Counted from the stretch's first letter, positions 1 to 64,000 are shown. The stretch is DNA of 64,000 nucleotides from Patescibacteria group bacterium (GCA_034678605.1 JAXDBQ010000039.1:1172-65171); one strand, 5' to 3'. Translations and numbers: made by a program. Notes: generated by a model not told the origin, from the sequence alone.

Positions 1-888
1 GGCGGCGGCGGAGTGGCGTTTTGGACCGCGTTGAAGCTGTTGCGCGACGAGCAGTTCAAAAATGTTTTGGTGATGGCCGCGGAAAAATTGGTGGACAACC
101 GCGCCGAAGCGACCACGGATTATATTTTGTCGGCGGCCGAGCGGGTGATCGAACAGCCCGAAGGGCTTTTGTTTCCGGCGCAAAACGCGCTGGTGTTCCA
201 GCAGTACCAAAAAAAATACGGCGGCACGCACGAGGATCTGGAATTGATCGCGTTCAAGAACCATCAAAACGCGGTTGCCAACCCCAAGGCCTATTATTAT
301 CAGCGGTCGGTGCCGATGGAAAAAATAAAAGATTCGCCGATCGTGGCCGAGCCGCTGCGGCTTATGGATTGCTCGCTGTCGGTGAACGGCGGGGCCGCCG
401 CCATCATTTCAAAAGAACAGACCGATATCGAAGTTATCGGTTCGGGATTTGCCACGGATTATATTTTGACTTTCGAAAGGGAAGACCTCACTCATTTCAA
501 GGCCACGCAACTGGCGGCCAAAAAAGCATTTGAAATGGCGCAGTTAACACCCGACGATATCAATGTGGCCGAAGTGCATGACGCGTTCACATCGGTGGAG
601 TTGTTGTCGTATGAAGATCTGGGATTCGCGCAACCGGGCAAGGGCGGGGAGTTGATCCGTTCCGGAAAAATAAATATGGGCGGCGCAATGCCGGTGAATC
701 CTTCGGGCGGGCTCAAAGCCAAGGGCCATCCGATTTCGGCCACCGGCTTGGCGCAAATTTACGAGATCGCCAACCAGTTGCGCGGCAAATGCGGCGCGCG
801 CCAGGTGCCGGATGCAAAAATCGGCCTAACGCACAACATCGGCGGCGCCGGCGGCAGCGTAACCGTCCATATATTCAAGAAAAATTAA
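1..888 (+). CDS. Thiolase-superfamily acetyl-CoA C-acyltransferase, archaeal/SCP-x-like type (5' end outside window)
   Basis: The frame is open from base 1 to TAA at 886-888. C-terminal thiolase signatures are visible: AEVHDAFT, NPSGGLKAKGHPISATG, HNIGGAGG. A hairpin plus T-run follows at 911-944. Confidence 0.85.
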   Translation, partial: GGGGVAFWTALKLLRDEQFKNVLVMAAEKLVDNRAEATTDYILSAAERVIEQPEGLLFPAQNALVFQQYQKKYGGTHEDLELIAFKNHQNAVANPKAYYYQRSVPMEKIKDSPIVAEPLRLMDCSLSVNGGAAAIISKEQTDIEVIGSGFATDYILTFEREDLTHFKATQLAAKKAFEMAQLTPDDINVAEVHDAFTSVELLSYEDLGFAQPGKGGELIRSGKINMGGAMPVNPSGGLKAKGHPISATGLAQIYEIANQLRGKCGARQVPDAKIGLTHNIGGAGGSVTVHIFKKN

Positions 889-910
889 TTTTTTGGTTTG
901 CGGATCAAAA

Positions 911-944
911 ATTACACAGGTTCCACCTGTGTAATTTTGTTTTG
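911..944 (+). terminator. Intrinsic terminator after the thiolase gene
   Basis: attacacagg / cctgtgtaat forms a 10-bp stem with a 5-nt loop, followed by tttgtttt. Confidence 0.7.
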
Positions 945-1041
945 GGCGCGATATAAAAAGAGAAAAAACCAACACTAGTTCCAAAAAAATTTTAAAATTT
1001 GGTTAAAGTTGTTGGTTCAATAGGCGGTCGCGAGACACACA

Positions 1042-1509
1042 CTAGAATGCCGGGCGCACAGAACCGCTACTCACGCCGGTCGGAAAGACTTGGGTCTCAA
1101 TCTGTTCCAGCGTGGAAGCGATCCGGGTGGCAGCGTCGGCGAATATTGATCTTTGGCGCCTCATGGTCATGCCGCTCTGGGATCTCAGATTTCTGGTAAC
1201 GAATCCAGTCATGGCTGCGGTTCGGGCTGGTGCGAGCAGAGCAGAGAAGCGATGAGAGATTTCAGCAGATCTTACTATTAAATAGTCCTCCATGTAGTCG
1301 GCCAAAGCCAGCAGATTGCAGAATAGTCCATCAAATGATACAGATCTTATTCTAGATCCAAAGCCAATTCTCCCCCCGTTATTCAAGCGTGCGTCGGGTG
1401 GAGCGGCTAATCCGATTGGCAGCGCGATAGCAACAATAGCATCTTTGTTGATCTTGAGGACCAGTAGGAGTGCTATCAAAGAAGATGCCAATATCAGAAG
1501 GTTTATCAT
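1042..1509 (-). CDS. Hypothetical membrane-anchored protein
   Basis: ATG at 1509 (MINLLILASSLIALLLVL, an N-terminal TM helix) is preceded by a strong SD, aaggaggt. I recognise no family. The upstream extension to 1575 in the ORF track is unlikely. Confidence 0.5.
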   Translation of the reverse strand: MINLLILASSLIALLLVLKINKDAIVAIALPIGLAAPPDARLNNGGRIGFGSRIRSVSFDGLFCNLLALADYMEDYLIVRSAEISHRFSALLAPARTAAMTGFVTRNLRSQSGMTMRRQRSIFADAATRIASTLEQIETQVFPTGVSSGSVRPAF

Positions 1510-1713
1510 CGTAACCTCCTTTGGCGCAGTTTCGTTGACAGGCAATGCTGCGTTCCTTACCGAGTGCCTTTGCAAGGCGGTAAGTAATGGCGCGAAAGAC
1601 TCTTATCAAAAAGATCCTTGGCGCCACAACTTACCGATGTTGATTTTTTAAAGGGCGTTTAAAACTATTTACCAAATTTATCTTTGGGCGTCAACGGCAG
1701 ATTGCGTTTCGTA

Positions 1714-1837
1714 TTTATTCTCCCTTTGGAAAAGGGAGCACTTTTGAGCAAAGCAAAAGGAGGGATTTGAAATTTAAATTGAAAAATCCTCCGTCCCGCC
1801 GCGGCGGGACACCTCCTTTTCCAAAGGAGGAATAAAT
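1714..1837. repeat. Composite multi-hairpin region with outer inverted arms and four internal stem-loops
   Basis: Outer arms atttattctccctttggaaaagggag and cacctccttttccaaaggaggaataaat are mutually complementary. Internal hairpins are cttttg/caaaag, ggagggattt/aaatcctcc, and the perfect palindrome gtcccgccgcggcgggac. Confidence 0.6.
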
Positions 1838-1847
1838 GCAAAAGGCA

Positions 1848-2357
1848 TTATTTTGGTAATGATTTTTCAACGGTGAAGAATTTTTTGAGGGCTAATCTAA
1901 AGATGGTTTTGTTTTTGAGGTTGGCGTCGATGAGGCAGATGCCTTTGTTGGGGAAGCCGTATACGACCAAGGTTTTGGGTTTGGCCAGGATCACCGCCGG
2001 GATCACCAGCAGGTCCTCTTCGCCGTCAACGCACAGGTTAGCCCTGTCTTTGATGGTTTGTCGCACGGCTTCCCAGCTTTGCTTTTGGATGGTGCCGGCC
2101 GGATTTTTGACGTTGATCGAGCAGGCGTGCTTTTGGTCAAAGTCGCGGCGCTGGACTTTTTTGTCGAATATTTTAATATCGGATTGCAGATGGTGCGAGC
2201 AATAATCGCCCACGGTGACCACGGTTTTGTATTTCTTCTTAGCAATTATTTTTTGGTAGCGGGCGATGATATCGACTTCATCGCCGAACAGCGCCTTGCC
2301 CCAGATCTTTTGCATGCGCGGCCGGTTTTTTTCTGGCAAAATATAGGTTTTTGGCAT
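1848..2357 (-). CDS. DUF359-family protein, archaeal-type GTP-dependent dephospho-CoA kinase-like
   Basis: 169 aa. It carries TVGD...(H) and VDGEEDLLVIPAVILAKP, which match my recollection of the DUF359/COG1909 signature (GEEDL..P). Confidence 0.6.
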   Translation of the reverse strand: MPKTYILPEKNRPRMQKIWGKALFGDEVDIIARYQKIIAKKKYKTVVTVGDYCSHHLQSDIKIFDKKVQRRDFDQKHACSINVKNPAGTIQKQSWEAVRQTIKDRANLCVDGEEDLLVIPAVILAKPKTLVVYGFPNKGICLIDANLKNKTIFRLALKKFFTVEKSLPK

Positions 2358-2369
2358 ATACTAAACAAT

Positions 2370-2545
2370 AAATTCGAAGCACGAATAGAACGGCTTGGCC
2401 GTTTCTGAAAATTTTAATTAATTTTCAGAACGAAATTCGAAACAATATCGAATTTTCAAAATTCAAATGTTTGAAACGGAATTTCGTTTTTGAGTTTTGA
2501 AAATTTGAAAATTCGGATTTGTTTCGATATTCGAAATTCGATATT
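2370..2545. repeat. Word-hairpin family A (cgaatat/cgaaatt words), copy A1
   Basis: It begins aattcgaagcacgaata. Arms cgaaattcgaaacaatatcgaattttcaaaattcaaatg and ttgaaaatttgaaaattcggatttgtttcgatattcgaaattcg are complementary. It contains extra mini-hairpins (aacggcttggccgtt; ttctgaaaatt..aattttcagaa). Confidence 0.8.
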
Positions 2546-2589
2546 AGCAAATAAAAATTATTCTGATAAAATCATTTTATCACAAAATT

Positions 2590-3612
2590 ATGTTTTATAT
2601 TTGTTCAAAATGCAAGCGGCGGTGGCAGTATCCGCTGGCCGAATGCCCGCATTGCTTGGTGGCGTTGGAAAAAATGGAAAGCAAAACCGCCAAAGTAGCC
2701 GGCGCGGTGAAAGTGGCGATCCCGACCTTGTTCCACCCAAATGTGCCGTATCATGTTTTGCTGCTGGAAGACGAAAATGGCAATTTGTGGGGGCACAAGT
2801 CGGAAAGGGAATACAAGGCCGGGGATATCATCGATTTCGAACCGAATCCCGAGGCCGTGGCGATCTGGCGGGTTAAATTTGATGTTGCCGAGGCGATAAA
2901 CAAGACCTTGGAACTTATCGGCAGCATCAAGATCGGCCAAAACCCAAAGATCGCGGTGTTGCCGACCTTGGTAAAACCCAGCCATGCCTATTTTCGCGAC
3001 AATACCTCGCCGGAGTTTTTGGCTGCGGTTTTGGAAGTTTTGCTGGCCAAGGGCGCAAAAAAGGAGAATATTATCGTTGCCGGCCAAAGTTTTGACGATA
3101 TGCCCGCGGCCGCGATCGCGCAAAAATCCGGACTGTTGGACGCGTGCCAAAAATTCGGCATTCTTCCGCGCGATTTGAGCGCCGGCGAATTTGAAAAAAC
3201 AAACAAATTCGAGATCGCCAAAGACATTCTCGGCGCGGATCTGATCGTGAATTTGGCCATGGAAAAGATCGGCCAGGCGGGCGCGGCGGCAAATTTGTTG
3301 AGAATTTTGAAAAAAGAAAATTATTTGGGGCAAAAATATCTTTCGTCGGAAGCCCAGATCATCGCGGAGCTGGCGCCGATATTAAAAGAAAAATTGGTCG
3401 TTATCGGCGAAGCCGAAAACGTCCAGCGTTCGAACAAATTAACTTGTTTTGCCGGATTGGTTTTGGCGTCAAAGTCGCCGGTTGATGTTGACCGAGTGTT
3501 TAACGAAATCGCGCAGTCGTTTAAAATGCCGGAAACCATTAAGAACGCCCAGTTGCCTCGCGTTGCCGGCCGGAGCATTAGGGAAGTGCAGTATCAAGCC
3601 GAAATCTTTTAA
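2590..3612 (+). CDS. Fusion protein: N-terminal DUF35-like Zn-ribbon/OB fold plus C-terminal DUF362-like domain
   Basis: The N-terminus has CSKC...CPHC followed by a beta-rich segment (VPYHVLLLEDENGNLWGH..AGDIIDFE), typical of thiolase-associated DUF35. The remainder (KIAVLPTLVKPSHAYFRDNTSPEFLAAVLEVLLAKGAKKENIIVAGQSF) resembles DUF362. Confidence 0.55.
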   Translation: MFYICSKCKRRWQYPLAECPHCLVALEKMESKTAKVAGAVKVAIPTLFHPNVPYHVLLLEDENGNLWGHKSEREYKAGDIIDFEPNPEAVAIWRVKFDVAEAINKTLELIGSIKIGQNPKIAVLPTLVKPSHAYFRDNTSPEFLAAVLEVLLAKGAKKENIIVAGQSFDDMPAAAIAQKSGLLDACQKFGILPRDLSAGEFEKTNKFEIAKDILGADLIVNLAMEKIGQAGAAANLLRILKKENYLGQKYLSSEAQIIAELAPILKEKLVVIGEAENVQRSNKLTCFAGLVLASKSPVDVDRVFNEIAQSFKMPETIKNAQLPRVAGRSIREVQYQAEIF

Positions 3613-3761
3613 AAAATATCGAATATCGAATATCGAAATTCGAAACAATATCGAATTTTCAAAATTCAAATGCTTGAAACGGAATTCCGTTTTAAATATT
3701 TGAAAATTATAATTTAGAATTTGTTTTGATATTCGAAATTCGGATTTCGAATTTGATAATT
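3613..3761. repeat. Word-hairpin family A, copy A2
   Basis: It fills the whole spacer between 3612 and 3762. Sequence runs atcgaatatcgaatatcgaaattcgaaacaatatcgaattttcaaaattcaaatg ... tttgttttgatattcgaaattcggatttcgaatttg. Confidence 0.8.
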
Positions 3762-4511
3762 ATGGGTAAACAATTTGAAAACAAGGTAGTGCTGGTGACC
3801 GGGTCATCGCAGGGGATCGGCAAGGCGATTGCGGTTAAGTTCGCGGGGTTGGGCGCCAAAATCGCGCTCAACGATATTTCGTTCCAAGAAGAGACTCTCA
3901 AAAAGACAAAAGAAGAAATTGCCGCGCTGGGCGCGGAGGCGGAATATTTCATCGCCGATGTTTCAAAATACGAAGACGTGGAAAAAATGATGGCCGCGGT
4001 TGAACAAAAATTCGGCCGTTTGGATATTTTAGTTAACAGCGCCGGAATTACCAAAGACAGAACTTTGGCCAAAATGACCGTGGAAGAATGGCAAAAAGTG
4101 ATTGACGTGAATTTAACCAGCGTTTTTAATTGTTCGAAATTGGCGTTGCCGATGATAATCGCCAATCAGGGGAATATCGTGAGTATTTCGTCGTTTTCGG
4201 CGTTGCGCGGTAATTTCGGCCAAACGAATTATGACGCGGCCAAGGCCGGCATAATCGGTTTCACTAAAACCTTGTCAAAAGAAGTGGGCAAATTTGGCGT
4301 GCGCGTCAACGCGGTGGCGCCCGGATTTATCGAATCAAAAATGACCGACGCGATGCCCGAAGAAGTGAAAACGATGGTTAAAAAATTAATTTCGCTGGGT
4401 CGCACCGGCAAGCCCGAAGAAGTGGCGGCCGTGATTGCGTTTTTGGCTTCCGATGAGGCAAGTTATATCACGGGCAATGTGGTGAATATCGATGGCGGCT
4501 TGTGGCTGTAG
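3762..4511 (+). CDS. fabG: 3-oxoacyl-[acyl-carrier-protein]/acyl-CoA reductase, SDR family (FabG-like)
   Basis: TGSSQGIGKAIA glycine-rich loop, NSAG, and Y..AK (NYDAAKAG) catalytic motif. ATG at 3762; the track start at 3726 lies inside repeat A2. Confidence 0.9.
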   Translation: MGKQFENKVVLVTGSSQGIGKAIAVKFAGLGAKIALNDISFQEETLKKTKEEIAALGAEAEYFIADVSKYEDVEKMMAAVEQKFGRLDILVNSAGITKDRTLAKMTVEEWQKVIDVNLTSVFNCSKLALPMIIANQGNIVSISSFSALRGNFGQTNYDAAKAGIIGFTKTLSKEVGKFGVRVNAVAPGFIESKMTDAMPEEVKTMVKKLISLGRTGKPEEVAAVIAFLASDEASYITGNVVNIDGGLWL

Positions 4512-4547
4512 AAATGTAGAGTGTAAAGCGAAAAGTGTAAAGCGAAA

Positions 4548-5765
4548 ATGAAAAAAGCGATCGACAAAGTTTTGCGAAAATTAAGCGGCCGATGTCCGCA
4601 AACGCCTTTCGCGGCGGAGTTTTGGGATGGCGGCGTGAAACATTACGGCCAAGGTTTTGGGAAATTCAAGATCGTTTTTCGGTCGGAAGCCGCGGTCAAA
4701 AAAATTTTGCGCGGTGGGTCGCTGGTTTTCGGCGAAGAATTCGCCGTGGGGAATATCGAGGTGAGCGGCGATTTGCAGGCGATGCTGGGAATGTATGACC
4801 AATGGCAAAATGTCGGCGGCAGGATCGGGTTCAGGGCAACGGTGCGAATATTGTGGAACCAAATGATTTCCCGGCACACGATCGCCGGCGCTAAAAGCAA
4901 CGTCCGGCGGCATTATGATATCGGCGACCGGTTTTATTCGATTTGGCTTGATCCGGCAATGACTTATTCGTGCGCGTATTTTAAAAACGAAGGCGATCCG
5001 CTGGAAACCGCGCAAAACAACAAATACGAGCATATCTGCCGCAAATTGAGGTTGAAAGAAGGGGAATCGCTGGTTGATATCGGCTGTGGCTGGGGCGGGA
5101 TGATGTTTTTTGCCGCCAAAAAATACGGCGCCAAATGCGTTGGCTACACTTTGTCGAAAAACCAATACGAACATATCCAAAGAAAGATAAAATCCGAAGG
5201 ATTGGAATCCTTGGTCGAAGTGCGCTTGGAGGATTACTGCAAGGCGCAGGGATTGTTCGATAAATTCGTTTCCATCGGGATGTTCGAGCATGTCGGCAAA
5301 AGATATCAAAAAAAATTTTTCGATGTGGCAAAAAAGATCTTAAAACCGCGAGGAATTGGCCTTTTGCATACGATCGGCAATGATCTGGACAAACCCACGG
5401 ATCCATGGATCGAAAGATATATTTTTCCGGGTGGTTATATTCCGCCGCTTGGCATGACCGTCGAAAGTATGGCCAAAGCCGGAATGGTTTATTACGATAT
5501 CGAGGATTTGCGCGTGCATTATGCCAAAACATTGGACGCGTGGATCGCTAATTTCGAAAATAATTTGGACAGAATAAAAGACGTGCTGGCCGCGGATTTG
5601 AAAGACCGGAAAAAAGCCGAAAATTTCATCCGCATGTGGCGGCTTTATTTGAACGGCAGCGCGGTATCGTTCAAAAACGGCGGCAACCGGCTTTACCAGA
5701 TACTTTTCACCAACGGTGTTAACAACAATTTGCCGCTCACGCGGGATTATATGTATTCGGTTTAA
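4548..5765 (+). CDS. cfa: Cyclopropane-fatty-acyl-phospholipid synthase family SAM methyltransferase
   Basis: VDIGCGWGGMMFFAAKKYGAKCVGYTLSKNQ, SIGMFEHVG and GGYIPP are typical CMAS-family motifs. Confidence 0.9.
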   Translation: MKKAIDKVLRKLSGRCPQTPFAAEFWDGGVKHYGQGFGKFKIVFRSEAAVKKILRGGSLVFGEEFAVGNIEVSGDLQAMLGMYDQWQNVGGRIGFRATVRILWNQMISRHTIAGAKSNVRRHYDIGDRFYSIWLDPAMTYSCAYFKNEGDPLETAQNNKYEHICRKLRLKEGESLVDIGCGWGGMMFFAAKKYGAKCVGYTLSKNQYEHIQRKIKSEGLESLVEVRLEDYCKAQGLFDKFVSIGMFEHVGKRYQKKFFDVAKKILKPRGIGLLHTIGNDLDKPTDPWIERYIFPGGYIPPLGMTVESMAKAGMVYYDIEDLRVHYAKTLDAWIANFENNLDRIKDVLAADLKDRKKAENFIRMWRLYLNGSAVSFKNGGNRLYQILFTNGVNNNLPLTRDYMYSV

Positions 5766-5866
5766 AAATGGTATAATCAATTTGCCGGCGGTTGCGTTGC
5801 CGTTTTTTTCGTGGTAAAAACGAATTTGATTGAGCCAAAAGTTAAAGTGAAAAGTTTTTAAAATTC

Positions 5867-7393
5867 ATGCTTTACAATAAAGAACAAATAAAACAATTGA
5901 TTCCTTACGATGACCCGTTTTTGTGGGTGGACGAGATTGAAAGCATCGCCGGCGATGTGATCGTGGGGCATAAGCAAACGCTGTCATTGGACCCTTATTT
6001 CAAGGGGCATTTCGTGGACTTTCCGATTATGCCCGGAGTGTTAGTGGTGGAAGGCATCGCCCAAACCGGCACTTTGCTTTTGCGCACCAAGCTTGGCAAT
6101 GATCACAAAAACAAGCATCTTTTGGCTTATCAAGTGCGCGGGGCGCAATTTTTGTCTCCGATATTGCCGGGAGATCGAATAAAATATCGGGTGCAGTTGC
6201 TTGGATTCTATGAAAACAAGATTGCCAATTTCGTGGGCGAGGCGTCGGTTGACGACGTTTTGAAATGCGAGGTTCGGTTTTCGGTGGCGATCATGGACAA
6301 AGAAGAGATGAAAAAAAATTTCACCCGCAACGCGGCCCAAAGCGCGGCGGCCTCGGCCGATTCCATCCAAAAAGCGGAAACAAAATTATATTCTCTGCCG
6401 CCGTTGAATATCGGGCGTTGGACGGCTAAATATCCCATTATCCAAGGGGGGATGGCGGTGCGCGTTTCTTTGCATAATTTGGCGGGCAACGTTGCCAAAG
6501 AAGGCGGCGTGGGCATTGTGGCCGTGTCGGGAATGAAAGATCCGCAAGAAGCCAAAGATGAGATCGCCAAAGCGCGCGCGATCGCCGGCAAAGACGGCGT
6601 AATCGGCATCAATATCATGGGCGTGGTGGGGCGCTTCCAGCAATTGGTACGGGCGGCGGTTGAATCAAAAGTGGATCTGATCATCCAGGGAGCGGGGTTT
6701 CGAACTGATATTTTTGAGATTGCCCGCGAAGGTAATGTGCCGGTGGTTTCGTTGGCATCATCGGCAAAGGTGGCTAAAAAGGCCGAAGCCGCGGGCGCGG
6801 CGGCGGTGATCGCCATCGGGGCCGACGCGGCCGGTCATCTTGGTTTTCCGCATGGCATTCCGTTTCGCAAGACGATCGATATTCTTAAAGAGATCGCGGC
6901 GTCGGGCATTAAAATCCCGATTTTGGCCGCGGGCGGAATTTTCACCGGCGCCGACATTGTGGAAATGATGCGCGCCGGCGCGGCGGGGGTGCAATTGGGC
7001 ACCCGTTTTGTTTCCACTGAGGAATGCGATGCCGACGCGCGTTTCAAGCAAGCGCATATCAATGCCACAAAAGAGGACAGCATTATTATCCATTCGCCGG
7101 TGGGGTTGCCGGGGCGGGCGATTCGCACGCCGTTTTCAGACAAAGTGGCGGCCGGCACCGCGCCCAAGCCGAACCCCGCCGAGTGCCAGGGTTGCATCGG
7201 GCCGGTGTGCGATAAGAGTTATTGCATCCTTAAGGCCTTGGAAAACGCGCGCAAGGGAGATATCGAAAACGGGATCGTTTTTGCCGGCACCAATGTTTGG
7301 CGAGTGAACAAAATTTACAAAGTAAAAGACCTGATTAAGGAGCTGGTTGATGAAGCCAACGCCATCTTAAAAGAAAACCCGCTAATCATTTAA
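5867..7393 (+). CDS. Fusion of FabZ-like hot-dog dehydratase (N-terminus) with FabK/nitronate-monooxygenase-type FMN enoyl reductase (C-terminus)
   Basis: Residues about 1-150 carry FLWVDEI..., YFKGHFVDFPIMPGVLVVEGIAQTG (FabZ active-site region). From about residue 190 come YPIIQGGMAVRVS ... AAGGIFTGADIVEMMRAGAAGVQLGTRF (FabK/NPD TIM barrel). Confidence 0.8.
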   Translation: MLYNKEQIKQLIPYDDPFLWVDEIESIAGDVIVGHKQTLSLDPYFKGHFVDFPIMPGVLVVEGIAQTGTLLLRTKLGNDHKNKHLLAYQVRGAQFLSPILPGDRIKYRVQLLGFYENKIANFVGEASVDDVLKCEVRFSVAIMDKEEMKKNFTRNAAQSAAASADSIQKAETKLYSLPPLNIGRWTAKYPIIQGGMAVRVSLHNLAGNVAKEGGVGIVAVSGMKDPQEAKDEIAKARAIAGKDGVIGINIMGVVGRFQQLVRAAVESKVDLIIQGAGFRTDIFEIAREGNVPVVSLASSAKVAKKAEAAGAAAVIAIGADAAGHLGFPHGIPFRKTIDILKEIAASGIKIPILAAGGIFTGADIVEMMRAGAAGVQLGTRFVSTEECDADARFKQAHINATKEDSIIIHSPVGLPGRAIRTPFSDKVAAGTAPKPNPAECQGCIGPVCDKSYCILKALENARKGDIENGIVFAGTNVWRVNKIYKVKDLIKELVDEANAILKENPLII

Positions 7394-7497
7394 GTCAAAA
7401 ATCAAAAGTCAAAAGCCAAAATTTAAAGTTAAAAGTTAAAAAATTATTAATTGTAGTTTTGACTTTTGAGATTTAACTTTTGACTTTAATTTGAAAT
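7394..7497. repeat. Word-hairpin family D (aaagtca/aaagtta words)
   Basis: gtcaaaaatcaaaagtcaaaagccaaaatttaaagttaaaagttaaaaaa ... tagttttgacttttgagatttaacttttgactttaatttg. The arms are complementary. Confidence 0.75.
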
Positions 7498-8439
7498 ATG
7501 TTCGAGAATAACAAACTCACAAAACTTTTGGGAATTAAATACCCGATCATCCAAGGGGGGATGGCCGGCGTTTCGGAATCAATATTGACGGCGGCAGTTT
7601 CCAATGCCGGCGGCATGGGCGTGATTGGTTCGGGGTTCGCGTCGCCTGAATGGTTGGCCGAGGAAATTAAAAAAACAAAAAAGTTGACCGATAAGCCGTT
7701 TGGCGTGAATCTTTTGATGCAAAATCCCAAGGCGGCGGATTTGGTGGAAATTATCATTAAAGAAAAAGTGGCGGCGGTGTGGACCGGCGGGGGCAATCCG
7801 GTGCCGGTGATGCCTTATCTCAAACGCGCCGGCATCAAAGTGATTCCGGTGGTGCCTTATGTTCGCTTGGCGGCCAAAATGGAGCAATCCGGCGCCGACG
7901 CGGTGGTGGTGGAGGGGCTGGAATCCGGCGGCCATATTGGCGAAAGCACCACGATGTGTTTGGTGCCGCAAGCGGCTCATGCCGTGAAAACTATTCCGGT
8001 GATCGCGGCGGGCGGGATATATGACGGCAAAACATTCGCGGCGGCGCTGGTTTTGGGCGCGGCGGGCGCGCAGATCGGTACGCGGTTTTTGGCGGCGGTT
8101 GAATGCCAAATACACGAAAGCTATAAAGAAGCGGTGGTTAATGCCAATGACGAGAATATCGCGGTGGTGGCGCGTTTCACCGGCCATCCGGTGCGGATGA
8201 TCAAAAATAAATTCGTGGACGCGGTGCGCAAGATCGAAGCCAAAAATCCGTTTCCGGAGGAGATTAAATCCGAGCGGTTTGCCGGCAACAAAGGCGGCGC
8301 CAACGCGGACTTGTCGGCGCTGCTGTGCGGCACGTGCGCCGGTGGCATCCGCCAGATCAAAACCTGCCAAGAGATCATTGACGAGATCATTGGCGACGCG
8401 CAAAAAATATTGGAAGGCGGCGCGTCGCTGCTTGGATAA
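7498..8439 (+). CDS. fabK: Enoyl-[ACP] reductase II (FabK-type, FMN-dependent)
   Basis: It is collinear with streptococcal FabK as I remember it: YPIIQGGMAGVSESILTAAVSNAGGMGVIGSG, DKPFGVNLL, VIPVVP, EGLESGGHIG, IPVIAAGGI, GAAGAQIGTRF. Confidence 0.85.
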   Translation: MFENNKLTKLLGIKYPIIQGGMAGVSESILTAAVSNAGGMGVIGSGFASPEWLAEEIKKTKKLTDKPFGVNLLMQNPKAADLVEIIIKEKVAAVWTGGGNPVPVMPYLKRAGIKVIPVVPYVRLAAKMEQSGADAVVVEGLESGGHIGESTTMCLVPQAAHAVKTIPVIAAGGIYDGKTFAAALVLGAAGAQIGTRFLAAVECQIHESYKEAVVNANDENIAVVARFTGHPVRMIKNKFVDAVRKIEAKNPFPEEIKSERFAGNKGGANADLSALLCGTCAGGIRQIKTCQEIIDEIIGDAQKILEGGASLLG

Positions 8440-8444
8440 AAAAT

Positions 8445-9107
8445 ATGAACAGGGCAGTATCGTTTATTTCTTGGATATTGTTGGATTGGTTTTTTCGATT
8501 GTTTGTCGTAAAAGAGATCCGCGGCAAGGAAAATTTTTCCAAAAAAAAGAATTACATTCTGGCGGCCAACCACGTGAGCCATTTGGACTGGCTGATCGGC
8601 TGCTATTTGTGCGTGCCGCGCAAATACACGTTCATCGGCCAAGTGGACAAAATCAAAGGGATCAAAGGAATGTTGCGCGATCTGATGTATTGGACCGGCG
8701 AGACGATTCGGGTGGACCGGCGCGACCCGGCTTCAAAAGAAAAAGCCGCGGCTAAAGCGATTGATTTTTTGAAAAAAGGGTATAATCTGTTTTTATTTCC
8801 CGAAGGCACGCGCTCGCGCGACGGTAAATTGCAAATGTTTCGCCGGGGAGTGGGCAAATTATATTTGGAAACCGGCGTGCCGGTTTTGCCGGTGGTTTTT
8901 TGGGGCACGCGCCAAATGATGCCGCCGGGCCAAAAAATAAAGCTGGATCGCTCGGCGATCGCGGTTATCGGCAAACCGCTTGAATTTTCTGATTTGCGGG
9001 CGCAAGCCAAAGGAATTGATAAAAACTCGGACAAATATTTGCGGCTTTGCGAAACCATCGCCAAAAAGGTTGAGGAGGAAGTGAGCGCCTTGCTGGCCGC
9101 AAATTAA
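8445..9107 (+). CDS. plsC: 1-acyl-sn-glycerol-3-phosphate acyltransferase family (PlsC-like), paralog 1
   Basis: NHVSHLDW (HX4D), FPEGTRSRDG and VPVLPV blocks. Confidence 0.8.
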   Translation: MNRAVSFISWILLDWFFRLFVVKEIRGKENFSKKKNYILAANHVSHLDWLIGCYLCVPRKYTFIGQVDKIKGIKGMLRDLMYWTGETIRVDRRDPASKEKAAAKAIDFLKKGYNLFLFPEGTRSRDGKLQMFRRGVGKLYLETGVPVLPVVFWGTRQMMPPGQKIKLDRSAIAVIGKPLEFSDLRAQAKGIDKNSDKYLRLCETIAKKVEEEVSALLAAN

Positions 9108-9227
9108 AAACTAAAATCTAAAAAGTAAAAACGACAATCTTAAATTAAAAAATAAAAAATCAATTAAACGATTTTAAATTTTAAATTTTCGTTTTTAATT
9201 TTTCATTTTTACTTTTTAAATTGAAAG
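9108..9227. repeat. Word-hairpin family F (aaaatt/aaaacg words)
   Basis: aaaactaaaatctaaaaagtaaaaacgacaatcttaaattaaaaaa ... ttttaaattttaaattttcgtttttaatttttcatttttacttttt. Confidence 0.7.
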
Positions 9228-9890
9228 ATGAATACCATTGTTTCTACCATTTCGAAATTGATATTGGGGGCGCCGATAAGAATGATGCTGATCAAAGAGA
9301 TCCGCGGCAAGGAAAACATCCCGGCCGGCGGTTTTATCTTGGCATCCAATCATTTGAGCCATTCGGATTGGTTTATGAGCGGTTATATCTGCGCGCCCAA
9401 AAAATTCGCGTTTATCGGCCAAGTGGATCAATACAATACGGGTTTCAACGCGATTTGGCGGCGGTTGATCTATTGGTGGGGCAGCACCATTCCCATTGAC
9501 CGCAAAAGCGGCGAATCAAAAAAACAAGCCATGGAAAGAGCGGTGAAAATGCTCAAAGACGGGTATCGCGTAATTATTTATCCCGAAGGCGGCCGGGCCT
9601 ATGACGGCGTGATGCGCCAATTCAAGGCCGGCGTGGCAATATTGCATTTGGAAAGCGGAGCGCCGATTTTGCCGGTGGCGTTTAGCGGAACGCGGGAGAT
9701 CATGCCGCCTCATGGAAAAATCAAATTAAAAAAAACCGTGCGGATTAATATCGGCAAACCGTTGGATTTTTCCCGGGAAAGGCAAATTGCCGCCAAACTG
9801 GATAAGGATTCCCATGCCTATCACGGGCTTTGCGCCGACGTGGCCAAAAAAGTGGAGGACGAAGTCCGGCTCCTCGCTGATGAAATTTAA
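9228..9890 (+). CDS. plsC: 1-acyl-sn-glycerol-3-phosphate acyltransferase family (PlsC-like), paralog 2
   Basis: NHLSHSDW, YPEGGRAYDG, APILPV. It has the same length (220 aa) and layout as paralog 1. Confidence 0.8.
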   Translation: MNTIVSTISKLILGAPIRMMLIKEIRGKENIPAGGFILASNHLSHSDWFMSGYICAPKKFAFIGQVDQYNTGFNAIWRRLIYWWGSTIPIDRKSGESKKQAMERAVKMLKDGYRVIIYPEGGRAYDGVMRQFKAGVAILHLESGAPILPVAFSGTREIMPPHGKIKLKKTVRINIGKPLDFSRERQIAAKLDKDSHAYHGLCADVAKKVEDEVRLLADEI

Positions 9891-10032
9891 ATTCGAATAT
9901 CGAATATCGAAATCCGAAACAATATCGAATATCGAAATTTAAAATTTTCAAAACAAAAAAAGAATTTCGTTTTGAACATTTGAAAATTCGAATTTGTTTC
10001 GATATTCGATATTCGTGCTTCGGATTTTGCTT
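9891..10032. repeat. Word-hairpin family A, copy A3
   Basis: aaattcgaatatcgaatatcgaaatccgaaacaatatcgaatatcgaaattt ... gaaaattcgaatttgtttcgatattcgatattcgtgcttcggattt. Confidence 0.8.
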
Positions 10033-11568
10033 ATGATGAAGATCGATAAAATTCTTATTGCCAACCGGGGAGAGATCGCATTGCGGATTATCCGCACTTG
10101 CCGCGAGATGGGCATTAAGACCGCGGCGCTTTGCCCGCGGCCGGGGATGGAGCACAATTTTTTGGAAACGGCATTGGCCGACGAGTTTTATTATCTGGAT
10201 GCCGACGGATCGGCCGGTTATTTGGATAAGGAAAAGATCATCGGGATCGCCAAAAAATGCAAGGCAAGCGCAATCCATCCCGGCTATGGTTTTTTGGCCG
10301 AAAACTGGCAGTTTGCGCTGGCTTGTGAAAAGAACCGGATAAAATTCATCGGGCCGCATTTTAAGACCTTGCGCGCTTTGCAGGACAAGGTCGAGGCCAA
10401 AAAGATCGCCAAAAAAGTGGGCATTCCCACGGTGCCGGCCAGCGACCAATCAATCAAAAGCAAAAAAGATCTGATCAAGTGGGCCCAGCGGATCAAGCCG
10501 CCGTTTATCATCAAAGCCCAGCGCGGCGGCGGCGGCATGGGGATTCGCGTGGTCAATGGCCAGATGAATTATGAAGAAATGATGTCGCTTACGTTGGGAG
10601 TCCAGCGCCAGATATCCGGCGCGTTTTCCGACGCGGATTTCTTTTTGGAAAAATATCTGCCCGAAGTCAAGCATATTGAATTTCAAATTTTGGGCGACGG
10701 CAAAAACGCGGTGCATTTGGGAGAGCGGGAATGTTCGATCCAACGCCGGTTTCAAAAATTGGTGGAAGAATCGCCGTCGGCCGCCTTGGACGCCGATTTG
10801 CGCGCCAAGATGGGCGGCTGGGCGGTGAAAATTGCCGAATATCTGCGTTATGAGGGCGCGGCCACGGTGGAATTTTTGCTGGACATTGACAAAAATTTTT
10901 ATTTCATGGAAGTTAATCCGCGCATTCAAGTGGAGCATCCGGTGACCGAAGCCGTGACGGGAATTGATATCGTGGAGCAACAAATCAAAATCGCGCGGGG
11001 AGAGCGATTGGCGTTTGGGCAGGAAAGCGTTTTTCAAAACGGATGGGCCATCGAGGTGCGCGTGAACGCCGAGGATTCGCGAAAAAACTTCATTCCTTCG
11101 CCGGGAATCGTGGCCAAATACATTCCGCCGCAAGGCCAGGGAGTGTTTACGCACAGCTTTTTGCAGGATGGCCAAGTTGTCTATCCTTATTTTGACTCGC
11201 TGCTGGCCAAGATCATCGCCTATGGCAAAGATCGCGATTCGGCGATCAAAAAATTGAAGCGCGCTTTGGGCGAAACCTCGATCGACGGCGTGGCCACCAC
11301 GATTCCGTTTTTCAAGCTTTTATTGGAAAAGGAAGAATTTTTACAAGGTAATTTTTTCACCAATTACATCGAAAAAAGCGGCATTATCCGCGAATTGATG
11401 CTGGCGCCCTATTGCAAACCGGCGGTTTGCGAGCATAAGGATTTGGAAGAACAAGCCGTGGCCGATATCGCGCACGCGATTTATCGAGAAATCAAAAACA
11501 ACTTGCCTGCGGCCAACGGCAACGGGGTTTCCAAGTGGGTGCTGGCCGACCGAATCGCCGAAGAATAA
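10033..11568 (+). CDS. accC: Biotin carboxylase subunit of an acyl-CoA/acetyl-CoA carboxylase
   Basis: KILIANRGEIALRIIRTCREMGI, HPGYGFLAEN, GGGGMGIRV, MEVNPRIQVEHPVTE. ATG at 10033; the track start at 9994 lies in repeat A3. Confidence 0.9.
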   Translation: MMKIDKILIANRGEIALRIIRTCREMGIKTAALCPRPGMEHNFLETALADEFYYLDADGSAGYLDKEKIIGIAKKCKASAIHPGYGFLAENWQFALACEKNRIKFIGPHFKTLRALQDKVEAKKIAKKVGIPTVPASDQSIKSKKDLIKWAQRIKPPFIIKAQRGGGGMGIRVVNGQMNYEEMMSLTLGVQRQISGAFSDADFFLEKYLPEVKHIEFQILGDGKNAVHLGERECSIQRRFQKLVEESPSAALDADLRAKMGGWAVKIAEYLRYEGAATVEFLLDIDKNFYFMEVNPRIQVEHPVTEAVTGIDIVEQQIKIARGERLAFGQESVFQNGWAIEVRVNAEDSRKNFIPSPGIVAKYIPPQGQGVFTHSFLQDGQVVYPYFDSLLAKIIAYGKDRDSAIKKLKRALGETSIDGVATTIPFFKLLLEKEEFLQGNFFTNYIEKSGIIRELMLAPYCKPAVCEHKDLEEQAVADIAHAIYREIKNNLPAANGNGVSKWVLADRIAEE

Positions 11569-11714
11569 AATCCGAAGCACGAAATCCGAATATCGAAACA
11601 AATTCGAATTTTCAAATTTTTAAAAGTTCAAAACGAAATTCATTTTTTGTTTTGAAAATTTTAATTTTTGATATTCGATATTGTTTCGGATTTCGATATT
11701 CGATATTCGAATTT
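11569..11714. repeat. Word-hairpin family A, copy A4
   Basis: aaatccgaagcacgaaatccgaatatcgaaacaaattcgaattttcaaattt ... gaaaattttaatttttgatattcgatattgtttcggatttcgatattcgatattcg. Confidence 0.8.
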
Positions 11715-12095
11715 ATGAAATTCAGCTTTACTAATCGCAACAAGGACTATCAAATCGAGATCGCCGACCAGGGGGAGGGGGTTAAGATTTCGGTTAACGG
11801 CAAGAACTTTTTTTACGGCGCGCAAGCCGTCCAGGATGTTCCGGCCGTGGCGCAAGCCGCCATTCCCAAGCGCAATCTTTCCAAAAAGGAGGTACGCGCG
11901 GTTTTGGCCGGCACGATCTCGGAAATCAGCGTGGCCGCCGGCGACATCGTGAAAACCGGCCAAAAACTTTTGACCCTCTCGGCCATGAAAATGGAAAACG
12001 AAATTTTGGCCGAAGTTGACGGCAAAGTCAAAGAAATAAAAGTTGCCCCCGGCCAAAAAGTCGCCGAAGGCGCCATTTTGATCATCTTGGCATAA
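11715..12095 (+). CDS. accB: Biotin carboxyl carrier / biotinyl-lipoyl domain protein
   Basis: The C-terminus reads LLTLSAMKMENEILAEVDGKVKEIKVAPGQKVAEGAILIIL, with the AMKM biotinylation motif. Confidence 0.8.
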   Translation: MKFSFTNRNKDYQIEIADQGEGVKISVNGKNFFYGAQAVQDVPAVAQAAIPKRNLSKKEVRAVLAGTISEISVAAGDIVKTGQKLLTLSAMKMENEILAEVDGKVKEIKVAPGQKVAEGAILIILA

Positions 12096-12115
12096 AAAAT
12101 AATTTTGCAATCGTC

Positions 12116-13654
12116 ATGCGAAAATCAAACCCGAAAGAAAAAACAAAGAAATGCTCCGGGGCGGGGAGCGGATTTTCGGCCTCGAAAGTCGCGCAAGAAT
12201 TATTTGATTTTAAAAAAATAAAATCGGATTTTTCAATTTGTTTGTTCTTTAATAAAAACAATGATTTTCTTGGCCGAAAAAAATTGAATTCGGAAAGTAT
12301 TATTGAGGAAAAATACTGGGTTGAAAAAATTTTCGGAAAAAAGCCGAAAGGAGCGGTCAATGCGGTTGTGGCGGAGTCCCGAATTTCGGGAAATTTAAAA
12401 ATCAAAGACGCGGATCGTCAAATCGCCGAAAAAGCCGCGAAGGCGGGCAGAGACGCGGGGGTCGATGTTTCGGACTATGTCGCGGTTTCAAAAACCGGAA
12501 CTCGAAGTTTGGCCGAAGAATTCCGCGGTAAAACGGCGGGCGGCGCGGGTTATATTGCGGAAGGCAGACAGGCAACATTATTTGATTTATTGTTTGAGTC
12601 GAACCGCGATTTTGTAATTGATGGAAGCAGCGACAAGCAATCGCCGGTTGTGGATATTCGCGATTCGAAATTTCGTTTTATAGATTTATTCGCCGGAATC
12701 GGCGGCATAAGAATCGGTTTTGAACGAGCCGGCGGGAAATGCGTTTTTACTTCCGAATGGGATAAGTCATGTCAAAAATCATATGAAATGAATTTTGGCG
12801 AAAAACCGCACGGAGATATAACTAAAATAAACGCAAAAGATATTCCCGACCACGATATTTTAACCGGAGGATTTCCTTGCCAAGCATTTAGTATAATCGG
12901 AAAAAAGAGAGGGTTTGCGGACACGCGCGGAACGCTTTTTTTTGATGTAGAACGAATATTGAAAGAAAAACATCCCAAAGCTTTTTTATTGGAAAATGTA
13001 AAGCAATTGAAAACTCATAACAGTGGCGTTACATTTAAAGTGATTTTGGAAAAATTAAAGAATTTGGATTATTTTATTCATTATAAGGTTTTAAATGGTT
13101 TGGATTTTGGCGTTCCGCAGAAAAGGGAACGAATTATGATAGTTGGTTTTGAAAAAAATTATCCTTTTGAATTTCCTTTATATGGGAAAAAAGAACAAAT
13201 GCTTGCCGACATATTGGAACCGGAAGCGAATGTGGAAAAGAAACATTTCTTGAGTGATTATTTCAAAAATAAATTAAAAATTAAATTGGCGGAACAAGGT
13301 AAGTCGCCAAATATTCGTCCCGCAATTTGGCATGAAAATAAAGGCGGTAATATCGGAATACATCCTTTTTCTTGCGCGTTGCGGGCCAACGGTTCATATA
13401 ATTACTTGACGGTAAATGGGGAAAGACGGCTAACTCCAAGGGAAATGTTGCGTTTGCAAGGATTTCCCGATTCGTTTAAAATCGTAGTCCCCGATTCTCA
13501 AGCGAGAAAACAAGCGGGCAATAGCGTTGTGGTGCCTCAGATAGAAGCGGTTGCGCATGCCATTATTCAAGCCATGGATAGGATTCCATCGCCGGTCGTT
13601 TATGAAATGGATTTACTTGGCAATAAAAAAATTAAAAAAATATATGAGCACTGA
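12116..13654 (+). CDS. dcm: DNA (cytosine-5)-methyltransferase with a roughly 180-aa N-terminal extension resembling a decayed RadC/JAB domain
   Basis: Motif I DLFAGIGG, motif IV GGFPCQAFS, motif VI ENVKQL, QGFPDSF, GNSVVVP. N-terminal AVVAESRISGNLKIKDADRQIAEKAAKAGRDAGVDVSDYVAV parallels the RadC ..HNHPSG..PS..D...T..L......GI...DH.I. segment, but with the metal ligands lost. Confidence 0.9.
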   Translation: MRKSNPKEKTKKCSGAGSGFSASKVAQELFDFKKIKSDFSICLFFNKNNDFLGRKKLNSESIIEEKYWVEKIFGKKPKGAVNAVVAESRISGNLKIKDADRQIAEKAAKAGRDAGVDVSDYVAVSKTGTRSLAEEFRGKTAGGAGYIAEGRQATLFDLLFESNRDFVIDGSSDKQSPVVDIRDSKFRFIDLFAGIGGIRIGFERAGGKCVFTSEWDKSCQKSYEMNFGEKPHGDITKINAKDIPDHDILTGGFPCQAFSIIGKKRGFADTRGTLFFDVERILKEKHPKAFLLENVKQLKTHNSGVTFKVILEKLKNLDYFIHYKVLNGLDFGVPQKRERIMIVGFEKNYPFEFPLYGKKEQMLADILEPEANVEKKHFLSDYFKNKLKIKLAEQGKSPNIRPAIWHENKGGNIGIHPFSCALRANGSYNYLTVNGERRLTPREMLRLQGFPDSFKIVVPDSQARKQAGNSVVVPQIEAVAHAIIQAMDRIPSPVVYEMDLLGNKKIKKIYEH

Positions 13655-14711
13655 CAGCAAGCCAAAAGAGGCTTTAGACACGATAATACGGAAATCGCGC
13701 GTCCATTTGTATAAACCAATTCAAATTGCCGAAATATTATATCATCATCGCACGGAGAAAAATTTGGATTTAAAAGAATTGAGTTTATACAGAAATACTT
13801 CAAAAAAATGGAGAGATGAAGTATCGTCTCTTTTGGTTGGACATAAAAGCACATCAAGCCAAAAATATCAAGATAATGTTTTTGAAGCCAACGCGATGCC
13901 ACCTGTTTTGTTGGCAAAACTTGGCGAAGAAAATAAAAAAAGAGGCGGTCTTGTGGAAGCGTATGTTTATAAATCGTTGGAAGCAAGGTTGTCTTCGGTG
14001 ATGGCCGTTGAAAAATATGTCAAAAGATCGACCGCTGGCAGTTTTTCTTTGAAAAAATTGATTTCCATGTTTCAAACGACTCCGGGTCTTCGTCGAAGTA
14101 TTGATAAAATGTATGAAATTTTGGTTTATGCTCTTTTTGCCACTATAGTGAGATCTTTAAACGCGCAAGTTGTTTTGAGAATCGGCAACAAAGACGAGGA
14201 GATTCTAAAGGATTTTGAGAAATTTATTAAGATGGTATTGGGTATTAGTGCGAAAGAAACGGAACTGATATACCCGGCGGCTTTATATCGAGTTGGAGCA
14301 ACGAACGCGGCGGATAGGGGTTTGGATATGTGGGCAAATTTTGGGCCGGTTGTGCAAGTTAAGCATTTGACGTTGACGACCGAGCTTTGCGAGGATATTG
14401 TCGATGGAATAACCGCGGATCGCATCGTCATCGTTTGCCTCGATGCGGAACGCGTCGTTATAGAGTCATTGTTAAAACAAGTGGGTTTGGTTAATAGAAT
14501 ACAAGGGATTGTCACTATCAATGATTTGGACGAATGGTATAAATTGTGCTTAAGCGAAAAATATCGCGATAACCTTGGTTTTAAATTGCTTAAAGACGTA
14601 GTTAGCGAATTTGAAGTTGAATTTCCGTCAAGTAACGAAATAAAACCATTTATGAAAAAAAGGGGATATGATAAAATTATTTTGCCTTCCGGCTGGCAAA
14701 TTAAGGATTGA
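13644..14711 (+). CDS. Probable type II restriction endonuclease partner of the m5C methyltransferase (family not assigned)
   Basis: ATG at 13644 overlaps the dcm stop by 11 nt, and its own stop overlaps the vsr ORF. It is AT-rich like dcm. The position between dcm and vsr is classic. I can verify no catalytic motif by eye. Confidence 0.5.
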   Translation: MSTDSKPKEALDTIIRKSRVHLYKPIQIAEILYHHRTEKNLDLKELSLYRNTSKKWRDEVSSLLVGHKSTSSQKYQDNVFEANAMPPVLLAKLGEENKKRGGLVEAYVYKSLEARLSSVMAVEKYVKRSTAGSFSLKKLISMFQTTPGLRRSIDKMYEILVYALFATIVRSLNAQVVLRIGNKDEEILKDFEKFIKMVLGISAKETELIYPAALYRVGATNAADRGLDMWANFGPVVQVKHLTLTTELCEDIVDGITADRIVIVCLDAERVVIESLLKQVGLVNRIQGIVTINDLDEWYKLCLSEKYRDNLGFKLLKDVVSEFEVEFPSSNEIKPFMKKRGYDKIILPSGWQIKD

Positions 14712-14725
14712 TAATATTGAGATTT

Positions 14726-15148
14726 ATGGACACCGTTTCGCAAAAGAAACGCAGCGAGATAATGAAAGCGGTGAAAAGCAGGGACAGCAAGATTGAAATT
14801 GATTTTAGGAAAAAAATATGGAACGCGGGATTTTATTATCGGAAAAACAGTCCAAAATATCGCGGAAAACCCGATTTGGTTTTTAAAAGATTTAAATTGG
14901 TTATTTTTGTGGATTCTTGTTTTTGGCATGGTTGTGAAAAACATGGTTCGATTCCGGAAACGCATAATGATTTTTGGCGGGAGAAGCTGGGGCGGAATAG
15001 GCGGAGGGACAAAGAAGTCAACAAACATTATAAAAAAATCGGTTGGCGGATTTTGCGATTTTGGGAACACGATTTAAAAAATAATTCGGATAAATGTTTA
15101 AAAGTCGCAATCAGCGCGATTGAACTTTCAAGGGCGAACAAAAAATAA
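14726..15148 (+). CDS. vsr: Very-short-patch repair endonuclease
   Basis: RSEIMKAVKSRDSKIE, GKPDLVF, VIFVDSCFWHGC, and WREKL..N..RD are Vsr family hallmarks. Confidence 0.9.
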   Translation: MDTVSQKKRSEIMKAVKSRDSKIEIDFRKKIWNAGFYYRKNSPKYRGKPDLVFKRFKLVIFVDSCFWHGCEKHGSIPETHNDFWREKLGRNRRRDKEVNKHYKKIGWRILRFWEHDLKNNSDKCLKVAISAIELSRANKK

Positions 15149-15231
15149 AAATTTGATTGGGAAAAGTGCGAGCGGGGCGATTGGGGAGAATGGCGGGGGT
15201 TGGAATTTTGAGCGCTGGCAAAATTAAGTTT

Positions 15232-15263
15232 AAGTATATATTGAGTATATATAAAGTATATAC
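15232..15263. promoter_or_regulatory. Three direct agtatata repeats, the last forming the 10-bp palindrome agtatatact, upstream of the BRO-N gene
   Basis: agtatata occurs at 15232, 15243 and 15254 (11-bp phasing), about 25 bp upstream of ATG 15288. Confidence 0.35.
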
Positions 15264-15287
15264 TCGGGTTGATGAAGTAAAAATAAG

Positions 15288-16166
15288 ATGGTTGGGGAAA
15301 GGAAAGCGAAAAATAAGTCAAAAGACGGGGGGTTGGCGGTTTTCGAGGGGAAGCGGATCCGCCGGGTTTGGGACGCGGCCAAGGAAGCTTGGTATTTTTC
15401 GGTTGTTGATGTGGTGGAAGCGTTGACTGGCAGTACGCTTCCAAAACGCTATTGGTCTGATTTAAAAATTAAATTAAAAAACGAGGGGAGCCAGGTGTAC
15501 GAAAAAATCGTACAACTGAAAATGGAGGCCGCTGATGGTAAATTTTACTTGACCGATTGCGCGGATACCGAAACGATTTTTCGTGTAATTCAATCGATTC
15601 CGTCTTCCAAGGCCGAGCCATTCAAGCTTTGGCTGGCGCGAGTGGGGTATGAGCGGGTGGAAGAGGCCGAAGACCCGGAAAAGGCCATTCAAAGGGCGAT
15701 GCTGATGTATTTCAAGAAGGGATATTCCAAAAGCTGGGTTGATTTGCGTTTGAAAAGCATCGAGATCAGGAAGGACTTGACCAACGAATGGCAAGAGCGG
15801 GGCGTGTTGAGCAGCAAGGAATTTGCCGTTCTCACCGATGACATCACTTTTGCCTGGGCGGGAATGAAAACCGGCGAATACAAGCAATTCAAAAATTTGA
15901 AAAAAGAAAATTTGCGCGACAATATGAGCAATTTGGAGTTGGTGCTCAATATGCTGGCCGAGACCTCGACGACTGAAATTTCAAAATCAAAGAAACCAAA
16001 GGGGTTTGTTGCGAATCAGCATGTAGCGCGGATGGGTGGAGGCGTTGCCGGACGGGCGCGCAAAGATATTGAGAAAAAGACGGGTAGAAGTGCGATCAGC
16101 GATAAAAATGCCCGCGGGTTGGGAATGCTTGGCCATAATGATTTAAAATCGGAGCGTTTGAAATAA
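15288..16166 (+). CDS. BRO-N / antirepressor-like (DinD-like) DNA-binding protein
   Basis: FEGKRIRRVWDAAKEAWYFSVVDVVEALTGS...RYWSDLK and later SKAEPFKLWLARVGYERVEE resemble Bro-N plus the conserved C-terminal module seen in phage antirepressor-like proteins. Confidence 0.6.
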   Translation: MVGERKAKNKSKDGGLAVFEGKRIRRVWDAAKEAWYFSVVDVVEALTGSTLPKRYWSDLKIKLKNEGSQVYEKIVQLKMEAADGKFYLTDCADTETIFRVIQSIPSSKAEPFKLWLARVGYERVEEAEDPEKAIQRAMLMYFKKGYSKSWVDLRLKSIEIRKDLTNEWQERGVLSSKEFAVLTDDITFAWAGMKTGEYKQFKNLKKENLRDNMSNLELVLNMLAETSTTEISKSKKPKGFVANQHVARMGGGVAGRARKDIEKKTGRSAISDKNARGLGMLGHNDLKSERLK

Positions 16167-16187
16167 TTTGTGGTAAAATGGAAGGGT

Positions 16188-16730
16188 ATGGCGGAAGATA
16201 AAAAATACAATATAATTGAGTTTGAGGAACTGGAATCGACCAATGCCAGGGCAAAAGAATTGGCCGGTCAAGGCGCGGCGGCATGGACGGTGGTGACGGC
16301 CATTCGGCAGACCGGCGGTTATGGCCGCAAGGGCAATATTTGGGTCTCGCCCGCGGGCGGGTTGTATTTTTCGGCGGTTTTGCCCAAGAGCAATGTGGCG
16401 GATTTGCAGATTTTGACGATCTTGGCGGCGTTTTGCGCGGCCAAAACAATAAAGGAAAATTGCGGCATTGAGCCGTTCGTAAAACTGCCCAACGATGTTT
16501 ATATCAACGGCAAAAAAGTTTGTGGGGCGCTCACGGAGAATGTTATTTTGGGCGATGAAATTCTGTCGGTGATCGGCATCGGCGTGAACACCAATGTCGA
16601 AACATTCGCCGGAGAATCGGCGGGCGCCACTTCGTTGAAGATCGAATCGGGGCAAACCATTGACAATCGCGCGCTTTTGGAGCAGATTATAGAGCAACTG
16701 AAGAATGTGTTCAAAGAAATCAGTAATTAA
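16188..16730 (+). CDS. birA: Biotin--[acetyl-CoA-carboxylase] ligase, short form without HTH
   Basis: ELESTNARAKELA, RQTGGYGRKGNIWVSPAGGLYFS (GRGRxGRxW-type loop), KLPNDVYINGKKVCGALTE. Confidence 0.8.
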   Translation: MAEDKKYNIIEFEELESTNARAKELAGQGAAAWTVVTAIRQTGGYGRKGNIWVSPAGGLYFSAVLPKSNVADLQILTILAAFCAAKTIKENCGIEPFVKLPNDVYINGKKVCGALTENVILGDEILSVIGIGVNTNVETFAGESAGATSLKIESGQTIDNRALLEQIIEQLKNVFKEISN

Positions 16731-16824
16731 AAAAGTTAAAAGCGTAAAGCGAAAAGCGTAAAGCAAGAATGCGGCTTTGTATTTTTACTTTGCGTTTTGC
16801 ACTTTTAGTTTTGCGCTTAATATT
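16731..16824. repeat. Word-hairpin family B (gtaaagcg/gcaaagcg words), full hairpin
   Basis: aaaagcgtaaagcgaaaagcgtaaagcaagaatgcgg | ctttgtatttttactttgcgttttgcacttttagttttgcgc. Confidence 0.8.
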
Positions 16825-24774: not shown

Positions 24775-25545
24775 ATGGGCAAAGATTTGGGGAAAAATGT
24801 GAATAAGGATATAAAGAAAAAAATCCGCAGCGCGGGTTACCCGGCGTTGGACTTGGGGAGCGCGATTTTGGCGGCGCGAAAGGTCTTTGGCGATTTGGGG
24901 CAGGGGCCGCATTCGCGGCCAAGTTTGGCGCGGGGATTGGGATATAAAAATTTTTGCGGGCCGGCGTCGGCCAAGATTGGCGCGTTGGTTCATTTTGGTT
25001 TGCTGGAAAAATTCGGCGGCAATTATTCGATCACGGGTTTGGCCAAGACGCTTTTTGGCTATCCAAAAAATGATTGCCAAAAAGAAATGTTTGCCGCCGC
25101 GGTCAAGCCGGCGTTGTTTGGCGCGCTGGCGGCGCGGTTTGCCGGCGAAATTTTGCCCAACAATTTGGCCGCGATTTTGGCCGGCGATTATAAAATTTCC
25201 GTCAACGCCGCGCCGCGCGCCGCGCAAAATTTCGTCAAAACCGTCAAGATCGCCGAAATGTTAAAGGACGGAGTTTTGATTTTGCCCGACGATCAAAAAA
25301 ATGACGAGGGCGCGAGTAATTTTGACATATCGGTCGAAAACGCGGACGATCCGGAAAATAAAGATATTCCGGCAAAAAAAAATTCTATCGGCGCGCAAAA
25401 TTGCAATGGCATTAAAATCAAATTGTCATCGGGCATTGAAATTGTTTTTCCGCCGGAATTCGCCCTGCGGCTTTCGATGGGCGAGTTTGCCGCCGATCTT
25501 AAAACCCTGGACGAAAAATCCAAATTCGCTTTGCCGGATGGTTGA
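24775..25545 (+). CDS. Hypothetical protein (possible winged-helix-like N-terminal region)
   Basis: 256-aa ORF with coding-like composition. LGYKNFCGPASAKIGALVHFGLLEKFGGNYSITGLA resembles a wHTH. I recognise no family. Confidence 0.45.
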   Translation: MGKDLGKNVNKDIKKKIRSAGYPALDLGSAILAARKVFGDLGQGPHSRPSLARGLGYKNFCGPASAKIGALVHFGLLEKFGGNYSITGLAKTLFGYPKNDCQKEMFAAAVKPALFGALAARFAGEILPNNLAAILAGDYKISVNAAPRAAQNFVKTVKIAEMLKDGVLILPDDQKNDEGASNFDISVENADDPENKDIPAKKNSIGAQNCNGIKIKLSSGIEIVFPPEFALRLSMGEFAADLKTLDEKSKFALPDG

Positions 25546-25611
25546 CAGATTGCAAAATTTGTTTAATATGGCCTTACGATTTGAAAAATCGAGATTTTTA
25601 ACAAAGGAGGA

Positions 25612-26172
25612 TTGATTTGGGTGATTGACGGAGAGGATAATATAAGAGAATTGCCATTATCAATAATGTTGGCGTTGATGTGGAAAGCCGGCAACTGCGC
25701 TTGGCCGGTTGACAAAGATAAAGCATCGGTGGCGGTTGCCAGCGCGGTAATCGCAACAGTGGCCGGAAGTTATCCTTGCTGGGCAAGAGATTTCTTTTCT
25801 TTATTGGGGAGTAGCAGTAAAAGATATCTTGAAATCACTTATGCCGGATTGGAGATTGTAAAAGAAAAGCCGCATCAGTTTGACTCTCGTTTTTTATCGG
25901 CGGTTATGTATTTATTCGAGCCGAAAGAAATGGGTGTTAGCATTTCTTCGCAATCAACAGAATTCGCAGAATGGTATGGTTTTGGTTTGGTGGGGTTGAG
26001 GTGCCCCGATATTGATGGCGGAGTAAATGATGATTGTAATATCAGACGCAGAATATTGTCTCTTGGAAAGAGACATTTTAAAAAACTGCCAAGAGAGATT
26101 CAAACATCAATCGATTTGGTGAAGCCGCAAATTCCGCCAATGTTAAAGCAAGTTATTGAGACAAGGAGATAG
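25612..26172 (+). CDS. Hypothetical protein
   Basis: 186-aa ORF, AT-richer than the core genes, followed by a terminator at 26193-26224. Confidence 0.4.
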   Translation: MIWVIDGEDNIRELPLSIMLALMWKAGNCAWPVDKDKASVAVASAVIATVAGSYPCWARDFFSLLGSSSKRYLEITYAGLEIVKEKPHQFDSRFLSAVMYLFEPKEMGVSISSQSTEFAEWYGFGLVGLRCPDIDGGVNDDCNIRRRILSLGKRHFKKLPREIQTSIDLVKPQIPPMLKQVIETRR

Positions 26173-26192
26173 TCCTTGTTCTTTTTTTGAAC

Positions 26193-26224
26193 AAAACAAA
26201 AATGCCTTGGCATTTTTGTTTTTG
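26193..26224 (+). terminator. Intrinsic terminator
   Basis: aacaaaaatgcc ttg gcatttttgtt stem followed by tttg. Confidence 0.65.
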
Positions 26225-26292
26225 ATTTTTATGATTGAATGTTTAGCGAAGCGTATGATTAAATGATTTAATGTTTAAATAATTAAATGGTT

Positions 26293-26823
26293 TTATTCGA
26301 TGCAACAGTTAAGGGCTTTTTTGACCAGGGCGTTGAGCTTGCCCATGAAGCCCTGCGGTTTGTCGTCGTGTTTATCGAGGGCGTCGTCGTCGATCTTTTT
26401 TATTCCGGCGGCGTCGATGAGGCCCATGTTCAGGCCCCAGAACAGGGAATAGAGTTTGAACGATTTGGCAAACATGTCATGGGCGCTGTCGTTGTTGCCG
26501 GCGGAGAGTTCTTTGGTGCCCACTTCCATGAGCCGGTATGACGCGGCCATCAAATGCTTGGAGATGCACCAAACCTCGCCTTCGGGGTCTTTGACGATCT
26601 TTTTGAGCAGTTCTTTGCGCATCTCGCGCGTTTCGTTGAGGAATCCGTAGTATTTCTTTTTTCCGGTTTTTTCGGCCGTGAAAAAGAAATGCTCTTCGAT
26701 GCTCACCAAATTCATTATCGCCAGCGACAGGTCTTGGTCGCGGGAAAGATCAACCTTGTCCTTTTTTTTCATTTCGTCGAATTTGGCGACGAACTCGTCC
26801 AAATTTTTGATTTGATTATCCAT
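26293..26823 (-). CDS. Conserved-looking hypothetical protein (helical, C-terminal CC motif)
   Basis: ATG at 26823 (MDNQIKNLDEF...). The longer call enters repeat D. I recognise no family. Confidence 0.5.
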   Translation of the reverse strand: MDNQIKNLDEFVAKFDEMKKKDKVDLSRDQDLSLAIMNLVSIEEHFFFTAEKTGKKKYYGFLNETREMRKELLKKIVKDPEGEVWCISKHLMAASYRLMEVGTKELSAGNNDSAHDMFAKSFKLYSLFWGLNMGLIDAAGIKKIDDDALDKHDDKPQGFMGKLNALVKKALNCCIE

Positions 26824-26933
26824 GATTTTAAAGTCAAAATTCAAAAGTCTGCGCCGGAGGCGCATCCGTCCTTTGGCGGAAAAAGTCAAAAGTTAAAGTT
26901 AAAATCCTGAAAGTTTTGAAGTTCAGCTTTGAA
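26824..26933. repeat. Word-hairpin family D carrying a GC twin-mini-hairpin insert (G2)
   Basis: The arms ttttaaagtcaaaattcaaaagtc ... aaaagtcaaaagttaaagttaaaatcc are direct repeats rather than complementary. The insert tgcgccggaggcgca tccgtcctttggcgga is at 26848-26881. Confidence 0.7.
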
Positions 26934-27449
26934 TTAGTTTGTTAAAAAATAGAAAATTGCCGTGAAGACCAAGAGAGTTGCCACCGGAAGCGCGATTTTT
27001 TCGTAAGGGAAATGGGCTTTGCCGTTGTGGCGCTGTTTCAAGAATTCATACAATTTGGCGGCAAAGAAAAAGGCGGCCGATCCCTGGATTATTCCGACCA
27101 GCAGTTTGTCCTGCGCGCAGGAACAGATGAAATCAAACGGATGGGCGATAATTTTGGCGTAATACAGCGGGGTGATCGCCATCAGATAATAGGCCAGGAT
27201 CACGAAAAATCTTTTGAACAAAAAGCGGATGTTTTTGCGGTTGAGCCAGTCGATGGTCCAAAGCGACAGCGACAGCAAAAACGCGCCCAGCCACAGGCCG
27301 GTTATCGAATCGTCGATTCCCAGCCAGCGCGACAGGCCCACGCCGGCGCCCACGGCCACGGTGCAAACCGGGCAGACCGCTTGCGCTTTGCTTGCGGCCA
27401 GCAGGCCGGCAATCGACAGGCAGATGATGGAAGCGAATTGGTTTTTCAT
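26934..27449 (-). CDS. Polytopic membrane protein with a CPVC motif just after the signal sequence and a second CSC motif; candidate membrane thiol-disulfide oxidoreductase partner
   Basis: Signal-like N-terminus ...ASKAQA|VCPVCTV, four further hydrophobic segments, and FICSCAQ. It shares a 4-bp overlap with the upstream thioredoxin-like gene. Confidence 0.5.
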   Translation of the reverse strand: MKNQFASIICLSIAGLLAASKAQAVCPVCTVAVGAGVGLSRWLGIDDSITGLWLGAFLLSLSLWTIDWLNRKNIRFLFKRFFVILAYYLMAITPLYYAKIIAHPFDFICSCAQDKLLVGIIQGSAAFFFAAKLYEFLKQRHNGKAHFPYEKIALPVATLLVFTAIFYFLTN

Positions 27450-27832
27450 GGCAAGAATTTTGTTTTCAAAAAATCAATGATGGCCTGGTCGCCGGAATAA
27501 CATTTTGATTCGGCGGCTTCCCAAAGCAGGGGAACGCCCAATTCATTCGGGCCGATGCCGCATATTTTCGCGATTTTGAGAAGATCATTTTTGTTTTCCT
27601 GGTTTTGATAGACCTCTTTTTGCGCGATGGCGATCTTGTTTCGCGCGAGATATTCTTCGACGATCTTGCAATGCGGGCAAGCCGAGCCGTAATACAAAAT
27701 TATTTTGTTGTTTTTATTATTGCCATCATTGTTATCGGCGGCCGGCTGTCGGTTTGCCAGGTTGCCGATCGAGAAAAGCGAGGCCGCGGCCAGCAGAATC
27801 GTGGAAATCGCCAATTTTTTCGTGTTGTTCAT
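27446..27832 (-). CDS. Secreted/anchored thioredoxin-fold (glutaredoxin-like) protein, CPHC active site
   Basis: N-terminal TM/signal (LAISTILLAAASLFSIG), then ILYYGSACPHCKIVEEYL, typical of the thioredoxin/glutaredoxin fold. Confidence 0.7.
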   Translation of the reverse strand: MNNTKKLAISTILLAAASLFSIGNLANRQPAADNNDGNNKNNKIILYYGSACPHCKIVEEYLARNKIAIAQKEVYQNQENKNDLLKIAKICGIGPNELGVPLLWEAAESKCYSGDQAIIDFLKTKFLP

Positions 27833-27932
27833 GAAATTAAGTTTATCTGGATGCCGGCAAGTCGTTCTAAAAATATGATATTGCGATATAAGGATTTGTC
27901 AATGCGCCGGTTTTTGATATTCTAAATATATC

Positions 27933-28610
27933 ATGAACAAAAAAATTGCGTTATTCTTGGCGTTGGCCGGGTTGTTTGTTTTCGCGCCGGCGGCGAGCGC
28001 GCATTTGCCGCGGCTGGAGCGCGGCAAGACCGAAATAAAGATCGAAAAGCCGGAAGTTTCCCAGGCGTTTTATGGTTGGCTTCAAGGGAAACCGGCGGTT
28101 TATTTGATTTCTTCAAAAAAGCCGTTTTTGCTTTATTTGGGATTGCTGTCGCCGCGGACCGAGGCCGCGCGCATGGATTATTCGATTTCGATTAGCAAGG
28201 ACGGCGCGCCGTTCGCGCGGGTTTCGGCTGATGATTCGCTGTGGATGCTTGAGTACGAGCCGTTTGGCGATGACTATTATTCCAAGGGCCCGGAATATCA
28301 AGCCCAAGTTCCGGCCGGCGATTATCAAATCGAAGTTTCTAATTCGGGCAACAACGGCAACTATGTGCTGGTGGCGGGCAAAACCGAGGATTTGTCGGCG
28401 GGCGAGTTTTTGCGCACGTTGGCGGTGTTGCCGGCGGTCAAGCAGGAATTTTTTGGCAAGCCGTGGTGGCAGGCCTATAACAATTTGGTGGGGTTGGCGG
28501 CGTTTATTTTGCTGGTTTTTATTTCGATCGCGGCCTATTTTATAATCTCGTTTATCCGCCGCCGCCGCCTTAAAGCCAAACTTGACCGCGAATATTCCAA
28601 ATTATCTTGA
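27933..28610 (+). CDS. Secreted protein with a C-terminal membrane anchor; the mature N-terminus is predicted to start with His
   Basis: Signal peptide ...FAPAASA|HLPRLE, a beta-rich body, a C-terminal TM (LVGLAAFILLVFISIAAYFIISFI), then RRRR. Confidence 0.5.
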   Translation: MNKKIALFLALAGLFVFAPAASAHLPRLERGKTEIKIEKPEVSQAFYGWLQGKPAVYLISSKKPFLLYLGLLSPRTEAARMDYSISISKDGAPFARVSADDSLWMLEYEPFGDDYYSKGPEYQAQVPAGDYQIEVSNSGNNGNYVLVAGKTEDLSAGEFLRTLAVLPAVKQEFFGKPWWQAYNNLVGLAAFILLVFISIAAYFIISFIRRRRLKAKLDREYSKLS

Positions 28611-28714
28611 ACTACGAACTCAATCCAAATACTTTTGAAGGGGTCTAACCCCTGCGATTACGCAGGGGATAGACCCCAAAATGCAAATTCAATTAAACCG
28701 CCATGGCGAATTCA
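28609..28714. repeat. R2 MITE-like element (nested hairpin core ggggtcta-a-cccctgcg-atta-cgcagggg-a-tagacccc), copy 1
   Basis: The core is at 28640-28677, with the tail aaaatgcaaattc to 28690. There are degenerate terminal repeats gaactacgaac / gcgaattc. The right end overlaps the yraN start. Confidence 0.75.
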
Positions 28715-29119
28715 AGATCCGTTGGTCGAAAAGGGGAGGAAATTGCCGCGGATTTTTTGCGGGGCAAGGGCTATAAGATATTGGACCGCAATTTTGTTTT
28801 CCGCGTTCCCGGCGGGCCGGCGGTCGCCGAAGTTGATATCATCGCCAAAAAGCGCGATTTGTTTGTATTCGCGGAAGTGAAAACCATCAAGGCCAATTCA
28901 AAATATCTGGCGCAGGACAAGGTGAACATGGTCAAGAAATGGAAGATCGCCAAGGCCGCGGAATTGTGGCTGATAAAAAACAAAGTTCCGCTCGATGTCA
29001 AATGGCAGATCGACGTGATCGCCATCGAGCTTTTGCCCGACGACCGGCCAAAAATCATGCGCCAGCTCCTTGGCCCCAAATGCAAAATCTCGCATTTTGA
29101 AAACATCGCAATCCGCTGA
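28703..29119 (+). CDS. yraN: YraN-family (UPF0102) endonuclease-like protein
   Basis: GRKGEEIAADFLRGKGYKILDRNF, EVDIIAKKRDLFVFAEVKT (PD-(D/E)XK core). Confidence 0.8.
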   Translation: MANSRSVGRKGEEIAADFLRGKGYKILDRNFVFRVPGGPAVAEVDIIAKKRDLFVFAEVKTIKANSKYLAQDKVNMVKKWKIAKAAELWLIKNKVPLDVKWQIDVIAIELLPDDRPKIMRQLLGPKCKISHFENIAIR

Positions 29120-29274
29120 TTTCGCGAATTTAAAAAACTGGATTATATTCCATAAATTTCAAAATCGGTGTTTTGTGCCGGTTTTGGCCTTAAATTTTAC
29201 CGAATTCCAATTAAAAAATTTGACATTTTATGAAAATAAATTAGATTAATTAAAAAAATGGCGGAGGTATTTAT

Positions 29275-29487
29275 TTGGACATTAAAAAAGGCGATGAATT
29301 TGAATTGAAGGGAAAAATTTGGGGAGCCGCATCAACTGCGGCGGGAGAGAATAGTCGATATTTATATCCAGGGGCAACCGTAAGAATCGAAAATCCGAAT
29401 AATTCGTGGATGAAAATTTCTTCAACAATCGATGGAAAAAGAGAATATTTCAAAACCAGTAAGGAATTGTTTTTGAAGGCTATTTGA
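29275..29487 (+). CDS. Small hypothetical protein
   Basis: TTG start with ggaggt 8 nt upstream; 70 aa; AT-rich. Confidence 0.35.
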   Translation: MDIKKGDEFELKGKIWGAASTAAGENSRYLYPGATVRIENPNNSWMKISSTIDGKREYFKTSKELFLKAI

Positions 29488-30169
29488 TGTTTGGTATTAA
29501 TTTCTTCAGTTTCGTTATGGTGCGGAGAGGGTGGTCGAGGGCTTTTTCGAGGAAATTAGCCGCGCATCCGCTTGCCGCGCCTTTTTTTTCTTTGATGGCG
29601 GCGATAATTTGTTCGGGGGTAATGTCCGGCGACCAGTCAAACGGCAGTTCGAGCCAGACCTTGCCGAGGAAATGGTTGCTAAAGTGCGCGTCCGAGCCGG
29701 CGGTAAACGGCAGGTTGTGTTTTTGGGCAAAGCCGCGGGCTTGATCGTTGCCCCAAAAAACCGAGGCGTTCAAAATTTCGACGCCGTCAAATTGCCCCAG
29801 ATAATTTCGTAAATTTTCTTTGAATCCGCAAAACGAGCCGAAGGGGTGGGCGATGATGGCCAGTCCGTTTTGTTTTTTTATTCTTGCCAAAACTTCGCGG
29901 GCCGGCAAGTGGTCGGGGATCGGCTCTTTGATGTTTAGCGCCAAAATATCGCCGGAGGTCGATTTTACTTCTTCGGCCGGGATCACCAAAATCGGCAAAT
30001 TATTTGCTTGGACGTATTTTCGCGCTTCCAACGAGCCGACCATATTGCCGTGGTCGGCGATGGCAACGCATTGCAAGCCGCGCTTCAATGCCAAATCAAC
30101 GATCTTTTTGGGATCGGCCAGGCTGTCGAATGAGTAACGGCTGTGGATGTGGAGGTCGCAGCGGATCAT
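29480..30169 (-). CDS. PHP-domain metal-dependent phosphoesterase
   Basis: CDLHIHSRYSFDS, AIADHGN, IAHPF, AGSDAH. Confidence 0.8.
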   Translation of the reverse strand: MIRCDLHIHSRYSFDSLADPKKIVDLALKRGLQCVAIADHGNMVGSLEARKYVQANNLPILVIPAEEVKSTSGDILALNIKEPIPDHLPAREVLARIKKQNGLAIIAHPFGSFCGFKENLRNYLGQFDGVEILNASVFWGNDQARGFAQKHNLPFTAGSDAHFSNHFLGKVWLELPFDWSPDITPEQIIAAIKEKKGAASGCAANFLEKALDHPLRTITKLKKLIPNIK

Positions 30170-30170
30170 A

Positions 30171-30262
30171 GAATTAAAAAATTAAATTCAAATGCTATTG
30201 TCGGGGTCTAACCGCCCGCGAGTACGCGGGGGATAGACCCCAAAATACAAAATGCGAAATTC
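30171..30262. repeat. R2 MITE-like element, copy 2
   Basis: gaattaaaaaattaaattcaaatgctattgtc ggggtcta a ccgcccgcg agta cgcggggg a tagacccc aaaatacaaaatgcgaaattc. Confidence 0.8.
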
Positions 30263-30323
30263 TAAATACTTTGATTTGAAATTTTAGCATATTGTAGTAT
30301 TGTAGCAATAAAGGGGATTGAAT

Positions 30324-30896
30324 ATGGAATTTGATTTTTTGTTTATCGTGTCGTGTATTTATTTTTTCTTGCCGGCGTATTTGGCCAATATGACGCCGCC
30401 TTTGGTTCGCAACGCCAAGATATTCGATTTTTTGGCGCGGCCGGTGGACTTTGGCAAGACTTGGCGCGGCAAGCGGATTTTTGGCGATCACAAAACCTGG
30501 CGCGGCGCGGTCTGCGCGATCGCCGTGGGCATGGGCGCGGCGTTGTTGCAATGGTGGCTTTACAAATTCCATTGGGCCGAAGAGCTTTCTCTGCTTGATT
30601 ATAAATCGGTAAATTTGTGGGTGTTTTCGCTGCTTTTCGCCGGCGGCGCGGTAGCCGGCGATTTGGCCGCGGCTTTTGCCAAGCGACGGCTGAATTTGCC
30701 GCCGGGCGCGCCGTTTATGCCGTGGGACCAAACCAATTACGTTGTCGGCAGTTTTGTTTTTTTGGCGGCTTATTTGGGGAAATATTTGACCGGCGATTTG
30801 CTGGTATGGGGCGCGGTTTTCGTGACGACATTCTTTTTGCATTTGCTTTTCAACCGCTTTGGTTATGATATCGGCTTGCACAAAGCAAAATGGTAA
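30324..30896 (+). CDS. carS: CDP-archaeol synthase (CarS, DUF46/UPF0290) homolog; CDP-alcohol/CTP-transferase-like membrane protein
   Basis: FLPAYLANMTPPL...PVDFGKTWRGKRIFGDHKTWRGAV and multiple TM segments match the CarS family pattern as I remember it (YxPAYxANxxP ... DGxRxxGxxKTxxG). Confidence 0.65.
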   Translation: MEFDFLFIVSCIYFFLPAYLANMTPPLVRNAKIFDFLARPVDFGKTWRGKRIFGDHKTWRGAVCAIAVGMGAALLQWWLYKFHWAEELSLLDYKSVNLWVFSLLFAGGAVAGDLAAAFAKRRLNLPPGAPFMPWDQTNYVVGSFVFLAAYLGKYLTGDLLVWGAVFVTTFFLHLLFNRFGYDIGLHKAKW

Positions 30897-30990
30897 TTTT
30901 AGCGCAAAGCGCAAAGCGTAAAGCGCAAAGTAAAAATGCGGATTTTGAATTTTACTTTTAGTTTTTCGCTTTAAGTTTTACGCTTTTACT
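30897..30990. repeat. Word-hairpin family B, full hairpin
   Basis: agcgcaaagcgcaaagcgtaaagcgcaaagtaaaaatgcgg | attttgaattttacttttagtttttcgctttaagttttacgctttt. Confidence 0.8.
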
Positions 30991-31644
30991 ATGGTTTACG
31001 AAACATTCAATAATTTCATCGACCGGGTTTCCGGTTCGGCGTTCGATCTGGCGTCAGCCGGGATAATTTTTTTGTTCGGCTGGTATTTCGCGTACGTGAT
31101 CGGCGGCAAGGCGGCTGAATTCATCGGCCGCGCGAAATTGAACCAAATCATCAAGCGGGCGGGGTGGAATGAGGCGATCGGCCGCGTTTGGCGCGGCATG
31201 ACCGCGGCCAAGCTGTTCGGCAAAACAGTGGAAATTTGGGTGCTGCTGTTCTTTTTGATGGTTTGCGCGGGCATTTTGCGGCTTGACAGCGTGAGCCAGT
31301 TTTTGCAATCGGCAGTGGTTTATTTCTTCAATATTTTTGTTGCGTTTTTGATCTTGGCGGTGGCCGCGGTTTTGGCGGATTTTTCGCGAAATAACTTGAT
31401 CGCCAATTTGGAAAAGGAAAAATTCGTTTATTCGCATTTTTTGTCAAAATGCGTTTCGGGGGTGATTTGGACTTTGGCGGCGCTTGCAATCCTTTATCAA
31501 TTAAAGATTATCGCGCCGCTGGTGCTCACGATTTTCGTGGGCATCGTGGTGACGGTTTCGGTGGCCGTGGGATTGGCCTTGGGCTTGGGCGGCAAAGATC
31601 TGGCGGCCAAAATTTTGAAAGAGATCGAAAGCCGGCTCAAATAA
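30991..31644 (+). CDS. Hypothetical polytopic membrane protein
   Basis: Five to six hydrophobic segments; no confident family. Confidence 0.5.
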   Translation: MVYETFNNFIDRVSGSAFDLASAGIIFLFGWYFAYVIGGKAAEFIGRAKLNQIIKRAGWNEAIGRVWRGMTAAKLFGKTVEIWVLLFFLMVCAGILRLDSVSQFLQSAVVYFFNIFVAFLILAVAAVLADFSRNNLIANLEKEKFVYSHFLSKCVSGVIWTLAALAILYQLKIIAPLVLTIFVGIVVTVSVAVGLALGLGGKDLAAKILKEIESRLK

Positions 31645-31853
31645 AATGTCAAAATTTCCCCGTCTTCGTCAAATGCTATGGTGGGCAAGCAATTTCCAAT
31701 TTCAAAATAAATATCAAAATGATTGAATCCAAGATAAATTTGTGCTAATCTTAAAAATTGGAATCACTGATCGCATCCCGTATTTCGTGTTCACAGATTT
31801 TAGTTTTGAGTTGAAGTTTTTCGTTCTTGGTTTTTACATTTTACATAATTTTC

Positions 31854-32549
31854 ATGCAAATCATTTGGCACGGCCAATCATGTTTTGAAATAATCATCGC
31901 CAAGGGAAAAGGGGATTATGCCACGATTTTGATCGATCCTCCCAGCGAGGCCAAGACCGGCCTGAAAGCGCCCAAAACCGGTGCGCAAATCGTTCTTGCA
32001 ACCAACGGCAACTATACCGCCGGCAAAGTCGATTTGGACAAGATCGCGCCCGGCGCCTTTTTGATCGATTCGCCCGGCGAATATGAGATAAAAGATATTT
32101 ATATCCGCGGCACGGATTTTAATTTTGGCAAAGCCGCCTTCGCGCAAAATCTTGGCGGGTCAAAGAAAGAAATTGCCAAAGACGCGCCGGCGGGCGCGAT
32201 TTATACCATTGAAGCCGAAGAAATGAAAATTTGCCATTTAGGCAATTATGCCGCGCCGGAACTTTCGCCGGCGCAGGTGGAAAAGATCGGCAATGTGGAT
32301 ATTTTGTTGTTTCCGGTTGGCGTTGGCGATTCGGGCGCCAAAGATTCGCTCAAGGTGATCTCGCAGATCGAGCCCAGCGTGGCGGTGCCCATGAATTATG
32401 AAATACCAAAATTGAAAATCGCGGCCGGCGATTTGAAGGAATTTTTAAAGGCCGCGGGCGTGGGAACGGTCGAGCCGTTGGCAAAACTCACCGTTAAGAG
32501 GAAGGATATTTCGGCCGAAGAAGCCAAGATCGTGATTTTAAATCCATAG
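31854..32549 (+). CDS. Metallo-beta-lactamase-fold protein (UPF0173-like) with a degenerate HxHxDH motif
   Basis: MQIIWHGQSCFEII...ILIDP is the typical UPF0173 start. The expected THxHxDH position reads LATNGNYTAG. Confidence 0.55.
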   Translation: MQIIWHGQSCFEIIIAKGKGDYATILIDPPSEAKTGLKAPKTGAQIVLATNGNYTAGKVDLDKIAPGAFLIDSPGEYEIKDIYIRGTDFNFGKAAFAQNLGGSKKEIAKDAPAGAIYTIEAEEMKICHLGNYAAPELSPAQVEKIGNVDILLFPVGVGDSGAKDSLKVISQIEPSVAVPMNYEIPKLKIAAGDLKEFLKAAGVGTVEPLAKLTVKRKDISAEEAKIVILNP

Positions 32550-32697
32550 GATTTAAAATCACGATAAATCCCAAATCCCAAGCGCTAAATCCCAAATAAA
32601 TTCAAATATCAAAATTTTAAATTAGAAGTTTTCGTTTTGATTTTTGATGTTTGGATTTGTTTAGGATTTAGAATTTAGGACTTAGATTTTTTAAGGT
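32550..32697. repeat. Word-hairpin family C, full hairpin
   Basis: aaatcccaaatcccaagcgctaaatcccaaataaattcaaatatcaaaattt ... ttttgatttttgatgtttggatttgtttaggatttagaatttaggacttagattt. Confidence 0.8.
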
Positions 32698-35235
32698 ATG
32701 GTTATCAAAAAAAAATCGGACAAAGATAAAGACCAAGGTAGGTTGGAATTCGAGCAGGTGAAGCCTGCCGATATCGTTTCGGTGATGAAAGATTCCTACA
32801 TCGATTACGCGATGTCGGTGATCGTGGCGCGGGCGTTGCCCGACGTGCGCGACGGGCTCAAACCCGCTCAGCGGCGCATTCTTTACACAATGCTGGAAGA
32901 GGGGTTGCGCCACACCGCCAAATACCGCAAATCGGCCACGGTGGTGGGCTCGACTTTGGGCCGCTATCATCCGCATGGCGATGTGGCCGTCTATGACACG
33001 ATGGTGCGTTTGGCGCAGGATTTTACTTTGCGCTATCCCTTGGTGCAAGGCCAAGGCAATTTTGGTTCCATCGACGGGGATTCGGCGGCGGCCATGCGCT
33101 ATACTGAAGCGCGTTTGTCGCGTTTGGGCGAGGCGTTGCTGGAAGACATCGAAAAAAACACCGTTGATTTTACCGATAATTACGACGGCACGCGCAAAGA
33201 GCCGGCGGTTTTGCCGTCGCCCTTGCCGCAACTCTTGCTTAACGGTTCGTTGGGGATTGCCGTGGGCATGGCCACCAATATTCCGCCCCACAATTTGGGC
33301 GAGGTTTGCGACGCGCTGGCCTATTTGATCGATGAGCCAAAAGCCGTGACCGAAGATCTGTTTCAATTCATCAAAGGACCGGATTTTCCGCTGGGGGGCG
33401 AGATCTTCGACCGCAAAGAAATCATCACGGCCTATTCTCAAGGCAAGGGGCCGATTGTTTGCCGCGGCAAGGCCGAGATCATCCAAAACGAAAAGACCGA
33501 ACGCTACCAGATCGTGATCACGGCCATTCCTTATCAGGTGCAAAAATCAAGCTTGCTGGAACAGATCGCGGCGCTGGTGGCCGAAAAGAAGGTTGACGGC
33601 GTCAAAGATGTGCGCGACGAGTCCGATAAGGACGGGATGCGCGTGGTGATTGATTTGGCGCGCGAAGCCCAGCCGCAAAAAGTTTTGAACCGGCTTTACA
33701 AATTCACGGCGTTGCAGCGGACTTTTCATTTAAATATGCTGGCGCTGGTGGACGGCATCCAGCCGGAAGTGTTGAATTTGGCCGAAGTTTTGAATAATTT
33801 TTTGGAGCACCGCAAGCTGGTAATCACCCGGCGCACGCAATTTGAATTGGACAAGGCCAAAGAACGGGCGCATATTTTGGAAGGATTGGTGAAATGCTTG
33901 GCCGATATCGACGAAGTGATCCGCATCATTCGCCGGTCGGAAAACCGCGAAGACGCCCGCAACAATTTGATGAAACGTTTCAAGCTGGATGAAATTCAGG
34001 CCAACGCGATTCTGGAAACCAAACTGGCGGCGCTGGCCAAGTTGGAGCGAGAGAAGATCGACAATGAACTCAAGGAACTGCTTGCCAAGATTGAAGAATA
34101 TGCCGGTATTTTAAAAAGCCCGGCCAAGATCAAAGCCGTGATGAAAAAGGAGCTCGCCAAAATTAAAGAAACTTATGGTGATGAACGCCGCACCAAGGTT
34201 TTTGTCCACAAGATCGGCGAAATTTCCGAAGCGGATCTGATTCCCGACGAAGACGTGGCCATCACTTTGACCAATTCGGGTTATATCAAGCGCATCGATC
34301 CCAAAACCTATAAGATTCAAAAGCGGGGCGGGAAGGGGATCATCGGGTTGAAGACCGTGAGCGATGATATCGTCGAGCAATCGCTGGTGGCCAACACGCA
34401 TGACCGGATCTTGTTTTTCACCGATATGGGCCGGGTGTTCCAAACCTTGGCCTATGAAATTCCCGAAGGCGCGCGCGTGGCCAAGGGCCGGGCGCTGGTC
34501 AATTTCTTGGATTTGGCCGCCGAAGAAAAAGTGCTGCATTTGATCTCGTTGGGCCGCGCCAACGATAATAAAGGAAAAGCCAAAACCAATGGCAATGGCG
34601 CACCGCCGGCGAAATATTTGTTGATCGTCACCAAAAACGGCATTGCCAAAAAAACCGGCTTGGACGAGTTCGATAACATCCGGCGCAACGGGTTGATCGC
34701 CATCACTTTGAAAAAAGGCGATTCGTTGCGCAAGGTGTCCAAAACCGGCGGCAATGACGAGATCATCGTGGTGACCAAAAAGGGCCAATCGGTGCGGTTT
34801 AAAGAAAAAGATATCCGGCCGATGGGCCGCCAAGCCGCGGGAATAAAAGCCATCGGTTTGAAAAAAGGCGATGAAGTGGTGGGTATGGATGTGGTGTCTT
34901 CGGAGGCGCCGTTGGGCGCCGACGGCAAGCCGATCAAACGATTGGTGCTGGTGGTGATGGAACATGGCTATGGCAAGCGCACCGCCATCGAAGAATATCG
35001 CATGCAAAACCGCGGCGGTTCGGGCATCAAAGTGGCCGAAATCACCGCTAAGACCGGCGATTTGGTGACCTCGTTTGTTTTGACCGACGAGGAAGAGTTG
35101 ATGGTGATTTCCAAAAAAGGCCAGGTGATCCGCGTGCCCATTGAAGGCATCTCCAAATTATCGCGGCCCACGCAAGGCGTGCGCATCATGCGCTTGGAAG
35201 ACGGCGACAAAGTGGCCTCGGCCAGTTGCATCTGA
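32698..35235 (+). CDS. gyrA: DNA gyrase subunit A
   Basis: [40 protein letters not shown] (catalytic Tyr), and C-terminal beta-pinwheel repeats. Confidence 0.95.
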
Positions 35236-35297
35236 ATAAAAACCAATTTATAATTAAGTTATTGAAAAGTGTCCTTCCGATAATTATGACATTTTTT

Positions 35298-35445
35298 AAA
35301 TTCGAAGCACGAATTTCGAATATCAAAACAAATTCGAATTCTCAAATTTTCAAATGTTCAAAACAAAATTTCTTTTTTTGTTTTGAAAATTTTAAATTTC
35401 GATATTCGACATTGTTTCGGATTTCGATATTCGATATTTGAATTT
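35298..35445. repeat. Word-hairpin family A, copy A5
   Basis: aaattcgaagcacgaatttcgaatatcaaaacaaattcgaattctcaaattttcaaatg ... gaaaattttaaatttcgatattcgacattgtttcggatttcgatattcgatatttg. Confidence 0.8.
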
Positions 35446-35452
35446 TTTTCCG

Positions 35453-35971
35453 ATGGGTTTCGTAAATCCGCGACAAATCATCAACGAGCATTTGGAACTC
35501 AAAAGGAACATGATCGCCGCGGATTTTGGTTGCGGATCCGGGGAGTGGGCGGTCGCCCTGGCCGAAGTGTTGGAATTGGGCAAGGTGTATGCCATTGACC
35601 TTTTGGACGAGCCGCTGTCGTCGGTGCGCAGCAAGGCCAAGATTGCGGGATTGGAAAACGTGGAGGCGGTGAAAGGCGATATCGAAAAATTGGTGACGCG
35701 CCTGCTGGCCAATTCGCTGGATCTGGTGTTGATGACCAATTTGCTGTTCCAAGCCAATGACCGGGCCGCGATCTTTGGCGAAGCGGCGCGGGTGGCCAAA
35801 TCCGGCGGCAAGGCGCTGGTGGTGGATTGGAAGCCCCAGGCGCGCCTTGGGCCGGAAAATAAAATCTCGGCCGATGAGGTGAAAAATTTGGCTCAAGCCG
35901 CGGGATTTTTGCCGGTCAAAGAATTTGCCGCGGGCAATTTCCATTACGGCATCATCTTCCAAAAACAATAA
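35453..35971 (+). CDS. Class I SAM-dependent methyltransferase
   Basis: ADFGCGSGEWAVALA (motif I), DLVLMTNLL. Confidence 0.75.
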   Translation: MGFVNPRQIINEHLELKRNMIAADFGCGSGEWAVALAEVLELGKVYAIDLLDEPLSSVRSKAKIAGLENVEAVKGDIEKLVTRLLANSLDLVLMTNLLFQANDRAAIFGEAARVAKSGGKALVVDWKPQARLGPENKISADEVKNLAQAAGFLPVKEFAAGNFHYGIIFQKQ

Positions 35972-35983
35972 TCAATAATTCAA

Positions 35984-36319
35984 ATGCGAATTTCAAAAAA
36001 ATTAATCGTGCCCGCGGTCTTGTTCTTGGCCATGGCCGGCCAAAAAGCGAGCGCGATTACATTCACCAATCCGCTGGGAAAAGACACCGAGCTTGACGAT
36101 ATGATCGACAAATTATTGGGCGGGTTGCTGTGGCTGGCGATCATAATTTGCCCGGTGTTTATTTTGTGGGGCGCGTTTTTGGTGGCCACTTCGGGGGGCG
36201 ATCAGGAAAAAACCAAAAAAGGCCGCCAGATCATCACTTACGCGGCCGTGGGCTTGCTGATCATGGCATTGAGCGGCGTGATCAAGACGTTGATCTATGA
36301 CCTTGTCATTCAAAAATAA
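35984..36319 (+). CDS. TrbC/VirB2-like (type IV secretion system pilin family) small membrane protein, paralog 1
   Basis: Signal/TM, then LLGGLLWLAIIICPVFILWGAFLVATSGGDQEKTKKGRQIITYAAVGLLIMAL. This is a two-TM hairpin with an SGGD-x-K loop. Confidence 0.65.
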   Translation: MRISKKLIVPAVLFLAMAGQKASAITFTNPLGKDTELDDMIDKLLGGLLWLAIIICPVFILWGAFLVATSGGDQEKTKKGRQIITYAAVGLLIMALSGVIKTLIYDLVIQK

Positions 36320-36321
36320 TT

Positions 36322-36690
36322 ATGTTAAAACAAACCCTGTTTAAAATCGTGCTGATAGTTGGCTTGATGTTCGCGGGAGCGGTTGGTTATTTTAATCCGA
36401 TAACGGTTTTAGCCGCTGGCGAACCGGTGGAATTGAAAAGCCCGATTGAGGGCGATTTGACGATTCCGGGGATTATTGAAAAGGTGATTGGCGTAATCTT
36501 TTGGCTGGGGCTGTTGATTTGCCCGGCATTCATCATTTGGGGTGGGTTTGAGATCGCCACGGCCGGCGGCGACCCCGCCAAAATCGGCAAGGGCAAACAA
36601 ATAATTTTTTACGCCATCGGCGGGTTGGCCATTATCGCGCTTTCCCAAGTGCTGGCCGCGATCGTGAAATCCGCGCTGGGCGGCGATTAA
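36322..36690 (+). CDS. TrbC/VirB2-like pilin family protein, paralog 2
   Basis: VIGVIFWLGLLICPAFIIWGGFEIATAGGDPAKIGKGKQIIFYAIGGLAIIAL. Confidence 0.65.
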   Translation: MLKQTLFKIVLIVGLMFAGAVGYFNPITVLAAGEPVELKSPIEGDLTIPGIIEKVIGVIFWLGLLICPAFIIWGGFEIATAGGDPAKIGKGKQIIFYAIGGLAIIALSQVLAAIVKSALGGD

Positions 36691-36710
36691 TAATTTTTTA
36701 ATTAAAAAAC

Positions 36711-37082
36711 ATGCTTCAAAAAATCAAATCCGCGAAACGCCCCCTGGAAATTTCCGCCGCGCTTTTAACCGCCGCGATTTTATCGCTTCCGTCAAAAATT
36801 TTGGCCGATGTTAGCGTTCCCAGCGTTGAAGTGCCCACTGATTTGGATGTCGATGAGATGTTGGGAAAGATTCGTAATTATTTTTTTGGAATTGTGATCG
36901 CGGCTTGTGTTTTTATGATTTTATGGGGTGCGTTTGATATTGCCACGGCCGGGGATAATGAAAACAAGCTTAAAGGTGGCAAGGATAGAATAAAATACGC
37001 TCTCATTGGTTTATTGATTGCCGCGATGGCAAGCGTGATCGTCGGTATTGTGATGAGTATCGCGAAAGTTGACGTTCCTTAA
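36711..37082 (+). CDS. TrbC/VirB2-like pilin family protein, paralog 3
   Basis: FFGIVIAACVFMILWGAFDIATAGDNENKLKGGKDRIKYALIGLLIAAM. Confidence 0.65.
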   Translation: MLQKIKSAKRPLEISAALLTAAILSLPSKILADVSVPSVEVPTDLDVDEMLGKIRNYFFGIVIAACVFMILWGAFDIATAGDNENKLKGGKDRIKYALIGLLIAAMASVIVGIVMSIAKVDVP

Positions 37083-37158
37083 TTGTTTTGATGGTTATTG
37101 TCAAAAAAAATACAATCATTATAATTAAAATATAAATTAATTGTAAAAAATAATTAAA

Positions 37159-37527
37159 ATGAAAAAAATATTCGCGTTTTTTTTAATGGGGTTGTTGATT
37201 GCTCCGGTGATGGCTTTTAGCCAAGAGTCCATTGTTCCCAAGGCCGATTCAACGATGGCAGGACAGATTGGCGCAGCCGGGAAAATGTCAACCCAGCCGA
37301 TTGATCAAACGCTTAATACCGTAGCCAATTATGCTATTGGAGTATTGATCATTGTGGCGGTGTTTTATATAATCTGGGCGGGATATACTTTTGTGGCGCA
37401 TGGCACCGATCCTGATTCCGTGGCCAAGGCGCGCCAGCGGATAATGTTTGCCGGAGTCGGCGTAATTGTGGCGTTATTGGCTAAAGGAATTGTATCTCTG
37501 GTGTTGAGCGCGATGCAGGGCAGTTAA
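37159..37527 (+). CDS. TrbC/VirB2-like pilin family protein, paralog 4
   Basis: YAIGVLIIVAVFYIIWAGYTFVAHGTDPDSVAKARQRIMFAGVGVIVALL. Confidence 0.6.
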   Translation: MKKIFAFFLMGLLIAPVMAFSQESIVPKADSTMAGQIGAAGKMSTQPIDQTLNTVANYAIGVLIIVAVFYIIWAGYTFVAHGTDPDSVAKARQRIMFAGVGVIVALLAKGIVSLVLSAMQGS

Positions 37528-37644
37528 ATAAAAATAGGGTGGTTAATAAAAATATTTGAAAAAACGGGCGAAAGCCCGTTTTTGTTTTGACGGCGGGATT
37601 TTACTTTTGGGCCGGAATGGGATAAAAAAGGGGTAGGCAAGCGC

Positions 37645-37726
37645 GCCGCGGTGGTGAAATCGGCAGACACGCGGGATTTAGGATCCCGTCCCGAAAGGGG
37701 TGAGAGTTCAACTCTCTCCCGCGGCA
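37645..37726 (+). tRNA. tRNA-Leu (anticodon TAG), class II
   Basis: Acceptor gccgcgg/ccgcggc, anticodon stem cggga/tcccg with loop ttTAGga, long variable arm tcccgaaaggggt, T arm gagag-ttcaact-ctctc. There is no encoded CCA. Confidence 0.85.
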
Positions 37727-37856
37727 CCCGATAAATTAAAAATTAAAAACGAAAAAGGAAAAACGAAAGTTAAAATTTTAAAAATTTAAATCGCGGATTT
37801 TTCGGTTTTAAATTTTTCATTGTCGTTTTAAAATTTTCATTTTTAGTTTTAAAATA
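37727..37856. repeat. Word-hairpin family F
   Basis: aaattaaaaattaaaaacgaaaaaggaaaaacgaaagttaaaatttt ... ttttaaatttttcattgtcgttttaaaattttcatttttagttttaa. Confidence 0.7.
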
Positions 37857-37880
37857 AAAAAGCCGCCTTGGGCGGCTTTT
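37857..37880. terminator. Bidirectional intrinsic terminator (tRNA-Leu on +, hsp20 on -)
   Basis: aaaagccgcc ttgg gcggctttt, a perfect stem flanked by A- and T-runs. Confidence 0.8.
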
Positions 37881-37884
37881 GGTC

Positions 37885-38562
37885 TTATCCTCTCACGGCC
37901 ACTTTCTTTTTTTTCTCGCGCACGATCTTGGGAATGCGGATGGTCAAGATGCCGTCTTTTGCCGCGGCTTCGGCATGGCCTGAATCCACTTCCACCGGCA
38001 GGATAACTTTGCGCGAAAACGGCCCGAAATAGCATTCTTCGATGAAGTAATCGCCGCGATCGTCAATGGGGTTGGGGCGGTTGCCCTTGATGTTGATCAC
38101 GTCGTCTTCGATCACCACGTCCAAATCCTCGACCCGCACGCCGGCGATCGCCGCTTGCAGGATCAGGTCATAATCGGTTTGAAAAACATTAACGGCCAGC
38201 TGAGCCTCGCTTGATTTGAGCCAGCCGCTTTGGTCGGCGGTTTTTTTGTTTATCATGGTTTTTTTGGTAGTGGTTTTAGTGGCCGATTTTTCCTTGGCGG
38301 CCTTTTGGCCGTTGTCGGAATTGTTTGGCGCGCCGGTTATTTTGTCAACATTGGCGGCGGTGATCATCTTTTCGCCGCCGGAGGGTGGATATTCTTCCAA
38401 GGTCGGGATCCCTTTTTTGGGCTTGGCTTTATAGGCGGCAAACGCCGCGGCATTGCCTTCGTTGGCCGGTTCTTGGTTTATTCGACCGCTTGCCGGATCG
38501 CCGTTGGGATTTTCATCATCCGCGGCTGGCATGCTTTTGCGCAATTTTTCGAGGAAAGACAT
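37885..38562 (-). CDS. Hsp20/alpha-crystallin small heat-shock protein with a long disordered N-terminal extension
   Basis: The C-terminal domain reads AVNVFQTDYDLILQAAIAGVRVEDLDVVIEDDVINIKGNR ... FSRKVILPVEVD...AAAKDGILTIRIPK. Confidence 0.85.
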   Translation of the reverse strand: MSFLEKLRKSMPAADDENPNGDPASGRINQEPANEGNAAAFAAYKAKPKKGIPTLEEYPPSGGEKMITAANVDKITGAPNNSDNGQKAAKEKSATKTTTKKTMINKKTADQSGWLKSSEAQLAVNVFQTDYDLILQAAIAGVRVEDLDVVIEDDVINIKGNRPNPIDDRGDYFIEECYFGPFSRKVILPVEVDSGHAEAAAKDGILTIRIPKIVREKKKKVAVRG

Positions 38563-38612
38563 AGAAGTGTAAAGTTAAAAGCGTAAAGCGTAAAGTAGAA
38601 ATGCGGGAGCGG
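38563..38612. repeat. Word family B, left arm of a split hairpin
   Basis: gtgtaaagttaaaagcgtaaagcgtaaagtagaaatgcggg is complementary to the arm at 38985-39058. Confidence 0.75.
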
Positions 38613-38620
38613 GAAGTGGA

Positions 38621-38980
38621 TTAACCTTTTTGCTTTCTTAATGTTAAAACGCTTGAACCCAATATATTAGCGATTTCTTTGGTTTCTTTAAGCAATTGAT
38701 CTATTTTGTCGAAATTTATTTTATTAGAATCTTTTAATAAGTTGATCCAAAAAATACTTTCATTCGCCGATTTCAAAGCGTAGCAGAAAAAATTGGTGAA
38801 ATCTTTTTTTGTTGAGCCGGCTTGGGCTTCGGTAATGTTCGCGCCAATACTTGTCGCGCTTCTCAAAAGTTGTCGAGCAATTATTTGGGTCGATAAGTCT
38901 TTTTTATCGGCGGAATCAATAAATTTGATAATTTCCAGCGCATATAAATAAGCGCGTTGCTTGACTTCAATGCGAGGCAT
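38621..38980 (-). CDS. Four-helix-bundle protein of the 23S rRNA intervening-sequence protein family
   Basis: AYLYALEIIKFI ... IARQLLRSATSIGANITEAQAGSTKKDFTNFFCYALKSANESIFWINLL is the canonical family signature. Confidence 0.8.
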   Translation of the reverse strand: MPRIEVKQRAYLYALEIIKFIDSADKKDLSTQIIARQLLRSATSIGANITEAQAGSTKKDFTNFFCYALKSANESIFWINLLKDSNKINFDKIDQLLKETKEIANILGSSVLTLRKQKG

Positions 38981-38984
38981 TTTG

Positions 38985-39058
38985 TTTTTAATTTTAAACT
39001 TGCATTTTTCGCATTCTGCATTCTTACTTTACGCTTTTCGCTTTACGTTTTGCGCTTA
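38985..39058. repeat. Word family B, right arm of the split hairpin
   Basis: tgcatttttcgcattctgcattcttactttacgcttttcgctttacgttttgcgcttact. Confidence 0.75.
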
Positions 39059-39866
39059 CTCCGCAGACGCTTTTTTGGCGCAAAAGCCATTGAAATTGAA
39101 TGTAAAGGGAAATTGCCATTAACAAAATTATCGCCAAAGGAACCAGCAAAAACGAAAGGTCGCTCTCGCTCTTAATTATAGAAAAATTATAAAGGCCGTG
39201 CAAGCAAGAGCAGATGGCAAAGCCGGCCAATAGGGTGGCGAACTTTTTTTGGGGCCGGCAAAAGGCCTTGGCCATGTAAAAACCGATGATCCCCGAGCAA
39301 AGCGTGTGCAACAAAATGGCGCTCATCGAGCGGAAAAGCGAAATGAAAATCAGGTCGGCGGTGTTGCCGGGCAAAAGCAACACCCCGCCGATTAATTTTT
39401 GTTGCACTTCGGGAAGCAGGAATAGTAAATTTTCCACGGCCGCGAATCCCAGCGCCGCAGTGATCATGTAGATCACAAAATCCACCGGCTCGTCCAGATG
39501 CCGGTTTTGTTCGGCGGCTTGTTCCTTCACCCAAACCGCGAAATATTTGGCCAGTTCCTCGATCAGCGCGATGGCCACGATGTTGGTGAAAAGCATGGCC
39601 ATAATCCCGGGAAGGCCAAGCGCGCCAATGGCATTGATCAAAAACATTTCAAACGCCACCGCCGGCGCGGTCATCAGCGCCCCCAGGCAAAACACCCAGA
39701 TAATCTGTTTTTTTGGTTCCGGATGCCGGTCGCGGCGCAGATAGAACAGCAACCACAAAAGGCAGGGGAGCACCCCGGCCGCCAGATAGACCGCCAGCGA
39801 ACCGGCGGTTTGCGAAACATTGGCCAGCGCCATCAGCGCCGCGTCGAAAGAGAAATTATCCATCAA
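39024..39866 (-). CDS. prsW: PrsW-family intramembrane metalloprotease
   Basis: Multi-TM protein with ALIEELAKYFAVW (EExxK) and later AAVENLLF and HTLCSG-type motifs. Confidence 0.7.
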   Translation of the reverse strand: MMDNFSFDAALMALANVSQTAGSLAVYLAAGVLPCLLWLLFYLRRDRHPEPKKQIIWVFCLGALMTAPAVAFEMFLINAIGALGLPGIMAMLFTNIVAIALIEELAKYFAVWVKEQAAEQNRHLDEPVDFVIYMITAALGFAAVENLLFLLPEVQQKLIGGVLLLPGNTADLIFISLFRSMSAILLHTLCSGIIGFYMAKAFCRPQKKFATLLAGFAICSCLHGLYNFSIIKSESDLSFLLVPLAIILLMAISLYIQFQWLLRQKSVCGVSAKRKAKSVK

Positions 39867-40045
39867 TCACATTTTACCCTTTTGCGGCAAAACCGCCAAC
39901 CATTGACTTTGAGCAAAAGTTATTTTAGAATCCACGCAGGATCAAAGGATGAGCAAATTCAAAATTTAATATCCTGTTTGGAGTGTTTGATTTTGGATTT
40001 GCGCGGACAGAATGACATTGAACATAGTTGAGGAGGGTGAAAGGA

Positions 40046-41329
40046 ATGGGGAAATTTGTTTTGGCGGCGGTATTCGCCGCATTGGTCTTGGTGCCATTGG
40101 TAATGGCGCAAGACGCACCGATAGAGAAAAATCTTGAGGTCTATGATCAACAGGCCCAAGAAACGTGGGGCCAAGGGCCGTATGTGGATCCGTTGGAAGT
40201 TTCAAGCAATGGATTTTTGGAAACATCGACTGATGTTCCGGCTGACATTACGCACGATGTCGATATGGTAACATCCGGATTCGGAATGGTTGATTTGATT
40301 CTTGGCGGCTCGACAGTTGTCGCTGTCGACAGCCAACTAACCGATATGACCGAAGTTAACACCGAGAACGGTGGCGATGTTTCGGTCAAAACTTATGATC
40401 GCTCGGACACCAGCGCCAAATCCAGCGCTGAAGTGACCGGCGGATCGGCAAATGACAACGCGCTGGCATCAGATGACCTTAAAAGTGAGACCAAAATTAA
40501 TTCGATCGGTGGCGGTGCCACCAAGATCGAAGTTTACAAGATCGGAAGCCAAAAGGTTTCTGCCGAATCATTTGCCGGAGCGGATGAGAACGCGAATAGC
40601 AACGCCGAAGCGGTGAAAAGCGCGGAGATGACAACCGAGATAAATGCCGCCAACGACAATATTGATGTGGCCGTTACGGAAAACTATGACGGCCAGGCCA
40701 GCGCCATTGCCGGTGCCGGAAGCAATGGCATGAACGGCGGCGCGCCGCAATCGACCGACAAAGTGGTAAGCAATGTCGAGCTTGGAATCACCGAGAATCT
40801 GGAGGGCAACCAGATCAAAGTGAAAAACGAAATAACCGCGACCGAAGAATTATTCGCCGGAAGCGGCAATACCCAAGGACTTTTGACGGAAACGATTCAA
40901 ACCAATATTGTTTTAACCGGCGATTTTGCCAGCGCGACGGTGGTGGATAAAGAAGCTGCCGAAAGCACCAATGCCGTGGAACAATTCGCGGGATTGACGG
41001 TTGACGGCACCGCGTCGAAAGGCGACAAAGCGCTTGGATCGTTTGAGCAAACCGCGTCCGCGCCGGTGGTTGGGCAAACCGTTGAAGTCATTTCGACAGG
41101 CGTGCAAAATTCTTATTATCTTGCCGACCAGTCGGATCCGAACGCGGCGGCCATTCTTTACGCTGACAGCGGCAATGTTCGTTATTCCGGCTTTACCGAG
41201 GTCTCCGGCGATGCTCATTTCATGCCGACCGATCCGGAGAAATTGGCGGATACTATCGAAAAGGCCGAAGAGAAGGCCGATAAAAAGGAGGACAAGGAAT
41301 TAGCGAAAGAAGAAAAGAAAAACCAATAA
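40046..41329 (+). CDS. Secreted low-complexity (A/S/T/N/E-rich) protein with a lysine/glutamate-rich tail
   Basis: SD gaggagggtga, ATG at 40046, signal peptide MGKFVLAAVFAALVLVPLVMAQ. No family recognised. Confidence 0.5.
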   Translation: MGKFVLAAVFAALVLVPLVMAQDAPIEKNLEVYDQQAQETWGQGPYVDPLEVSSNGFLETSTDVPADITHDVDMVTSGFGMVDLILGGSTVVAVDSQLTDMTEVNTENGGDVSVKTYDRSDTSAKSSAEVTGGSANDNALASDDLKSETKINSIGGGATKIEVYKIGSQKVSAESFAGADENANSNAEAVKSAEMTTEINAANDNIDVAVTENYDGQASAIAGAGSNGMNGGAPQSTDKVVSNVELGITENLEGNQIKVKNEITATEELFAGSGNTQGLLTETIQTNIVLTGDFASATVVDKEAAESTNAVEQFAGLTVDGTASKGDKALGSFEQTASAPVVGQTVEVISTGVQNSYYLADQSDPNAAAILYADSGNVRYSGFTEVSGDAHFMPTDPEKLADTIEKAEEKADKKEDKELAKEEKKNQ

Positions 41330-41402
41330 ATGCAATTTGCAAATTTGATGTGAATCGATCTATATATGGCTTCGGCCGTATTTTTTTTATCCAATTTTCT
41401 TT

Positions 41403-41499
41403 GAATTACGAAACGCTTTGTATTTTGGGGTCTATCCCCTGTGTAATCGCAGGGGTTAGACCCCTTCAATAGCATTTAAATTTAATGGTTTTGTAATTC
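41403..41499. repeat. R2 MITE-like element, copy 3 (inverted orientation) with 12-bp terminal inverted repeats
   Basis: TIRs are gaattacgaaac / gttttgtaattc. The core is ggggtctatcccctgtgtaatcgcaggggttagacccc. Confidence 0.8.
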
Positions 41500-41613
41500 A
41501 AGGTAATTTTGAATTGTCGATTCCGCGTTTTTGGAATCAATTTTCAACGGTATGTTGAAATTCGATTTCAATTGTCTCTGGAAGAAGAAATTTATAAAAA
41601 AAGACGAGGATGA

Positions 41614-41823
41614 TTAAAGAAATCCTCGTTGTTGGCATTTGGCCGCGATTACATAAAACATCATAGAAGCCAATATCGCTATTTCCAATCCGGCAAAACT
41701 TGGATTGAATGAAGCAATTTCAATCGGCGGCGAATATGCCTCTATCAAATATCTTCCCGCGATTCCAACCAATGCACCCGCTATTAAAATTAAAAGGTGC
41801 AAGACAGCGATTTTTCTGTTCAT
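41614..41823 (-). CDS. Small two-TM hypothetical protein
   Basis: 69 aa, two hydrophobic helices, located in an AT-rich patch. Confidence 0.3.
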   Translation of the reverse strand: MNRKIAVLHLLILIAGALVGIAGRYLIEAYSPPIEIASFNPSFAGLEIAILASMMFYVIAAKCQQRGFL

Positions 41824-41930
41824 CGAGTGTCACCTTTATTAATATCAATACTATAAACAAAATCTTTGTCAAATTTTAAAAAAAAGCGACTGGCAATAAT
41901 TATTTTAACTTTGTTGCGAAGAAAAAATAA

Positions 41931-42473
41931 TTATCCTGTCGCACAATTCCATTCAATTTCTTTAACCGGCATTTTTACTAACACTCTTTTTTCGCCGGTT
42001 TGGCGATCTTCAAATAAATTTATATAATATTTGGTTCTTCCAGTTATTCCATCTCCTTTCCAAATAACATTTACAACATCAATTGTACCATTCTTGGTAT
42101 CGTCTACCCATGTTGCAAAGGAAACGCCCGCGCCCGTATGCAAGGTGCCGCTTATTTGCGACCAATAATCAACCTCGTCATACATCGGATAAGCAATTGA
42201 ATTGTTCCAACCGGCTTTTCGATACGCGGCTCCCAATGTTTTTGCATCCACTTTTTCTGCATATTTATATTGTTCGCAGACAATAGTGCCAATTTTGTGC
42301 ATTTGCTCGAAAGTTTGCAGTTTCTCTGCGCTTTGAACGCACAAAATTGATTCGTTAGACGTTTCTTGCTGGTATACCAAAGTGATTAATTCTTGGAATT
42401 GGCTTCCACAGGCGATTCCAGATATTATCGTTACTATTAGTGTAACGAATGTAAATAAATTGAGGGCTCTCAT
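41931..42473 (-). CDS. Hypothetical lipoprotein
   Basis: Signal peptide ending in the lipobox-like SGIAC; AT-rich patch. Confidence 0.45.
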   Translation of the reverse strand: MRALNLFTFVTLIVTIISGIACGSQFQELITLVYQQETSNESILCVQSAEKLQTFEQMHKIGTIVCEQYKYAEKVDAKTLGAAYRKAGWNNSIAYPMYDEVDYWSQISGTLHTGAGVSFATWVDDTKNGTIDVVNVIWKGDGITGRTKYYINLFEDRQTGEKRVLVKMPVKEIEWNCATG

Positions 42474-42586
42474 GTTTCACACCTTGTTTTCAATGAAACT
42501 TATCTTATTATAAACTATTAAAATAAAAAGTCAAGTATTTACGAAACGAAAAATAGTTTATAATGAATTAATAAATTATTTTTTTG

Positions 42587-45103
42587 ATGCTTTTATTTTT
42601 TAAAAAGAAATTTATAATTTTAATTTTATTGGGATTAAGTTTTTTTTCATTGGTCTGTGGAGTTTTGGCGCAAGAGGGAGGCGCCAGCGGCGGTAGTGAT
42701 TCTTCGAGTGGGTCGAGTGGGGATGGGGACGCGGGCGGGACGGCGGGAGAAGAGGGAATGACGTTGGAAGAGAGGTTGGCGGAAATCAAGGCGCAATTTT
42801 TGCTTGATGGCGACGCGGCGGCGATGCAGCAGGCGTTATTGGATGTTGCCAATACCTATGACGTGGGCCAATATGAATCGACGCAGGCACTCTATGACCA
42901 AGCATGGGAACTCTCCACTAGCGGCAATTTAAATAATAACAACAGCGACAACAATCCGCCGCCGGCCGACCCTTCGGCCCAACCAACCCAAACTTCAAGC
43001 GGGCCGACGCAGACGGGAAGCGGAAACAGCGGGAGCGGCAATGTTCCGACAACGCCGGTGGTTTCGGGAGTTTTGTCGTTGGGCAACACTACGACGCCAA
43101 ATACGGCGTTGCTTGGAAGTCAAACGCAAACCGCTGATGATGAAACGAATGACGATCAAATAATTAGTTTAGGCAATCAAACAAAACCCGACATGGTTTA
43201 TTTGGGCGATCAATCAAATTCGGGAAGTCAAACGCCGGTTGTTTTGGGCAACCAAACCAAACCCAATCCGGTTTGTATCGGCAGCGCGTGCGCCAATCCG
43301 CCAACAAACACCGTGCCAACGAGCGGAGATGATGATTCTTGGCCGGATTTCCCTGATTATTATTATGATGATCCGAGCGATTATTATGTTCCGGCGGGTT
43401 CCGGTTCGGGATCGGGTTCAAGCAGCGGCAGTTATAATACAAATACAAATTCAAACACGAACACGAACACGAACACGAACACAAATACAAACACAAATAC
43501 AAACACAAACACCGGCAATATCAACAATACCAATGTCAATACAAACAATAATAGCGGTAATGTCGCGGTTCAAGAAGTTCCGGTGACGGCGGCGGATTTT
43601 AAGCCGGTGGCCGATCAAACCGCGGCGCTTTTGCTGGCGGCCAAGGGTAATGTTTTGGATTTGCGGGTGGCGGTTTCCGGCGCCCAAGCCGTGGTTTTTT
43701 ATATCGAAGGCGGGGCGTTGCCGGCCGCGCTTTATTTGGGCGCGGGAATATCGGCGGGAGATATTTGGGATTATCGGCTTGATCTTGGGTCGGCCGGAAT
43801 TCCCAACGGCAATTATTTTATTTGGGCGCAGGTGTCAAAAGGCGGCCAGGTATTTCGCACCAAAAAACAGCCGGTGGTGGTTAATGTGTTGGTGCCGGTT
43901 GACGCGGCCAAAATCAGTGATTTAAACAAGGACATTTCCCAATTGAAGACCGAAATTGTCGTCAACGAAAAAGAGGTCGGCCAAATCGTTTCCGCCGGAG
44001 AAGGTGATATCGCGGCCAAGATCGGCGATGAATCGATGGCAAAAACCATCCGCGCGATCGCCAAAATAATGCAAGAAATTCAAGGGTTGGGCGATGATTT
44101 GGCCGAAACCTCGCGAAAATTCGCCGAGGTCAATCAAAAGATCAAACAAATAAAATTAGAGATTGATTCGCTTGTCGACGATACTCTTGATTTGATCAAA
44201 AACGATAAATCGCGCGCGTTGGACGAATTAAATCGCCAAGCCGCGGTTTTTGAAAAAGAAATCGCGCGGATCAATGCCGCGATCAAAAACAAGAACGGCC
44301 AAAAGGACGCGTTGATCGCCCAAATTTTGGCCGCGGCTCGAAAAAACGGCAATGAAGCCGAAGTTTCGCGTTGGCTGGCGGATTTTGAAAATTCGATCAA
44401 ACAAAAAGAAAAGCAAATCGCCGACAATAAAAAAGCGCTGGCCAAAGACAGCGACGGCGATGGACTTAGCGACGAACGGGAAGCGGCGCTGGGCACCGAT
44501 CCGTTCAATCCCGACAGCGACGGCGACAGCATTCTTGACGGCGATGAAGTTTCGGCGGGCTTTAATCCGTTAAAGCCCGATATTTTTTCCAATATCAAAT
44601 ACAGCAATCCGCGATTGGTTGATCCCTACAAAACCGACATCTATCGGTTTGATGAAAAAGACGCGGTGCGGGCGGTGAAATTGGCCAACGGCAAAACCGG
44701 CATTCAATTCAAGGGTTGGGGTTTGCCCAATTCCTATGTGACGCTTTTTGTTTATTCGGCGCCGGTGATCGTGGTGGTGAAAACCGATGGCGCGGGCCGC
44801 TGGACCTACACATTGAACCAGCCGATCGATGACGGCCAGCACACCGCCTACGCGGCGCTCACCGATGGCTTGGGGCAAATAAAGGCGCGGTCGGAGGTTT
44901 TGGTGTTCATCAAAAAAGGCGATTTCGTGGCGCGGGTCACTTCCAACCAAGAGGCCTCGATGGAAGCGGCCGCGCAAAAAATGAAAAGCGATTTTGGATT
45001 GTTCTTGTTTTTTGGCATCGCGGCCGCGGTGGTCGCGGCGATGGCGATTATCGGTTACGTGGCGGGACGGCAAGGCGGCAACGAAGCCGATCAAGGTTTA
45101 TGA
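42587..45103 (+). CDS. Large cell-surface protein: signal peptide, S/G/N/T low-complexity region with an (NT)n tract, coiled coil, thrombospondin-type-3-like Ca-binding repeats, C-terminal TM anchor
   Basis: MLLFFKKKFIILILLGLSFF signal; NTNTNSNTNTNTNTNTNTNTNTNT; DSDGDGLSDEREAALGTDPFNPDSDGDSILDGDE; C-terminal FGLFLFFGIAAAVVAAMAIIGYV. Confidence 0.6.
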   Translation: MLLFFKKKFIILILLGLSFFSLVCGVLAQEGGASGGSDSSSGSSGDGDAGGTAGEEGMTLEERLAEIKAQFLLDGDAAAMQQALLDVANTYDVGQYESTQALYDQAWELSTSGNLNNNNSDNNPPPADPSAQPTQTSSGPTQTGSGNSGSGNVPTTPVVSGVLSLGNTTTPNTALLGSQTQTADDETNDDQIISLGNQTKPDMVYLGDQSNSGSQTPVVLGNQTKPNPVCIGSACANPPTNTVPTSGDDDSWPDFPDYYYDDPSDYYVPAGSGSGSGSSSGSYNTNTNSNTNTNTNTNTNTNTNTNTNTGNINNTNVNTNNNSGNVAVQEVPVTAADFKPVADQTAALLLAAKGNVLDLRVAVSGAQAVVFYIEGGALPAALYLGAGISAGDIWDYRLDLGSAGIPNGNYFIWAQVSKGGQVFRTKKQPVVVNVLVPVDAAKISDLNKDISQLKTEIVVNEKEVGQIVSAGEGDIAAKIGDESMAKTIRAIAKIMQEIQGLGDDLAETSRKFAEVNQKIKQIKLEIDSLVDDTLDLIKNDKSRALDELNRQAAVFEKEIARINAAIKNKNGQKDALIAQILAAARKNGNEAEVSRWLADFENSIKQKEKQIADNKKALAKDSDGDGLSDEREAALGTDPFNPDSDGDSILDGDEVSAGFNPLKPDIFSNIKYSNPRLVDPYKTDIYRFDEKDAVRAVKLANGKTGIQFKGWGLPNSYVTLFVYSAPVIVVVKTDGAGRWTYTLNQPIDDGQHTAYAALTDGLGQIKARSEVLVFIKKGDFVARVTSNQEASMEAAAQKMKSDFGLFLFFGIAAAVVAAMAIIGYVAGRQGGNEADQGL
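43436..43512 (+). repeat. Hexanucleotide microsatellite (aacacg/aacaca/aataca units) inside the surface-protein CDS
   Basis: aacacg x4 at 43454-43477, followed by alternating aacaca/aataca units. It encodes the (NT)n tract. Confidence 0.85.
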
Positions 45104-46494
45104 TCAAAGATATTTTTAAGAACGCGTTTGTTTTCATTCAAAAAAATCCGGCGATTTTGCTGTCTTTGGCGTTGCTGATCATAATTCCGCTGGCGCTTTA
45201 TTTTTATGCTTTTCGCGTCGTGGGCCAATTTAAAAACATCATCGCTGATGAGATCGAGGCCAATGCCGCGACCGCCAAGGAAACCTTGCGGATTTTGGTG
45301 GAAAGGGATTTTCCGGCCGCGGGCAAGGCAAACGCGCCGGCGCTCCAAAAAGCGATCGACCGGATCGCGGCCGAGGAAATCCGATTGAAAAACATCCGAG
45401 TGATCGTCAAAGACGCTTCCGGCTATCGGGCGATCGCCGCTCAAGTTCCCGAAGCGATCGGCCAGCCGATCGATGTGTCGCCGTCTTTCAACGGTGAAAC
45501 GTTGATTGCTTTGGGTTGGGTGAACGTGAATGAAAACGTGGGGTCGGAAATCGAGATCGATGGCCAAAAATACCGGCGCGTGGTCAAGATTTTTATCGAT
45601 GATGAAACCGGCGAGGTCTATGCGCTGGCTACCGCCGATATTGCCATCAATCGGCCGTTGCGGATGATCGCGGCCGCGATCTATGAAAGCTACGCGGTGA
45701 TCGCGGCGATTATTTTGCTGAATTTGGTTTTTGTTTTTCAGCATGCCAAGTTGTTCACCTATGTTGATCGGACGCGGCGCTTGCAAGATGAAAACAAAGC
45801 CAAAGATAATTTTATCCGCATGGCCACCCATGAATTGCGCAGTCCGGTGACGGTGTTAAACGCCTATACTGAGTCGCTCAAAGAAGAATTATTGCCCATT
45901 GCCGATGATAATCAACGGCAATACATCGATCGCATGGCGCTGTCGGTTAAAAATTTGAGCGATTTGATGGAAGACATTTTGGAAGTGTCGCATTTGCAGC
46001 AGGGGCGCACGGATTTCGCGCCCGAACCGATCGCGCCCGACCAGGTGGTCAAGGAGATCGTTGACGGCATCCGCCACAAAGCCGAGGCCAAGGGCTTGGC
46101 GTTGATGTTTGACGCGGCCAATTTCAATGACCGCAAGATCAGCGCCAATCCGGTGTGTTTCAAGCGAATCGTCACCAATTTGGTGGAAAACGCGGTGAAA
46201 TACACGCCGGCCGGCAAGGTGATGGTGGCCGTGATCGCGCAAACCGCCAAAAAGCGGTGCTTGATCTTGGTGCAGGACACCGGATTTGGAATTTCGGCCG
46301 AAGGGCAGGAACATTTGTTCCAGCAATTTTATCGCGTCAAAACGCAAGCCAATGCCGGCATTCCGGGCACCGGTTTAGGATTGTGGATGTCGCGGGAAAT
46401 GGCGCGCAAAATGGGCGGCGACATTTTGCTGGAAAGCATCGAGCAAATGGGATCAAGATTTTTCGTTTATTTTCCGCTGGCCGACAAAGCGTAA
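45100..46494 (+). CDS. Sensor histidine kinase (two TM segments, periplasmic-type loop, HisKA + HATPase_c)
   Basis: H-box MATHELRSPVT, N-box LVENAVKYT, G-boxes DTGFGI and GTGLGLW. The ATGA start overlaps the preceding gene. Confidence 0.85.
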   Translation: MIKDIFKNAFVFIQKNPAILLSLALLIIIPLALYFYAFRVVGQFKNIIADEIEANAATAKETLRILVERDFPAAGKANAPALQKAIDRIAAEEIRLKNIRVIVKDASGYRAIAAQVPEAIGQPIDVSPSFNGETLIALGWVNVNENVGSEIEIDGQKYRRVVKIFIDDETGEVYALATADIAINRPLRMIAAAIYESYAVIAAIILLNLVFVFQHAKLFTYVDRTRRLQDENKAKDNFIRMATHELRSPVTVLNAYTESLKEELLPIADDNQRQYIDRMALSVKNLSDLMEDILEVSHLQQGRTDFAPEPIAPDQVVKEIVDGIRHKAEAKGLALMFDAANFNDRKISANPVCFKRIVTNLVENAVKYTPAGKVMVAVIAQTAKKRCLILVQDTGFGISAEGQEHLFQQFYRVKTQANAGIPGTGLGLWMSREMARKMGGDILLESIEQMGSRFFVYFPLADKA

Positions 46495-46544
46495 AAGTTA
46501 AAGCGAAAAGCGTAAAGTAAAATGCAGAAGTTGAATTTTGCGTT

Positions 46545-46584
46545 CGAGGTGAATCCTTGACGAGCGCGGCAAGGATTCACCTCG
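46545..46584. repeat. R3-like GC hairpin inserted in a family-B arm
   Basis: gaggtgaatccttg acgagcgcgg caaggattcacctc (14-bp stem). It is flanked by aaagcgaaaagcgtaaagtaaaatgcag and ttggatttgcattttt. Confidence 0.65.
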
Positions 46585-46725
46585 CCAAACTTGGATTTGC
46601 ATTTTTAGTTATTTGGTGCTAAAAAATTATCATCGCTCTTTTAAAACCAAAGCCATTGGAGGCAACGATAAGTCCGTTTACGCGGTTTTATCACTGTTTC
46701 CTATGGGGGGCAAGGAGGAGGTGAA

Positions 46726-46782
46726 AATGAGAAAGATGATTGCTGTTTTGGTAATTATTGCTATGGCCATGGCTGGAGCGTA
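46726..46782 (+). CDS. Possible 18-aa hydrophobic micropeptide (MRKMIAVLVIIAMAMAGA)
   Basis: Strong SD aaggaggaggtg lies 4-5 nt upstream of the ATG. It is below the ORF-track size cutoff and has no other support. Confidence 0.25.
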
Positions 46783-46945
46783 GAACTTCCATTATTTCGC
46801 TTTGGCTGCACATAGCAAAAAATTAATCAATTTCAGCTTTTTTTAATAAACAAATTAATTTTAATTTAGTGCATATATCAGAAACTATTTTGGAATTGCT
46901 TTAACAAAAATTGGCGTAATCGCCAGTTTTTGTTAAAGTGGGCTT

Positions 46946-48157
46946 ATGAAGACCGGAGTTGCCACCGTGCCGCTGGATTGGGGGCGGTGCCCCCGCTGGC
47001 TGTTCGAACGGATGACGCGCCTGGGGCGCGGGATTTGCGTTGCCATCGTGGAAGAATTCGGCTCGGAAGAATTGTTGAAACGTTTGTCGGATCCGGCGTG
47101 GTTCCAATCGTTGGGGTGCGTAATGGGATTCGATTGGAATTCGTCGGGGTTGACCGTGACCACGATGGGCGCGCTAAAGGAAGCGGTCAAGGGCATGGAA
47201 ACCGATCTGGGATTCTATGTTTGCGGCGGCAAGCGCGTGTCGCGCCGCACCCCCGAAGAAACGCTTGCTTGGGGCCAATTTTTGGGCTGGAGCGAAAGCA
47301 AAACCGGTAGCTTGGTCAACGCTTCCAAAATGGCGGCCAAGGTTGATTCGGCGCTGATTCAAGACGGATTTTCGATTTACGCCCATAATTTGTTGTTCAC
47401 GAATTCCGGCAAGTGGGCGGTGATCCAGCAAGGGATGAATGTTGGTCTGCAGAAAGCGCGGCGTTACCATTGGTTGGGCGACGGCGTGAATGATTTTACT
47501 GTTGAGCCGCATTCGGGCATTGCCAGCGACGCGCGCTTGAAATCGCTCAATCTCACGGCCAAGGAAAGCGGGGAGAACAAGGAAATTTCCGCCGAAATGG
47601 TGAAACTTGAGCCGGACGCGTTTTTGAAAAATTTCAAAAGCGCGGCGCAGGCGGTTTCAAAAAATATGCCCCGCCTGAAAGGCGAGGCTCGCCCCTTGGG
47701 GGCGGCCGTTGCCAATCCCAACGGTTCGAGCTTGGGGCGCCAAAGCCGCTTGCCCGGGTTTTCCGAAATGGAACTCAACGATGTGGAATTCCATTGGCAT
47801 CCGGTGGCGGCTGAAAAATTCGATCTAAAACGGCTCAAAAAAACCATTGAATTGGCGCATTTCCAAGCGCCGGAAAATTTCACGCAATTGTTGGCCGGCC
47901 AAGGTATCGGGCCAAAGACCATTCGCGCGTTGTCGCTGGTGGCCGAGATTATTTATGGCGCCAAGCCGTCCTATGAAGATCCGGCGCGTTATTCGTTTGC
48001 GGTGGGCGGCAAAGACGGCACGCCGTTTCCGGTGGATCGCAAGACCTACGACCAAATGCTGGGTGCCATGGAGCGGGGAATCCGCCAAAGCCAAATGCGG
48101 CAAGTCGAGATCGACCGGGCCCAGCGCCGCTTGGAAACCATAACCTATCCGTTTTGA
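46946..48157 (+). CDS. DUF763-family protein
   Basis: The N-terminus MKTGVATVPLDWGRCPRWLFERMTRLGRGI...LSDPAWFQSLGCVMGFDWNSSGLT matches my recollection of DUF763. It contains an in-frame G-element at 47669-47705. Confidence 0.55.
   Translation: MKTGVATVPLDWGRCPRWLFERMTRLGRGICVAIVEEFGSEELLKRLSDPAWFQSLGCVMGFDWNSSGLTVTTMGALKEAVKGMETDLGFYVCGGKRVSRRTPEETLAWGQFLGWSESKTGSLVNASKMAAKVDSALIQDGFSIYAHNLLFTNSGKWAVIQQGMNVGLQKARRYHWLGDGVNDFTVEPHSGIASDARLKSLNLTAKESGENKEISAEMVKLEPDAFLKNFKSAAQAVSKNMPRLKGEARPLGAAVANPNGSSLGRQSRLPGFSEMELNDVEFHWHPVAAEKFDLKRLKKTIELAHFQAPENFTQLLAGQGIGPKTIRALSLVAEIIYGAKPSYEDPARYSFAVGGKDGTPFPVDRKTYDQMLGAMERGIRQSQMRQVEIDRAQRRLETITYPF
47669..47705. repeat. G-family GC mini-palindrome (core ggcgaggctcgcc) inside the DUF763 CDS
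   Basis: ccccgcc tgaaa ggcgaggctcgcc ccttgg gggcgg. It encodes ..PRLKGEARPLGAA.. in frame. Confidence 0.75.
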
Positions 48158-48177
48158 ATTTGTATTTGCATTTGAAT

Positions 48178-48277
48178 CCGTAGGGGCGATTCTATGTAAT
48201 CGCCCGTATTGTAACGCTCGCATCCGTTTATGTAATTGATAGAATTCAAATACGGGCGAAAACATAGTTTCGCCCCT
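48178..48277. repeat. R1 REP-like double-hairpin element, copy a
   Basis: gtaggggcgattctatgtaatcgccc ... gggcgaaaacatagtttcgcccctac. It is flanked by gaatttgtatttgcatttg and gaatgcaaaatga tails. Confidence 0.85.
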
Positions 48278-48365
48278 ACGAATGCAAAATGAAAAACTAT
48301 TCTTCCAATAACGCGCAAAAAGGCAAGTTGGCCTATCGCACTCCCAGCCGCTTTATATATCAAAA

Positions 48366-48965
48366 ATGTCTCAACGCTCAAAAAACAAGAATCCGGAAAG
48401 GCAAAACAAATTGGAGCAAATCGCCCAAGAAATAAGCGTTTGCCGAAAGTGCCGTTTAGCCATTACCCGGAACAAGACCGTGCCCGGAGAAGGGGGCGCC
48501 GAAGCGGAATTTTTTGTGATCGGCCAGGGTCCGGGCGCCAAAGAGGATAGAACCGGCCGGCCGTTTTGCGGCCGTTCGGGGCAATTGCTCACGGAATTGC
48601 TGGCGCTGGCCGGCATTGACCGCCAAAAGCAAACTTTTATCACTTCAATCGTGAAATGTTTGCCCACGCCGCCGTTGAATCGCAAGCCCAAATCGGATGA
48701 GATTGCCGCTTGTCATGATTTTTTGATGGAGCAGCTGGAAATTGTTGGCGCCAAGAAAATAATTTTGCTGGGAGACGCGGCGTTTAAGCAATTTTTTCCG
48801 CACGATAAATTTTCCGACTGGCGGGGAAAATGGCGCCAGAAAGCCGGCAAGCGATATTTTGTTTCCTACCATCCGGCCGCCGGCATCCGATTTGTGAAAT
48901 TCAAAAAGATCCTTGAATCCGATTTTTCGAATTTGCATTTAACCCGTAGGGGCGATTCTGTGTAA
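48366..48965 (+). CDS. Uracil-DNA glycosylase, family 4
   Basis: CRKCRL...VPGEGGAEAEFFVIGQGPGAKEDRTGRPFCGRSGQLL, YHPAA. The last 6 codons and the stop (TRRGDSV*) are supplied by repeat R1-b. Confidence 0.85.
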   Translation: MSQRSKNKNPERQNKLEQIAQEISVCRKCRLAITRNKTVPGEGGAEAEFFVIGQGPGAKEDRTGRPFCGRSGQLLTELLALAGIDRQKQTFITSIVKCLPTPPLNRKPKSDEIAACHDFLMEQLEIVGAKKIILLGDAAFKQFFPHDKFSDWRGKWRQKAGKRYFVSYHPAAGIRFVKFKKILESDFSNLHLTRRGDSV

Positions 48966-49029
48966 TCGCCCGCATTCGAATTTTATAATTTACGTAATTG
49001 CAAGGGCGAAAACATAGTTTCGCCCCTAC
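48946..49029. repeat. R1 REP-like element, copy b
   Basis: gtaggggcgattctgtgtaatcgcccgc ... gggcgaaaacatagtttcgcccctac. Confidence 0.85.
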
Positions 49030-49042
49030 AATACAAACACGA

Positions 49043-49399
49043 ATGGAACTCTCCGCCTTTGAAAAACTCGTTGCCGCGGTCGCCGAAGAGCTGCCGCAAA
49101 ACATCAAAGACGCGTTGGAAAACGTGGCCATTGTGATCGACGAAAAGCCGCGGCGCAACAATTTACTGGGGTTGTATGAAGGTATTCCCCAGAATCAGTG
49201 GGGGAAAAATGATGCCCTGCGCTTGCCCGACAAGATCACGATCTTCAAGGCCGCCATCGAGCAGGATGCCAAAACTCCGGAAAAAATAAAAGAACTGGTC
49301 AAGATCGTGGTTTGGCATGAGATCGCCCACCACTTCGGCTTCGATGAACCCCAAACCCGCCGCCTCGAGCGCAACTGGCGCCATGGCTTGACAAAATGA
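49043..49399 (+). CDS. Zinicin-like metallopeptidase family protein (DUF1025-like)
   Basis: VVWHEIAHHFGFDE (HExxH). Size and layout fit the family. Confidence 0.7.
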   Translation: MELSAFEKLVAAVAEELPQNIKDALENVAIVIDEKPRRNNLLGLYEGIPQNQWGKNDALRLPDKITIFKAAIEQDAKTPEKIKELVKIVVWHEIAHHFGFDEPQTRRLERNWRHGLTK

Positions 49400-49614
49400 G
49401 AATTTTAGTTTAATTATTTTAATTAAAGAGGTGGTTTTGAAAATGATGAGGATTTGCTTGCCAGTGGAAGATAGATCTTTAATAGCAAAATTCGGACAAG
49501 AATTTTTTATGGATGGCAAATTGACGCGTTTTGTTTTTTGTTCACGCATTACAAGATTGGCGAGAAAAAATTGGAAAAATAAAATTGAACGTCGGAGGGC
49601 GCGAGGATCTTGAT

Positions 49615-51246
49615 TTACTCGCGTATTTTTTTTACCATATAGGTTTTCTGCAATTTATAGCCGTTTTTGCGCCAGTATTGGCGCGCGCCCACGCCCGAGA
49701 TTGCGGCGATTTTTTTTGCGCCAAATTCGGTTTTAGCGACGTGCTCGGCTTCTTTAATTAATTTTTTTCCCAATCCGGTGTGCTGGGCCGCCGATAGGCG
49801 AGCCTCGCCCTTTGGGCGGGCCGATTCGCTTTTTAATTCAATTGGAATTTGCAATCCATAAGTATGTATTTCCCGAATTATCGCGTTTGTATTTTTTGGT
49901 AGGGGCGATTCTGTGTAATCGCCCGCATTTGATATCCTCAATCGCAAAAGCGAAAATAATTTTGTCTTGCTTTCATTCTCAAACGACAAAAATATCTCCA
50001 ATCCGCCCGATGCCTCATAATCGCGCCGCGTCAAGATTATTTTTTTGTTTGGATCATATCCGCCTTTGACCTCGCGGCAGCGGATGCAGGCGCAATGCCA
50101 ATTTTCTATTTCCATGTCGCGGCTAATTATCTGGCGCAAATTGGAAATTTGCTTGGTGCCGGCGGTGATGCGCGGGGAGGGGATATCGCGGATGATGCGC
50201 TCGATCCTGACATAAGGAGGGACGATTTTTTTGATCTCTTTGACGACTTCGACTAATTTTTCATCCGAATAGGGTTGGTATTTTCCGCTTTGGTAGATTT
50301 CATAGAGCGGCGCTTCTTTCAAAACCGCGCATGGATAGATTTTCAGAAGATCCGGGCAAAAATTTTGATCGGAAAACAGGATTTTAGCCATTTCAATGTC
50401 GCGTTGTGACGACGAACCAAAAAGATTGAGCATGATCTGGTAGGAAACCTTAAAGCCGGCGTTTTTTAGTAATTTCGTGGCGGCAATTGTGGCGTCAATT
50501 TTGTGGCCGCGGTTATTTGATTTCAAAACATCGTCATAGATGCTTTGAATTCCCAATTCCACGCGCGTCACGCCCAAATCGCGCAAACGCAAAATTTCTT
50601 TTTCATCGATGTGGTCCGGCCGGGTTTCGACCGAAATTCCCACAATGCGGCATTTGGCATTTTCATTTTTTTTCTGCTCGGCTTCCAAATTTAAATTCAC
50701 AGGGTTCCGATTCCTTTTGCAAAGATCGTTGCCGGCGGCAAAGCAGGCGGCGATGAATTTGGTTTGATAGGCCTTGGGATAAAAGCTCCAGGTGCCGCCG
50801 ATCACGCGCAGTTCCACTTTGTCGATGTTGTGGCCCTCGGCGGCCAGATTTTCCAGGCGTTTTTTGACTTGGACATAGGGGTCGAATTTCAAAAGTCGGG
50901 CGCGTTCGGCCGCCGGTTCCCCCGAAAGATAGCTTTTTGGGAATCCGGGCTCGCTGGGGCAATAAAGGCAATTTCCCGGGCAGGGATAGGGCTTGGTGAG
51001 CACTGAAACGTTCACGATGCCCGACAGCGACCGCACCGGCCGCACCCGCAGCAACTCTTTGAGGCGGCAAGTGTAGCAAGGTTTCACCTTGCTACACTTC
51101 AAAGCAGCCAGCAGGGAGATGTTGTCCGGATAGGGGATTTTCATTTCCTTGGCGGCTTGCCGCTTGAACGCCTCCAACTCGGCTTTGGTTTTCGGATTTG
51201 CCGCCACCAATTTTTCCGCAATAATTTGGTTGATTTGTTTTTCCAT
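49615..51246 (-). CDS. elp3: Elp3-like radical-SAM/GNAT tRNA-modification enzyme
   Basis: CPGNCLYCPSEPGFPKSY radical-SAM cluster region, VELGIQS, LRLR...IREIHTYG, and a C-terminal GNAT (QHTGLGKKLIKEAE). It contains an R1 half-element (49899-49926) and a G-element (49786-49822) in frame. Confidence 0.85.
   Translation of the reverse strand: MEKQINQIIAEKLVAANPKTKAELEAFKRQAAKEMKIPYPDNISLLAALKCSKVKPCYTCRLKELLRVRPVRSLSGIVNVSVLTKPYPCPGNCLYCPSEPGFPKSYLSGEPAAERARLLKFDPYVQVKKRLENLAAEGHNIDKVELRVIGGTWSFYPKAYQTKFIAACFAAGNDLCKRNRNPVNLNLEAEQKKNENAKCRIVGISVETRPDHIDEKEILRLRDLGVTRVELGIQSIYDDVLKSNNRGHKIDATIAATKLLKNAGFKVSYQIMLNLFGSSSQRDIEMAKILFSDQNFCPDLLKIYPCAVLKEAPLYEIYQSGKYQPYSDEKLVEVVKEIKKIVPPYVRIERIIRDIPSPRITAGTKQISNLRQIISRDMEIENWHCACIRCREVKGGYDPNKKIILTRRDYEASGGLEIFLSFENESKTKLFSLLRLRISNAGDYTESPLPKNTNAIIREIHTYGLQIPIELKSESARPKGEARLSAAQHTGLGKKLIKEAEHVAKTEFGAKKIAAISGVGARQYWRKNGYKLQKTYMVKKIRE
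49786..49822. repeat. G-family GC mini-palindrome inside the elp3 CDS
   Basis: ggccgcc gata ggcgagcctcgcc ctttg ggcgggcc. It encodes ..SARPKGEARLSAA.. on the minus strand. Confidence 0.75.
49899..49926. repeat. R1 half-element (single hairpin) inside the elp3 CDS
   Basis: gtaggggcgattctgtgtaatcgcccgc. It encodes ..AGDYTESPLP.. on the minus strand. Confidence 0.75.
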
Positions 51247-51282
51247 AACTTGAAATTATATGATTTTGGGATAAAGTCAAAA

Positions 51283-51378
51283 TATAAAATCGTAAAGCGA
51301 AAAGTGTAAAGTGAAAAACAAGATGCGGTATCCGTATTTTTGTTTTGCGCTTTGCGCTTTAAGTTTTTCGCTAAAAAC
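51283..51378. repeat. Word-hairpin family B in the divergent elp3/ybaB spacer
   Basis: aaatcgtaaagcgaaaagtgtaaagtgaaaaacaagatgcgg | tatccgtatttttgttttgcgctttgcgctttaagtttttcgc. Confidence 0.8.
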
Positions 51379-51636
51379 ATGTTCGAGAAACTTCAGCAGA
51401 TCAAAAAATTGCAGGAGATCCAAAGCGCGTTGAAAAACGTCAAAATCGATTCCGAAAGGAACGGCGTGAAAATTTATTTGAACGGCAAATTGGAAGTCGA
51501 GGATGTGGAATTGAATCCGGCGCTGTCGATTCCCGATCAGGAAAAGGCGGTGAAAGATTGCTTCAACGATGTGATGAAAAAGGCCCAAATGGAAGTGGCC
51601 AAGAAGATGCAAGGGATGGGAGGTTTTGGCTTGTAA
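51379..51636 (+). CDS. ybaB: YbaB/EbfC nucleoid-associated protein
   Basis: MFEKLQQIKKLQEIQSALKN ... DVMKKAQMEVAKKMQGM. Size and heptad pattern are typical. Confidence 0.8.
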   Translation: MFEKLQQIKKLQEIQSALKNVKIDSERNGVKIYLNGKLEVEDVELNPALSIPDQEKAVKDCFNDVMKKAQMEVAKKMQGMGGFGL

Positions 51637-51646
51637 GCCAAAACCG

Positions 51647-51825
51647 CAAATCCGAAGCACGAATATCGAAATTCGAAACAAATTCCGCGCCCGAGGCGCG
51701 TCCGCTTTCAGCGGAAAATTTTCAAAATTTAAATTTTCAAAACAAAATGCGCATTTGTTTTTAACATTTGAAAATTGAGATTTTGATATTGTTTCGGATT
51801 TCGACATTCGATATTTAAATATTTC
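51647..51825. repeat. Word-hairpin family A, copy A6, carrying a GC twin-mini-hairpin insert (G2)
   Basis: aaatccgaagcacgaatatcgaaattcgaaacaaatt [ccgcgcccgaggcgcg tccgctttcagcgga, 51685-51716] aaattttcaaaatttaaatttt ... gattttgatattgtttcggatttcgacattcgatattt. Confidence 0.8.
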
Positions 51826-51831
51826 TTTTTT

Positions 51832-52359
51832 ATGAACATAAAAAAGATTGTGGTGGGGTCGTTGCAAACCAATTGTTATTTGCTGCTTGACGGCGGGGAA
51901 TTGGTGATTGTCGATCCGGGGGATGAAGCGCAAAAGATAATCGGCGAAATTCAAAAAATCGGCGCCGCGGTTAAATTCATCGTCAATACGCACCGGCATT
52001 TTGATCATATCGGCGCCAACCGCGAATTGGAAAAGGAATTTGGCGTGAGGAAGGTTGATCTAAAAGACGGCGATGTTGTATCGATCGGGCAAGTACGATT
52101 GCGCGCAGTGGCAACTCCGGGCCACACGCCCGAAGGGATTTGTTTGTTCGGAAAAGATTTCGCGATTACGGGCGACACTTTGTTTGCCGATGGTTTTGGC
52201 CGCACTGATTTGGCCGGCGGATCAAGCGCGGATATGGCCGTGTCGCTGGCGAAATTGGATAATTTAATTCCCGAGGGTGGCATGGTTTATCCGGGCCACG
52301 GCGATGTTTTTGTTTACAAAAAAGGCATGGCATTGGAGTGGCTCGATTATTTGGAATAA
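51832..52359 (+). CDS. Metallo-beta-lactamase fold hydrolase (glyoxalase II-like)
   Basis: TNCYLL..., NTHRHFDHIG, TPGHTPEG, GDTLF..., YPGHG. Confidence 0.8.
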   Translation: MNIKKIVVGSLQTNCYLLLDGGELVIVDPGDEAQKIIGEIQKIGAAVKFIVNTHRHFDHIGANRELEKEFGVRKVDLKDGDVVSIGQVRLRAVATPGHTPEGICLFGKDFAITGDTLFADGFGRTDLAGGSSADMAVSLAKLDNLIPEGGMVYPGHGDVFVYKKGMALEWLDYLE

Positions 52360-52519
52360 ATTCTAAGCACCAAATCGCAAATCCCCTGCCTTTGGCGAGG
52401 CTCGCCTCCGGCGGCAAACAATATCAAAATTCAAAATTTTAAAATTCAAAACAAAAATCAAAAAGAATTTTGTTTTGACATTTGTATTTTGATATTTGAA
52501 ATTGTTTAGGGTTTAGATT
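52360..52519. repeat. Word-hairpin family C carrying a G-family insert
   Basis: The arms are ttctaagcaccaaatcgcaaatcc ... gtttagggtttagattttgggatttagg. The insert cctgcctttggcgaggctcgcctccggcggc is at 52385-52415. Confidence 0.75.
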
Positions 52520-53584
52520 TTGGGATTTAGGATTTCAATTGAAATTGTGGATTTGAGCAAATTGGAAACGATATTGGCGGGGGAGCCGGCCTACCGGGCC
52601 AAGCAGGCGCGGGAGGCGGTTTTTGGTTCATTGATCGATGATTGGAGCCAGGCGCGGGAATTGCCTGAAAATTTGCGCCAAAAATTGGCGGCAGAGTGTT
52701 CGCTTGATATCAACGCCGAAATTTTCCATTCAAAAGACGGCGCTTCGGCCAAAGCGCTGATAACTTTGGCCGACGGAGCAAAGATCGAAACCGTGCTGAT
52801 GCGGCATGGCAGCCGCCCGCGGGCGAGCCTCGCCTTTCAGGCGGGCCGGAATACGGTTTGCGTGTCGTCGCAGGTCGGCTGCCCGATGGGGTGCGCTTTT
52901 TGCGCCACCGGCAAAATGGGTTTCAAGCGGAATTTATCGGCCGATGAAATTGCGGAACAGGTTTTGCTTTTCGCGCGGATTTTGAAAAAAGAAGGCCGGC
53001 GGGTTGACAACGTGGTTTTTATGGGAATGGGCGAGCCGTTCTTGAATTATGCCAATGTGATGGCCGCGGTTAAAATTTTAAACGACCAGCGGGGGTTGAA
53101 TATCGGCGGCCGCCATATTTCGATCTCCACTTGCGGAGTTGTCGAGGGAATCGAAAAGCTTGTCGATGAACCGATCCAAGTTAATTTGGCAATTTCGCTG
53201 CACGCGCCCAACGATGCTTTGCGTTCGAAGCTGATGCCGATCAACGCCAAATATCCGTTGAAAAAACCGGTCGAAACCATCGCGCATTATATCGAAAGAA
53301 CCAACCGGAGGGTGATGCTTGAATACATAATGATCGACAAGGTCAATGATTCGGATGATTGCGCCCGGGAACTGGCCGACCTGGTGAAAACGCGATTATC
53401 GCCCAAATTGGCGTTCGTCAACCTGATCCGCTACAACCCGACCGGAGAATTTTTGGCGTCGCCGCCGGAACGGGTAAAAGCTTTCAAGGATATTTTGATG
53501 AAAGCCGGTGTGGAAACCACTGAACGTTATCGCTTCGGCCGCCAGATCAAGGCCGCTTGCGGCCAATTGGCGGCCAAAAGTTAA
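52520..53584 (+). CDS. rlmN: 23S rRNA/tRNA (adenine-C2)-methyltransferase RlmN (radical SAM)
   Basis: YRAKQ..., CVSSQVGCPMGCAFCATG, GMGEP, SLHAP. The start is uncertain (TTG 52520 lies in repeat C; GTG 52547 is plausible). It contains an in-frame G-element at 52813-52849. Confidence 0.9.
   Translation: MGFRISIEIVDLSKLETILAGEPAYRAKQAREAVFGSLIDDWSQARELPENLRQKLAAECSLDINAEIFHSKDGASAKALITLADGAKIETVLMRHGSRPRASLAFQAGRNTVCVSSQVGCPMGCAFCATGKMGFKRNLSADEIAEQVLLFARILKKEGRRVDNVVFMGMGEPFLNYANVMAAVKILNDQRGLNIGGRHISISTCGVVEGIEKLVDEPIQVNLAISLHAPNDALRSKLMPINAKYPLKKPVETIAHYIERTNRRVMLEYIMIDKVNDSDDCARELADLVKTRLSPKLAFVNLIRYNPTGEFLASPPERVKAFKDILMKAGVETTERYRFGRQIKAACGQLAAKS
52813..52849. repeat. G-family GC mini-palindrome inside the rlmN CDS
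   Basis: ccgcccgc g ggcgagcctcgcc tttcag gcgggccgg. It encodes ..SRPRASLAFQAGR.. between the conserved LMRH and NTVCVSSQVGC blocks. Confidence 0.8.
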
Positions 53585-53673
53585 GCGAAAAGCGCAAAGA
53601 GCAAAGCGTAAAACAAGAATTCGAAATGCGTATTTTGCTTTAAGTTTTTCGCTTTTCGCTTTACACTTCCATT
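53585..53673. repeat. Word-hairpin family B, full hairpin
   Basis: gcgaaaagcgcaaagagcaaagcgtaaaacaagaattcg | aaatgcgtattttgctttaagtttttcgcttttcgctttacac. Confidence 0.8.
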
Positions 53674-53895
53674 ATGTTTGTTAAAGTTAAAGTGGCGCCT
53701 TGCGCCAAAGAGGAGCAAGTGGTCCAAGTCGCCCAAGACGCGCTCAAAATTTCGGTGCGTGAAAAGCCGGAGAACGGCCAAGCCAACGCGCGCGTCCGCG
53801 AGCTGGTGGCGTTCTATTTTGCGGTGCCGGCGGGCAAGGTGCATTTGGTAAAAGGGGCGCACGAATCGGCCAAAATATTCGAAATCCTCGATTGA
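53674..53895 (+). CDS. DUF167 (YggU/UPF0235) family protein
   Basis: VKVAPCAKEEQV ... KISVREKPENGQANARVRELVAFYFAVPAGKVHLVKGAHESAK. Confidence 0.75.
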   Translation: MFVKVKVAPCAKEEQVVQVAQDALKISVREKPENGQANARVRELVAFYFAVPAGKVHLVKGAHESAKIFEILD

Positions 53896-53978
53896 ATGCT
53901 TGATTTATGATTTAAGATTTATGATTTTTAAATTCGAGTTTGAATTATTCTTAAATCCTAAATCCTAAATCATTATTC
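53896..53978. repeat. Word-hairpin family C variant
   Basis: gaatgcttgatttatgatttaagatttatgatttttaaatt ... gaattattcttaaatcctaaatcctaaatcattattc. Confidence 0.7.
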
Positions 53979-53990
53979 TTGAATTTTATT

Positions 53991-54557
53991 ATGGATGATA
54001 TTTTATTAGTCGATGAAGATAATAATCCGACAGGGGCGGGGGAGAAAATGGATGTTCATCGGCGCGGAATTTTGCATCGCGCGTTTTCGATTTTGGTTTA
54101 TAATTCCAAAAAAGAAATGTTGTTGCAACGGCGCGCCATAATCAAGTATCATTGCCCGGGGCAGTGGAGCAACGCTTGCTGTTCGCATCCGGCGCCCGGC
54201 GCTCATTTATTGGTCGCGGCCCGAAAGCGGTTGAAAGAAGAAATGGGAATCGATATTCCGGTTAAAGAAACCGGCGTTGAGTTTATCTATAAAGTGAAAG
54301 TGGGCGACTTGACCGAATATGAATATGATTATTTGCTTTATGGTCAATTCGACGGCCAGCCTAAAATCAATCCCCAAGAGGCCGATGCGTGGAAATGGAT
54401 GGCTTTTGGCGATTTGCGGGCCGATATGAAAGAAAATCCCGAGGCCTATACGCCGTGGTTTCGCTTGATCGTGAGCCAAGGCGATAGCGACGCCGAGCAA
54501 ATTCCGGTGCCGCGGCTGGAAAAATACGAGATTAAAAAATTGGCAACCTACAAATAA
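53991..54557 (+). CDS. idi: Isopentenyl-diphosphate delta-isomerase, type 1 (Nudix)
   Basis: LVDEDNNPTG...HRRGILHRAFSILVYNSKKEMLLQRRAIIKYHCPGQWSNACCSHP ... E..Y.Y (Cys and Glu catalytic context). Confidence 0.85.
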   Translation: MDDILLVDEDNNPTGAGEKMDVHRRGILHRAFSILVYNSKKEMLLQRRAIIKYHCPGQWSNACCSHPAPGAHLLVAARKRLKEEMGIDIPVKETGVEFIYKVKVGDLTEYEYDYLLYGQFDGQPKINPQEADAWKWMAFGDLRADMKENPEAYTPWFRLIVSQGDSDAEQIPVPRLEKYEIKKLATYK

Positions 54558-54611
54558 AGCGTAAAGTTTAAAGCGCAAAGCGCAAAGTGAAAATACAAAA
54601 GCGCAGGCAAA

Positions 54612-55328
54612 ATGGAAAAAAATATTGCTGATGAATTATTGGAACAAACGCGTCAAAATTACGATTCGTTTGCCGAATCGTTTTCGCGAACGCGAGATTA
54701 TGTTTGGCCGGAATTTAAAAAATTGATCGGCGGCTATGCCAAATCCGGGGATAAGGTGTTGGATATCGGTTGCGGCAACGGCCGCTTATATCCGCTTTTT
54801 CAAGAAATCGGCGCGGATTATGTTGGCGCGGACAACTCAAAAAATTTGATTGGAATCGCGCAAAATAAATTTTCAACCGGCAAGTTCATTGTCGGCGACG
54901 CGTTGGGCTTGCCGTTCGCGGATGGATCGTTTGACGCGGTTGTATCTTTGGCCGTGGTTCATCATATTCCTTCAAGGGAGTACCGCCAAAAATTTTTCCA
55001 AGAAGCGGCGCGGGTTTTGAAGCCGGGCGGCTATTTTATCGCCGCGGCTTGGGATTTGTGGTTGGCGACAATGTTTGGAAATCGGCAATGGAAGCGCGTG
55101 AAAGGATTTTTAAAAACCCAGGTAAGAATCGCGCTTGGTTTGGAAAAATTGGATTTTGGCGATTTTTTCATTCCCTGGCAAAATCAATATCCGCGCTACC
55201 ATCATGCTTTTGGGCTGAATGAATTGAAAAATTTGGCAAAATTTGCCGGTTTTGAAATCAAGCAAGCTGGCATTGCCAAGGTTGGCCGCCGCGAACAAAA
55301 CCTTTACATCATCGCCAGGAAAGCTTAA
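54612..55328 (+). CDS. Class I SAM-dependent methyltransferase
   Basis: VLDIGCGNGRL, DAVVSLAVVHHI, LKPGG. Confidence 0.8.
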   Translation: MEKNIADELLEQTRQNYDSFAESFSRTRDYVWPEFKKLIGGYAKSGDKVLDIGCGNGRLYPLFQEIGADYVGADNSKNLIGIAQNKFSTGKFIVGDALGLPFADGSFDAVVSLAVVHHIPSREYRQKFFQEAARVLKPGGYFIAAAWDLWLATMFGNRQWKRVKGFLKTQVRIALGLEKLDFGDFFIPWQNQYPRYHHAFGLNELKNLAKFAGFEIKQAGIAKVGRREQNLYIIARKA

Positions 55329-55357
55329 AATGGGTGGAATAATTGTAAATTTTAATT

Positions 55358-56398
55358 ATGAAAATTGCCATTACCGGAACCTCGGGGTCGGGCAAGGATA
55401 CGCTTGCCGAATATTTGGTCCAAAAAAAAGGATTCGAAAAAATTTCTTTGTCTGGTTTGATTCGTGATGAAGCCAAGAATAGGCGGATCGAATCGACTCG
55501 CGAAAATTTGCGAAAACTGGGAAATGAAATGCGTCAAACGCAAGGCAATGATATTCTTGCCAAAATTGCGCTGGAAAAAATTGAGTCGGATAAAAATTAT
55601 ATTATTACCAGCGTGAGGCATCCGCAAGAAATTAAAATCTTATTCGATTCGGGCAGCTTTGTTTTGTTATCGGTTGACGCGCCGGTTGAAGTAAGGTTTG
55701 AGAGGGTATCGCGAAGAGGCGACGCGAAAGAAAAAAATATTAAAAATTTACAAGATTTTCAAAAAAGCGAAGCGCAAGAAATGGATTCGGATGATTTTTG
55801 CGGCCAAAAAGTCCGGCAATGCATGAATATGGCAAAGTTTACGATTTTAAACAACGGCGATAAAAATGATTTTTTTAAAAAATTTGATGATTTGTTTGAT
55901 GAATTAAAAAAAGAATCAAAATATGTTCGGCCGTCATGGGATCGTTATTTTATGGATTTGGTGCAGTCGATTGGTCAAAGGGGAACTTGCAATCGCGGCC
56001 GGGCCGGATGTTTGATCGCGCGCGACAAAAGAATTATCGCGACCGGCTATGCGGGCGCGCCGGAACGGCTTGACCATTGCGACGAGATAGGCCATTTATA
56101 TAAAGATACGATCCATGAAGATGGATCGGTTACCCGACATTGCATTCGTACGGTTCATGCCGAAGCGAATGCAGTCGCTCAGGCGGCAAAATATGGCATT
56201 GCGGTTGACGGCGCCACAATTTATTGCAAAATAGAGCCTTGTCTTGATTGTGCCAAGCTCTTGATTAGCGCGGGCATAAAAAAGGTAGTTTGCGAGACTC
56301 GTTATCATGCGGCCAAGGAAGCGCGCCAAATGCTTGCTGACGCGCGAGTTGAGATTGTTGCTTTAAATGATCAAGTGGAATCATACGGAAATAAATAG
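55358..56398 (+). CDS. Fusion of a P-loop nucleotide/nucleoside kinase-like domain with dCMP deaminase (ComEB/CDA zinc-deaminase fold)
   Basis: The N-terminus carries IAITGTSGSGKDTLAEYL (Walker A). The C-terminus carries RPSWDRYFMDL, TVHAEANA, and PCLDCAKLL (HAE ... PCxxC). Confidence 0.8.
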   Translation: MKIAITGTSGSGKDTLAEYLVQKKGFEKISLSGLIRDEAKNRRIESTRENLRKLGNEMRQTQGNDILAKIALEKIESDKNYIITSVRHPQEIKILFDSGSFVLLSVDAPVEVRFERVSRRGDAKEKNIKNLQDFQKSEAQEMDSDDFCGQKVRQCMNMAKFTILNNGDKNDFFKKFDDLFDELKKESKYVRPSWDRYFMDLVQSIGQRGTCNRGRAGCLIARDKRIIATGYAGAPERLDHCDEIGHLYKDTIHEDGSVTRHCIRTVHAEANAVAQAAKYGIAVDGATIYCKIEPCLDCAKLLISAGIKKVVCETRYHAAKEARQMLADARVEIVALNDQVESYGNK

Positions 56399-56418
56399 TC
56401 AGATATATTGCTTAAAAT

Positions 56419-56445
56419 AAAAATCCGCGGCTCGGCGGATTTTTC
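56419..56445 (+). terminator. Intrinsic terminator after the deaminase gene
   Basis: atccgc ggctcg gcggat followed by tttt. Confidence 0.6.
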
Positions 56446-56449
56446 GAAG

Positions 56450-56522
56450 GTGCGCCCGACAGGAATCGAACCTGTAGTCGCCGGCTTCGGAGGCCGGCAT
56501 TTTATCCATTAAACTACGGGCG
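56450..56522 (-). tRNA. tRNA-Arg (anticodon CCG)
   Basis: The reverse complement folds with acceptor gcgcccg/cgggcgc, anticodon stem ccggc/gccgg with loop ctCCGaa, and T arm acagg-ttcgatt-cctgt. There is no encoded CCA. Confidence 0.85.
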
Positions 56523-56585
56523 CGCGGCAAAGCAAGTATATCACAACACTTTATTTTTTCAATTTTTGGAATTTTAATTTCAAAT

Positions 56586-56614
56586 TTGACAAATGGAATT
56601 CAAAAAGCTAAAAA
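56586..56614 (+). promoter_or_regulatory. Sigma-70-like promoter (ttgaca - 17 nt - taaaaa)
   Basis: ttgaca at 56586-56591, a 17-nt spacer, and taaaaa at 56609-56614, immediately upstream of the structured RNA candidate. Confidence 0.45.
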
Positions 56615-56618
56615 GGAA

Positions 56619-56780
56619 GCGAGGGGATGAGGGTTTTTACCCAATACAGGCAGAAAGCCGGTCAGCGAAGGAGGTTGAGTTGGGCCATGCAGTCTCTGCC
56701 AGATTGCACTATGTAGCTTGGCTGATCTCGCGATTGGCTGTTCCCCTCGCCTAAAAGGCACCGATGCATCGGTGTTTTTT
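56619..56780 (+). ncRNA. Unclassified structured RNA candidate, about 160 nt (SRP-RNA-like or 6S-like; identity unresolved)
   Basis: No ORF. A 9-bp closing stem gcgagggga (56619-27) / tcccctcgc (56742-50). Internal hairpins gggt-tttt-accc, tcagc-gaaggag-gttga and ggcaga...tctgcc. A strong terminator caccgatgcatcggtg + tttttt lies at 56759-56780. Confidence 0.4.
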
Positions 56781-57105
56781 AGTTAGCACGCGCATTGAGC
56801 CCCATGGTTTGTCTTTGGACGATTTCAAAAAAGGGCGAAGCCCCATTGTGCCGGAAATTAAAAGCACGGGCTTGAAATTGGAATAACCAAAGCGATTTGT
56901 CGATTTATAAAACAAAAATTAAACTTTGACCGTCGCGAAAAATCCTCACAGCGGTTTTTTTTGATCTTGTTTGAAAAACTAAACAAATAGAAAAAATTTG
57001 ACATTTTGTGGCGGGGGGCGGTAATTTCACTTTATCCGGCGGTTTTGGTAGAATTAATTATTGGTATTTTTACTTTGCGCTTTGCGCTTTAAGTTTTTCA
57101 CTTTT

Positions 57106-57660
57106 ATGCAATACAAAATCGCGGTGTCGGGCGCGGCCGAGATCGGCCGTTGTTGCGACAACATAGTTTTGCTTTCAAAGGAGGTGGGCAAGGAAATCGC
57201 CCGCAACCATTGCGTTTTGGTTTCGGGCGCCACCACGGGCGTGCCCTATTTTTCGGCCCAGGGGTGCAAGCAGGCCGGGGGGTTCAACGTGGGTTTTTCG
57301 CCGGCCGGATCCGAGATCGAGCATTTGCGGCGCTACCGCTTGCCGCTGGATCCGTTTGACGTGATGATCTACACCGGATCGGATTATTCCGGCCGGGACA
57401 TTATTATGACCAAGTCGGCCGACGCCATCATTATTGTTTGCGGCCGCATGGGCACATTGCACGAATTTACCACGGCCGTGGAATGCAAAAAGATAATCGG
57501 CGTGCTGGAGGGTTCGGGCGGCACGGCCGACAAGATCCGCGATTTGGTGAAAGGAACCTATCGCGGAATAAAAAAAATCGAATATGATAACGATCCCATA
57601 ATGCTGGTGCGAAAAATCATTGAACGAGTAACCCGGGAAAAGAAAAAAGCCAAATTTTAA
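57106..57660 (+). CDS. LOG/TIGR00725-family Rossmann-fold nucleotide-binding protein
   Basis: KIAVSGAA ... VLVSGATTGVPYFSAQGCKQAGGFNVGFSP ... ADAIIIVCGRMGTLHEF. Confidence 0.65.
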   Translation: MQYKIAVSGAAEIGRCCDNIVLLSKEVGKEIARNHCVLVSGATTGVPYFSAQGCKQAGGFNVGFSPAGSEIEHLRRYRLPLDPFDVMIYTGSDYSGRDIIMTKSADAIIIVCGRMGTLHEFTTAVECKKIIGVLEGSGGTADKIRDLVKGTYRGIKKIEYDNDPIMLVRKIIERVTREKKKAKF

Positions 57661-57699
57661 AAGAAATTTGTTTTTAATTTTCGTTTGTGTTTTTGTATT

Positions 57700-57779
57700 T
57701 GTAGGGGCGAAACTATGTTTTCGCCCGCATTCGCATTTTGAAATCGCGGGTTCGGGGCGATTACATAGAATCGCCCCTA
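57700..57779. repeat. R1 REP-like element, copy d (inverted orientation)
   Basis: gtaggggcgaaactatgttttcgccc ... ggggcgattacatagaatcgcccctac. It supplies the last codons and stop (GTRRGDSM*) of the PAP2 gene. Confidence 0.85.
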
Positions 57780-58399
57780 CGGGTGCCAATTGCGATCGCG
57801 CCGTTCAAAACTGCGGCGCCGGCCAAAAATCCGGCAATGACGTCGGCAGGGTAGTGCGCGCCCAGATAGACGCGCGAAAATCCCACCAACAAAACGAATA
57901 TCGGCGCGATAATGTTTATCGTCCACAGCAGTTTTTTGTTTTTGACCGATTTGTTGGCCAAAAACAACAAGACGCCATAAAAAACCAGTGAGTTCATCGA
58001 ATGGCCCGATGGGAAACTATACCATGACGCGTCTTCCAGCGCCGGCATATCGGGAAATTCCGGTCGCGGCCGCTGGACAGTGTATTTCACGAGATTGTTG
58101 ATGATCACGCTGGTTAAAAGCGTGGCGGCGAAAAACAAAGCGGTTTGGCGCCGTTTTTTTATCCAAAAAGCCAGAATCATGATCGCGGTCAACAGGCCGG
58201 TGAACATCGTGGAACTGACCGTTGAAATCGCGGTTAGAATTTGCGTCAAAAACGGACTTCTTAAATCGTAGATCACTTTCGTCCATTGGGCGTCAAAATC
58301 CATTGTTTTATTGCCGGCCACCGCAAAAACGATCGTGGCGAATGCCACGACTAAAATTACGACCGTCGCCCCAAATTTGACTTTATTGGTTATTGTCAT
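57761..58399 (-). CDS. PAP2-family lipid phosphatase (undecaprenyl-diphosphatase / phosphatidate phosphatase type)
   Basis: KYTVQRPRP, SFPSGHS, SRVYLGAHYPADV (the three PAP2 motifs). Confidence 0.8.
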   Translation of the reverse strand: MTITNKVKFGATVVILVVAFATIVFAVAGNKTMDFDAQWTKVIYDLRSPFLTQILTAISTVSSTMFTGLLTAIMILAFWIKKRRQTALFFAATLLTSVIINNLVKYTVQRPRPEFPDMPALEDASWYSFPSGHSMNSLVFYGVLLFLANKSVKNKKLLWTINIIAPIFVLLVGFSRVYLGAHYPADVIAGFLAGAAVLNGAIAIGTRRGDSM

Positions 58400-58420
58400 A
58401 AATTGATTATAATCTAATAT

Positions 58421-58519
58421 GAATTATGAAACGCTTTGAATTTGTATTTTTGGGGTCGTTCCCCCGTGTAATCGCGGGGGTGCGACCCCGATAATAGTAT
58501 TAGAAGAGTTTCGTAATTC
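58421..58519. repeat. R2 MITE-like element, copy 4 (inverted orientation) with 12-bp TIRs
   Basis: TIRs are gaattatgaaac / gtttcgtaattc. The core is ggggtcgttcccccgtgtaatcgcgggggtgcgacccc. Confidence 0.8.
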
Positions 58520-58560
58520 GTGATAATTTAATATAATACCGCAATTTAACCTTAAACAAA

Positions 58561-59199
58561 ATGCACACAGATATTTTTATTTTCGGCGACAGCATTGGTT
58601 TTGGTAAATATGATTCAAGGGGCGGTTGGACTTATCGCTTGAACGAATTTTTCGAAACGGATTATCTTGCCGGAGGGGGGGGCGAAGCGTACGTCTATAA
58701 TCTCTCGATATCGGGCAATCGAACTGAAGACATATTGGAACGTTTTGAATCGGAAATGAGGCCGCGTTTTGCCGAGAAAAAAGATACCGTTATTGTTTTC
58801 GCGATTGGGCTTAATGATGCGGCGTTCGTGCACAGCAAGAAAGACAATTGGACGAACTTTGACGATTTTAAAAACAATCTTGAGAATCTGCTCATCAAAG
58901 CCAAAAATTTTTATGACAAAATTATTTTTCTCGGTTTAACCGCGACCGATCAAGCGATCGTGGATCCGATGCCATGGGATTTGGACAAATCCTATCTTGA
59001 TGCCGACGTCAAAAAATATGACGCGGCGTTGCGCGACATCTGCCAAAAATCAGGAGTTGGCTATATTTTGCTTTATGACAAATTCATTGCTGGCGGGTTG
59101 AAAAACTTGTTGCATGACGGCGCGCATCCCAACGCGGCCGGCCACCAGCTGATCTTCGAAACCCTCCGCGATCATCTGTTGGCCAACAAGATCATATAA
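58561..59199 (+). CDS. SGNH/GDSL-family hydrolase
   Basis: IFIFGDSIGFG (block I), GLND (block III), DGAHPN (block V). Confidence 0.8.
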   Translation: MHTDIFIFGDSIGFGKYDSRGGWTYRLNEFFETDYLAGGGGEAYVYNLSISGNRTEDILERFESEMRPRFAEKKDTVIVFAIGLNDAAFVHSKKDNWTNFDDFKNNLENLLIKAKNFYDKIIFLGLTATDQAIVDPMPWDLDKSYLDADVKKYDAALRDICQKSGVGYILLYDKFIAGGLKNLLHDGAHPNAAGHQLIFETLRDHLLANKII

Positions 59200-59270
59200 A
59201 TCAATTTAATCGATAACGGACACTCTCACATTCTTGAGAATGTGAGAATATCAGTAAATTTTTTAATAAA

Positions 59271-59702
59271 ATGAAAAAAGTTGGGTTTGGGGAGGTTGAA
59301 GAAATAATAAATGACTTTGTTTGCAAAAACAAAGAATTTTTGGCAGAGGTTGGAGTTTTGGTTGGGGTGAGCCGGGGCGGGCTGGTACCGGCCGCGCTTT
59401 TGGCGGCCAAAATTGATAAGCCGCTGGTGGCGGTTTATATCGATAAAAGCGACGAGATATTCTTTGACCGGGGCGAATGGATAGCAGGCAAGAATGTTTT
59501 GGCGGTTGACGATATTATCCGCTCGGGAAAAACCTTGCGGTTGGTGAATGATCGCTTGAAAAATTTTTGCGCGCCCCAAAATGTTTCGTTTTTCACACTT
59601 TTTAGGGTGTTGCCGCTAAACAATCCCAAATTTAACATTCCGTCGTTTTCCCGCAAGATCGATGAGGATGTCGTTTTCCTGTGGGACCATGACCGGAAGT
59701 AA
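59271..59702 (+). CDS. Phosphoribosyltransferase (purine PRTase-like)
   Basis: VLAVDDIIRSGKTL PRPP-binding loop. Confidence 0.7.
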   Translation: MKKVGFGEVEEIINDFVCKNKEFLAEVGVLVGVSRGGLVPAALLAAKIDKPLVAVYIDKSDEIFFDRGEWIAGKNVLAVDDIIRSGKTLRLVNDRLKNFCAPQNVSFFTLFRVLPLNNPKFNIPSFSRKIDEDVVFLWDHDRK

Positions 59703-59705
59703 AAA

Positions 59706-60320
59706 ATGGTGATGGAATATAATTCGAAAATCCATCATCGGAGGTCGATTCGCGCCCAAGGATATGATTATTCGCGGGATAGCGCGTATTTTGTGACGAT
59801 ATGCGCGCAGGATATGAAGTGCGTGTTTGGGAATATCGAAAGAGGGGAGATGAGATTGAATGGGGCGGGAGAGATGGTTGATTTTTGGTGGCGGGAATTA
59901 CCCAATAAGTTCCAAAATATCCGGCTTGACGAATTTACGGTGATGCCGAACCATTTTCACGGGATTTTGGTTGTAGGGGCGATTCTATGTAATCGCCCTG
60001 AGCCCGTAATTTTGAATTCGGATTTTGATGCGGGCGAAAACATAGTTTCGCCCCTACGGAAAATACAAAATGCAAATGCAAAAATTCCAAATACATACGC
60101 CGGTTTAGGACAATATGTTTCTTGGTTTAAACGAATGACGACCAATGAATATATCCGCAATGTTAAAATCGGCAAATTCCCGCCGTTCGAAAAATCGGTT
60201 TGGCAGAGGAATTATTGGGAGCATATTATTCGCGACGATGATGAGTTGGACCGCATCCGCGGATATATTGTCGATAATCCGTCAAATTGGGAAATCGATG
60301 AATTTTATTCGCAGAAATAA
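59706..60320 (+). CDS. REP-associated tyrosine transposase-like protein (RAYT; IS200/IS605 Y1 HUH superfamily, COG1943)
   Basis: YFVTICAQD, the HUH motif in MPNHFHGILVV, and the C-terminal catalytic-Tyr region RNYWEHIIRDDDELDRIRGYIVDNP. It contains a complete R1 element in frame. Confidence 0.8.
   Translation: MVMEYNSKIHHRRSIRAQGYDYSRDSAYFVTICAQDMKCVFGNIERGEMRLNGAGEMVDFWWRELPNKFQNIRLDEFTVMPNHFHGILVVGAILCNRPEPVILNSDFDAGENIVSPLRKIQNANAKIPNTYAGLGQYVSWFKRMTTNEYIRNVKIGKFPPFEKSVWQRNYWEHIIRDDDELDRIRGYIVDNPSNWEIDEFYSQK
59982..60056. repeat. R1 REP-like element, copy e, inside the RAYT-like CDS
   Basis: gtaggggcgattctatgtaatcgccc ... gggcgaaaacatagtttcgcccctac, followed by the tail ggaaaatacaaaatgcaaatgc. 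It translates to VGAILCNRPEPVILNSDFDAGENIVSPLRKIQNANA. Confidence 0.85.
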
Positions 60321-60434
60321 TGCGGGCAACCACAAGGGTTGCCCCTACGATGTAAATGCTAATTCTGGATTATTTCGGGGCGTGTGTTATGTTAAAAACA
60401 CAATAATAGGAATAATCAAAAACGTAAATTTGTA

Positions 60435-60484
60435 GAGGTCAGACCTCGGCGTGCTCGCCGAGGACTGACCTCGAATGCAAATGC
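60435..60484. repeat. R3 nested-hairpin element, copy 1
   Basis: gaggtcag a cctcggcg tgct cgccgagg a ctgacctc gaatgcaaatgc. Confidence 0.8.
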
Positions 60485-60499
60485 GCGATCAAAAAATCT

Positions 60500-60748
60500 A
60501 TGGCGGCAAAACAAACAAAGAGGGAGGAGTTCAAGGTTTCCGGGGAGAAGGTGATCGAGAAGGTCAAAGAATTGATCAAAGAGGGTAATGTGCGCCGGAT
60601 AATCATCATCAACGAAAAAGGCGAAACATTGGTCGAAATTCCGCTCACATTCGTGGTGGTGGGCACGGCCTTGGCGCCGGTGCTGGCCGCCGTCGGGGCG
60701 TTGGCGGCGCTGATCGCCAACTGCACGATCGTGGTGGAGAGAAAATAA
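60500..60748 (+). CDS. DUF4342-family protein
   Basis: FKVSGEKVIEKVKELIKEGNVRRIIIINEKGETLVEIPLTFVVVGTALAPVLAAVGALAALIANCTIVVER. Confidence 0.65.
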   Translation: MAAKQTKREEFKVSGEKVIEKVKELIKEGNVRRIIIINEKGETLVEIPLTFVVVGTALAPVLAAVGALAALIANCTIVVERK

Positions 60749-60749
60749 T

Positions 60750-61250
60750 ATGCCCATACATTTAAATTACCAGGGGACGACATGCAAAAAGTGCGGGGCG
60801 GAATTCATTGCTCACCGGGTCGGCTGTTCTTGCCCGCGGTGCCAAACCGCGGCCGCGGAAGTTTTTGATTTCGTGCCGGCAACTATCGCTACGATGAAAG
60901 ACCACAAGCAGATGTACGGCAATTATTTTCCGGACAGCTGGTTTTCGGGATCAGCGGCCGACATCGTCCAGGGAATAATTTTTGAATTGTTCGACAATTT
61001 CGAGATCGAAAAGCCCAAAGATATGCTGGCGTTCATCGTGGAACAGCTGGCGCAGGTGGAATGGGAGGAAGGTCAGGAACATTTGGCCGGCCAAACCGAG
61101 CAGATCGCTTTGGAAGTTTTCGAGATATACAAAACCGATCCGGATTTCCGCGGCGACGTGCTCAAGGAAAAACCGCTCAATCCGAAACTGGAAAATTTGA
61201 ATCCAAAATCGGATACCCCGCTTGATATTGACAACAACATTGGTTTTTAA
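60750..61250 (+). CDS. Hypothetical protein with an N-terminal Zn-ribbon (CKKC...CPRC)
   Basis: It starts 2 nt after the preceding stop. It has a four-Cys ribbon and an acidic helical remainder. Confidence 0.4.
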   Translation: MPIHLNYQGTTCKKCGAEFIAHRVGCSCPRCQTAAAEVFDFVPATIATMKDHKQMYGNYFPDSWFSGSAADIVQGIIFELFDNFEIEKPKDMLAFIVEQLAQVEWEEGQEHLAGQTEQIALEVFEIYKTDPDFRGDVLKEKPLNPKLENLNPKSDTPLDIDNNIGF

Positions 61251-61346
61251 TAGGCGGGATAATTTTTGTCGTTTTCTTTTTGCCTTGAAACGAGGGCGTT
61301 TTTTGTATAATATCAAGGATAAGCGAATTTGAGGTGCGAGTTTGAC

Positions 61347-61397
61347 GAGGTCAGACCTCGGCGATTACGCCGAGGACTGACCTCAAATGCGAAATTC
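61347..61397. repeat. R3 nested-hairpin element, copy 2 (same orientation as copy 1)
   Basis: gaggtcag a cctcggcg atta cgccgagg a ctgacctc aaatgcgaaattc. Confidence 0.8.
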
Positions 61398-61424
61398 AAA
61401 TTCAAGTTAAATCAAAAATCCAAA

Positions 61425-61931
61425 ATGCGAAATTCGGAAAACATAATTAAGGGGAGGTTGGCGGAGAGCTTGGTGGAGCAGATGCTGAAGGCAAGCGGTT
61501 GCCGGGTTTACCGTTTGGGCGCCGCCGCGGTGCTGGAAACGATTGTCCAGCTGGAAGATGAATTTTCAAAAGATAGCGCGGCGGGCAAAAAGGTTGCTTC
61601 AATTCCGGATTTTATGGTGATGGGCATGCGCGAAAGGCCGGTGTTCGTGGAGGTGAAATTCCGCGCCGAACCCGAGTCGCTGGAAGAGGAACTGCTGTTG
61701 GAAAAAGACGCGCCCGAGGGTTTTTGGGGCGCCAAGATCGTGTTGGTGACCAACAAGCAAAAACCATATTTTCGCGTGCTTGAGCCGCCCTATTTTTCCA
61801 AGGAAGAGCGCGACGGCTGGCCCATTCCGGTGGCCAACTGGAAGCCGCTGGAAAAGGATGTTGATTTGGGATGCGATGAAAAAATCATCAAAGAATTTGA
61901 AGAGCTGGTGGAGAAATATTACTCGAAATAA
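61425..61931 (+). CDS. Hypothetical protein, possibly PD-(D/E)XK nuclease fold
   Basis: IPDFMVMGMRERPVFVEVKFR resembles a D...E-x-K core. ATG at 61425; the longer call runs through repeat R3. Confidence 0.4.
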   Translation: MRNSENIIKGRLAESLVEQMLKASGCRVYRLGAAAVLETIVQLEDEFSKDSAAGKKVASIPDFMVMGMRERPVFVEVKFRAEPESLEEELLLEKDAPEGFWGAKIVLVTNKQKPYFRVLEPPYFSKEERDGWPIPVANWKPLEKDVDLGCDEKIIKEFEELVEKYYSK

Positions 61932-62054
61932 TTTTTAATTTTCAATTTTAAATTTTTAAACAAGATCTAATTTTTAAAATTTAAATATTAAAAATTGTTT
62001 ACAAATTAAAAATTACAAATTAAAAATTTTGGCAATAGGAAAGGTAAAAATTTT
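61932..62054. repeat. Word family F spacer (aaaatt/taaaaa words)
   Basis: ttttaattttcaattttaaatttttaaac ... tttttaaaatttaaatattaaaaattgtttacaaattaaaaattacaaattaaaaatttt. Confidence 0.6.
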
Positions 62055-64000
62055 ATGGAAAAAATAGCAAACAAAAATAATAAAGATTATCGGCCGGAGG
62101 TCATTGAACCCAAGTGGCAGAAATTCTGGGAGGAAGGCGGGGCGGATATCGCGCCGGATTTTTCGGACAAACCCAAATTCTACAATCTGGACATGTTCCC
62201 GTATCCTTCGGGCGCGGGTCTGCACGTGGGGCATTTCAAGGGCTACGCGGCCAATGATGTGGTGGCGCGCGCCAAGCGGATGATGGGTTATAATGTCCTG
62301 CATCCCATGGGCTGGGACGCGTTCGGCCTGCCCGCGGAAAACTATGCCATCAAAACCGGCATCCATCCATCGATAACCACGGCCAAGAATATCGAAAATA
62401 TCAAGCGGCAGATGAAAATGGTCGGGTTGAGCTATGACTGGTCGCGCGAGATCAACACCACCGATCCGGAATATTACAAATGGACGCAGTGGATATTCTT
62501 GCAGTTATTCAAAAAAGGTTTGGCCTATGAATCGGAATTGCCGATCAATTGGTGTCCGTCTTGCAAAACCGGTTTGGCCAACGAGGAGGTGGTCGGGGGC
62601 AATTGCGAGCGGTGCGGCGCCGCGGCCGAAAAAAAGAATTTGCGCCAATGGGTGCTGAAGATCACTGCCTATGCCGACCGTTTGCTGACGGATCTGGAAG
62701 GGTTGGATTGGCCGGAAAAGATCATTGAAATGCAAAAAAACTGGATCGGCAAAAGCGAAGGCGCCGAAATCAATTTTAAAATCAAAAACTCCGATAAAAT
62801 CATAAAAGTGTTCACCACGCGGCCGGACACGCTTTTTGGCTGCACCTATCTGGTGCTGGCGCCCGAACATCCGTTGGTTGAAGAGCTAAAAAATAAAATC
62901 GGTAATTACCCGGAAGTTGAAAAGTATGTCGCGGCGGCCAAGCAAAAAATGGATTTGGAACGGATCAGCGAGGTCAAAGATAAAACCGGCGTGCGGCTTG
63001 AGGGCATGATCGCGATCAATCCGACCAATGGCCGGGAAATCTCGGTTTGGGTCGCGGATTATGTTTTGATGAATTACGGCACGGGCGCGATCATGGCGGT
63101 GCCCGCGCACGACGCGCGGGACTTTGAGTTTGCCAAAAAATACGACTTGGAAATAATTGAAGTCATCAAGCCGGACGCGGGCGGAGAATTGCCCTATGAA
63201 GGCGCGGGCGCGCTGGTTAATTCCGGCAAGTTTGACGGCATCGCTTCGCAGGCGGCAAAAAATAAGATCGTTGAATGGTTGGCCCAAAGCGGTAATGCCA
63301 AAACAACCATCAATTACAAATTGCGGGACTGGGTATTTTCGCGCCAGCGCTATTGGGGCGAGCCGATTCCGCTGGTGCATTGCGCCAAATGCGGCATTGT
63401 GCCGGTGCCGGAAAGCGAATTGCCGGTGAAATTGCCGCAAGTCGACAGATACCAGCCGACCGGGACCGGCGAATCGCCGTTGGCCGTGATCAGCGAATGG
63501 GTGAACGTCGAATGCCCAAAATGCGGCGAGCTGGCTAAAAGGGAAACCAACACCATGCCGCAATGGGCCGGATCGTCATGGTATTATTTGCGCTATATCG
63601 ATTGCAAAAATCCGGACGCGATCGCGGACGCGAAAAAGGAAAAATACTGGATGCCGGTGGACCTTTATGTGGGCGGAGCCGAGCACGCGGTTTTGCATTT
63701 GCTCTACGCGCGGTTTTGGCACAAGTTTTTGTTCGACCTGAAAGTTGTTTCTACCAAAGAACCATTCCAAAAATTGCGAAGCATCGGCATCGTGCTGGCT
63801 GAGGATGGGCAAAAAATGTCAAAATCAAAAGGCAACGTGGTGAATCCCGACGATATTGTGGCCGAATTCGGCGCCGACACTTTGCGGGTCTATGAATTAT
63901 TTATGGGGCCATTTGACCAAGCCATCGCGTGGTCGACCGACAGCGTGCGGGGTAGCCGCAAATTTTTGGGCCGGGCATGGAATTTGGTGTTGGAATGCGC
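62055..64000 (+). CDS. leuS: Leucyl-tRNA synthetase (3' end outside window)
   Basis: ATG at 62055; the frame stays open to the window end (absent from the ORF track). It carries [22 protein letters not shown] (HIGH), a CP1 editing region, and KMSKSKGN (KMSKS) near 63816. Confidence 0.95.

What the first reader, a model, noticed from the sequence alone, without database searches (positions are those of the whole stretch)
47669..52849. In-frame insertion of a 36-nt GC palindrome (core ggcgaggctcgcc) into three housekeeping genes, analogous to Rickettsia palindromic elements
The same nested mini-palindrome (outer ccgcc/ggcgg-type stem, inner ggcga-ggc-tcgcc) occurs inside three CDS:
- DUF763 at 47669-47705, encoding PRLKGEARPLGAA;
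- elp3 at 49786-49822, encoding SARPKGEARLSAA;
- rlmN at 52813-52849, encoding SRPRASLAFQAGR.

It also occurs in the spacer at 52385-52415. Related twin-hairpin variants sit in the apices of word hairpins at 26848 and 51685. In rlmN the insert lies between the conserved ..VLMRH and NTVCVSSQVGC blocks. RlmN orthologs I know have only 2-4 residues there. All three genic copies keep the frame open. The known precedent for palindromic repeats colonising coding sequences without inactivating them is the RPE family of Rickettsia. Finding this in an unrelated small-genome lineage would be notable. It also offers natural markers of permissive surface loops.
Basis: partly seen in the sequence, partly recalled or inferred. 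Interest (0 to 1): 0.75.

Follow-up and report, generated by a model that had tools for sequence, protein, structure and literature searches.

The report
Tiny palindrome inserted inside protein genes
A 33-base GC-rich palindromic DNA repeat sits in frame inside three intact housekeeping genes of this small-genome bacterium, and the same repeat turns up, mostly inside genes, in uncultured bacteria whose records name many different phyla, so it looks like an undescribed, widely spread selfish element built to be tolerated in coding sequence.

Summary
The 13-nt core GGCGAG[G/C]CTCGCC occurs four times (0.06 expected), all within 5.2 kb. Three copies lie in frame in DUF763, Elp3 and RlmN; one is intergenic.

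Filled versus empty orthologue alignments show each genic insert is exactly 33 nt (11 codons), not 36. It is a symmetric 10+13+10 unit with no target duplication. It lies in a low-confidence RlmN hairpin loop, a disordered DUF763 linker and an Elp3 loop.

The element is not lineage-specific. Record titles name Patescibacteria, Planctomycetota, Omnitrophota, Elusimicrobia, Ignavibacteriota, Melainabacteria and Chlamydiales. There were no hits in viral, phage or plasmid collections.

About 60-70% of copies lie in long ORFs. Lengths come in steps of 3, flanking C's are about 99% conserved, and 84% of copies lack stops in all six frames.

Best reading: a REP/RPE-like miniature mobile palindrome that is translated as a loop. 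How it moves is unknown. I found no published description.

The parts
47671..47705 (+). Copy A, in DUF763. CCGCC-TGAAA-GGCGAGGCTCGCC-CCTTGGG-GGCGG. The 33-nt insert is 47671-47703 (placement ambiguous by 1-2 nt) and encodes RLKGEARPLGA.
   Evidence: Codon alignment with the empty orthologue P0243 and the decayed copy in P0242. Lies in the AF2 low-confidence linker 240-277.
49787..49819 (-). Copy B, in Elp3. On the gene strand: CCGCC-CAAAG-GGCGAGGCTCGCC-TATC-GGCGG-C. A 33-nt insert encoding ARPKGEARLSA, read in the same element orientation and frame as copy A.
   Evidence: Absent from P0122 and P0140, with an equivalent insert in P0160 and P0165. Falls in a gap against PDB 6iad in the loop before QHxGxG.
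52384..52416 (+). Copy C, intergenic, between the MBL-fold hydrolase gene and rlmN. CCCTGCC-TTT-GGCGAGGCTCGCC-TCC-GGCGG-CA. The outer stem has one mismatch. It is embedded in the 5' arm of a long AT-rich heptamer-word hairpin.
   Evidence: fold z = -5.5. Best covariance-model hit, 38.2 bits. Identical in sister strain L120.
52812..52844 (-). Copy D, in RlmN. Element orientation is opposite to the gene. On the minus strand: CCGCC-TGAAA-GGCGAGGCTCGCC-CGCG-GGCGG-C. A 33-nt insert that gives SRPRASLAFQA within HGSRPRASLAFQAGRN.
   Evidence: 11-codon gap against P0005 and L126. Core kept in P0002 and P0007. Beta-hairpin loop with pLDDT below 50. 11-residue gap against PDB 6fz6.
46946..48157 (+). 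DUF763 gene, host of copy A. Intact ORF of 403 aa.
49615..51246 (-). Elp3 gene (radical SAM/GNAT tRNA-modification enzyme), host of copy B. Intact ORF of 543 aa. It lies in a segment (48987-51245) that is only about 87% identical to the sister strain, whose flanks are 99.7% identical.
52520..53584 (+). RlmN gene, host of copy D. Intact ORF of 354 aa with the CxxxCxxC motif. AF2 mean pLDDT 89.5.
52370..52535 (+). AT-rich 'word hairpin': heptamer tandem words and their reverse complements. It carries copy C in its 5' arm. It provides context and is not itself part of the 33-nt unit.

Best explanation
**What it is.** The four sites are copies of a miniature, non-coding, GC-rich palindromic repeat. 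The basic unit is 33 nt: N-C-CCGCC-L1-GGCGAG-S-CTCGCC-L2-GGCGG-C-N. L1 and L2 are 3 nt, or 6 nt of the form C-N4-G. The four CGCC/GGCG blocks can pair as a nested hairpin with a 3x3 internal loop, or as two adjacent mini-hairpins.

**How it behaves (shown).**
- It is a selfish repeat of the REP/RPE kind. It is copied to new places as DNA without a target-site duplication.
- Its length is a multiple of three and it is usually free of stop codons in all six frames. A copy that lands in a permissive loop of a gene therefore adds only 11-13 residues and can persist.
- In this window three such insertions became fixed long ago in DUF763, Elp3 and RlmN. They are read through by the ribosome as loops.
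- Afterwards a copy either decays by mutation (P0242, P0006, P0015), is deleted, or keeps its core.

**How it moves (inferred, not shown).** My preferred mechanism is recognition of the very stable single-strand DNA hairpins by an unlinked, hairpin-specific nuclease/transposase acting in trans. This is the logic of RAYT/REP or IS200/IS605, which also leave no target duplication. I put this specific mechanism at about 0.4. I put the general reading, a mobile selfish palindrome translated in frame, at about 0.7.
For: - **Same unit at four loci, unlikely by chance.**
- **Exact 33-nt gain relative to empty orthologous sites.** Seen in all three window genes and independently in CysRS of two Levybacteria. 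IleRS shows an 11-aa gain. No duplicated target was seen beyond overlap with the element's own ends.
- **Recent multiplication in some genomes.** Identical copies, including 14-nt wings, occur at three different sites in L020, two of them in priA. Two such copies occur in L019.
- **Mostly inside real genes.** Of the copies, 81/115 and 70/101 lie in open frames of at least 150 codons. All six frames are used. Hosts confirmed by Pfam are IleRS, PriA, GlnD, P-type ATPase, a protein kinase, a MiaB-like enzyme, trigger factor, IMPDH, PolX, LigA and a Mur ligase.
- **Built-in coding compatibility.** Summed linker length is 6, 9 or 12 in 115/118 and 96/101 copies. Copies with no stop in any frame number 99/118, against 57% for random linkers.
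- **Defined ends.** Flanking C at -1 in 117/118 and at +1 in 116/118 copies.
- **Linkers that cannot pair.** Linkers are purine-only or pyrimidine-only on both sides (48 of 66), so the loops stay open.
- **Inserts lie in loops.**
- **Decay, as expected of a neutral passenger.** 11 of 13 differences in P0242 are G/C to A/T.
Against: - **No mobilising gene found.** No conserved neighbouring gene. No HUH-Tyr ORF by a crude motif scan of the held loci. No long version with the half-palindromes as terminal repeats.
- **No vector identified.** The element is absent from 2.9 million viral contigs, 50,697 phage records and 72,556 plasmids. The route between phyla is therefore unknown.
- **No sign of recent movement in this genome.**
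  - The three window inserts are old.
  - No presence/absence polymorphism between near-identical strains was found.
- **Core conservation may mean constraint.** The 13-nt core is perfectly kept in RlmN orthologues that are only 69-77% identical in protein. This points to constraint or gene conversion rather than pure neutrality.
- **Recurrent sites are ambiguous.** Inserts recur at the same codon of Elp3, with the same length, frame and orientation. This could be one ancient event with many losses rather than repeated insertion.
- **Taxon labels are uncertain.** They are record titles of MAGs, and some are doubtful. L022 is labelled 'Gammaproteobacteria', but its UvrD aligns closely with that of a Shapirobacteria MAG.
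Confidence: 0.7

Rival explanations
1. The element has no transposase. It is copied by the host's own replication and repair. A nascent strand ending in a short GC-rich run (such as CGGCCC) anneals to the matching end of another copy, copies through the hairpin, and switches back. The same short repeats later allow precise loss by slippage.
For: - All four reconstructed targets are GC-rich and overlap the element ends. Insert placement is therefore ambiguous by 1-7 nt: Elp3 CGGCCC...CGGCCC, CysRS CGGCCCG...CGGCCCG, RlmN P0002 GGCCGC...GGCCGC.
- Copies cluster locally: 4 within 5.2 kb here, 3 within 5 kb in L020, 4 within 0.7 kb in L205.
- No mobilising gene was found.
- The patchy presence/absence at one codon of Elp3 fits easy, precise loss.
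Against: - In most copies elsewhere the flanks are T-C...C-A/T, not GG/CC. The apparent microhomology is therefore a trait of the window's sub-type.
- Boundaries are very uniform (C at -1 and +1 in about 99%). That fits a defined cut better than variable microhomology.
- This mechanism does not by itself explain near-identical units in different phyla.
Confidence: 0.25
2. The palindrome is a functional site that is selected for. It could be the binding site of a conserved dimeric DNA- or RNA-binding protein (in the manner of parS or other chromosome-organising sites), or an RNA structure affecting mRNA decay or translation. On this view it is kept because it is useful.
For: - The core and the unpaired flanking C's are strictly conserved across phyla.
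- The core is intact in RlmN orthologues despite saturated synonymous sites around it.
- The non-pairing linkers are conserved.
- All four copies cluster in one 5-kb stretch.
- The intergenic copy is embedded in a strongly structured region, z = -5.5.
Against: - Orthologous copies decay or are absent with the host gene intact (P0242, P0006, P0015, P0005, P0122).
- Host genes and positions are unrelated to each other, and there is no common neighbour gene.
- Sites arise by insertion of a whole 33-nt block, not by point mutation.
- No Rfam family matches.
- Both orientations and all six frames occur.
Confidence: 0.1
3. The insert is not translated. It is removed from the RNA as a mini-intervening sequence, or bypassed by the ribosome, as are the GC-rich 'byp' palindromes of Magnusiomyces mitochondria or the gap in T4 gene 60.
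For: - It is a stable hairpin in a coding region.
- The analogy with mobile GC clusters that became translational bypass elements comes from my own knowledge and was not tested here.
Against: - If the element were removed, there would be no need for a 3n length or for open frames.
- Yet 115/118 and 96/101 copies fall in one length class modulo 3. All genic copies examined keep the host frame, and the used frame never has a stop.
- Decayed copies that can no longer fold (P0242) are still in frame in an intact gene.
Confidence: 0.03
4. The palindromes arose independently at each site, by local template switching that makes quasi-palindromes perfect, or they are assembly artefacts.
For: - Palindromes can arise de novo by template switching.
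- All of the data come from metagenome assemblies.
Against: - The same 13-nt core plus arms is found at four loci here and in over 200 contigs. These come from different studies and contig-naming schemes (scaffold-, NODE- and k141-style names), and the copies are in frame in conserved genes.
- The sister-strain assembly is identical at three of the copies.
Confidence: 0.01

Closest known systems
Rickettsia palindromic elements (RPE-1 to RPE-10; Ogata et al. 2000, from my own knowledge; cited in PMC3733652)
   Same: - Selfish palindromic repeats inserted in frame into intact, functional genes.
- Translated as extra surface segments.
- Also found in intergenic DNA.
- Host is a small-genome bacterium.
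   Different: - RPEs are about 100-150 bp, encode 30-50 aa and are confined to Rickettsia and its relatives.
- This unit is 33-39 nt (11-13 aa) and occurs in many phyla.
- No sequence comparison with RPE consensus sequences was made here.
REP/REPIN elements, including REPs located inside ORFs (Di Nocera et al. 2013, PMC3733652)
   Same: - 20-40-nt GC-rich imperfect palindromes, high in copy number.
- Thought to be mobilised in trans by a hairpin-specific HUH tyrosine transposase (RAYT), with no target duplication.
- Some lie within ORFs, notably replication and repair genes. Here too PriA, UvrD, LigA and PolX are among the hosts.
- Some REPs are found inserted inside larger palindromes, as copy C is here.
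   Different: - REPs carry a GTAG or CGTC tag at one end. This element ends in (T)CCCGCC...GGCGGC.
- REPs are mainly extragenic and largely species-specific. This family is mainly genic and nearly identical across phyla.
- No RAYT was found near any copy.
Mitochondrial GC clusters and double-hairpin elements of fungi (yeast var1 GC clusters; Allomyces DHEs; Magnusiomyces 'byps') - from my own knowledge
   Same: - Short GC-rich palindromes, often two adjacent hairpins.
- They spread in AT-rich genomes and can sit in frame in protein genes.
   Different: - They live in organelle genomes of eukaryotes.
- Their sequences are unrelated as far as is known.
- Some are bypassed rather than translated, whereas here the frame is kept.
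IS200/IS605-derived palindrome-associated elements (PATEs)
   Same: - Single-strand hairpin ends.
- No target duplication.
- A conserved short flank next to the hairpin foot.
   Different: - PATEs are 100 nt or more, with distinct left and right ends and a fixed tetra- or pentanucleotide target.
- Here the whole element is two abutting half-palindromes, and no TnpA was seen.

Membership tests
Rickettsia palindromic elements (RPE) | Palindromic repeat inserted in frame in intact ORFs and tolerated | tested here: met
Rickettsia palindromic elements (RPE) | Length of about 100-150 bp, encoding some 30-50 residues | tested here: not met
   The insert is exactly 33 nt, or 11 codons.
Rickettsia palindromic elements (RPE) | Sequence similarity to an RPE consensus; restriction to Rickettsiales | not tested
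No record title in the hit lists names Rickettsia or Rickettsiales.
REP / REPIN (RAYT-associated) | 20-40-nt GC-rich imperfect palindrome in many copies | tested here: met
REP / REPIN (RAYT-associated) | GTAG or CGTC tetranucleotide tag at one end (PMC3733652) | tested here: not met
   The ends are (T)C-CCGCC and GGCGG-C, with C at -1 in 117/118 and at +1 in 116/118 copies. No GTAG or CGTC abuts the four window copies.
REP / REPIN (RAYT-associated) | Predominantly extragenic location | tested here: not met
   81/115 and 70/101 copies lie in open frames of at least 150 codons. In the window 3 of 4 copies are genic.
REP / REPIN (RAYT-associated) | A RAYT (Y1 HUH transposase) gene in the genome, typically flanked by REPs | tested here: inconclusive
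   No recurrent neighbour gene and no HUH...Y motif ORF. However, only 2-15 kb around each copy and a 64-kb window were available, not whole genomes.
MITE (DDE-transposon derived) | Terminal inverted repeats plus a target-site duplication; 70-300 bp | tested here: not met
   The gain is a precise 33 nt without duplication in four filled/empty comparisons. No long parent with the halves as terminal repeats was found.
IS200/IS605-type single-strand hairpin elements | No target duplication; hairpin ends; insertion next to a fixed short target | tested here: inconclusive
   No duplication. The conserved flank is C at -1 and T at -2 in 55-64% of copies. Reconstructed targets are GC-rich but not identical. 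No TnpA was found.
Intrinsic transcription terminator | GC hairpin followed by a U/T run at the end of a transcription unit | tested here: not met
   Three of the four copies are inside ORFs. None of the four copies is followed by a T run on either strand.
Curated RNA families (Rfam 15) | Match to a covariance model | tested here: not met
   Eight loci carrying the element gave only a tRNA and two hits far below their families' gathering scores, none at the element. The window itself was not scanned.

The most novel reading that the evidence does not exclude
The element may be a previously unrecognised, pan-bacterial class of 'coding-compatible' mobile DNA. It is a 33/36/39-nt twin-hairpin palindrome whose length (3n), purine-only or pyrimidine-only loops and stop-free design in six frames have been shaped so that it can live inside protein genes. 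It has moved between distant phyla of uncultured bacteria. It is either driven by a still unknown hairpin-specific enzyme or propagates through host replication and repair. In many lineages it travels with genome-specific heptamer 'wings', the same kind of heptamer words that fill this genome's intergenic regions. That hints at a larger composite repeat system.
Probability: 0.45. Interest if true: 0.88.

Novelty: new variant of a known kind. Interest (0 to 1): 0.78.

Why it matters
- **Reach across phyla.** Small palindromic repeats tolerated inside genes are known from Rickettsia and a few REP-rich bacteria. In those cases each family is confined to a genus or so. Here a single 33-nt unit with an invariant 13-nt core is shared by genomes labelled as Patescibacteria, Planctomycetota, Omnitrophota, Elusimicrobia, Ignavibacteriota, Melainabacteria and Chlamydiales, and most copies are inside genes.
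- **If that holds, three things follow.**
  - It would reveal a horizontally spreading element of minimal size whose way of moving is unknown and worth finding.
  - It would be a recurrent source of 11-13-residue loop insertions in essential enzymes such as RlmN, Elp3, aminoacyl-tRNA synthetases, PriA, UvrD and LigA.
  - It would supply natural markers of permissive loops and of recombination between strains. The Elp3 allele here is one example.
- **Practical consequence.** It is also a caution for annotation and phylogenetics of uncultured lineages, because these inserts create false 'lineage-specific' indels.

Tried and rejected
- **Rfam** scan of eight element-bearing loci: no family at the element.
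- **Literature.** A full-text search for the core sequence found 0 papers. Six keyword searches found no description of the element. Only the REP-in-ORF precedent turned up.
- **Vectors.** IMG/VR viral contigs gave 0 hits. Phage records gave none, and plasmids gave only two weak matches (E = 0.3), in Microvirga and Azospirillum.
- **Conserved neighbouring gene.** All-against-all BLASTP of 1,439 ORFs from the loci found no family in more than 5 loci.
- **HUH-Tyr transposase** motif scan of 2,513 ORFs: none.
- **Long 'parent' element** with the half-palindromes as terminal repeats: none. The extra half-sites were variant or decayed full copies.
- **Decayed copies in the window** (covariance model, filters off): none convincing. 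The hit at 32132-32160 has E = 0.2 and lacks the core.
- **Population-level empty sites.** The 90% clusters of the three proteins contain only a start-codon variant. The sister strain L120 is identical at three copies and carries a divergent Elp3 allele instead of a clean empty site.
- **Heptamer wings as target-site duplications:** rejected, because the same 14-nt wings flank three different insertion sites in L020.
- **Resemblance to TIGR or CRISPR repeats, integron attC, dif or parS:** considered from memory and dropped. Neither sequence nor spacing fits, and none was formally tested.

Full report
**1. What is in the window**

The 13-nt palindrome GGCGAGGCTCGCC, or its reverse complement with a central C, occurs at 47681, 49797, 52394 and 52822. 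Dinucleotide shuffles give 0.06 matches on average and never more than 1. Relaxing to 3 mismatches adds only background.

Aligned on the core, the copies share flanking blocks: (G/C)CCCGCC, a 3-5-nt linker, the core, a 3-7-nt linker, then GGCGGC. Three copies lie in intact ORFs:

| Gene | Coordinates | Strand |
|---|---|---|
| DUF763 | 46946-48157 | + |
| Elp3 | 49615-51246 | - |
| RlmN | 52520-53584 | + |

The fourth copy lies in the 160-nt spacer upstream of rlmN. Copies A (DUF763) and B (Elp3) are read in the same element orientation and frame (KGEAR). Copy D (RlmN) is read on the other strand (RASLA).

The window has about 47% GC, and its cumulative GC skew rises throughout. Protein homologues carry names such as Paceibacterota and Patescibacteria.

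**2. They are insertions of exactly 33 nt**

- **RlmN.** Of 120 homologues, about 98 have VLMRH, then 2-3 residues, then RNTVCV. The window protein has 13 residues there.
- **Elp3.** 116 of 120 homologues lack the 11 residues, including one at 86% identity.
- **DUF763.** The 392-aa orthologues at about 83% identity lack 11 residues.

Codon alignments with DNA fetched for empty and filled orthologues give an 11-codon difference in all three genes. The inserted block is symmetric about the core, 10 + 13 + 10 nt:

| Copy | 33-nt unit |
|---|---|
| A | 47671-47703 |
| B | 49787-49819 |
| C (intergenic) | 52384-52416 |
| D | 52812-52844 |

The same holds in an unrelated case. CysRS of two Levybacteria carries the element between CGG and CCC of the conserved GRPGWH motif, which is intact in a homologue. 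IleRS in L015 has an 11-aa gain over L051.

No target duplication is seen. The reconstructed targets are GC-rich and overlap the element's ends, so placement is ambiguous by 1-7 nt.

**3. Where the inserts sit in the proteins**

- AlphaFold2 on an 84-sequence alignment models RlmN with mean pLDDT 89.5. The insert (residues 97-109) lengthens the loop between strands 88-96 and 110-115 and is the only internal stretch below pLDDT 50.
- A solved RlmN (6fz6) aligns with an 11-residue gap exactly there.
- In DUF763 the insert (243-253) lies in a linker (240-277) with pLDDT below 50. Other lineages also have indels in that linker.
- In Elp3 the insert lies in the loop between the HTYG motif and the QHxGxG motif, with a gap against 6iad.

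**4. Age and fate**

A sister strain (L120, GCA_964551425.1) is 99.7% identical over the shared 21 kb and has identical copies A, C and D. The 2.3-kb segment with Elp3 is only about 87% identical and lacks copy B. The two strains thus carry different Elp3 alleles, presumably through recombination.

More distant relatives show the following:

- DUF763 of P0242 (84% identical) has the insert at the same codon, but the palindrome is destroyed. 11 of 13 differences are G/C to A/T.
- RlmN of P0002 and P0007 (77% and 69% identical) keep a perfect core with different linkers.
- P0006 and P0015 have decayed copies, and P0003 and P0004 have shortened ones.
- P0005 and P0010 have none.
- Elp3 of P0160 and P0165 (68% and 66% identical) carries a 33-nt insert at the same codon, in the same frame and orientation. 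It differs from the window copy by point changes.

The window's inserts are therefore old. Whether the patchy pattern reflects one gain with several precise losses, or repeated gains at a preferred site, cannot be decided here.

**5. The element is not confined to this lineage**

A 23-base pattern (CCGCC N3-6 GGCGAGGCTCGCC N2-7 GGCGG) matched at least 119 stretches among species-representative genomes. It also matched at least 120 JGI metagenome contigs.

Hits in contigs above 60% GC have irregular lengths (28-36) and look like chance. The 118 and 101 copies in contigs below 60% GC are highly regular:

| Feature | Genome collection (incl. 3 window copies) | Metagenome contigs |
|---|---|---|
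| Copies in contigs below 60% GC | 118 | 101 |
| Summed linker length 6, 9 or 12 nt (spans of 29, 32 or 35 nt) | 115/118 | 96/101 |
| C immediately 5' of the pattern | 117/118 | 100/101 |
| C immediately 3' of the pattern | 116/118 | 99/101 |
| T at position -2 | 64% | 51% |

Record titles name the following:

- many Patescibacteria groups (Levy-, Shapiro-, Blackburn-, Davies-, Uhr-, Harrison-, Staskawicz-, Buchanan-, Portnoy-, Sungii-, Wirth- and Saccharibacteria);
- Planctomycetota, including Brocadiia;
- Omnitrophota and Elusimicrobia;
- Ignavibacteriota, Melioribacter and Saprospiraceae;
- Melainabacteria and Chlamydiales;
- Deltaproteobacteria and Syntrophaceae;
- some MAGs labelled 'Gammaproteobacteria'.

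Some labels are doubtful. UvrD of the 'Gammaproteobacteria' MAG L022 aligns closely with that of the Shapirobacteria MAG L018. Sub-types do track lineages. Planctomycetota copies mostly have a 6-nt C-N4-G linker and extra outer stems, whereas Patescibacteria copies mostly have 3-nt linkers. Host proteins also fit the labels: an FHA-domain protein kinase in a Planctomycetota MAG and DUF3326 in Melainabacteria.

There were no hits in 2.9 million viral contigs and none in phage records. Plasmids gave only two weak matches (E = 0.3), in Microvirga and Azospirillum.

**6. Mostly inside genes, and built for it**

- 81 of 115 copies in the genome collection and 70 of 101 metagenome copies lie in open frames of at least 150 codons that run through the element. 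All six frames are used.
- Twenty such ORFs were scanned against Pfam, and 19 matched known families. They include IleRS, PriA (two copies in one gene), GlnD, a P-type ATPase, an FHA protein kinase, a MiaB-like enzyme, trigger factor, IMPDH, two PolX, LigA and a Mur ligase. Others are UvrD and CysRS.
- The 29/32/35 length classes also dominate among copies not in long ORFs: 42 of 45. The 3n periodicity therefore belongs to the family and is not only a filter of selection.
- Three-nt linkers are purine-only on both sides (29 of 66) or pyrimidine-only on both sides (19 of 66). Combinations that could pair are rare (5 of 66).
- As a consequence, 99 of 118 copies have no stop codon in any of the six frames, against 57% for random linkers.
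- In genic copies the sense strand carries the purine linkers 35 times against 4. Selection for hydrophilic loops or an orientation bias of insertion could each explain this.

**7. Structure**

The four CGCC/GGCG blocks allow two folds. One is a nested hairpin: CCGCC/GGCGG, a 3x3 internal loop, GGCGA/TCGCC and a GGC loop. The other is two adjacent mini-hairpins, each CGCC-NNN-GGCG. Folding gives one or the other depending on the copy.

C-GAA-G and C-AAA-G closures are, from my own knowledge (Hirao et al.), among the most stable DNA mini-hairpins. This makes a single-strand DNA form plausible.

**8. Evidence for mobility**

- In L020 three copies with identical linkers and identical 14-nt flanking 'wings' (two AGCGTTC heptamers on each side) sit at three different places, two of them in priA.
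- L019 has two such copies, L029 a tandem pair and L205 four copies within 0.7 kb.
- Wings of at least 7 nt in direct orientation abut 20 of 117 copies, against 1 of 110 control flank pairs.
- The wings are genome-specific heptamers, mostly of the form AAANNTC.
- They cannot be target duplications, because the same wings occur at different sites.
- The window's own intergenic regions are full of such period-7 words arranged as long inverted repeats. Copy C and the two GC twin hairpins at 26850 and 51686 sit between word blocks.

**9. What moves it is unknown**

I found none of the following:

- a conserved neighbouring gene;
- an HUH-Tyr ORF;
- a long parent element;
- an Rfam family at the element.

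The absence of target duplication, the stable single-strand hairpins and the conserved unpaired flanking bases fit the logic of RAYT/REP or IS200/IS605 elements. That is the mechanism I favour, but it is inference only. The GC-rich overlaps at the window's junctions, the local clustering and the patchy loss fit a transposase-free, template-switch copying about as well.

A role as a functional binding site is made unlikely by decay and loss in orthologues and by the unrelated positions of the copies. The perfect core in diverged RlmN genes keeps that possibility alive. Removal at the RNA level is contradicted by the strict frame keeping.

**10. Comparison with known elements**

- It works like Rickettsia RPEs and like the REPs inside ORFs described by Di Nocera et al. 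2013 (PMC3733652).
- It is not a member of either family by their defining features. It is far shorter than RPEs. It lacks the GTAG/CGTC tag of REPs and is mainly genic.
- It is not a MITE, having no target duplication and no separate terminal repeats.
- In form it recalls the GC clusters and double-hairpin elements of fungal mitochondria.
- I found no description of this sequence or of a cross-phylum genic palindrome in the searchable literature. That library omits most subscription journals.

**11. Verdict**

The interpretation as an RPE-like in-frame palindromic insertion is right in kind but too narrow.

I rate it a new variant of a known kind, interest 0.78. The main uncertainties are:

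- how the element moves;
- the reliability of the MAG taxon labels;
- whether recurrent sites reflect repeated insertion or ancient insertion followed by loss.

Noticed in passing
window, most intergenic regions, e.g. 7392-7487, 9101-9222, 18377-18426, 30901-30986, 32566-32690, 37733-37855, 52424-52535, 53901-53971, 61929-62028: Intergenic DNA is dominated by tandem period-7 'words' (AAAGCGT, AAAGTCA, AAATCCT, TTCGATA and others). They are paired with their reverse complements to form long AT-rich hairpins (fold z-scores -4.9 and -5.5). Similar heptamer words (e.g. AAAAATC, AAAAGTC, AAAATTC) flank the GC element as 'wings' in MAGs labelled Harrisonbacteria, Ignavibacteria and 'Gammaproteobacteria'. 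This may be one composite repeat system.
   Followed up: partly
window 28639-28678, 30203-30242, 41427-41466, 58451-58490; variant at 60435-60474 and 61347-61386: A second, unrelated palindromic repeat family of about 38 nt: GGGGTCTA-a-CCCCTGCG-atta-CGCAGGGG-a-TAGACCCC, with MFE from -31 to -36 kcal/mol. There are six copies in the window. They lie in dispersed repeats of about 100 nt that also match L120.
   Followed up: no
window 26850-26880 and 51686-51715: GC-rich twin hairpins (GCGCC-NGA-GGCGC followed by TCCGYC-TTT-GGCGGA) sit between heptamer-word blocks. They resemble the main element in style but lack its core, and the covariance model did not find them.
   Followed up: partly
window 48987-51245 versus L120 10032-12223: A 2.3-kb segment (Elp3 plus the Zincin_1 gene) is only about 87-88% identical to the sister strain. 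The flanks are 99.7% identical. This is a recombination import or an alternative allele, and only the window's allele carries the Elp3 insert.
   Followed up: partly
window 51067-51106 (inside Elp3, N-terminal linker): A perfect 13-bp hairpin (GTGTAGCAAGGT-ttc-ACCTTGCTACAC) encodes KCSKVKPCYTC. It lies in a linker that is hypervariable among Paceibacteria Elp3 proteins, where other lineages carry different short inserts (FRGLDPLKI, GSLTSTNY and others). It is probably another palindrome-derived coding insert, from a different family.
   Followed up: partly
RlmN homologues P0009, P0018, P0042, P0046, P0050, P0059, P0062, P0064, P0072, P0074, P0080, P0087, P0108, P0112, P0120; DUF763 homologues P0253, P0268, P0270, P0285: The RlmN loop carries other, unrelated inserts of 7-30 residues in scattered lineages (e.g. 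APPEGEPFRKGG, GLPAQAG). The DUF763 linker carries about 10-11-residue inserts such as LRSSPERNEG. Several look like translated GC palindromes. These loops are hot spots for palindromic inserts in general.
   Followed up: no
L018 and L022 (UvrD/PcrA-like genes): Two related helicases carry the element in the same loop, between the RIxxLL motif and TFHSF. They read it in different frames (PPKARLAKGG versus PAEGEARQGR), which points to independent insertions at one permissive loop.
   Followed up: partly
L205 235-902 (metagenome contig, 66% GC); L029 4291-4373: L205 has four copies within 0.7 kb of one 371-codon ORF in a high-GC contig, in both orientations. L029 has a 54-nt tandem duplication containing the element inside an ORF.
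   Followed up: no
window 43439-43512 (inside the 839-aa ORF 42584-45103): A hexamer repeat, ACAAAC x 12, encodes a poly-(Asn-Thr) tract in a large, probably surface-exposed protein with low-complexity Gly/Ser-rich stretches.
   Followed up: no
window 32132-32160 (-): ACCCGCC-AAG-attttgcgcg-AAG-GCGGC-T has arms and linkers like the element but lacks the core (model score 16.7 bits, E = 0.2). It is either a chance match or a heavily decayed copy.
   Followed up: partly

What the first reader, a model, noticed from the sequence alone, without database searches (positions are those of the whole stretch)
48178..60320. RAYT-like HUH transposase with five cognate REP-like double hairpins nearby, one complete copy inside its own reading frame
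ORF 59706-60320 has the HUH (MPNHFHGIL) and C-terminal Tyr (RNYWEHIIRDD) regions of REP-associated tyrosine transposases. Five R1 elements lie within 12 kb (48178, 48946, 49899 half-copy, 57700, 59982). The R1 structure is gtaggggcgatt-ctatgt-aatcgccc ... gggcgaaa-acatag-tttcgcccctac. Copy e lies inside the transposase gene between the HUH and Tyr motifs. It is translated in frame as VGAILCNRPEPVILNSDFDAGENIVSPLRKIQNANA. Two other copies have replaced the 3' ends of host genes and donate the stop codon. The UDG ends ...TRRGDSV* and the PAP2 phosphatase ends ...GTRRGDSM*; both tails are encoded by cgtaggggcgattct(g/a)tgtaa. RAYTs are normally flanked by REPs rather than interrupted by them. An in-frame REP could be self-targeting, a regulatory device, or a sign the gene is being domesticated or decaying.
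Basis: partly seen in the sequence, partly recalled or inferred. Interest (0 to 1): 0.7.

Follow-up and report, generated by a model that had tools for sequence, protein, structure and literature searches.

The report
RAYT transposase with in-frame REP doublet
This is a REP-associated tyrosine transposase gene that carries a copy of its own palindromic repeat in frame inside a surface loop; the sequence is really there, but this arrangement was published in 2018 as the hallmark of this transposase subclass, so the locus is an ordinary new member.

Summary
ORF 59706-60320 is a Y1/HUH transposase of the RAYT (TnpA_REP) type. Four complete R1 doublets and one single R1 arm lie at 48180-60057, against zero expected by chance. 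One doublet (59973-60057) is translated in frame between the HUH and Tyr motifs.

The in-frame repeat is not an odd self-insertion or a sign of decay. It is shared by the whole clade:
- In 74 homologous loci with an intact reading frame, 52 carry GTAG-tagged hairpins on both strands in the same loop.
- Hairpin density there is 12.2 per kb, against 0.4 per kb in the rest of the gene.
- The hairpin sequences differ between genomes, and the tag is read in different frames (VGA or xRG; APT, RPY or xPL). What is conserved is therefore the DNA, not the peptide.
- Internal REPs often match the REPs next to the same gene.

Quentin et al. 2018 (BMC Genomics 19:475) described exactly this as the "unique feature" of TnpA_REP subclass 2.4, and the window ORF fits that subclass. 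REPs that donate stop codons or sit inside other genes were described by Di Nocera et al. 2013.

Verdict: real, well explained, a new member of a known kind, low interest.

The parts
59706..60320 (+). RAYT / TnpA_REP gene (204 aa), subclass 2.4 type, the only copy in the window
   Evidence: ORF. NCBIfam REP_Tyr_transpos scores 47.8 bits on the C-terminal half only. The family profile hits PDB 4ER8 at E=1.5e-5. The AF2 model's best Foldseek hit is 4er8_A. No second copy was found in the window by tblastn.
59952..59960 (+). HUH motif (H83-F84-H85 within MPNHFHG)
   Evidence: M80, P81, N82 and H83 are invariant and H85 is nearly invariant in 37 sequences.
59973..60057 (+). R1 copy e: REP doublet with the GTAG heads facing outward, translated in frame as VGAILCNRPEPVILNSDFDAGENIVSPL. 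Left arm 59973-59998, 33-nt spacer, right arm 60032-60057.
   Evidence: It folds at -24.1 kcal/mol, z -7.1. It falls within the model's low-confidence span between strand 83-90 and helix 134-154: the 10-residue blocks 91-130 have mean pLDDT 37-51 and residues 98-122 and 125-130 are below 50.
60201..60215 (+). WQRNY motif (the W/Q/R residues that contact the GTAG guide in E. coli TnpA_REP)
   Evidence: It aligns to 4ER8 residues 90-122. The role of these residues is taken from Quentin 2018 and Messing 2012 as quoted.
60264..60281 (+). Catalytic Tyr motif YIVDNP (Y187)
   Evidence: Y187 and N191 invariant, P192 nearly invariant. The subclass 2.4 signature is YIxNNP.
60321..60348 (-). Single GTAG-tagged REP of a different type (GTAGGGGCAACCCTTGTGGTTGCCCGCA) immediately after the RAYT stop codon
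   Evidence: It folds at -9.6 kcal/mol.
48180..48279 (+). R1 copy a: intergenic REP doublet (48-nt spacer) between the DUF763 and UDG genes
48946..49029 (+). R1 copy b: REP doublet (32-nt spacer). Its left arm supplies the last 6 codons (RRGDSV) and the TAA stop of the UDG gene 48366-48965.
49899..49924 (+). R1 copy c: single REP arm lying in frame inside the Elp3-like radical-SAM gene 49615-51246(-), read as GDYTESPL
57701..57780 (-). R1 copy d: REP doublet (28-nt spacer). Its left arm supplies the RRGDSM tail and the TAA stop of the PAP2 gene 57761-58399(-).

Best explanation
The locus is a REPtron. It consists of a vertically inherited RAYT/TnpA_REP gene of subclass 2.4 (Bertels Group 4) and a small local population of its cognate GTAG-tagged REP doublets (REPINs, the 'R1' element).

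**How the enzyme works (inferred from E. coli TnpA_REP and IS608 TnpA).** The HUH histidines hold a divalent metal. Tyr187 cleaves and rejoins single-stranded DNA next to a REP hairpin. The hairpin is recognised through its stem-loop and its 5' GTAG guide.

**Why the in-gene copy is tolerated.** The in-frame doublet sits in the loop between the HUH strand (beta3) and helix alphaC. This is a peripheral, probably disordered loop that tolerates almost any peptide. It is the only place in the gene where a REP can persist. Only the reading frames that avoid the TAG stop are seen.

**Status of the in-gene copy.** Carrying a REP there is the norm for this subclass. The in-gene copy stays similar to the genome's other REPs, so it behaves as a member of the REP population rather than as a dead scar.

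**Why REPs touch other genes.** The copies at the ends of the UDG and PAP2 genes and inside the Elp3-like gene reflect local spread around the transposase gene into positions where a few extra residues are harmless.

**Shown here:** identity, anatomy, clade-wide conservation and loop location.
**Inferred:** the catalytic mechanism, the mobility of the repeats, and why the loop copy is kept.
For: **Family and fold.**
- HUH, WQ and Y motifs are present.
- NCBIfam REP_Tyr_transpos is the only family hit.
- The family profile hits 4ER8 TnpA_REP at E=1.5e-5.
- The AF2 model (pLDDT 76.9) has 4er8_A as top Foldseek hit, followed by IS608 and ISDra2 TnpA.

**Loop location.** In the model, the 10-residue blocks covering residues 91-130 have mean pLDDT 37-51, and residues 98-122 and 125-130 are below 50. 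This span lies between strand 83-90 and helix 134-154.

**Clade-wide DNA-level feature.**
- 52 of 74 intact homologous loci have GTAG-hairpins on both strands in this loop, and at least 60 have one on at least one strand.
- Density is 12.16 per kb in the loop, 0.42 per kb in the rest of the ORF and 0.36 per kb in the flanks.
- The tag is read as VGA or xRG and as APT, RPY or xPL, so its reading frame varies while the DNA stays the same.
- Stems differ between loci through compensatory changes.

**Similarity to the genome's own REPs.** Internal arms are identical or 1-2 mismatches from REPs flanking the same gene in L055, L060, L077, L100, L101, L104, L115 and L119. In the window they are identical to copies a and d.

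**Vertical inheritance.** The neighbours are the same (Pribosyltran, then RAYT, then DUF4342) in L003, L004 and L005, at 54-60% protein identity and with different internal REPs.

**Prior description.** Quentin et al. 2018 state that subclass 2.4 has REPs inserted within tnpAREP, in frame, between HuH and Y, in the beta3/alphaC loop.

**Clustering.** All R1 copies lie within 12 kb of the gene.
Against: - Curated HMM cut-offs are not reached: NCBIfam 47.8 against 80 bits, Pfam Y1_Tnp 19 against 23 bits. Only the C-terminal half aligns, probably because the insertion splits the domain.
- No REP lies upstream of the gene, because the preceding gene ends 3 nt before the start codon. The classic picture of REPs on both sides is therefore only half met.
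- The spacers of the four doublets differ in length (28-48 nt) and mostly in sequence. That fits poorly with copying of whole REPINs as units.
- The copy number seen is tiny (4.5 elements in 64 kb), and the genome-wide count could not be obtained.
- No activity, expression or mobility data exist for this subclass. The mechanism is extrapolated from E. coli TnpA_REP, which is only about 15% identical.
Confidence: 0.8

Rival explanations
1. Recent self-insertion and decay. A mobile R1 element happened to land in its own transposase gene in this genome, and the gene is being inactivated or domesticated.
For: The internal arms are identical to those of copies a and d, which could suggest a recent event. 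A related gene in a Kuenenbacteria MAG (L042) carries the same R1-type doublet and is frameshifted into three tblastn segments, so decay does occur in some lineages.
Against: - The same position carries REP doublets in 52 of 74 homologues from diverse metagenomes, each with its own hairpin sequence.
- Relatives with the gene at the same chromosomal position and 54-60% protein identity already have a REP there.
- All catalytic and invariant residues are intact.
- The doublet is 85 nt, not a multiple of 3, so a simple one-step insertion of the element would break the frame.
- The feature is published as a subclass hallmark.
Confidence: 0.04
2. The loop peptide is what selection conserves. VGA...SPL/APT would be a functional protein motif, and the palindromic DNA and the extragenic copies would be by-products, for example fragments of the gene copied elsewhere.
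For: V90 and G91 are nearly invariant and P116 is invariant in the 37-sequence alignment.
Against: - The same DNA tag is read in different frames in different homologues: VGA or C/R-R-G on the left, APT, RPY or xPL on the right.
- The residues between the tags are hypervariable in sequence and length, while the DNA stems keep pairing through compensatory changes.
- Identical arms occur in non-coding DNA and in unrelated genes in other frames, for example RRGDSV and GDYTESPL.
- The region is predicted to be disordered.
- L117 lacks the segment altogether yet keeps an intact gene.
Confidence: 0.03
3. The in-gene REP doublet is selected for a cis function rather than merely tolerated. One version is a protected master copy that keeps transposase and substrate linked. 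Another is an autoregulatory hairpin in the mRNA or ssDNA that the RAYT binds to limit its own expression.
For: - The feature persists at one position across deep divergence (36-60% identity) with intact hairpins in most lineages.
- Internal arms are kept near-identical to the flanking REPs.
- Some genes carry two tandem doublets (L062, L067, L123).
- Di Nocera et al. discuss REP hairpins down-regulating RAYT expression as a possibility.
Against: - 10 of 74 loci lack a detectable internal REP, and L117 has a short clean loop with REP arrays outside the gene, so the internal copy is dispensable.
- REPs also persist at a fixed loop site in an unrelated housekeeping gene (Elp3-like) in many relatives. 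This shows that long persistence with sequence turnover does not need a transposase-specific function.
- There are no expression or binding data.
Confidence: 0.13

Closest known systems
TnpA_REP subclass 2.4 of the TnpA_Y1 superfamily (Quentin, Siguier, Chandler and Fichant 2018, BMC Genomics 19:475), equal to RAYT Group 4 of Bertels et al. 2017
   Same: - HuH motif NH[IFV]H (here NHFH) and a WQ motif.
- Length about 194 aa (here 204).
- A variable-length insertion between beta3 and alphaC.
- Long GTAG REPs with three G-C pairs at the foot of the stem.
- REPs inserted in frame within the tnpAREP gene between HuH and Y, which the authors describe as 'a unique feature' and 'predominant' in the subclass.

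Sources: compared.
   Different: - The Y motif is YIVDNP rather than YIxNNP.
- The host appears to be an uncultured, probably Patescibacteria-like lineage (inferred from the best hits, which are Kuenenbacteria and Falkowbacteria MAGs). The paper reports mostly Cyanobacteria and Bacteroidetes.
- There is no REP upstream of the gene.
- The paper does not report, in the text I could read, the reading-frame analysis, the enrichment figures, or the conserved chromosomal position with REP turnover. These are increments, not a new kind.
E. coli TnpA_REP / REPtron (Ton-Hoang et al. 2012; Messing et al. 2012, PDB 4ER8)
   Same: - Y1 HUH fold. 4er8_A is the top structural hit (E 1.1e-5, TM 0.47/0.57), and the family profile hits it at E 1.5e-5.
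- GTAG-tagged REP hairpin substrate.
- Conserved W/Q/R residues of the guide-binding region.
   Different: - Only about 15% sequence identity.
- E. coli has about 25 residues between HUH and W, against about 80 here.
- E. coli REPs flank the gene and are not inside it.
- E. coli REP stems are long and bulged.
REPIN-RAYT systems of Pseudomonas (Bertels and Rainey 2011; RAYT Groups 2/3)
   Same: - Two REPs in inverted orientation that can fold into one long hairpin.
- A transposase gene inherited vertically at a conserved chromosomal position; only one copy was found in the 64-kb window, and copy number in the whole genome was not checked.
- REPs clustered next to the gene.
   Different: - Pseudomonas REPINs number in the hundreds with conserved spacers. 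Here a handful of copies is seen, with divergent spacers.
- No in-gene REP is described for those groups.
Intragenic GTAG/CGTC REPs and Rickettsia RPEs (Di Nocera et al. 2013; Ogata et al., as cited there)
   Same: - REPs inserted in frame in protein-coding genes.
- REP termini providing stop codons to flanking ORFs.
- Different REPs at about the same site in orthologous genes (recB in Xanthomonas).

These match the UDG and PAP2 tails and the Elp3-like site here.
   Different: The text and supplements of that paper that I could search do not list a transposase gene among the ORFs interrupted by REPs.

Membership tests
RAYT / TnpA_REP (Y1 HUH transposase associated with REPs) | HUH motif and a single catalytic Tyr in a Y-x-x-x-N-P type motif, plus the conserved W | tested here: met
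   MPNHFHG, WQRNY and YIVDNP are present. These residues are invariant or nearly invariant in 37 homologues.
RAYT / TnpA_REP (Y1 HUH transposase associated with REPs) | Score above the curated family HMM thresholds | tested here: not met
   NCBIfam NF047646 scores 47.8 bits against a cut-off of 80. Pfam PF01797 scores 19 against 23. Only residues 133-192 align, probably because the loop insertion splits the domain.
RAYT / TnpA_REP (Y1 HUH transposase associated with REPs) | Y1 transposase fold like PDB 4ER8 | tested here: met
   The profile hits 4er8_A at E 1.5e-5. The AF2 model has pLDDT 76.9, and Foldseek's top hit is 4er8_A at E 1.1e-5 and probability 1.00.
RAYT / TnpA_REP (Y1 HUH transposase associated with REPs) | GT[AG]G-tagged REP hairpins flanking the gene on both sides in inverted orientation (REPtron) | tested here: inconclusive
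   There is a REP directly after the stop codon (60321-60348, -) and a doublet inside the gene. None lies upstream, because the preceding gene ends 3 nt before the start codon.
RAYT / TnpA_REP (Y1 HUH transposase associated with REPs) | Site-specific binding and cleavage of single-stranded REP DNA | not testable with these tools
   This needs biochemistry. Only ssDNA folding of the arms was computed.
RAYT / TnpA_REP (Y1 HUH transposase associated with REPs) | Single copy per genome, vertically inherited | tested here: inconclusive
   There is one copy in the 64-kb window, and the gene has the same neighbours in L003, L004 and L005. The whole genome was not available.
TnpA_REP subclass 2.4 (Quentin et al. 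2018) | Motif signatures NH[IFV]H, WQ and YIxNNP; mean length about 194 aa | tested here: met
   NHFH and WQ match and the length is 204 aa. The Y motif is YIVDNP, one deviation (D for N).
TnpA_REP subclass 2.4 (Quentin et al. 2018) | Insertion of variable length and sequence between beta3 and alphaC | tested here: met
   The distance from the PNH of the HUH motif to the W of WQRNY ranges from 52 to 133 residues in 74 homologues, with hypervariable sequence. In the model the 10-residue blocks covering residues 91-130 have mean pLDDT 37-51, with residues 98-122 and 125-130 below 50, between strand 83-90 and helix 134-154.
TnpA_REP subclass 2.4 (Quentin et al. 2018) | REP sequences inserted within the tnpAREP gene without disrupting the frame | tested here: met
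   The doublet is at 59973-60057 in the window. Of 74 homologues, 52 have both arms in the loop.
TnpA_REP subclass 2.4 (Quentin et al. 2018) | Canonical long REPs with three G-C pairs at the foot of the stem, or 'double-foot' GTAG...CTAC palindromes | tested here: met
   The R1 arms are GTAG-GGGCGATT/AATCGCCC. Double-foot forms are seen in homologues L102, L118, L119, L125 and L092.
TnpA_REP subclass 2.4 (Quentin et al. 2018) | 8-aa insertion at the end of alphaB | not tested
   No alignment against other subclasses was made.
REPIN (Bertels and Rainey 2011) | Two REPs in inverted orientation with a short spacer, able to form one long hairpin | tested here: met
   There are four doublets of 80-100 nt. 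Their ssDNA folds are -22.5 to -30 kcal/mol with z -6.5 to -8.7.
REPIN (Bertels and Rainey 2011) | Replicated as a unit, giving a conserved spacer and a large population in the genome | tested here: inconclusive
   Spacers are 28, 32, 33 and 48 nt long and largely dissimilar; only d and e resemble each other. Population size is unknown, because the window's genome did not appear in the genome-contig scan.

The most novel reading that the evidence does not exclude
REPs lodged at fixed sites inside genes may be overwritten in place by whatever REP type the genome currently uses. The two sites seen here are the RAYT beta3-alphaC loop and a loop of the Elp3-like gene.

- Orthologous sites in related genomes carry different REP sequences.
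- Each of these matches its own genome's RAYT-internal or RAYT-flanking REPs.
- In L003 the difference between the Elp3-site REP and the RAYT-internal arm is a single compensatory pair in the stem.

This would imply a RAYT-catalysed replacement or conversion reaction (cut at the GTAG, swap the hairpin, rejoin) rather than only insertion and decay. The in-gene copy could then serve as the reference copy that keeps enzyme and substrate specificity matched.
Probability: 0.2. Interest if true: 0.55.

Novelty: new member of a known kind. Interest (0 to 1): 0.22.

Why it matters
For annotation it matters modestly. Members of this subclass fall below the curated Pfam and NCBIfam thresholds because the repeat-encoded loop splits the domain. 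The 'conserved' VGA...SPL/APT residues in their alignments are a DNA repeat read through, not a protein motif.

For biology it is one more example of repeat and transposase persisting together. It comes from an uncultured lineage that is probably Patescibacteria-like, with small REP families. It does not open a new question beyond those already raised in 2018: why subclass 2.4 keeps its substrate inside its own gene, and whether that copy is functional.

Tried and rejected
- **Single-sequence search of the PDB.** phmmer found nothing at E<=0.01. The family profile was needed to reach 4ER8.
- **Genome-wide R1 count.**
- **R1 matches in other phyla as hidden RAYT genes.** I expected most cross-phylum R1 matches to lie inside RAYT genes. 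Only 3 of the 43 stretches have a match inside or next to a RAYT homologue (L008 and L042 inside, L025 next to); L039 has a partial homologue about 2.6 kb away. The idea that the exact 26-mer is conserved only as coding sequence was dropped.
- **Literature.**
  - A full-text search for 'GTAGGGGC' gave only irrelevant primer hits.
  - Nunvar 2010, Bertels and Rainey 2011 ('Curiosities') and Bertels 2017 do not mention in-gene REPs.
  - The text and supplements of Di Nocera 2013 that are held list no transposase among REP-interrupted ORFs.
  - The prior description was found in Quentin et al. 2018.
- **dN/dS.** A comparison between the window and L003/L005 was considered and not run, because at 54-60% protein identity synonymous sites are saturated.
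- **UDG C-terminus.** A comparison with orthologues was not done, to save the last protein search. Only the Pfam domain boundary was used.

Full report

Yes. ORF 59706-60320 (+, 204 aa) carries MPNHFHG, then VGAILCNRPEPVILNSDFDAGENIVSPLRKIQNANA, then WQRNYWEHIIRDD and YIVDNP.

The 26-nt left arm GTAGGGGCGATTCTATGTAATCGCCC occurs five times. The right arm GGGCGAAAACATAGTTTCGCCCCTAC occurs four times. Shuffles give 0.00 expected matches. The elements are:
- four doublets, at 48180-48279, 48946-49029, 57701-57780 (minus strand) and 59973-60057;
- one single arm at 49899-49924.

Each arm is a GTAG-tagged 8-bp stem with a 6-nt loop. As ssDNA it folds at -8.2 to -8.3 kcal/mol (z about -5 to -5.7). 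The whole doublet can also form one long hairpin, at -22.5 to -30 kcal/mol (z -6.5 to -8.7). The two arms differ by ATT/AAT against AAA/TTT inside the stem, so each keeps its own pairing.

A tenth GCCCCTAC at 60341-60348 belongs to a different REP, placed directly after the stop codon. All R1 copies lie in 12 kb of the 64-kb window. Under uniform placement this has P about 0.004.

**2. Neighbouring genes.**

- *UDG gene (48366-48965).* It ends ...TRRGDSV*. The last six codons and the TAA stop lie inside copy b. Its Pfam domain match ends at residue 173.
- *PAP2 gene (57761-58399, minus strand).* It ends ...GTRRGDSM* inside copy d. The L005 orthologue diverges exactly at the REP boundary and has a longer native tail, so replacement of the 3' end is supported there.
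- *The 'half-copy' at 49899.* It is in frame inside the Elp3-like radical-SAM gene (49615-51246, minus strand), read as GDYTESPL.

REP ends donating stop codons and REPs inside ORFs are described in Di Nocera et al. 2013.

**3. What is the protein?**

- Pfam Y1_Tnp (19 bits) and NCBIfam REP_Tyr_transpos (47.8 bits) are the only family hits. Both are below their curated cut-offs and both align only to the C-terminal half.
- A search of the large protein collection found more than 7,900 relatives. Several are named 'REP element-mobilizing transposase RayT' by JGI.
- A profile of 37 of them hits E. coli TnpA_REP (PDB 4ER8) at E 1.5e-5. The HUH strand aligns to 4ER8 residues 45-65 and the WQ...Y region to residues 90-122.
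- An AlphaFold2 model (pLDDT 76.9, pTM 0.73) has 4er8_A as its best Foldseek match, followed by IS608 and ISDra2 TnpA.
- In the model, the 10-residue blocks covering residues 91-130 have mean pLDDT 37-51, with residues 98-122 and 125-130 below 50. This span lies between the HUH strand (83-90) and the next long helix (134-154). The REP-encoded residues (90-117) fall within it.

**4. The key result: the in-frame REP is shared by the clade.**

In the 37-sequence alignment, V90 and G91 are nearly invariant right after the HUH motif. They are followed by a stretch that is hypervariable in sequence and length and ends in ...SPL...APT or similar.

DNA of relatives that have the gene at the same chromosomal position shows why:
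- L005 has GTAGGGGCGGGCCTCGTGTCCGCCC ... and its exact reverse complement, read as VGA...APT.
- L003 has GTAGGGGCGACCTTTATGGTCGCCC read in another frame (C-R-G-D-L-Y-G-R-P), paired with a second, different arm.

I then fetched 80 more homologous loci from metagenomes. Of 74 loci with an intact HUH-to-WQRNY frame:
- 56 have a GTAG-tagged hairpin on the plus strand of this loop, 60 on the minus strand and 52 on both;
- hairpin density is 12.16 per kb in the loop, 0.42 per kb in the rest of the ORF and 0.36 per kb in the flanks.

The tag GTAGGGGC is nearly constant, while the stems differ from locus to locus with compensatory changes. The left tag is read as VGA or xRG; the third frame would give a TAG stop. 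The right tag is read in all three frames, as APT, RPY or xPL. The conserved object is therefore DNA, not peptide.

In many loci the internal arms are identical or 1-2 mismatches from REPs just outside the same gene: L055, L060, L077, L100, L101, L104, L115 and L119. One homologue (L117) has a short clean loop and REP arrays on both flanks, so the internal copy is dispensable.

**5. Inheritance.**

The gene lies between a phosphoribosyltransferase gene and a DUF4342 gene in the window, in L001/L002 (identical protein), in L003/L004 (60% identity) and in L005 (54%). Only one copy is present in the window. This is the housekeeping-like pattern reported for RAYTs (Bertels et al. 2017), not that of a recently mobile insertion sequence.

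**6. Prior knowledge.**

Quentin, Siguier, Chandler and Fichant (2018) classify TnpA_Y1 proteins. For subclass 2.4 (Bertels Group 4) they give:
- HuH motif NH[IFV]H, a WQ motif and Y motif YIxNNP;
- about 194 aa;
- a variable insertion between beta3 and alphaC;
- long and 'double-foot' REPs.

[quoted passage not shown]' [quoted passage not shown]

The window ORF fits these signatures: NHFH, WQ, YIVDNP and 204 aa. The central point of the finding is therefore already published.

What my analysis adds is incremental:
- the reading-frame argument;
- the enrichment numbers in 74 loci;
- conserved gene position with different internal REPs in close relatives;
- a host lineage that is probably Patescibacteria-like (inferred from Kuenenbacteria and Falkowbacteria best hits).

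**7. Mechanism.**

*Shown:* the fold, the catalytic motifs, the GTAG-hairpin repeats, the loop location and the similarity of the in-gene copy to neighbouring copies.

*Inferred from E. coli TnpA_REP and IS608 (as summarised):*
- the enzyme binds the REP hairpin in single-stranded DNA;
- it reads the GTAG guide through the W/Q/R region;
- it cleaves and rejoins through Tyr187, with a metal held by the HUH histidines.

*Most likely reason for the in-gene copy:* REPs spread locally around the gene, and the beta3-alphaC loop is the one place in the ORF where an in-frame hairpin pair is harmless. A selected cis role, as a master copy or an autoregulatory hairpin, cannot be excluded. It is not needed, because the same persistence is seen in an unrelated gene (section 8).

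**8. Side observations that bear on this.**

*The Elp3-like site.* The REP site in the Elp3-like gene is occupied in many close relatives by REP-encoded peptides of different types: GENMVSPLR, GRAQGPPL, GQTQGLPL, NDYSPLR and others. More distant homologues have a short native loop there.

In L003 the REP at that site differs from the RAYT-internal right arm by one compensatory pair in the stem. This points to in-place turnover, or to repeated use of one site. Di Nocera et al. noted a similar case in recB.

*R1 arms in other phyla.* Exact R1-type arms occur in 43 stretches from species-representative genomes of many phyla, mostly outside RAYT genes. The two variable stem positions are almost always complementary.

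*A sister assembly.* GCA_964551425.1 is 99.7% identical to the window except for 48991-51242, which is 88-92% identical. One junction lies inside REPIN b, and the REP type at the Elp3-like site is different. This may be recombination, or a chimeric metagenome assembly.

**9. Verdict.**

- Novelty: a new member of a known kind.
- Interest is low (about 0.2).
- The most novel reading still open is REP replacement in place at fixed sites inside genes. I put it at about 0.2 probability, of moderate interest if true.

Noticed in passing
window 49899-49924, inside the Elp3-like gene 49615-51246(-); also L003 at 4089 and proteins P0121-P0180: A single REP lies in frame in a loop of the Elp3-like tRNA-modification gene. 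Many of the 60 closest homologues (58-86% identical) carry REP-encoded peptides of different types at the same site (GENMVSPLR, GRAQGPPL, GQTQGLPL, NDYSPLR). The rest have a short native loop. Each genome's REP at this site resembles its own RAYT-associated REPs.
   Followed up: partly
window 48991-51242 against L129 (GCA_964551425.1): A sister assembly is about 99.7% identical to the window on both sides but only 88-92% identical across the Zincin_1 and Elp3-like genes. One junction lies inside REPIN b, whose spacer is about 125 nt there against 32 nt here. The REP type at the Elp3-like site also differs. This could be recombination at a REP or a chimeric metagenome assembly.
   Followed up: partly
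L006-L048 (genome-contig scan): Exact R1-type arms (GTAGGGGCGAWWCTRTGTWWTCGCCC) occur in 43 stretches from species-representative genomes of many phyla: Planctomycetota, Omnitrophota, Patescibacteria, Thermodesulfobacteriota, Aminicenantes, Bacteroidota and a Lonepinella isolate. They are mostly not in RAYT genes. The two variable stem positions are almost always complementary (AAT/ATT, AAA/TTT, ATT/AAT).
   Followed up: partly
window 60432-60475 and 61344-61387: There is a second palindromic repeat family, GAGGTCAGACCTCGGCG-nnnn-CGCCGAGGACTGACCTC. One copy has a GTAG head and the other a GACG head. Both are followed by AATGC and A-rich runs.
   Followed up: partly
L117 9520-10881: This RAYT homologue has a short loop with no internal REP, but arrays of alternating REPs on both flanks: ten just upstream of the gene and seven just downstream (17 in total). 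It shows that the in-gene copy is dispensable.
   Followed up: no
L042 3883-4620 (Candidatus Kuenenbacteria MAG): This RAYT homologue is about 60% identical and carries the same R1-type internal doublet, but it is split into three tblastn segments. The frameshifts may be real decay or an assembly error.
   Followed up: no
window, many intergenic regions (e.g. 16732-16785, 30895-30996, 53578-53679, 54558-54608): Intergenic spacers are full of short periodic A-rich repeats such as AAAGCGY, with copies offset by 14 nt, and of AAATTYSRA-type runs. These form families of 5-18 loose copies across the window.
   Followed up: no
window 49795-49830 (Elp3-like gene, minus strand): There is an 11-residue insertion (ARPKGEARLSA) relative to most close homologues. 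A few others have it too (P0160, P0165, P0175). The DNA contains small GC-rich inverted repeats but no GTAG tag.
   Followed up: no
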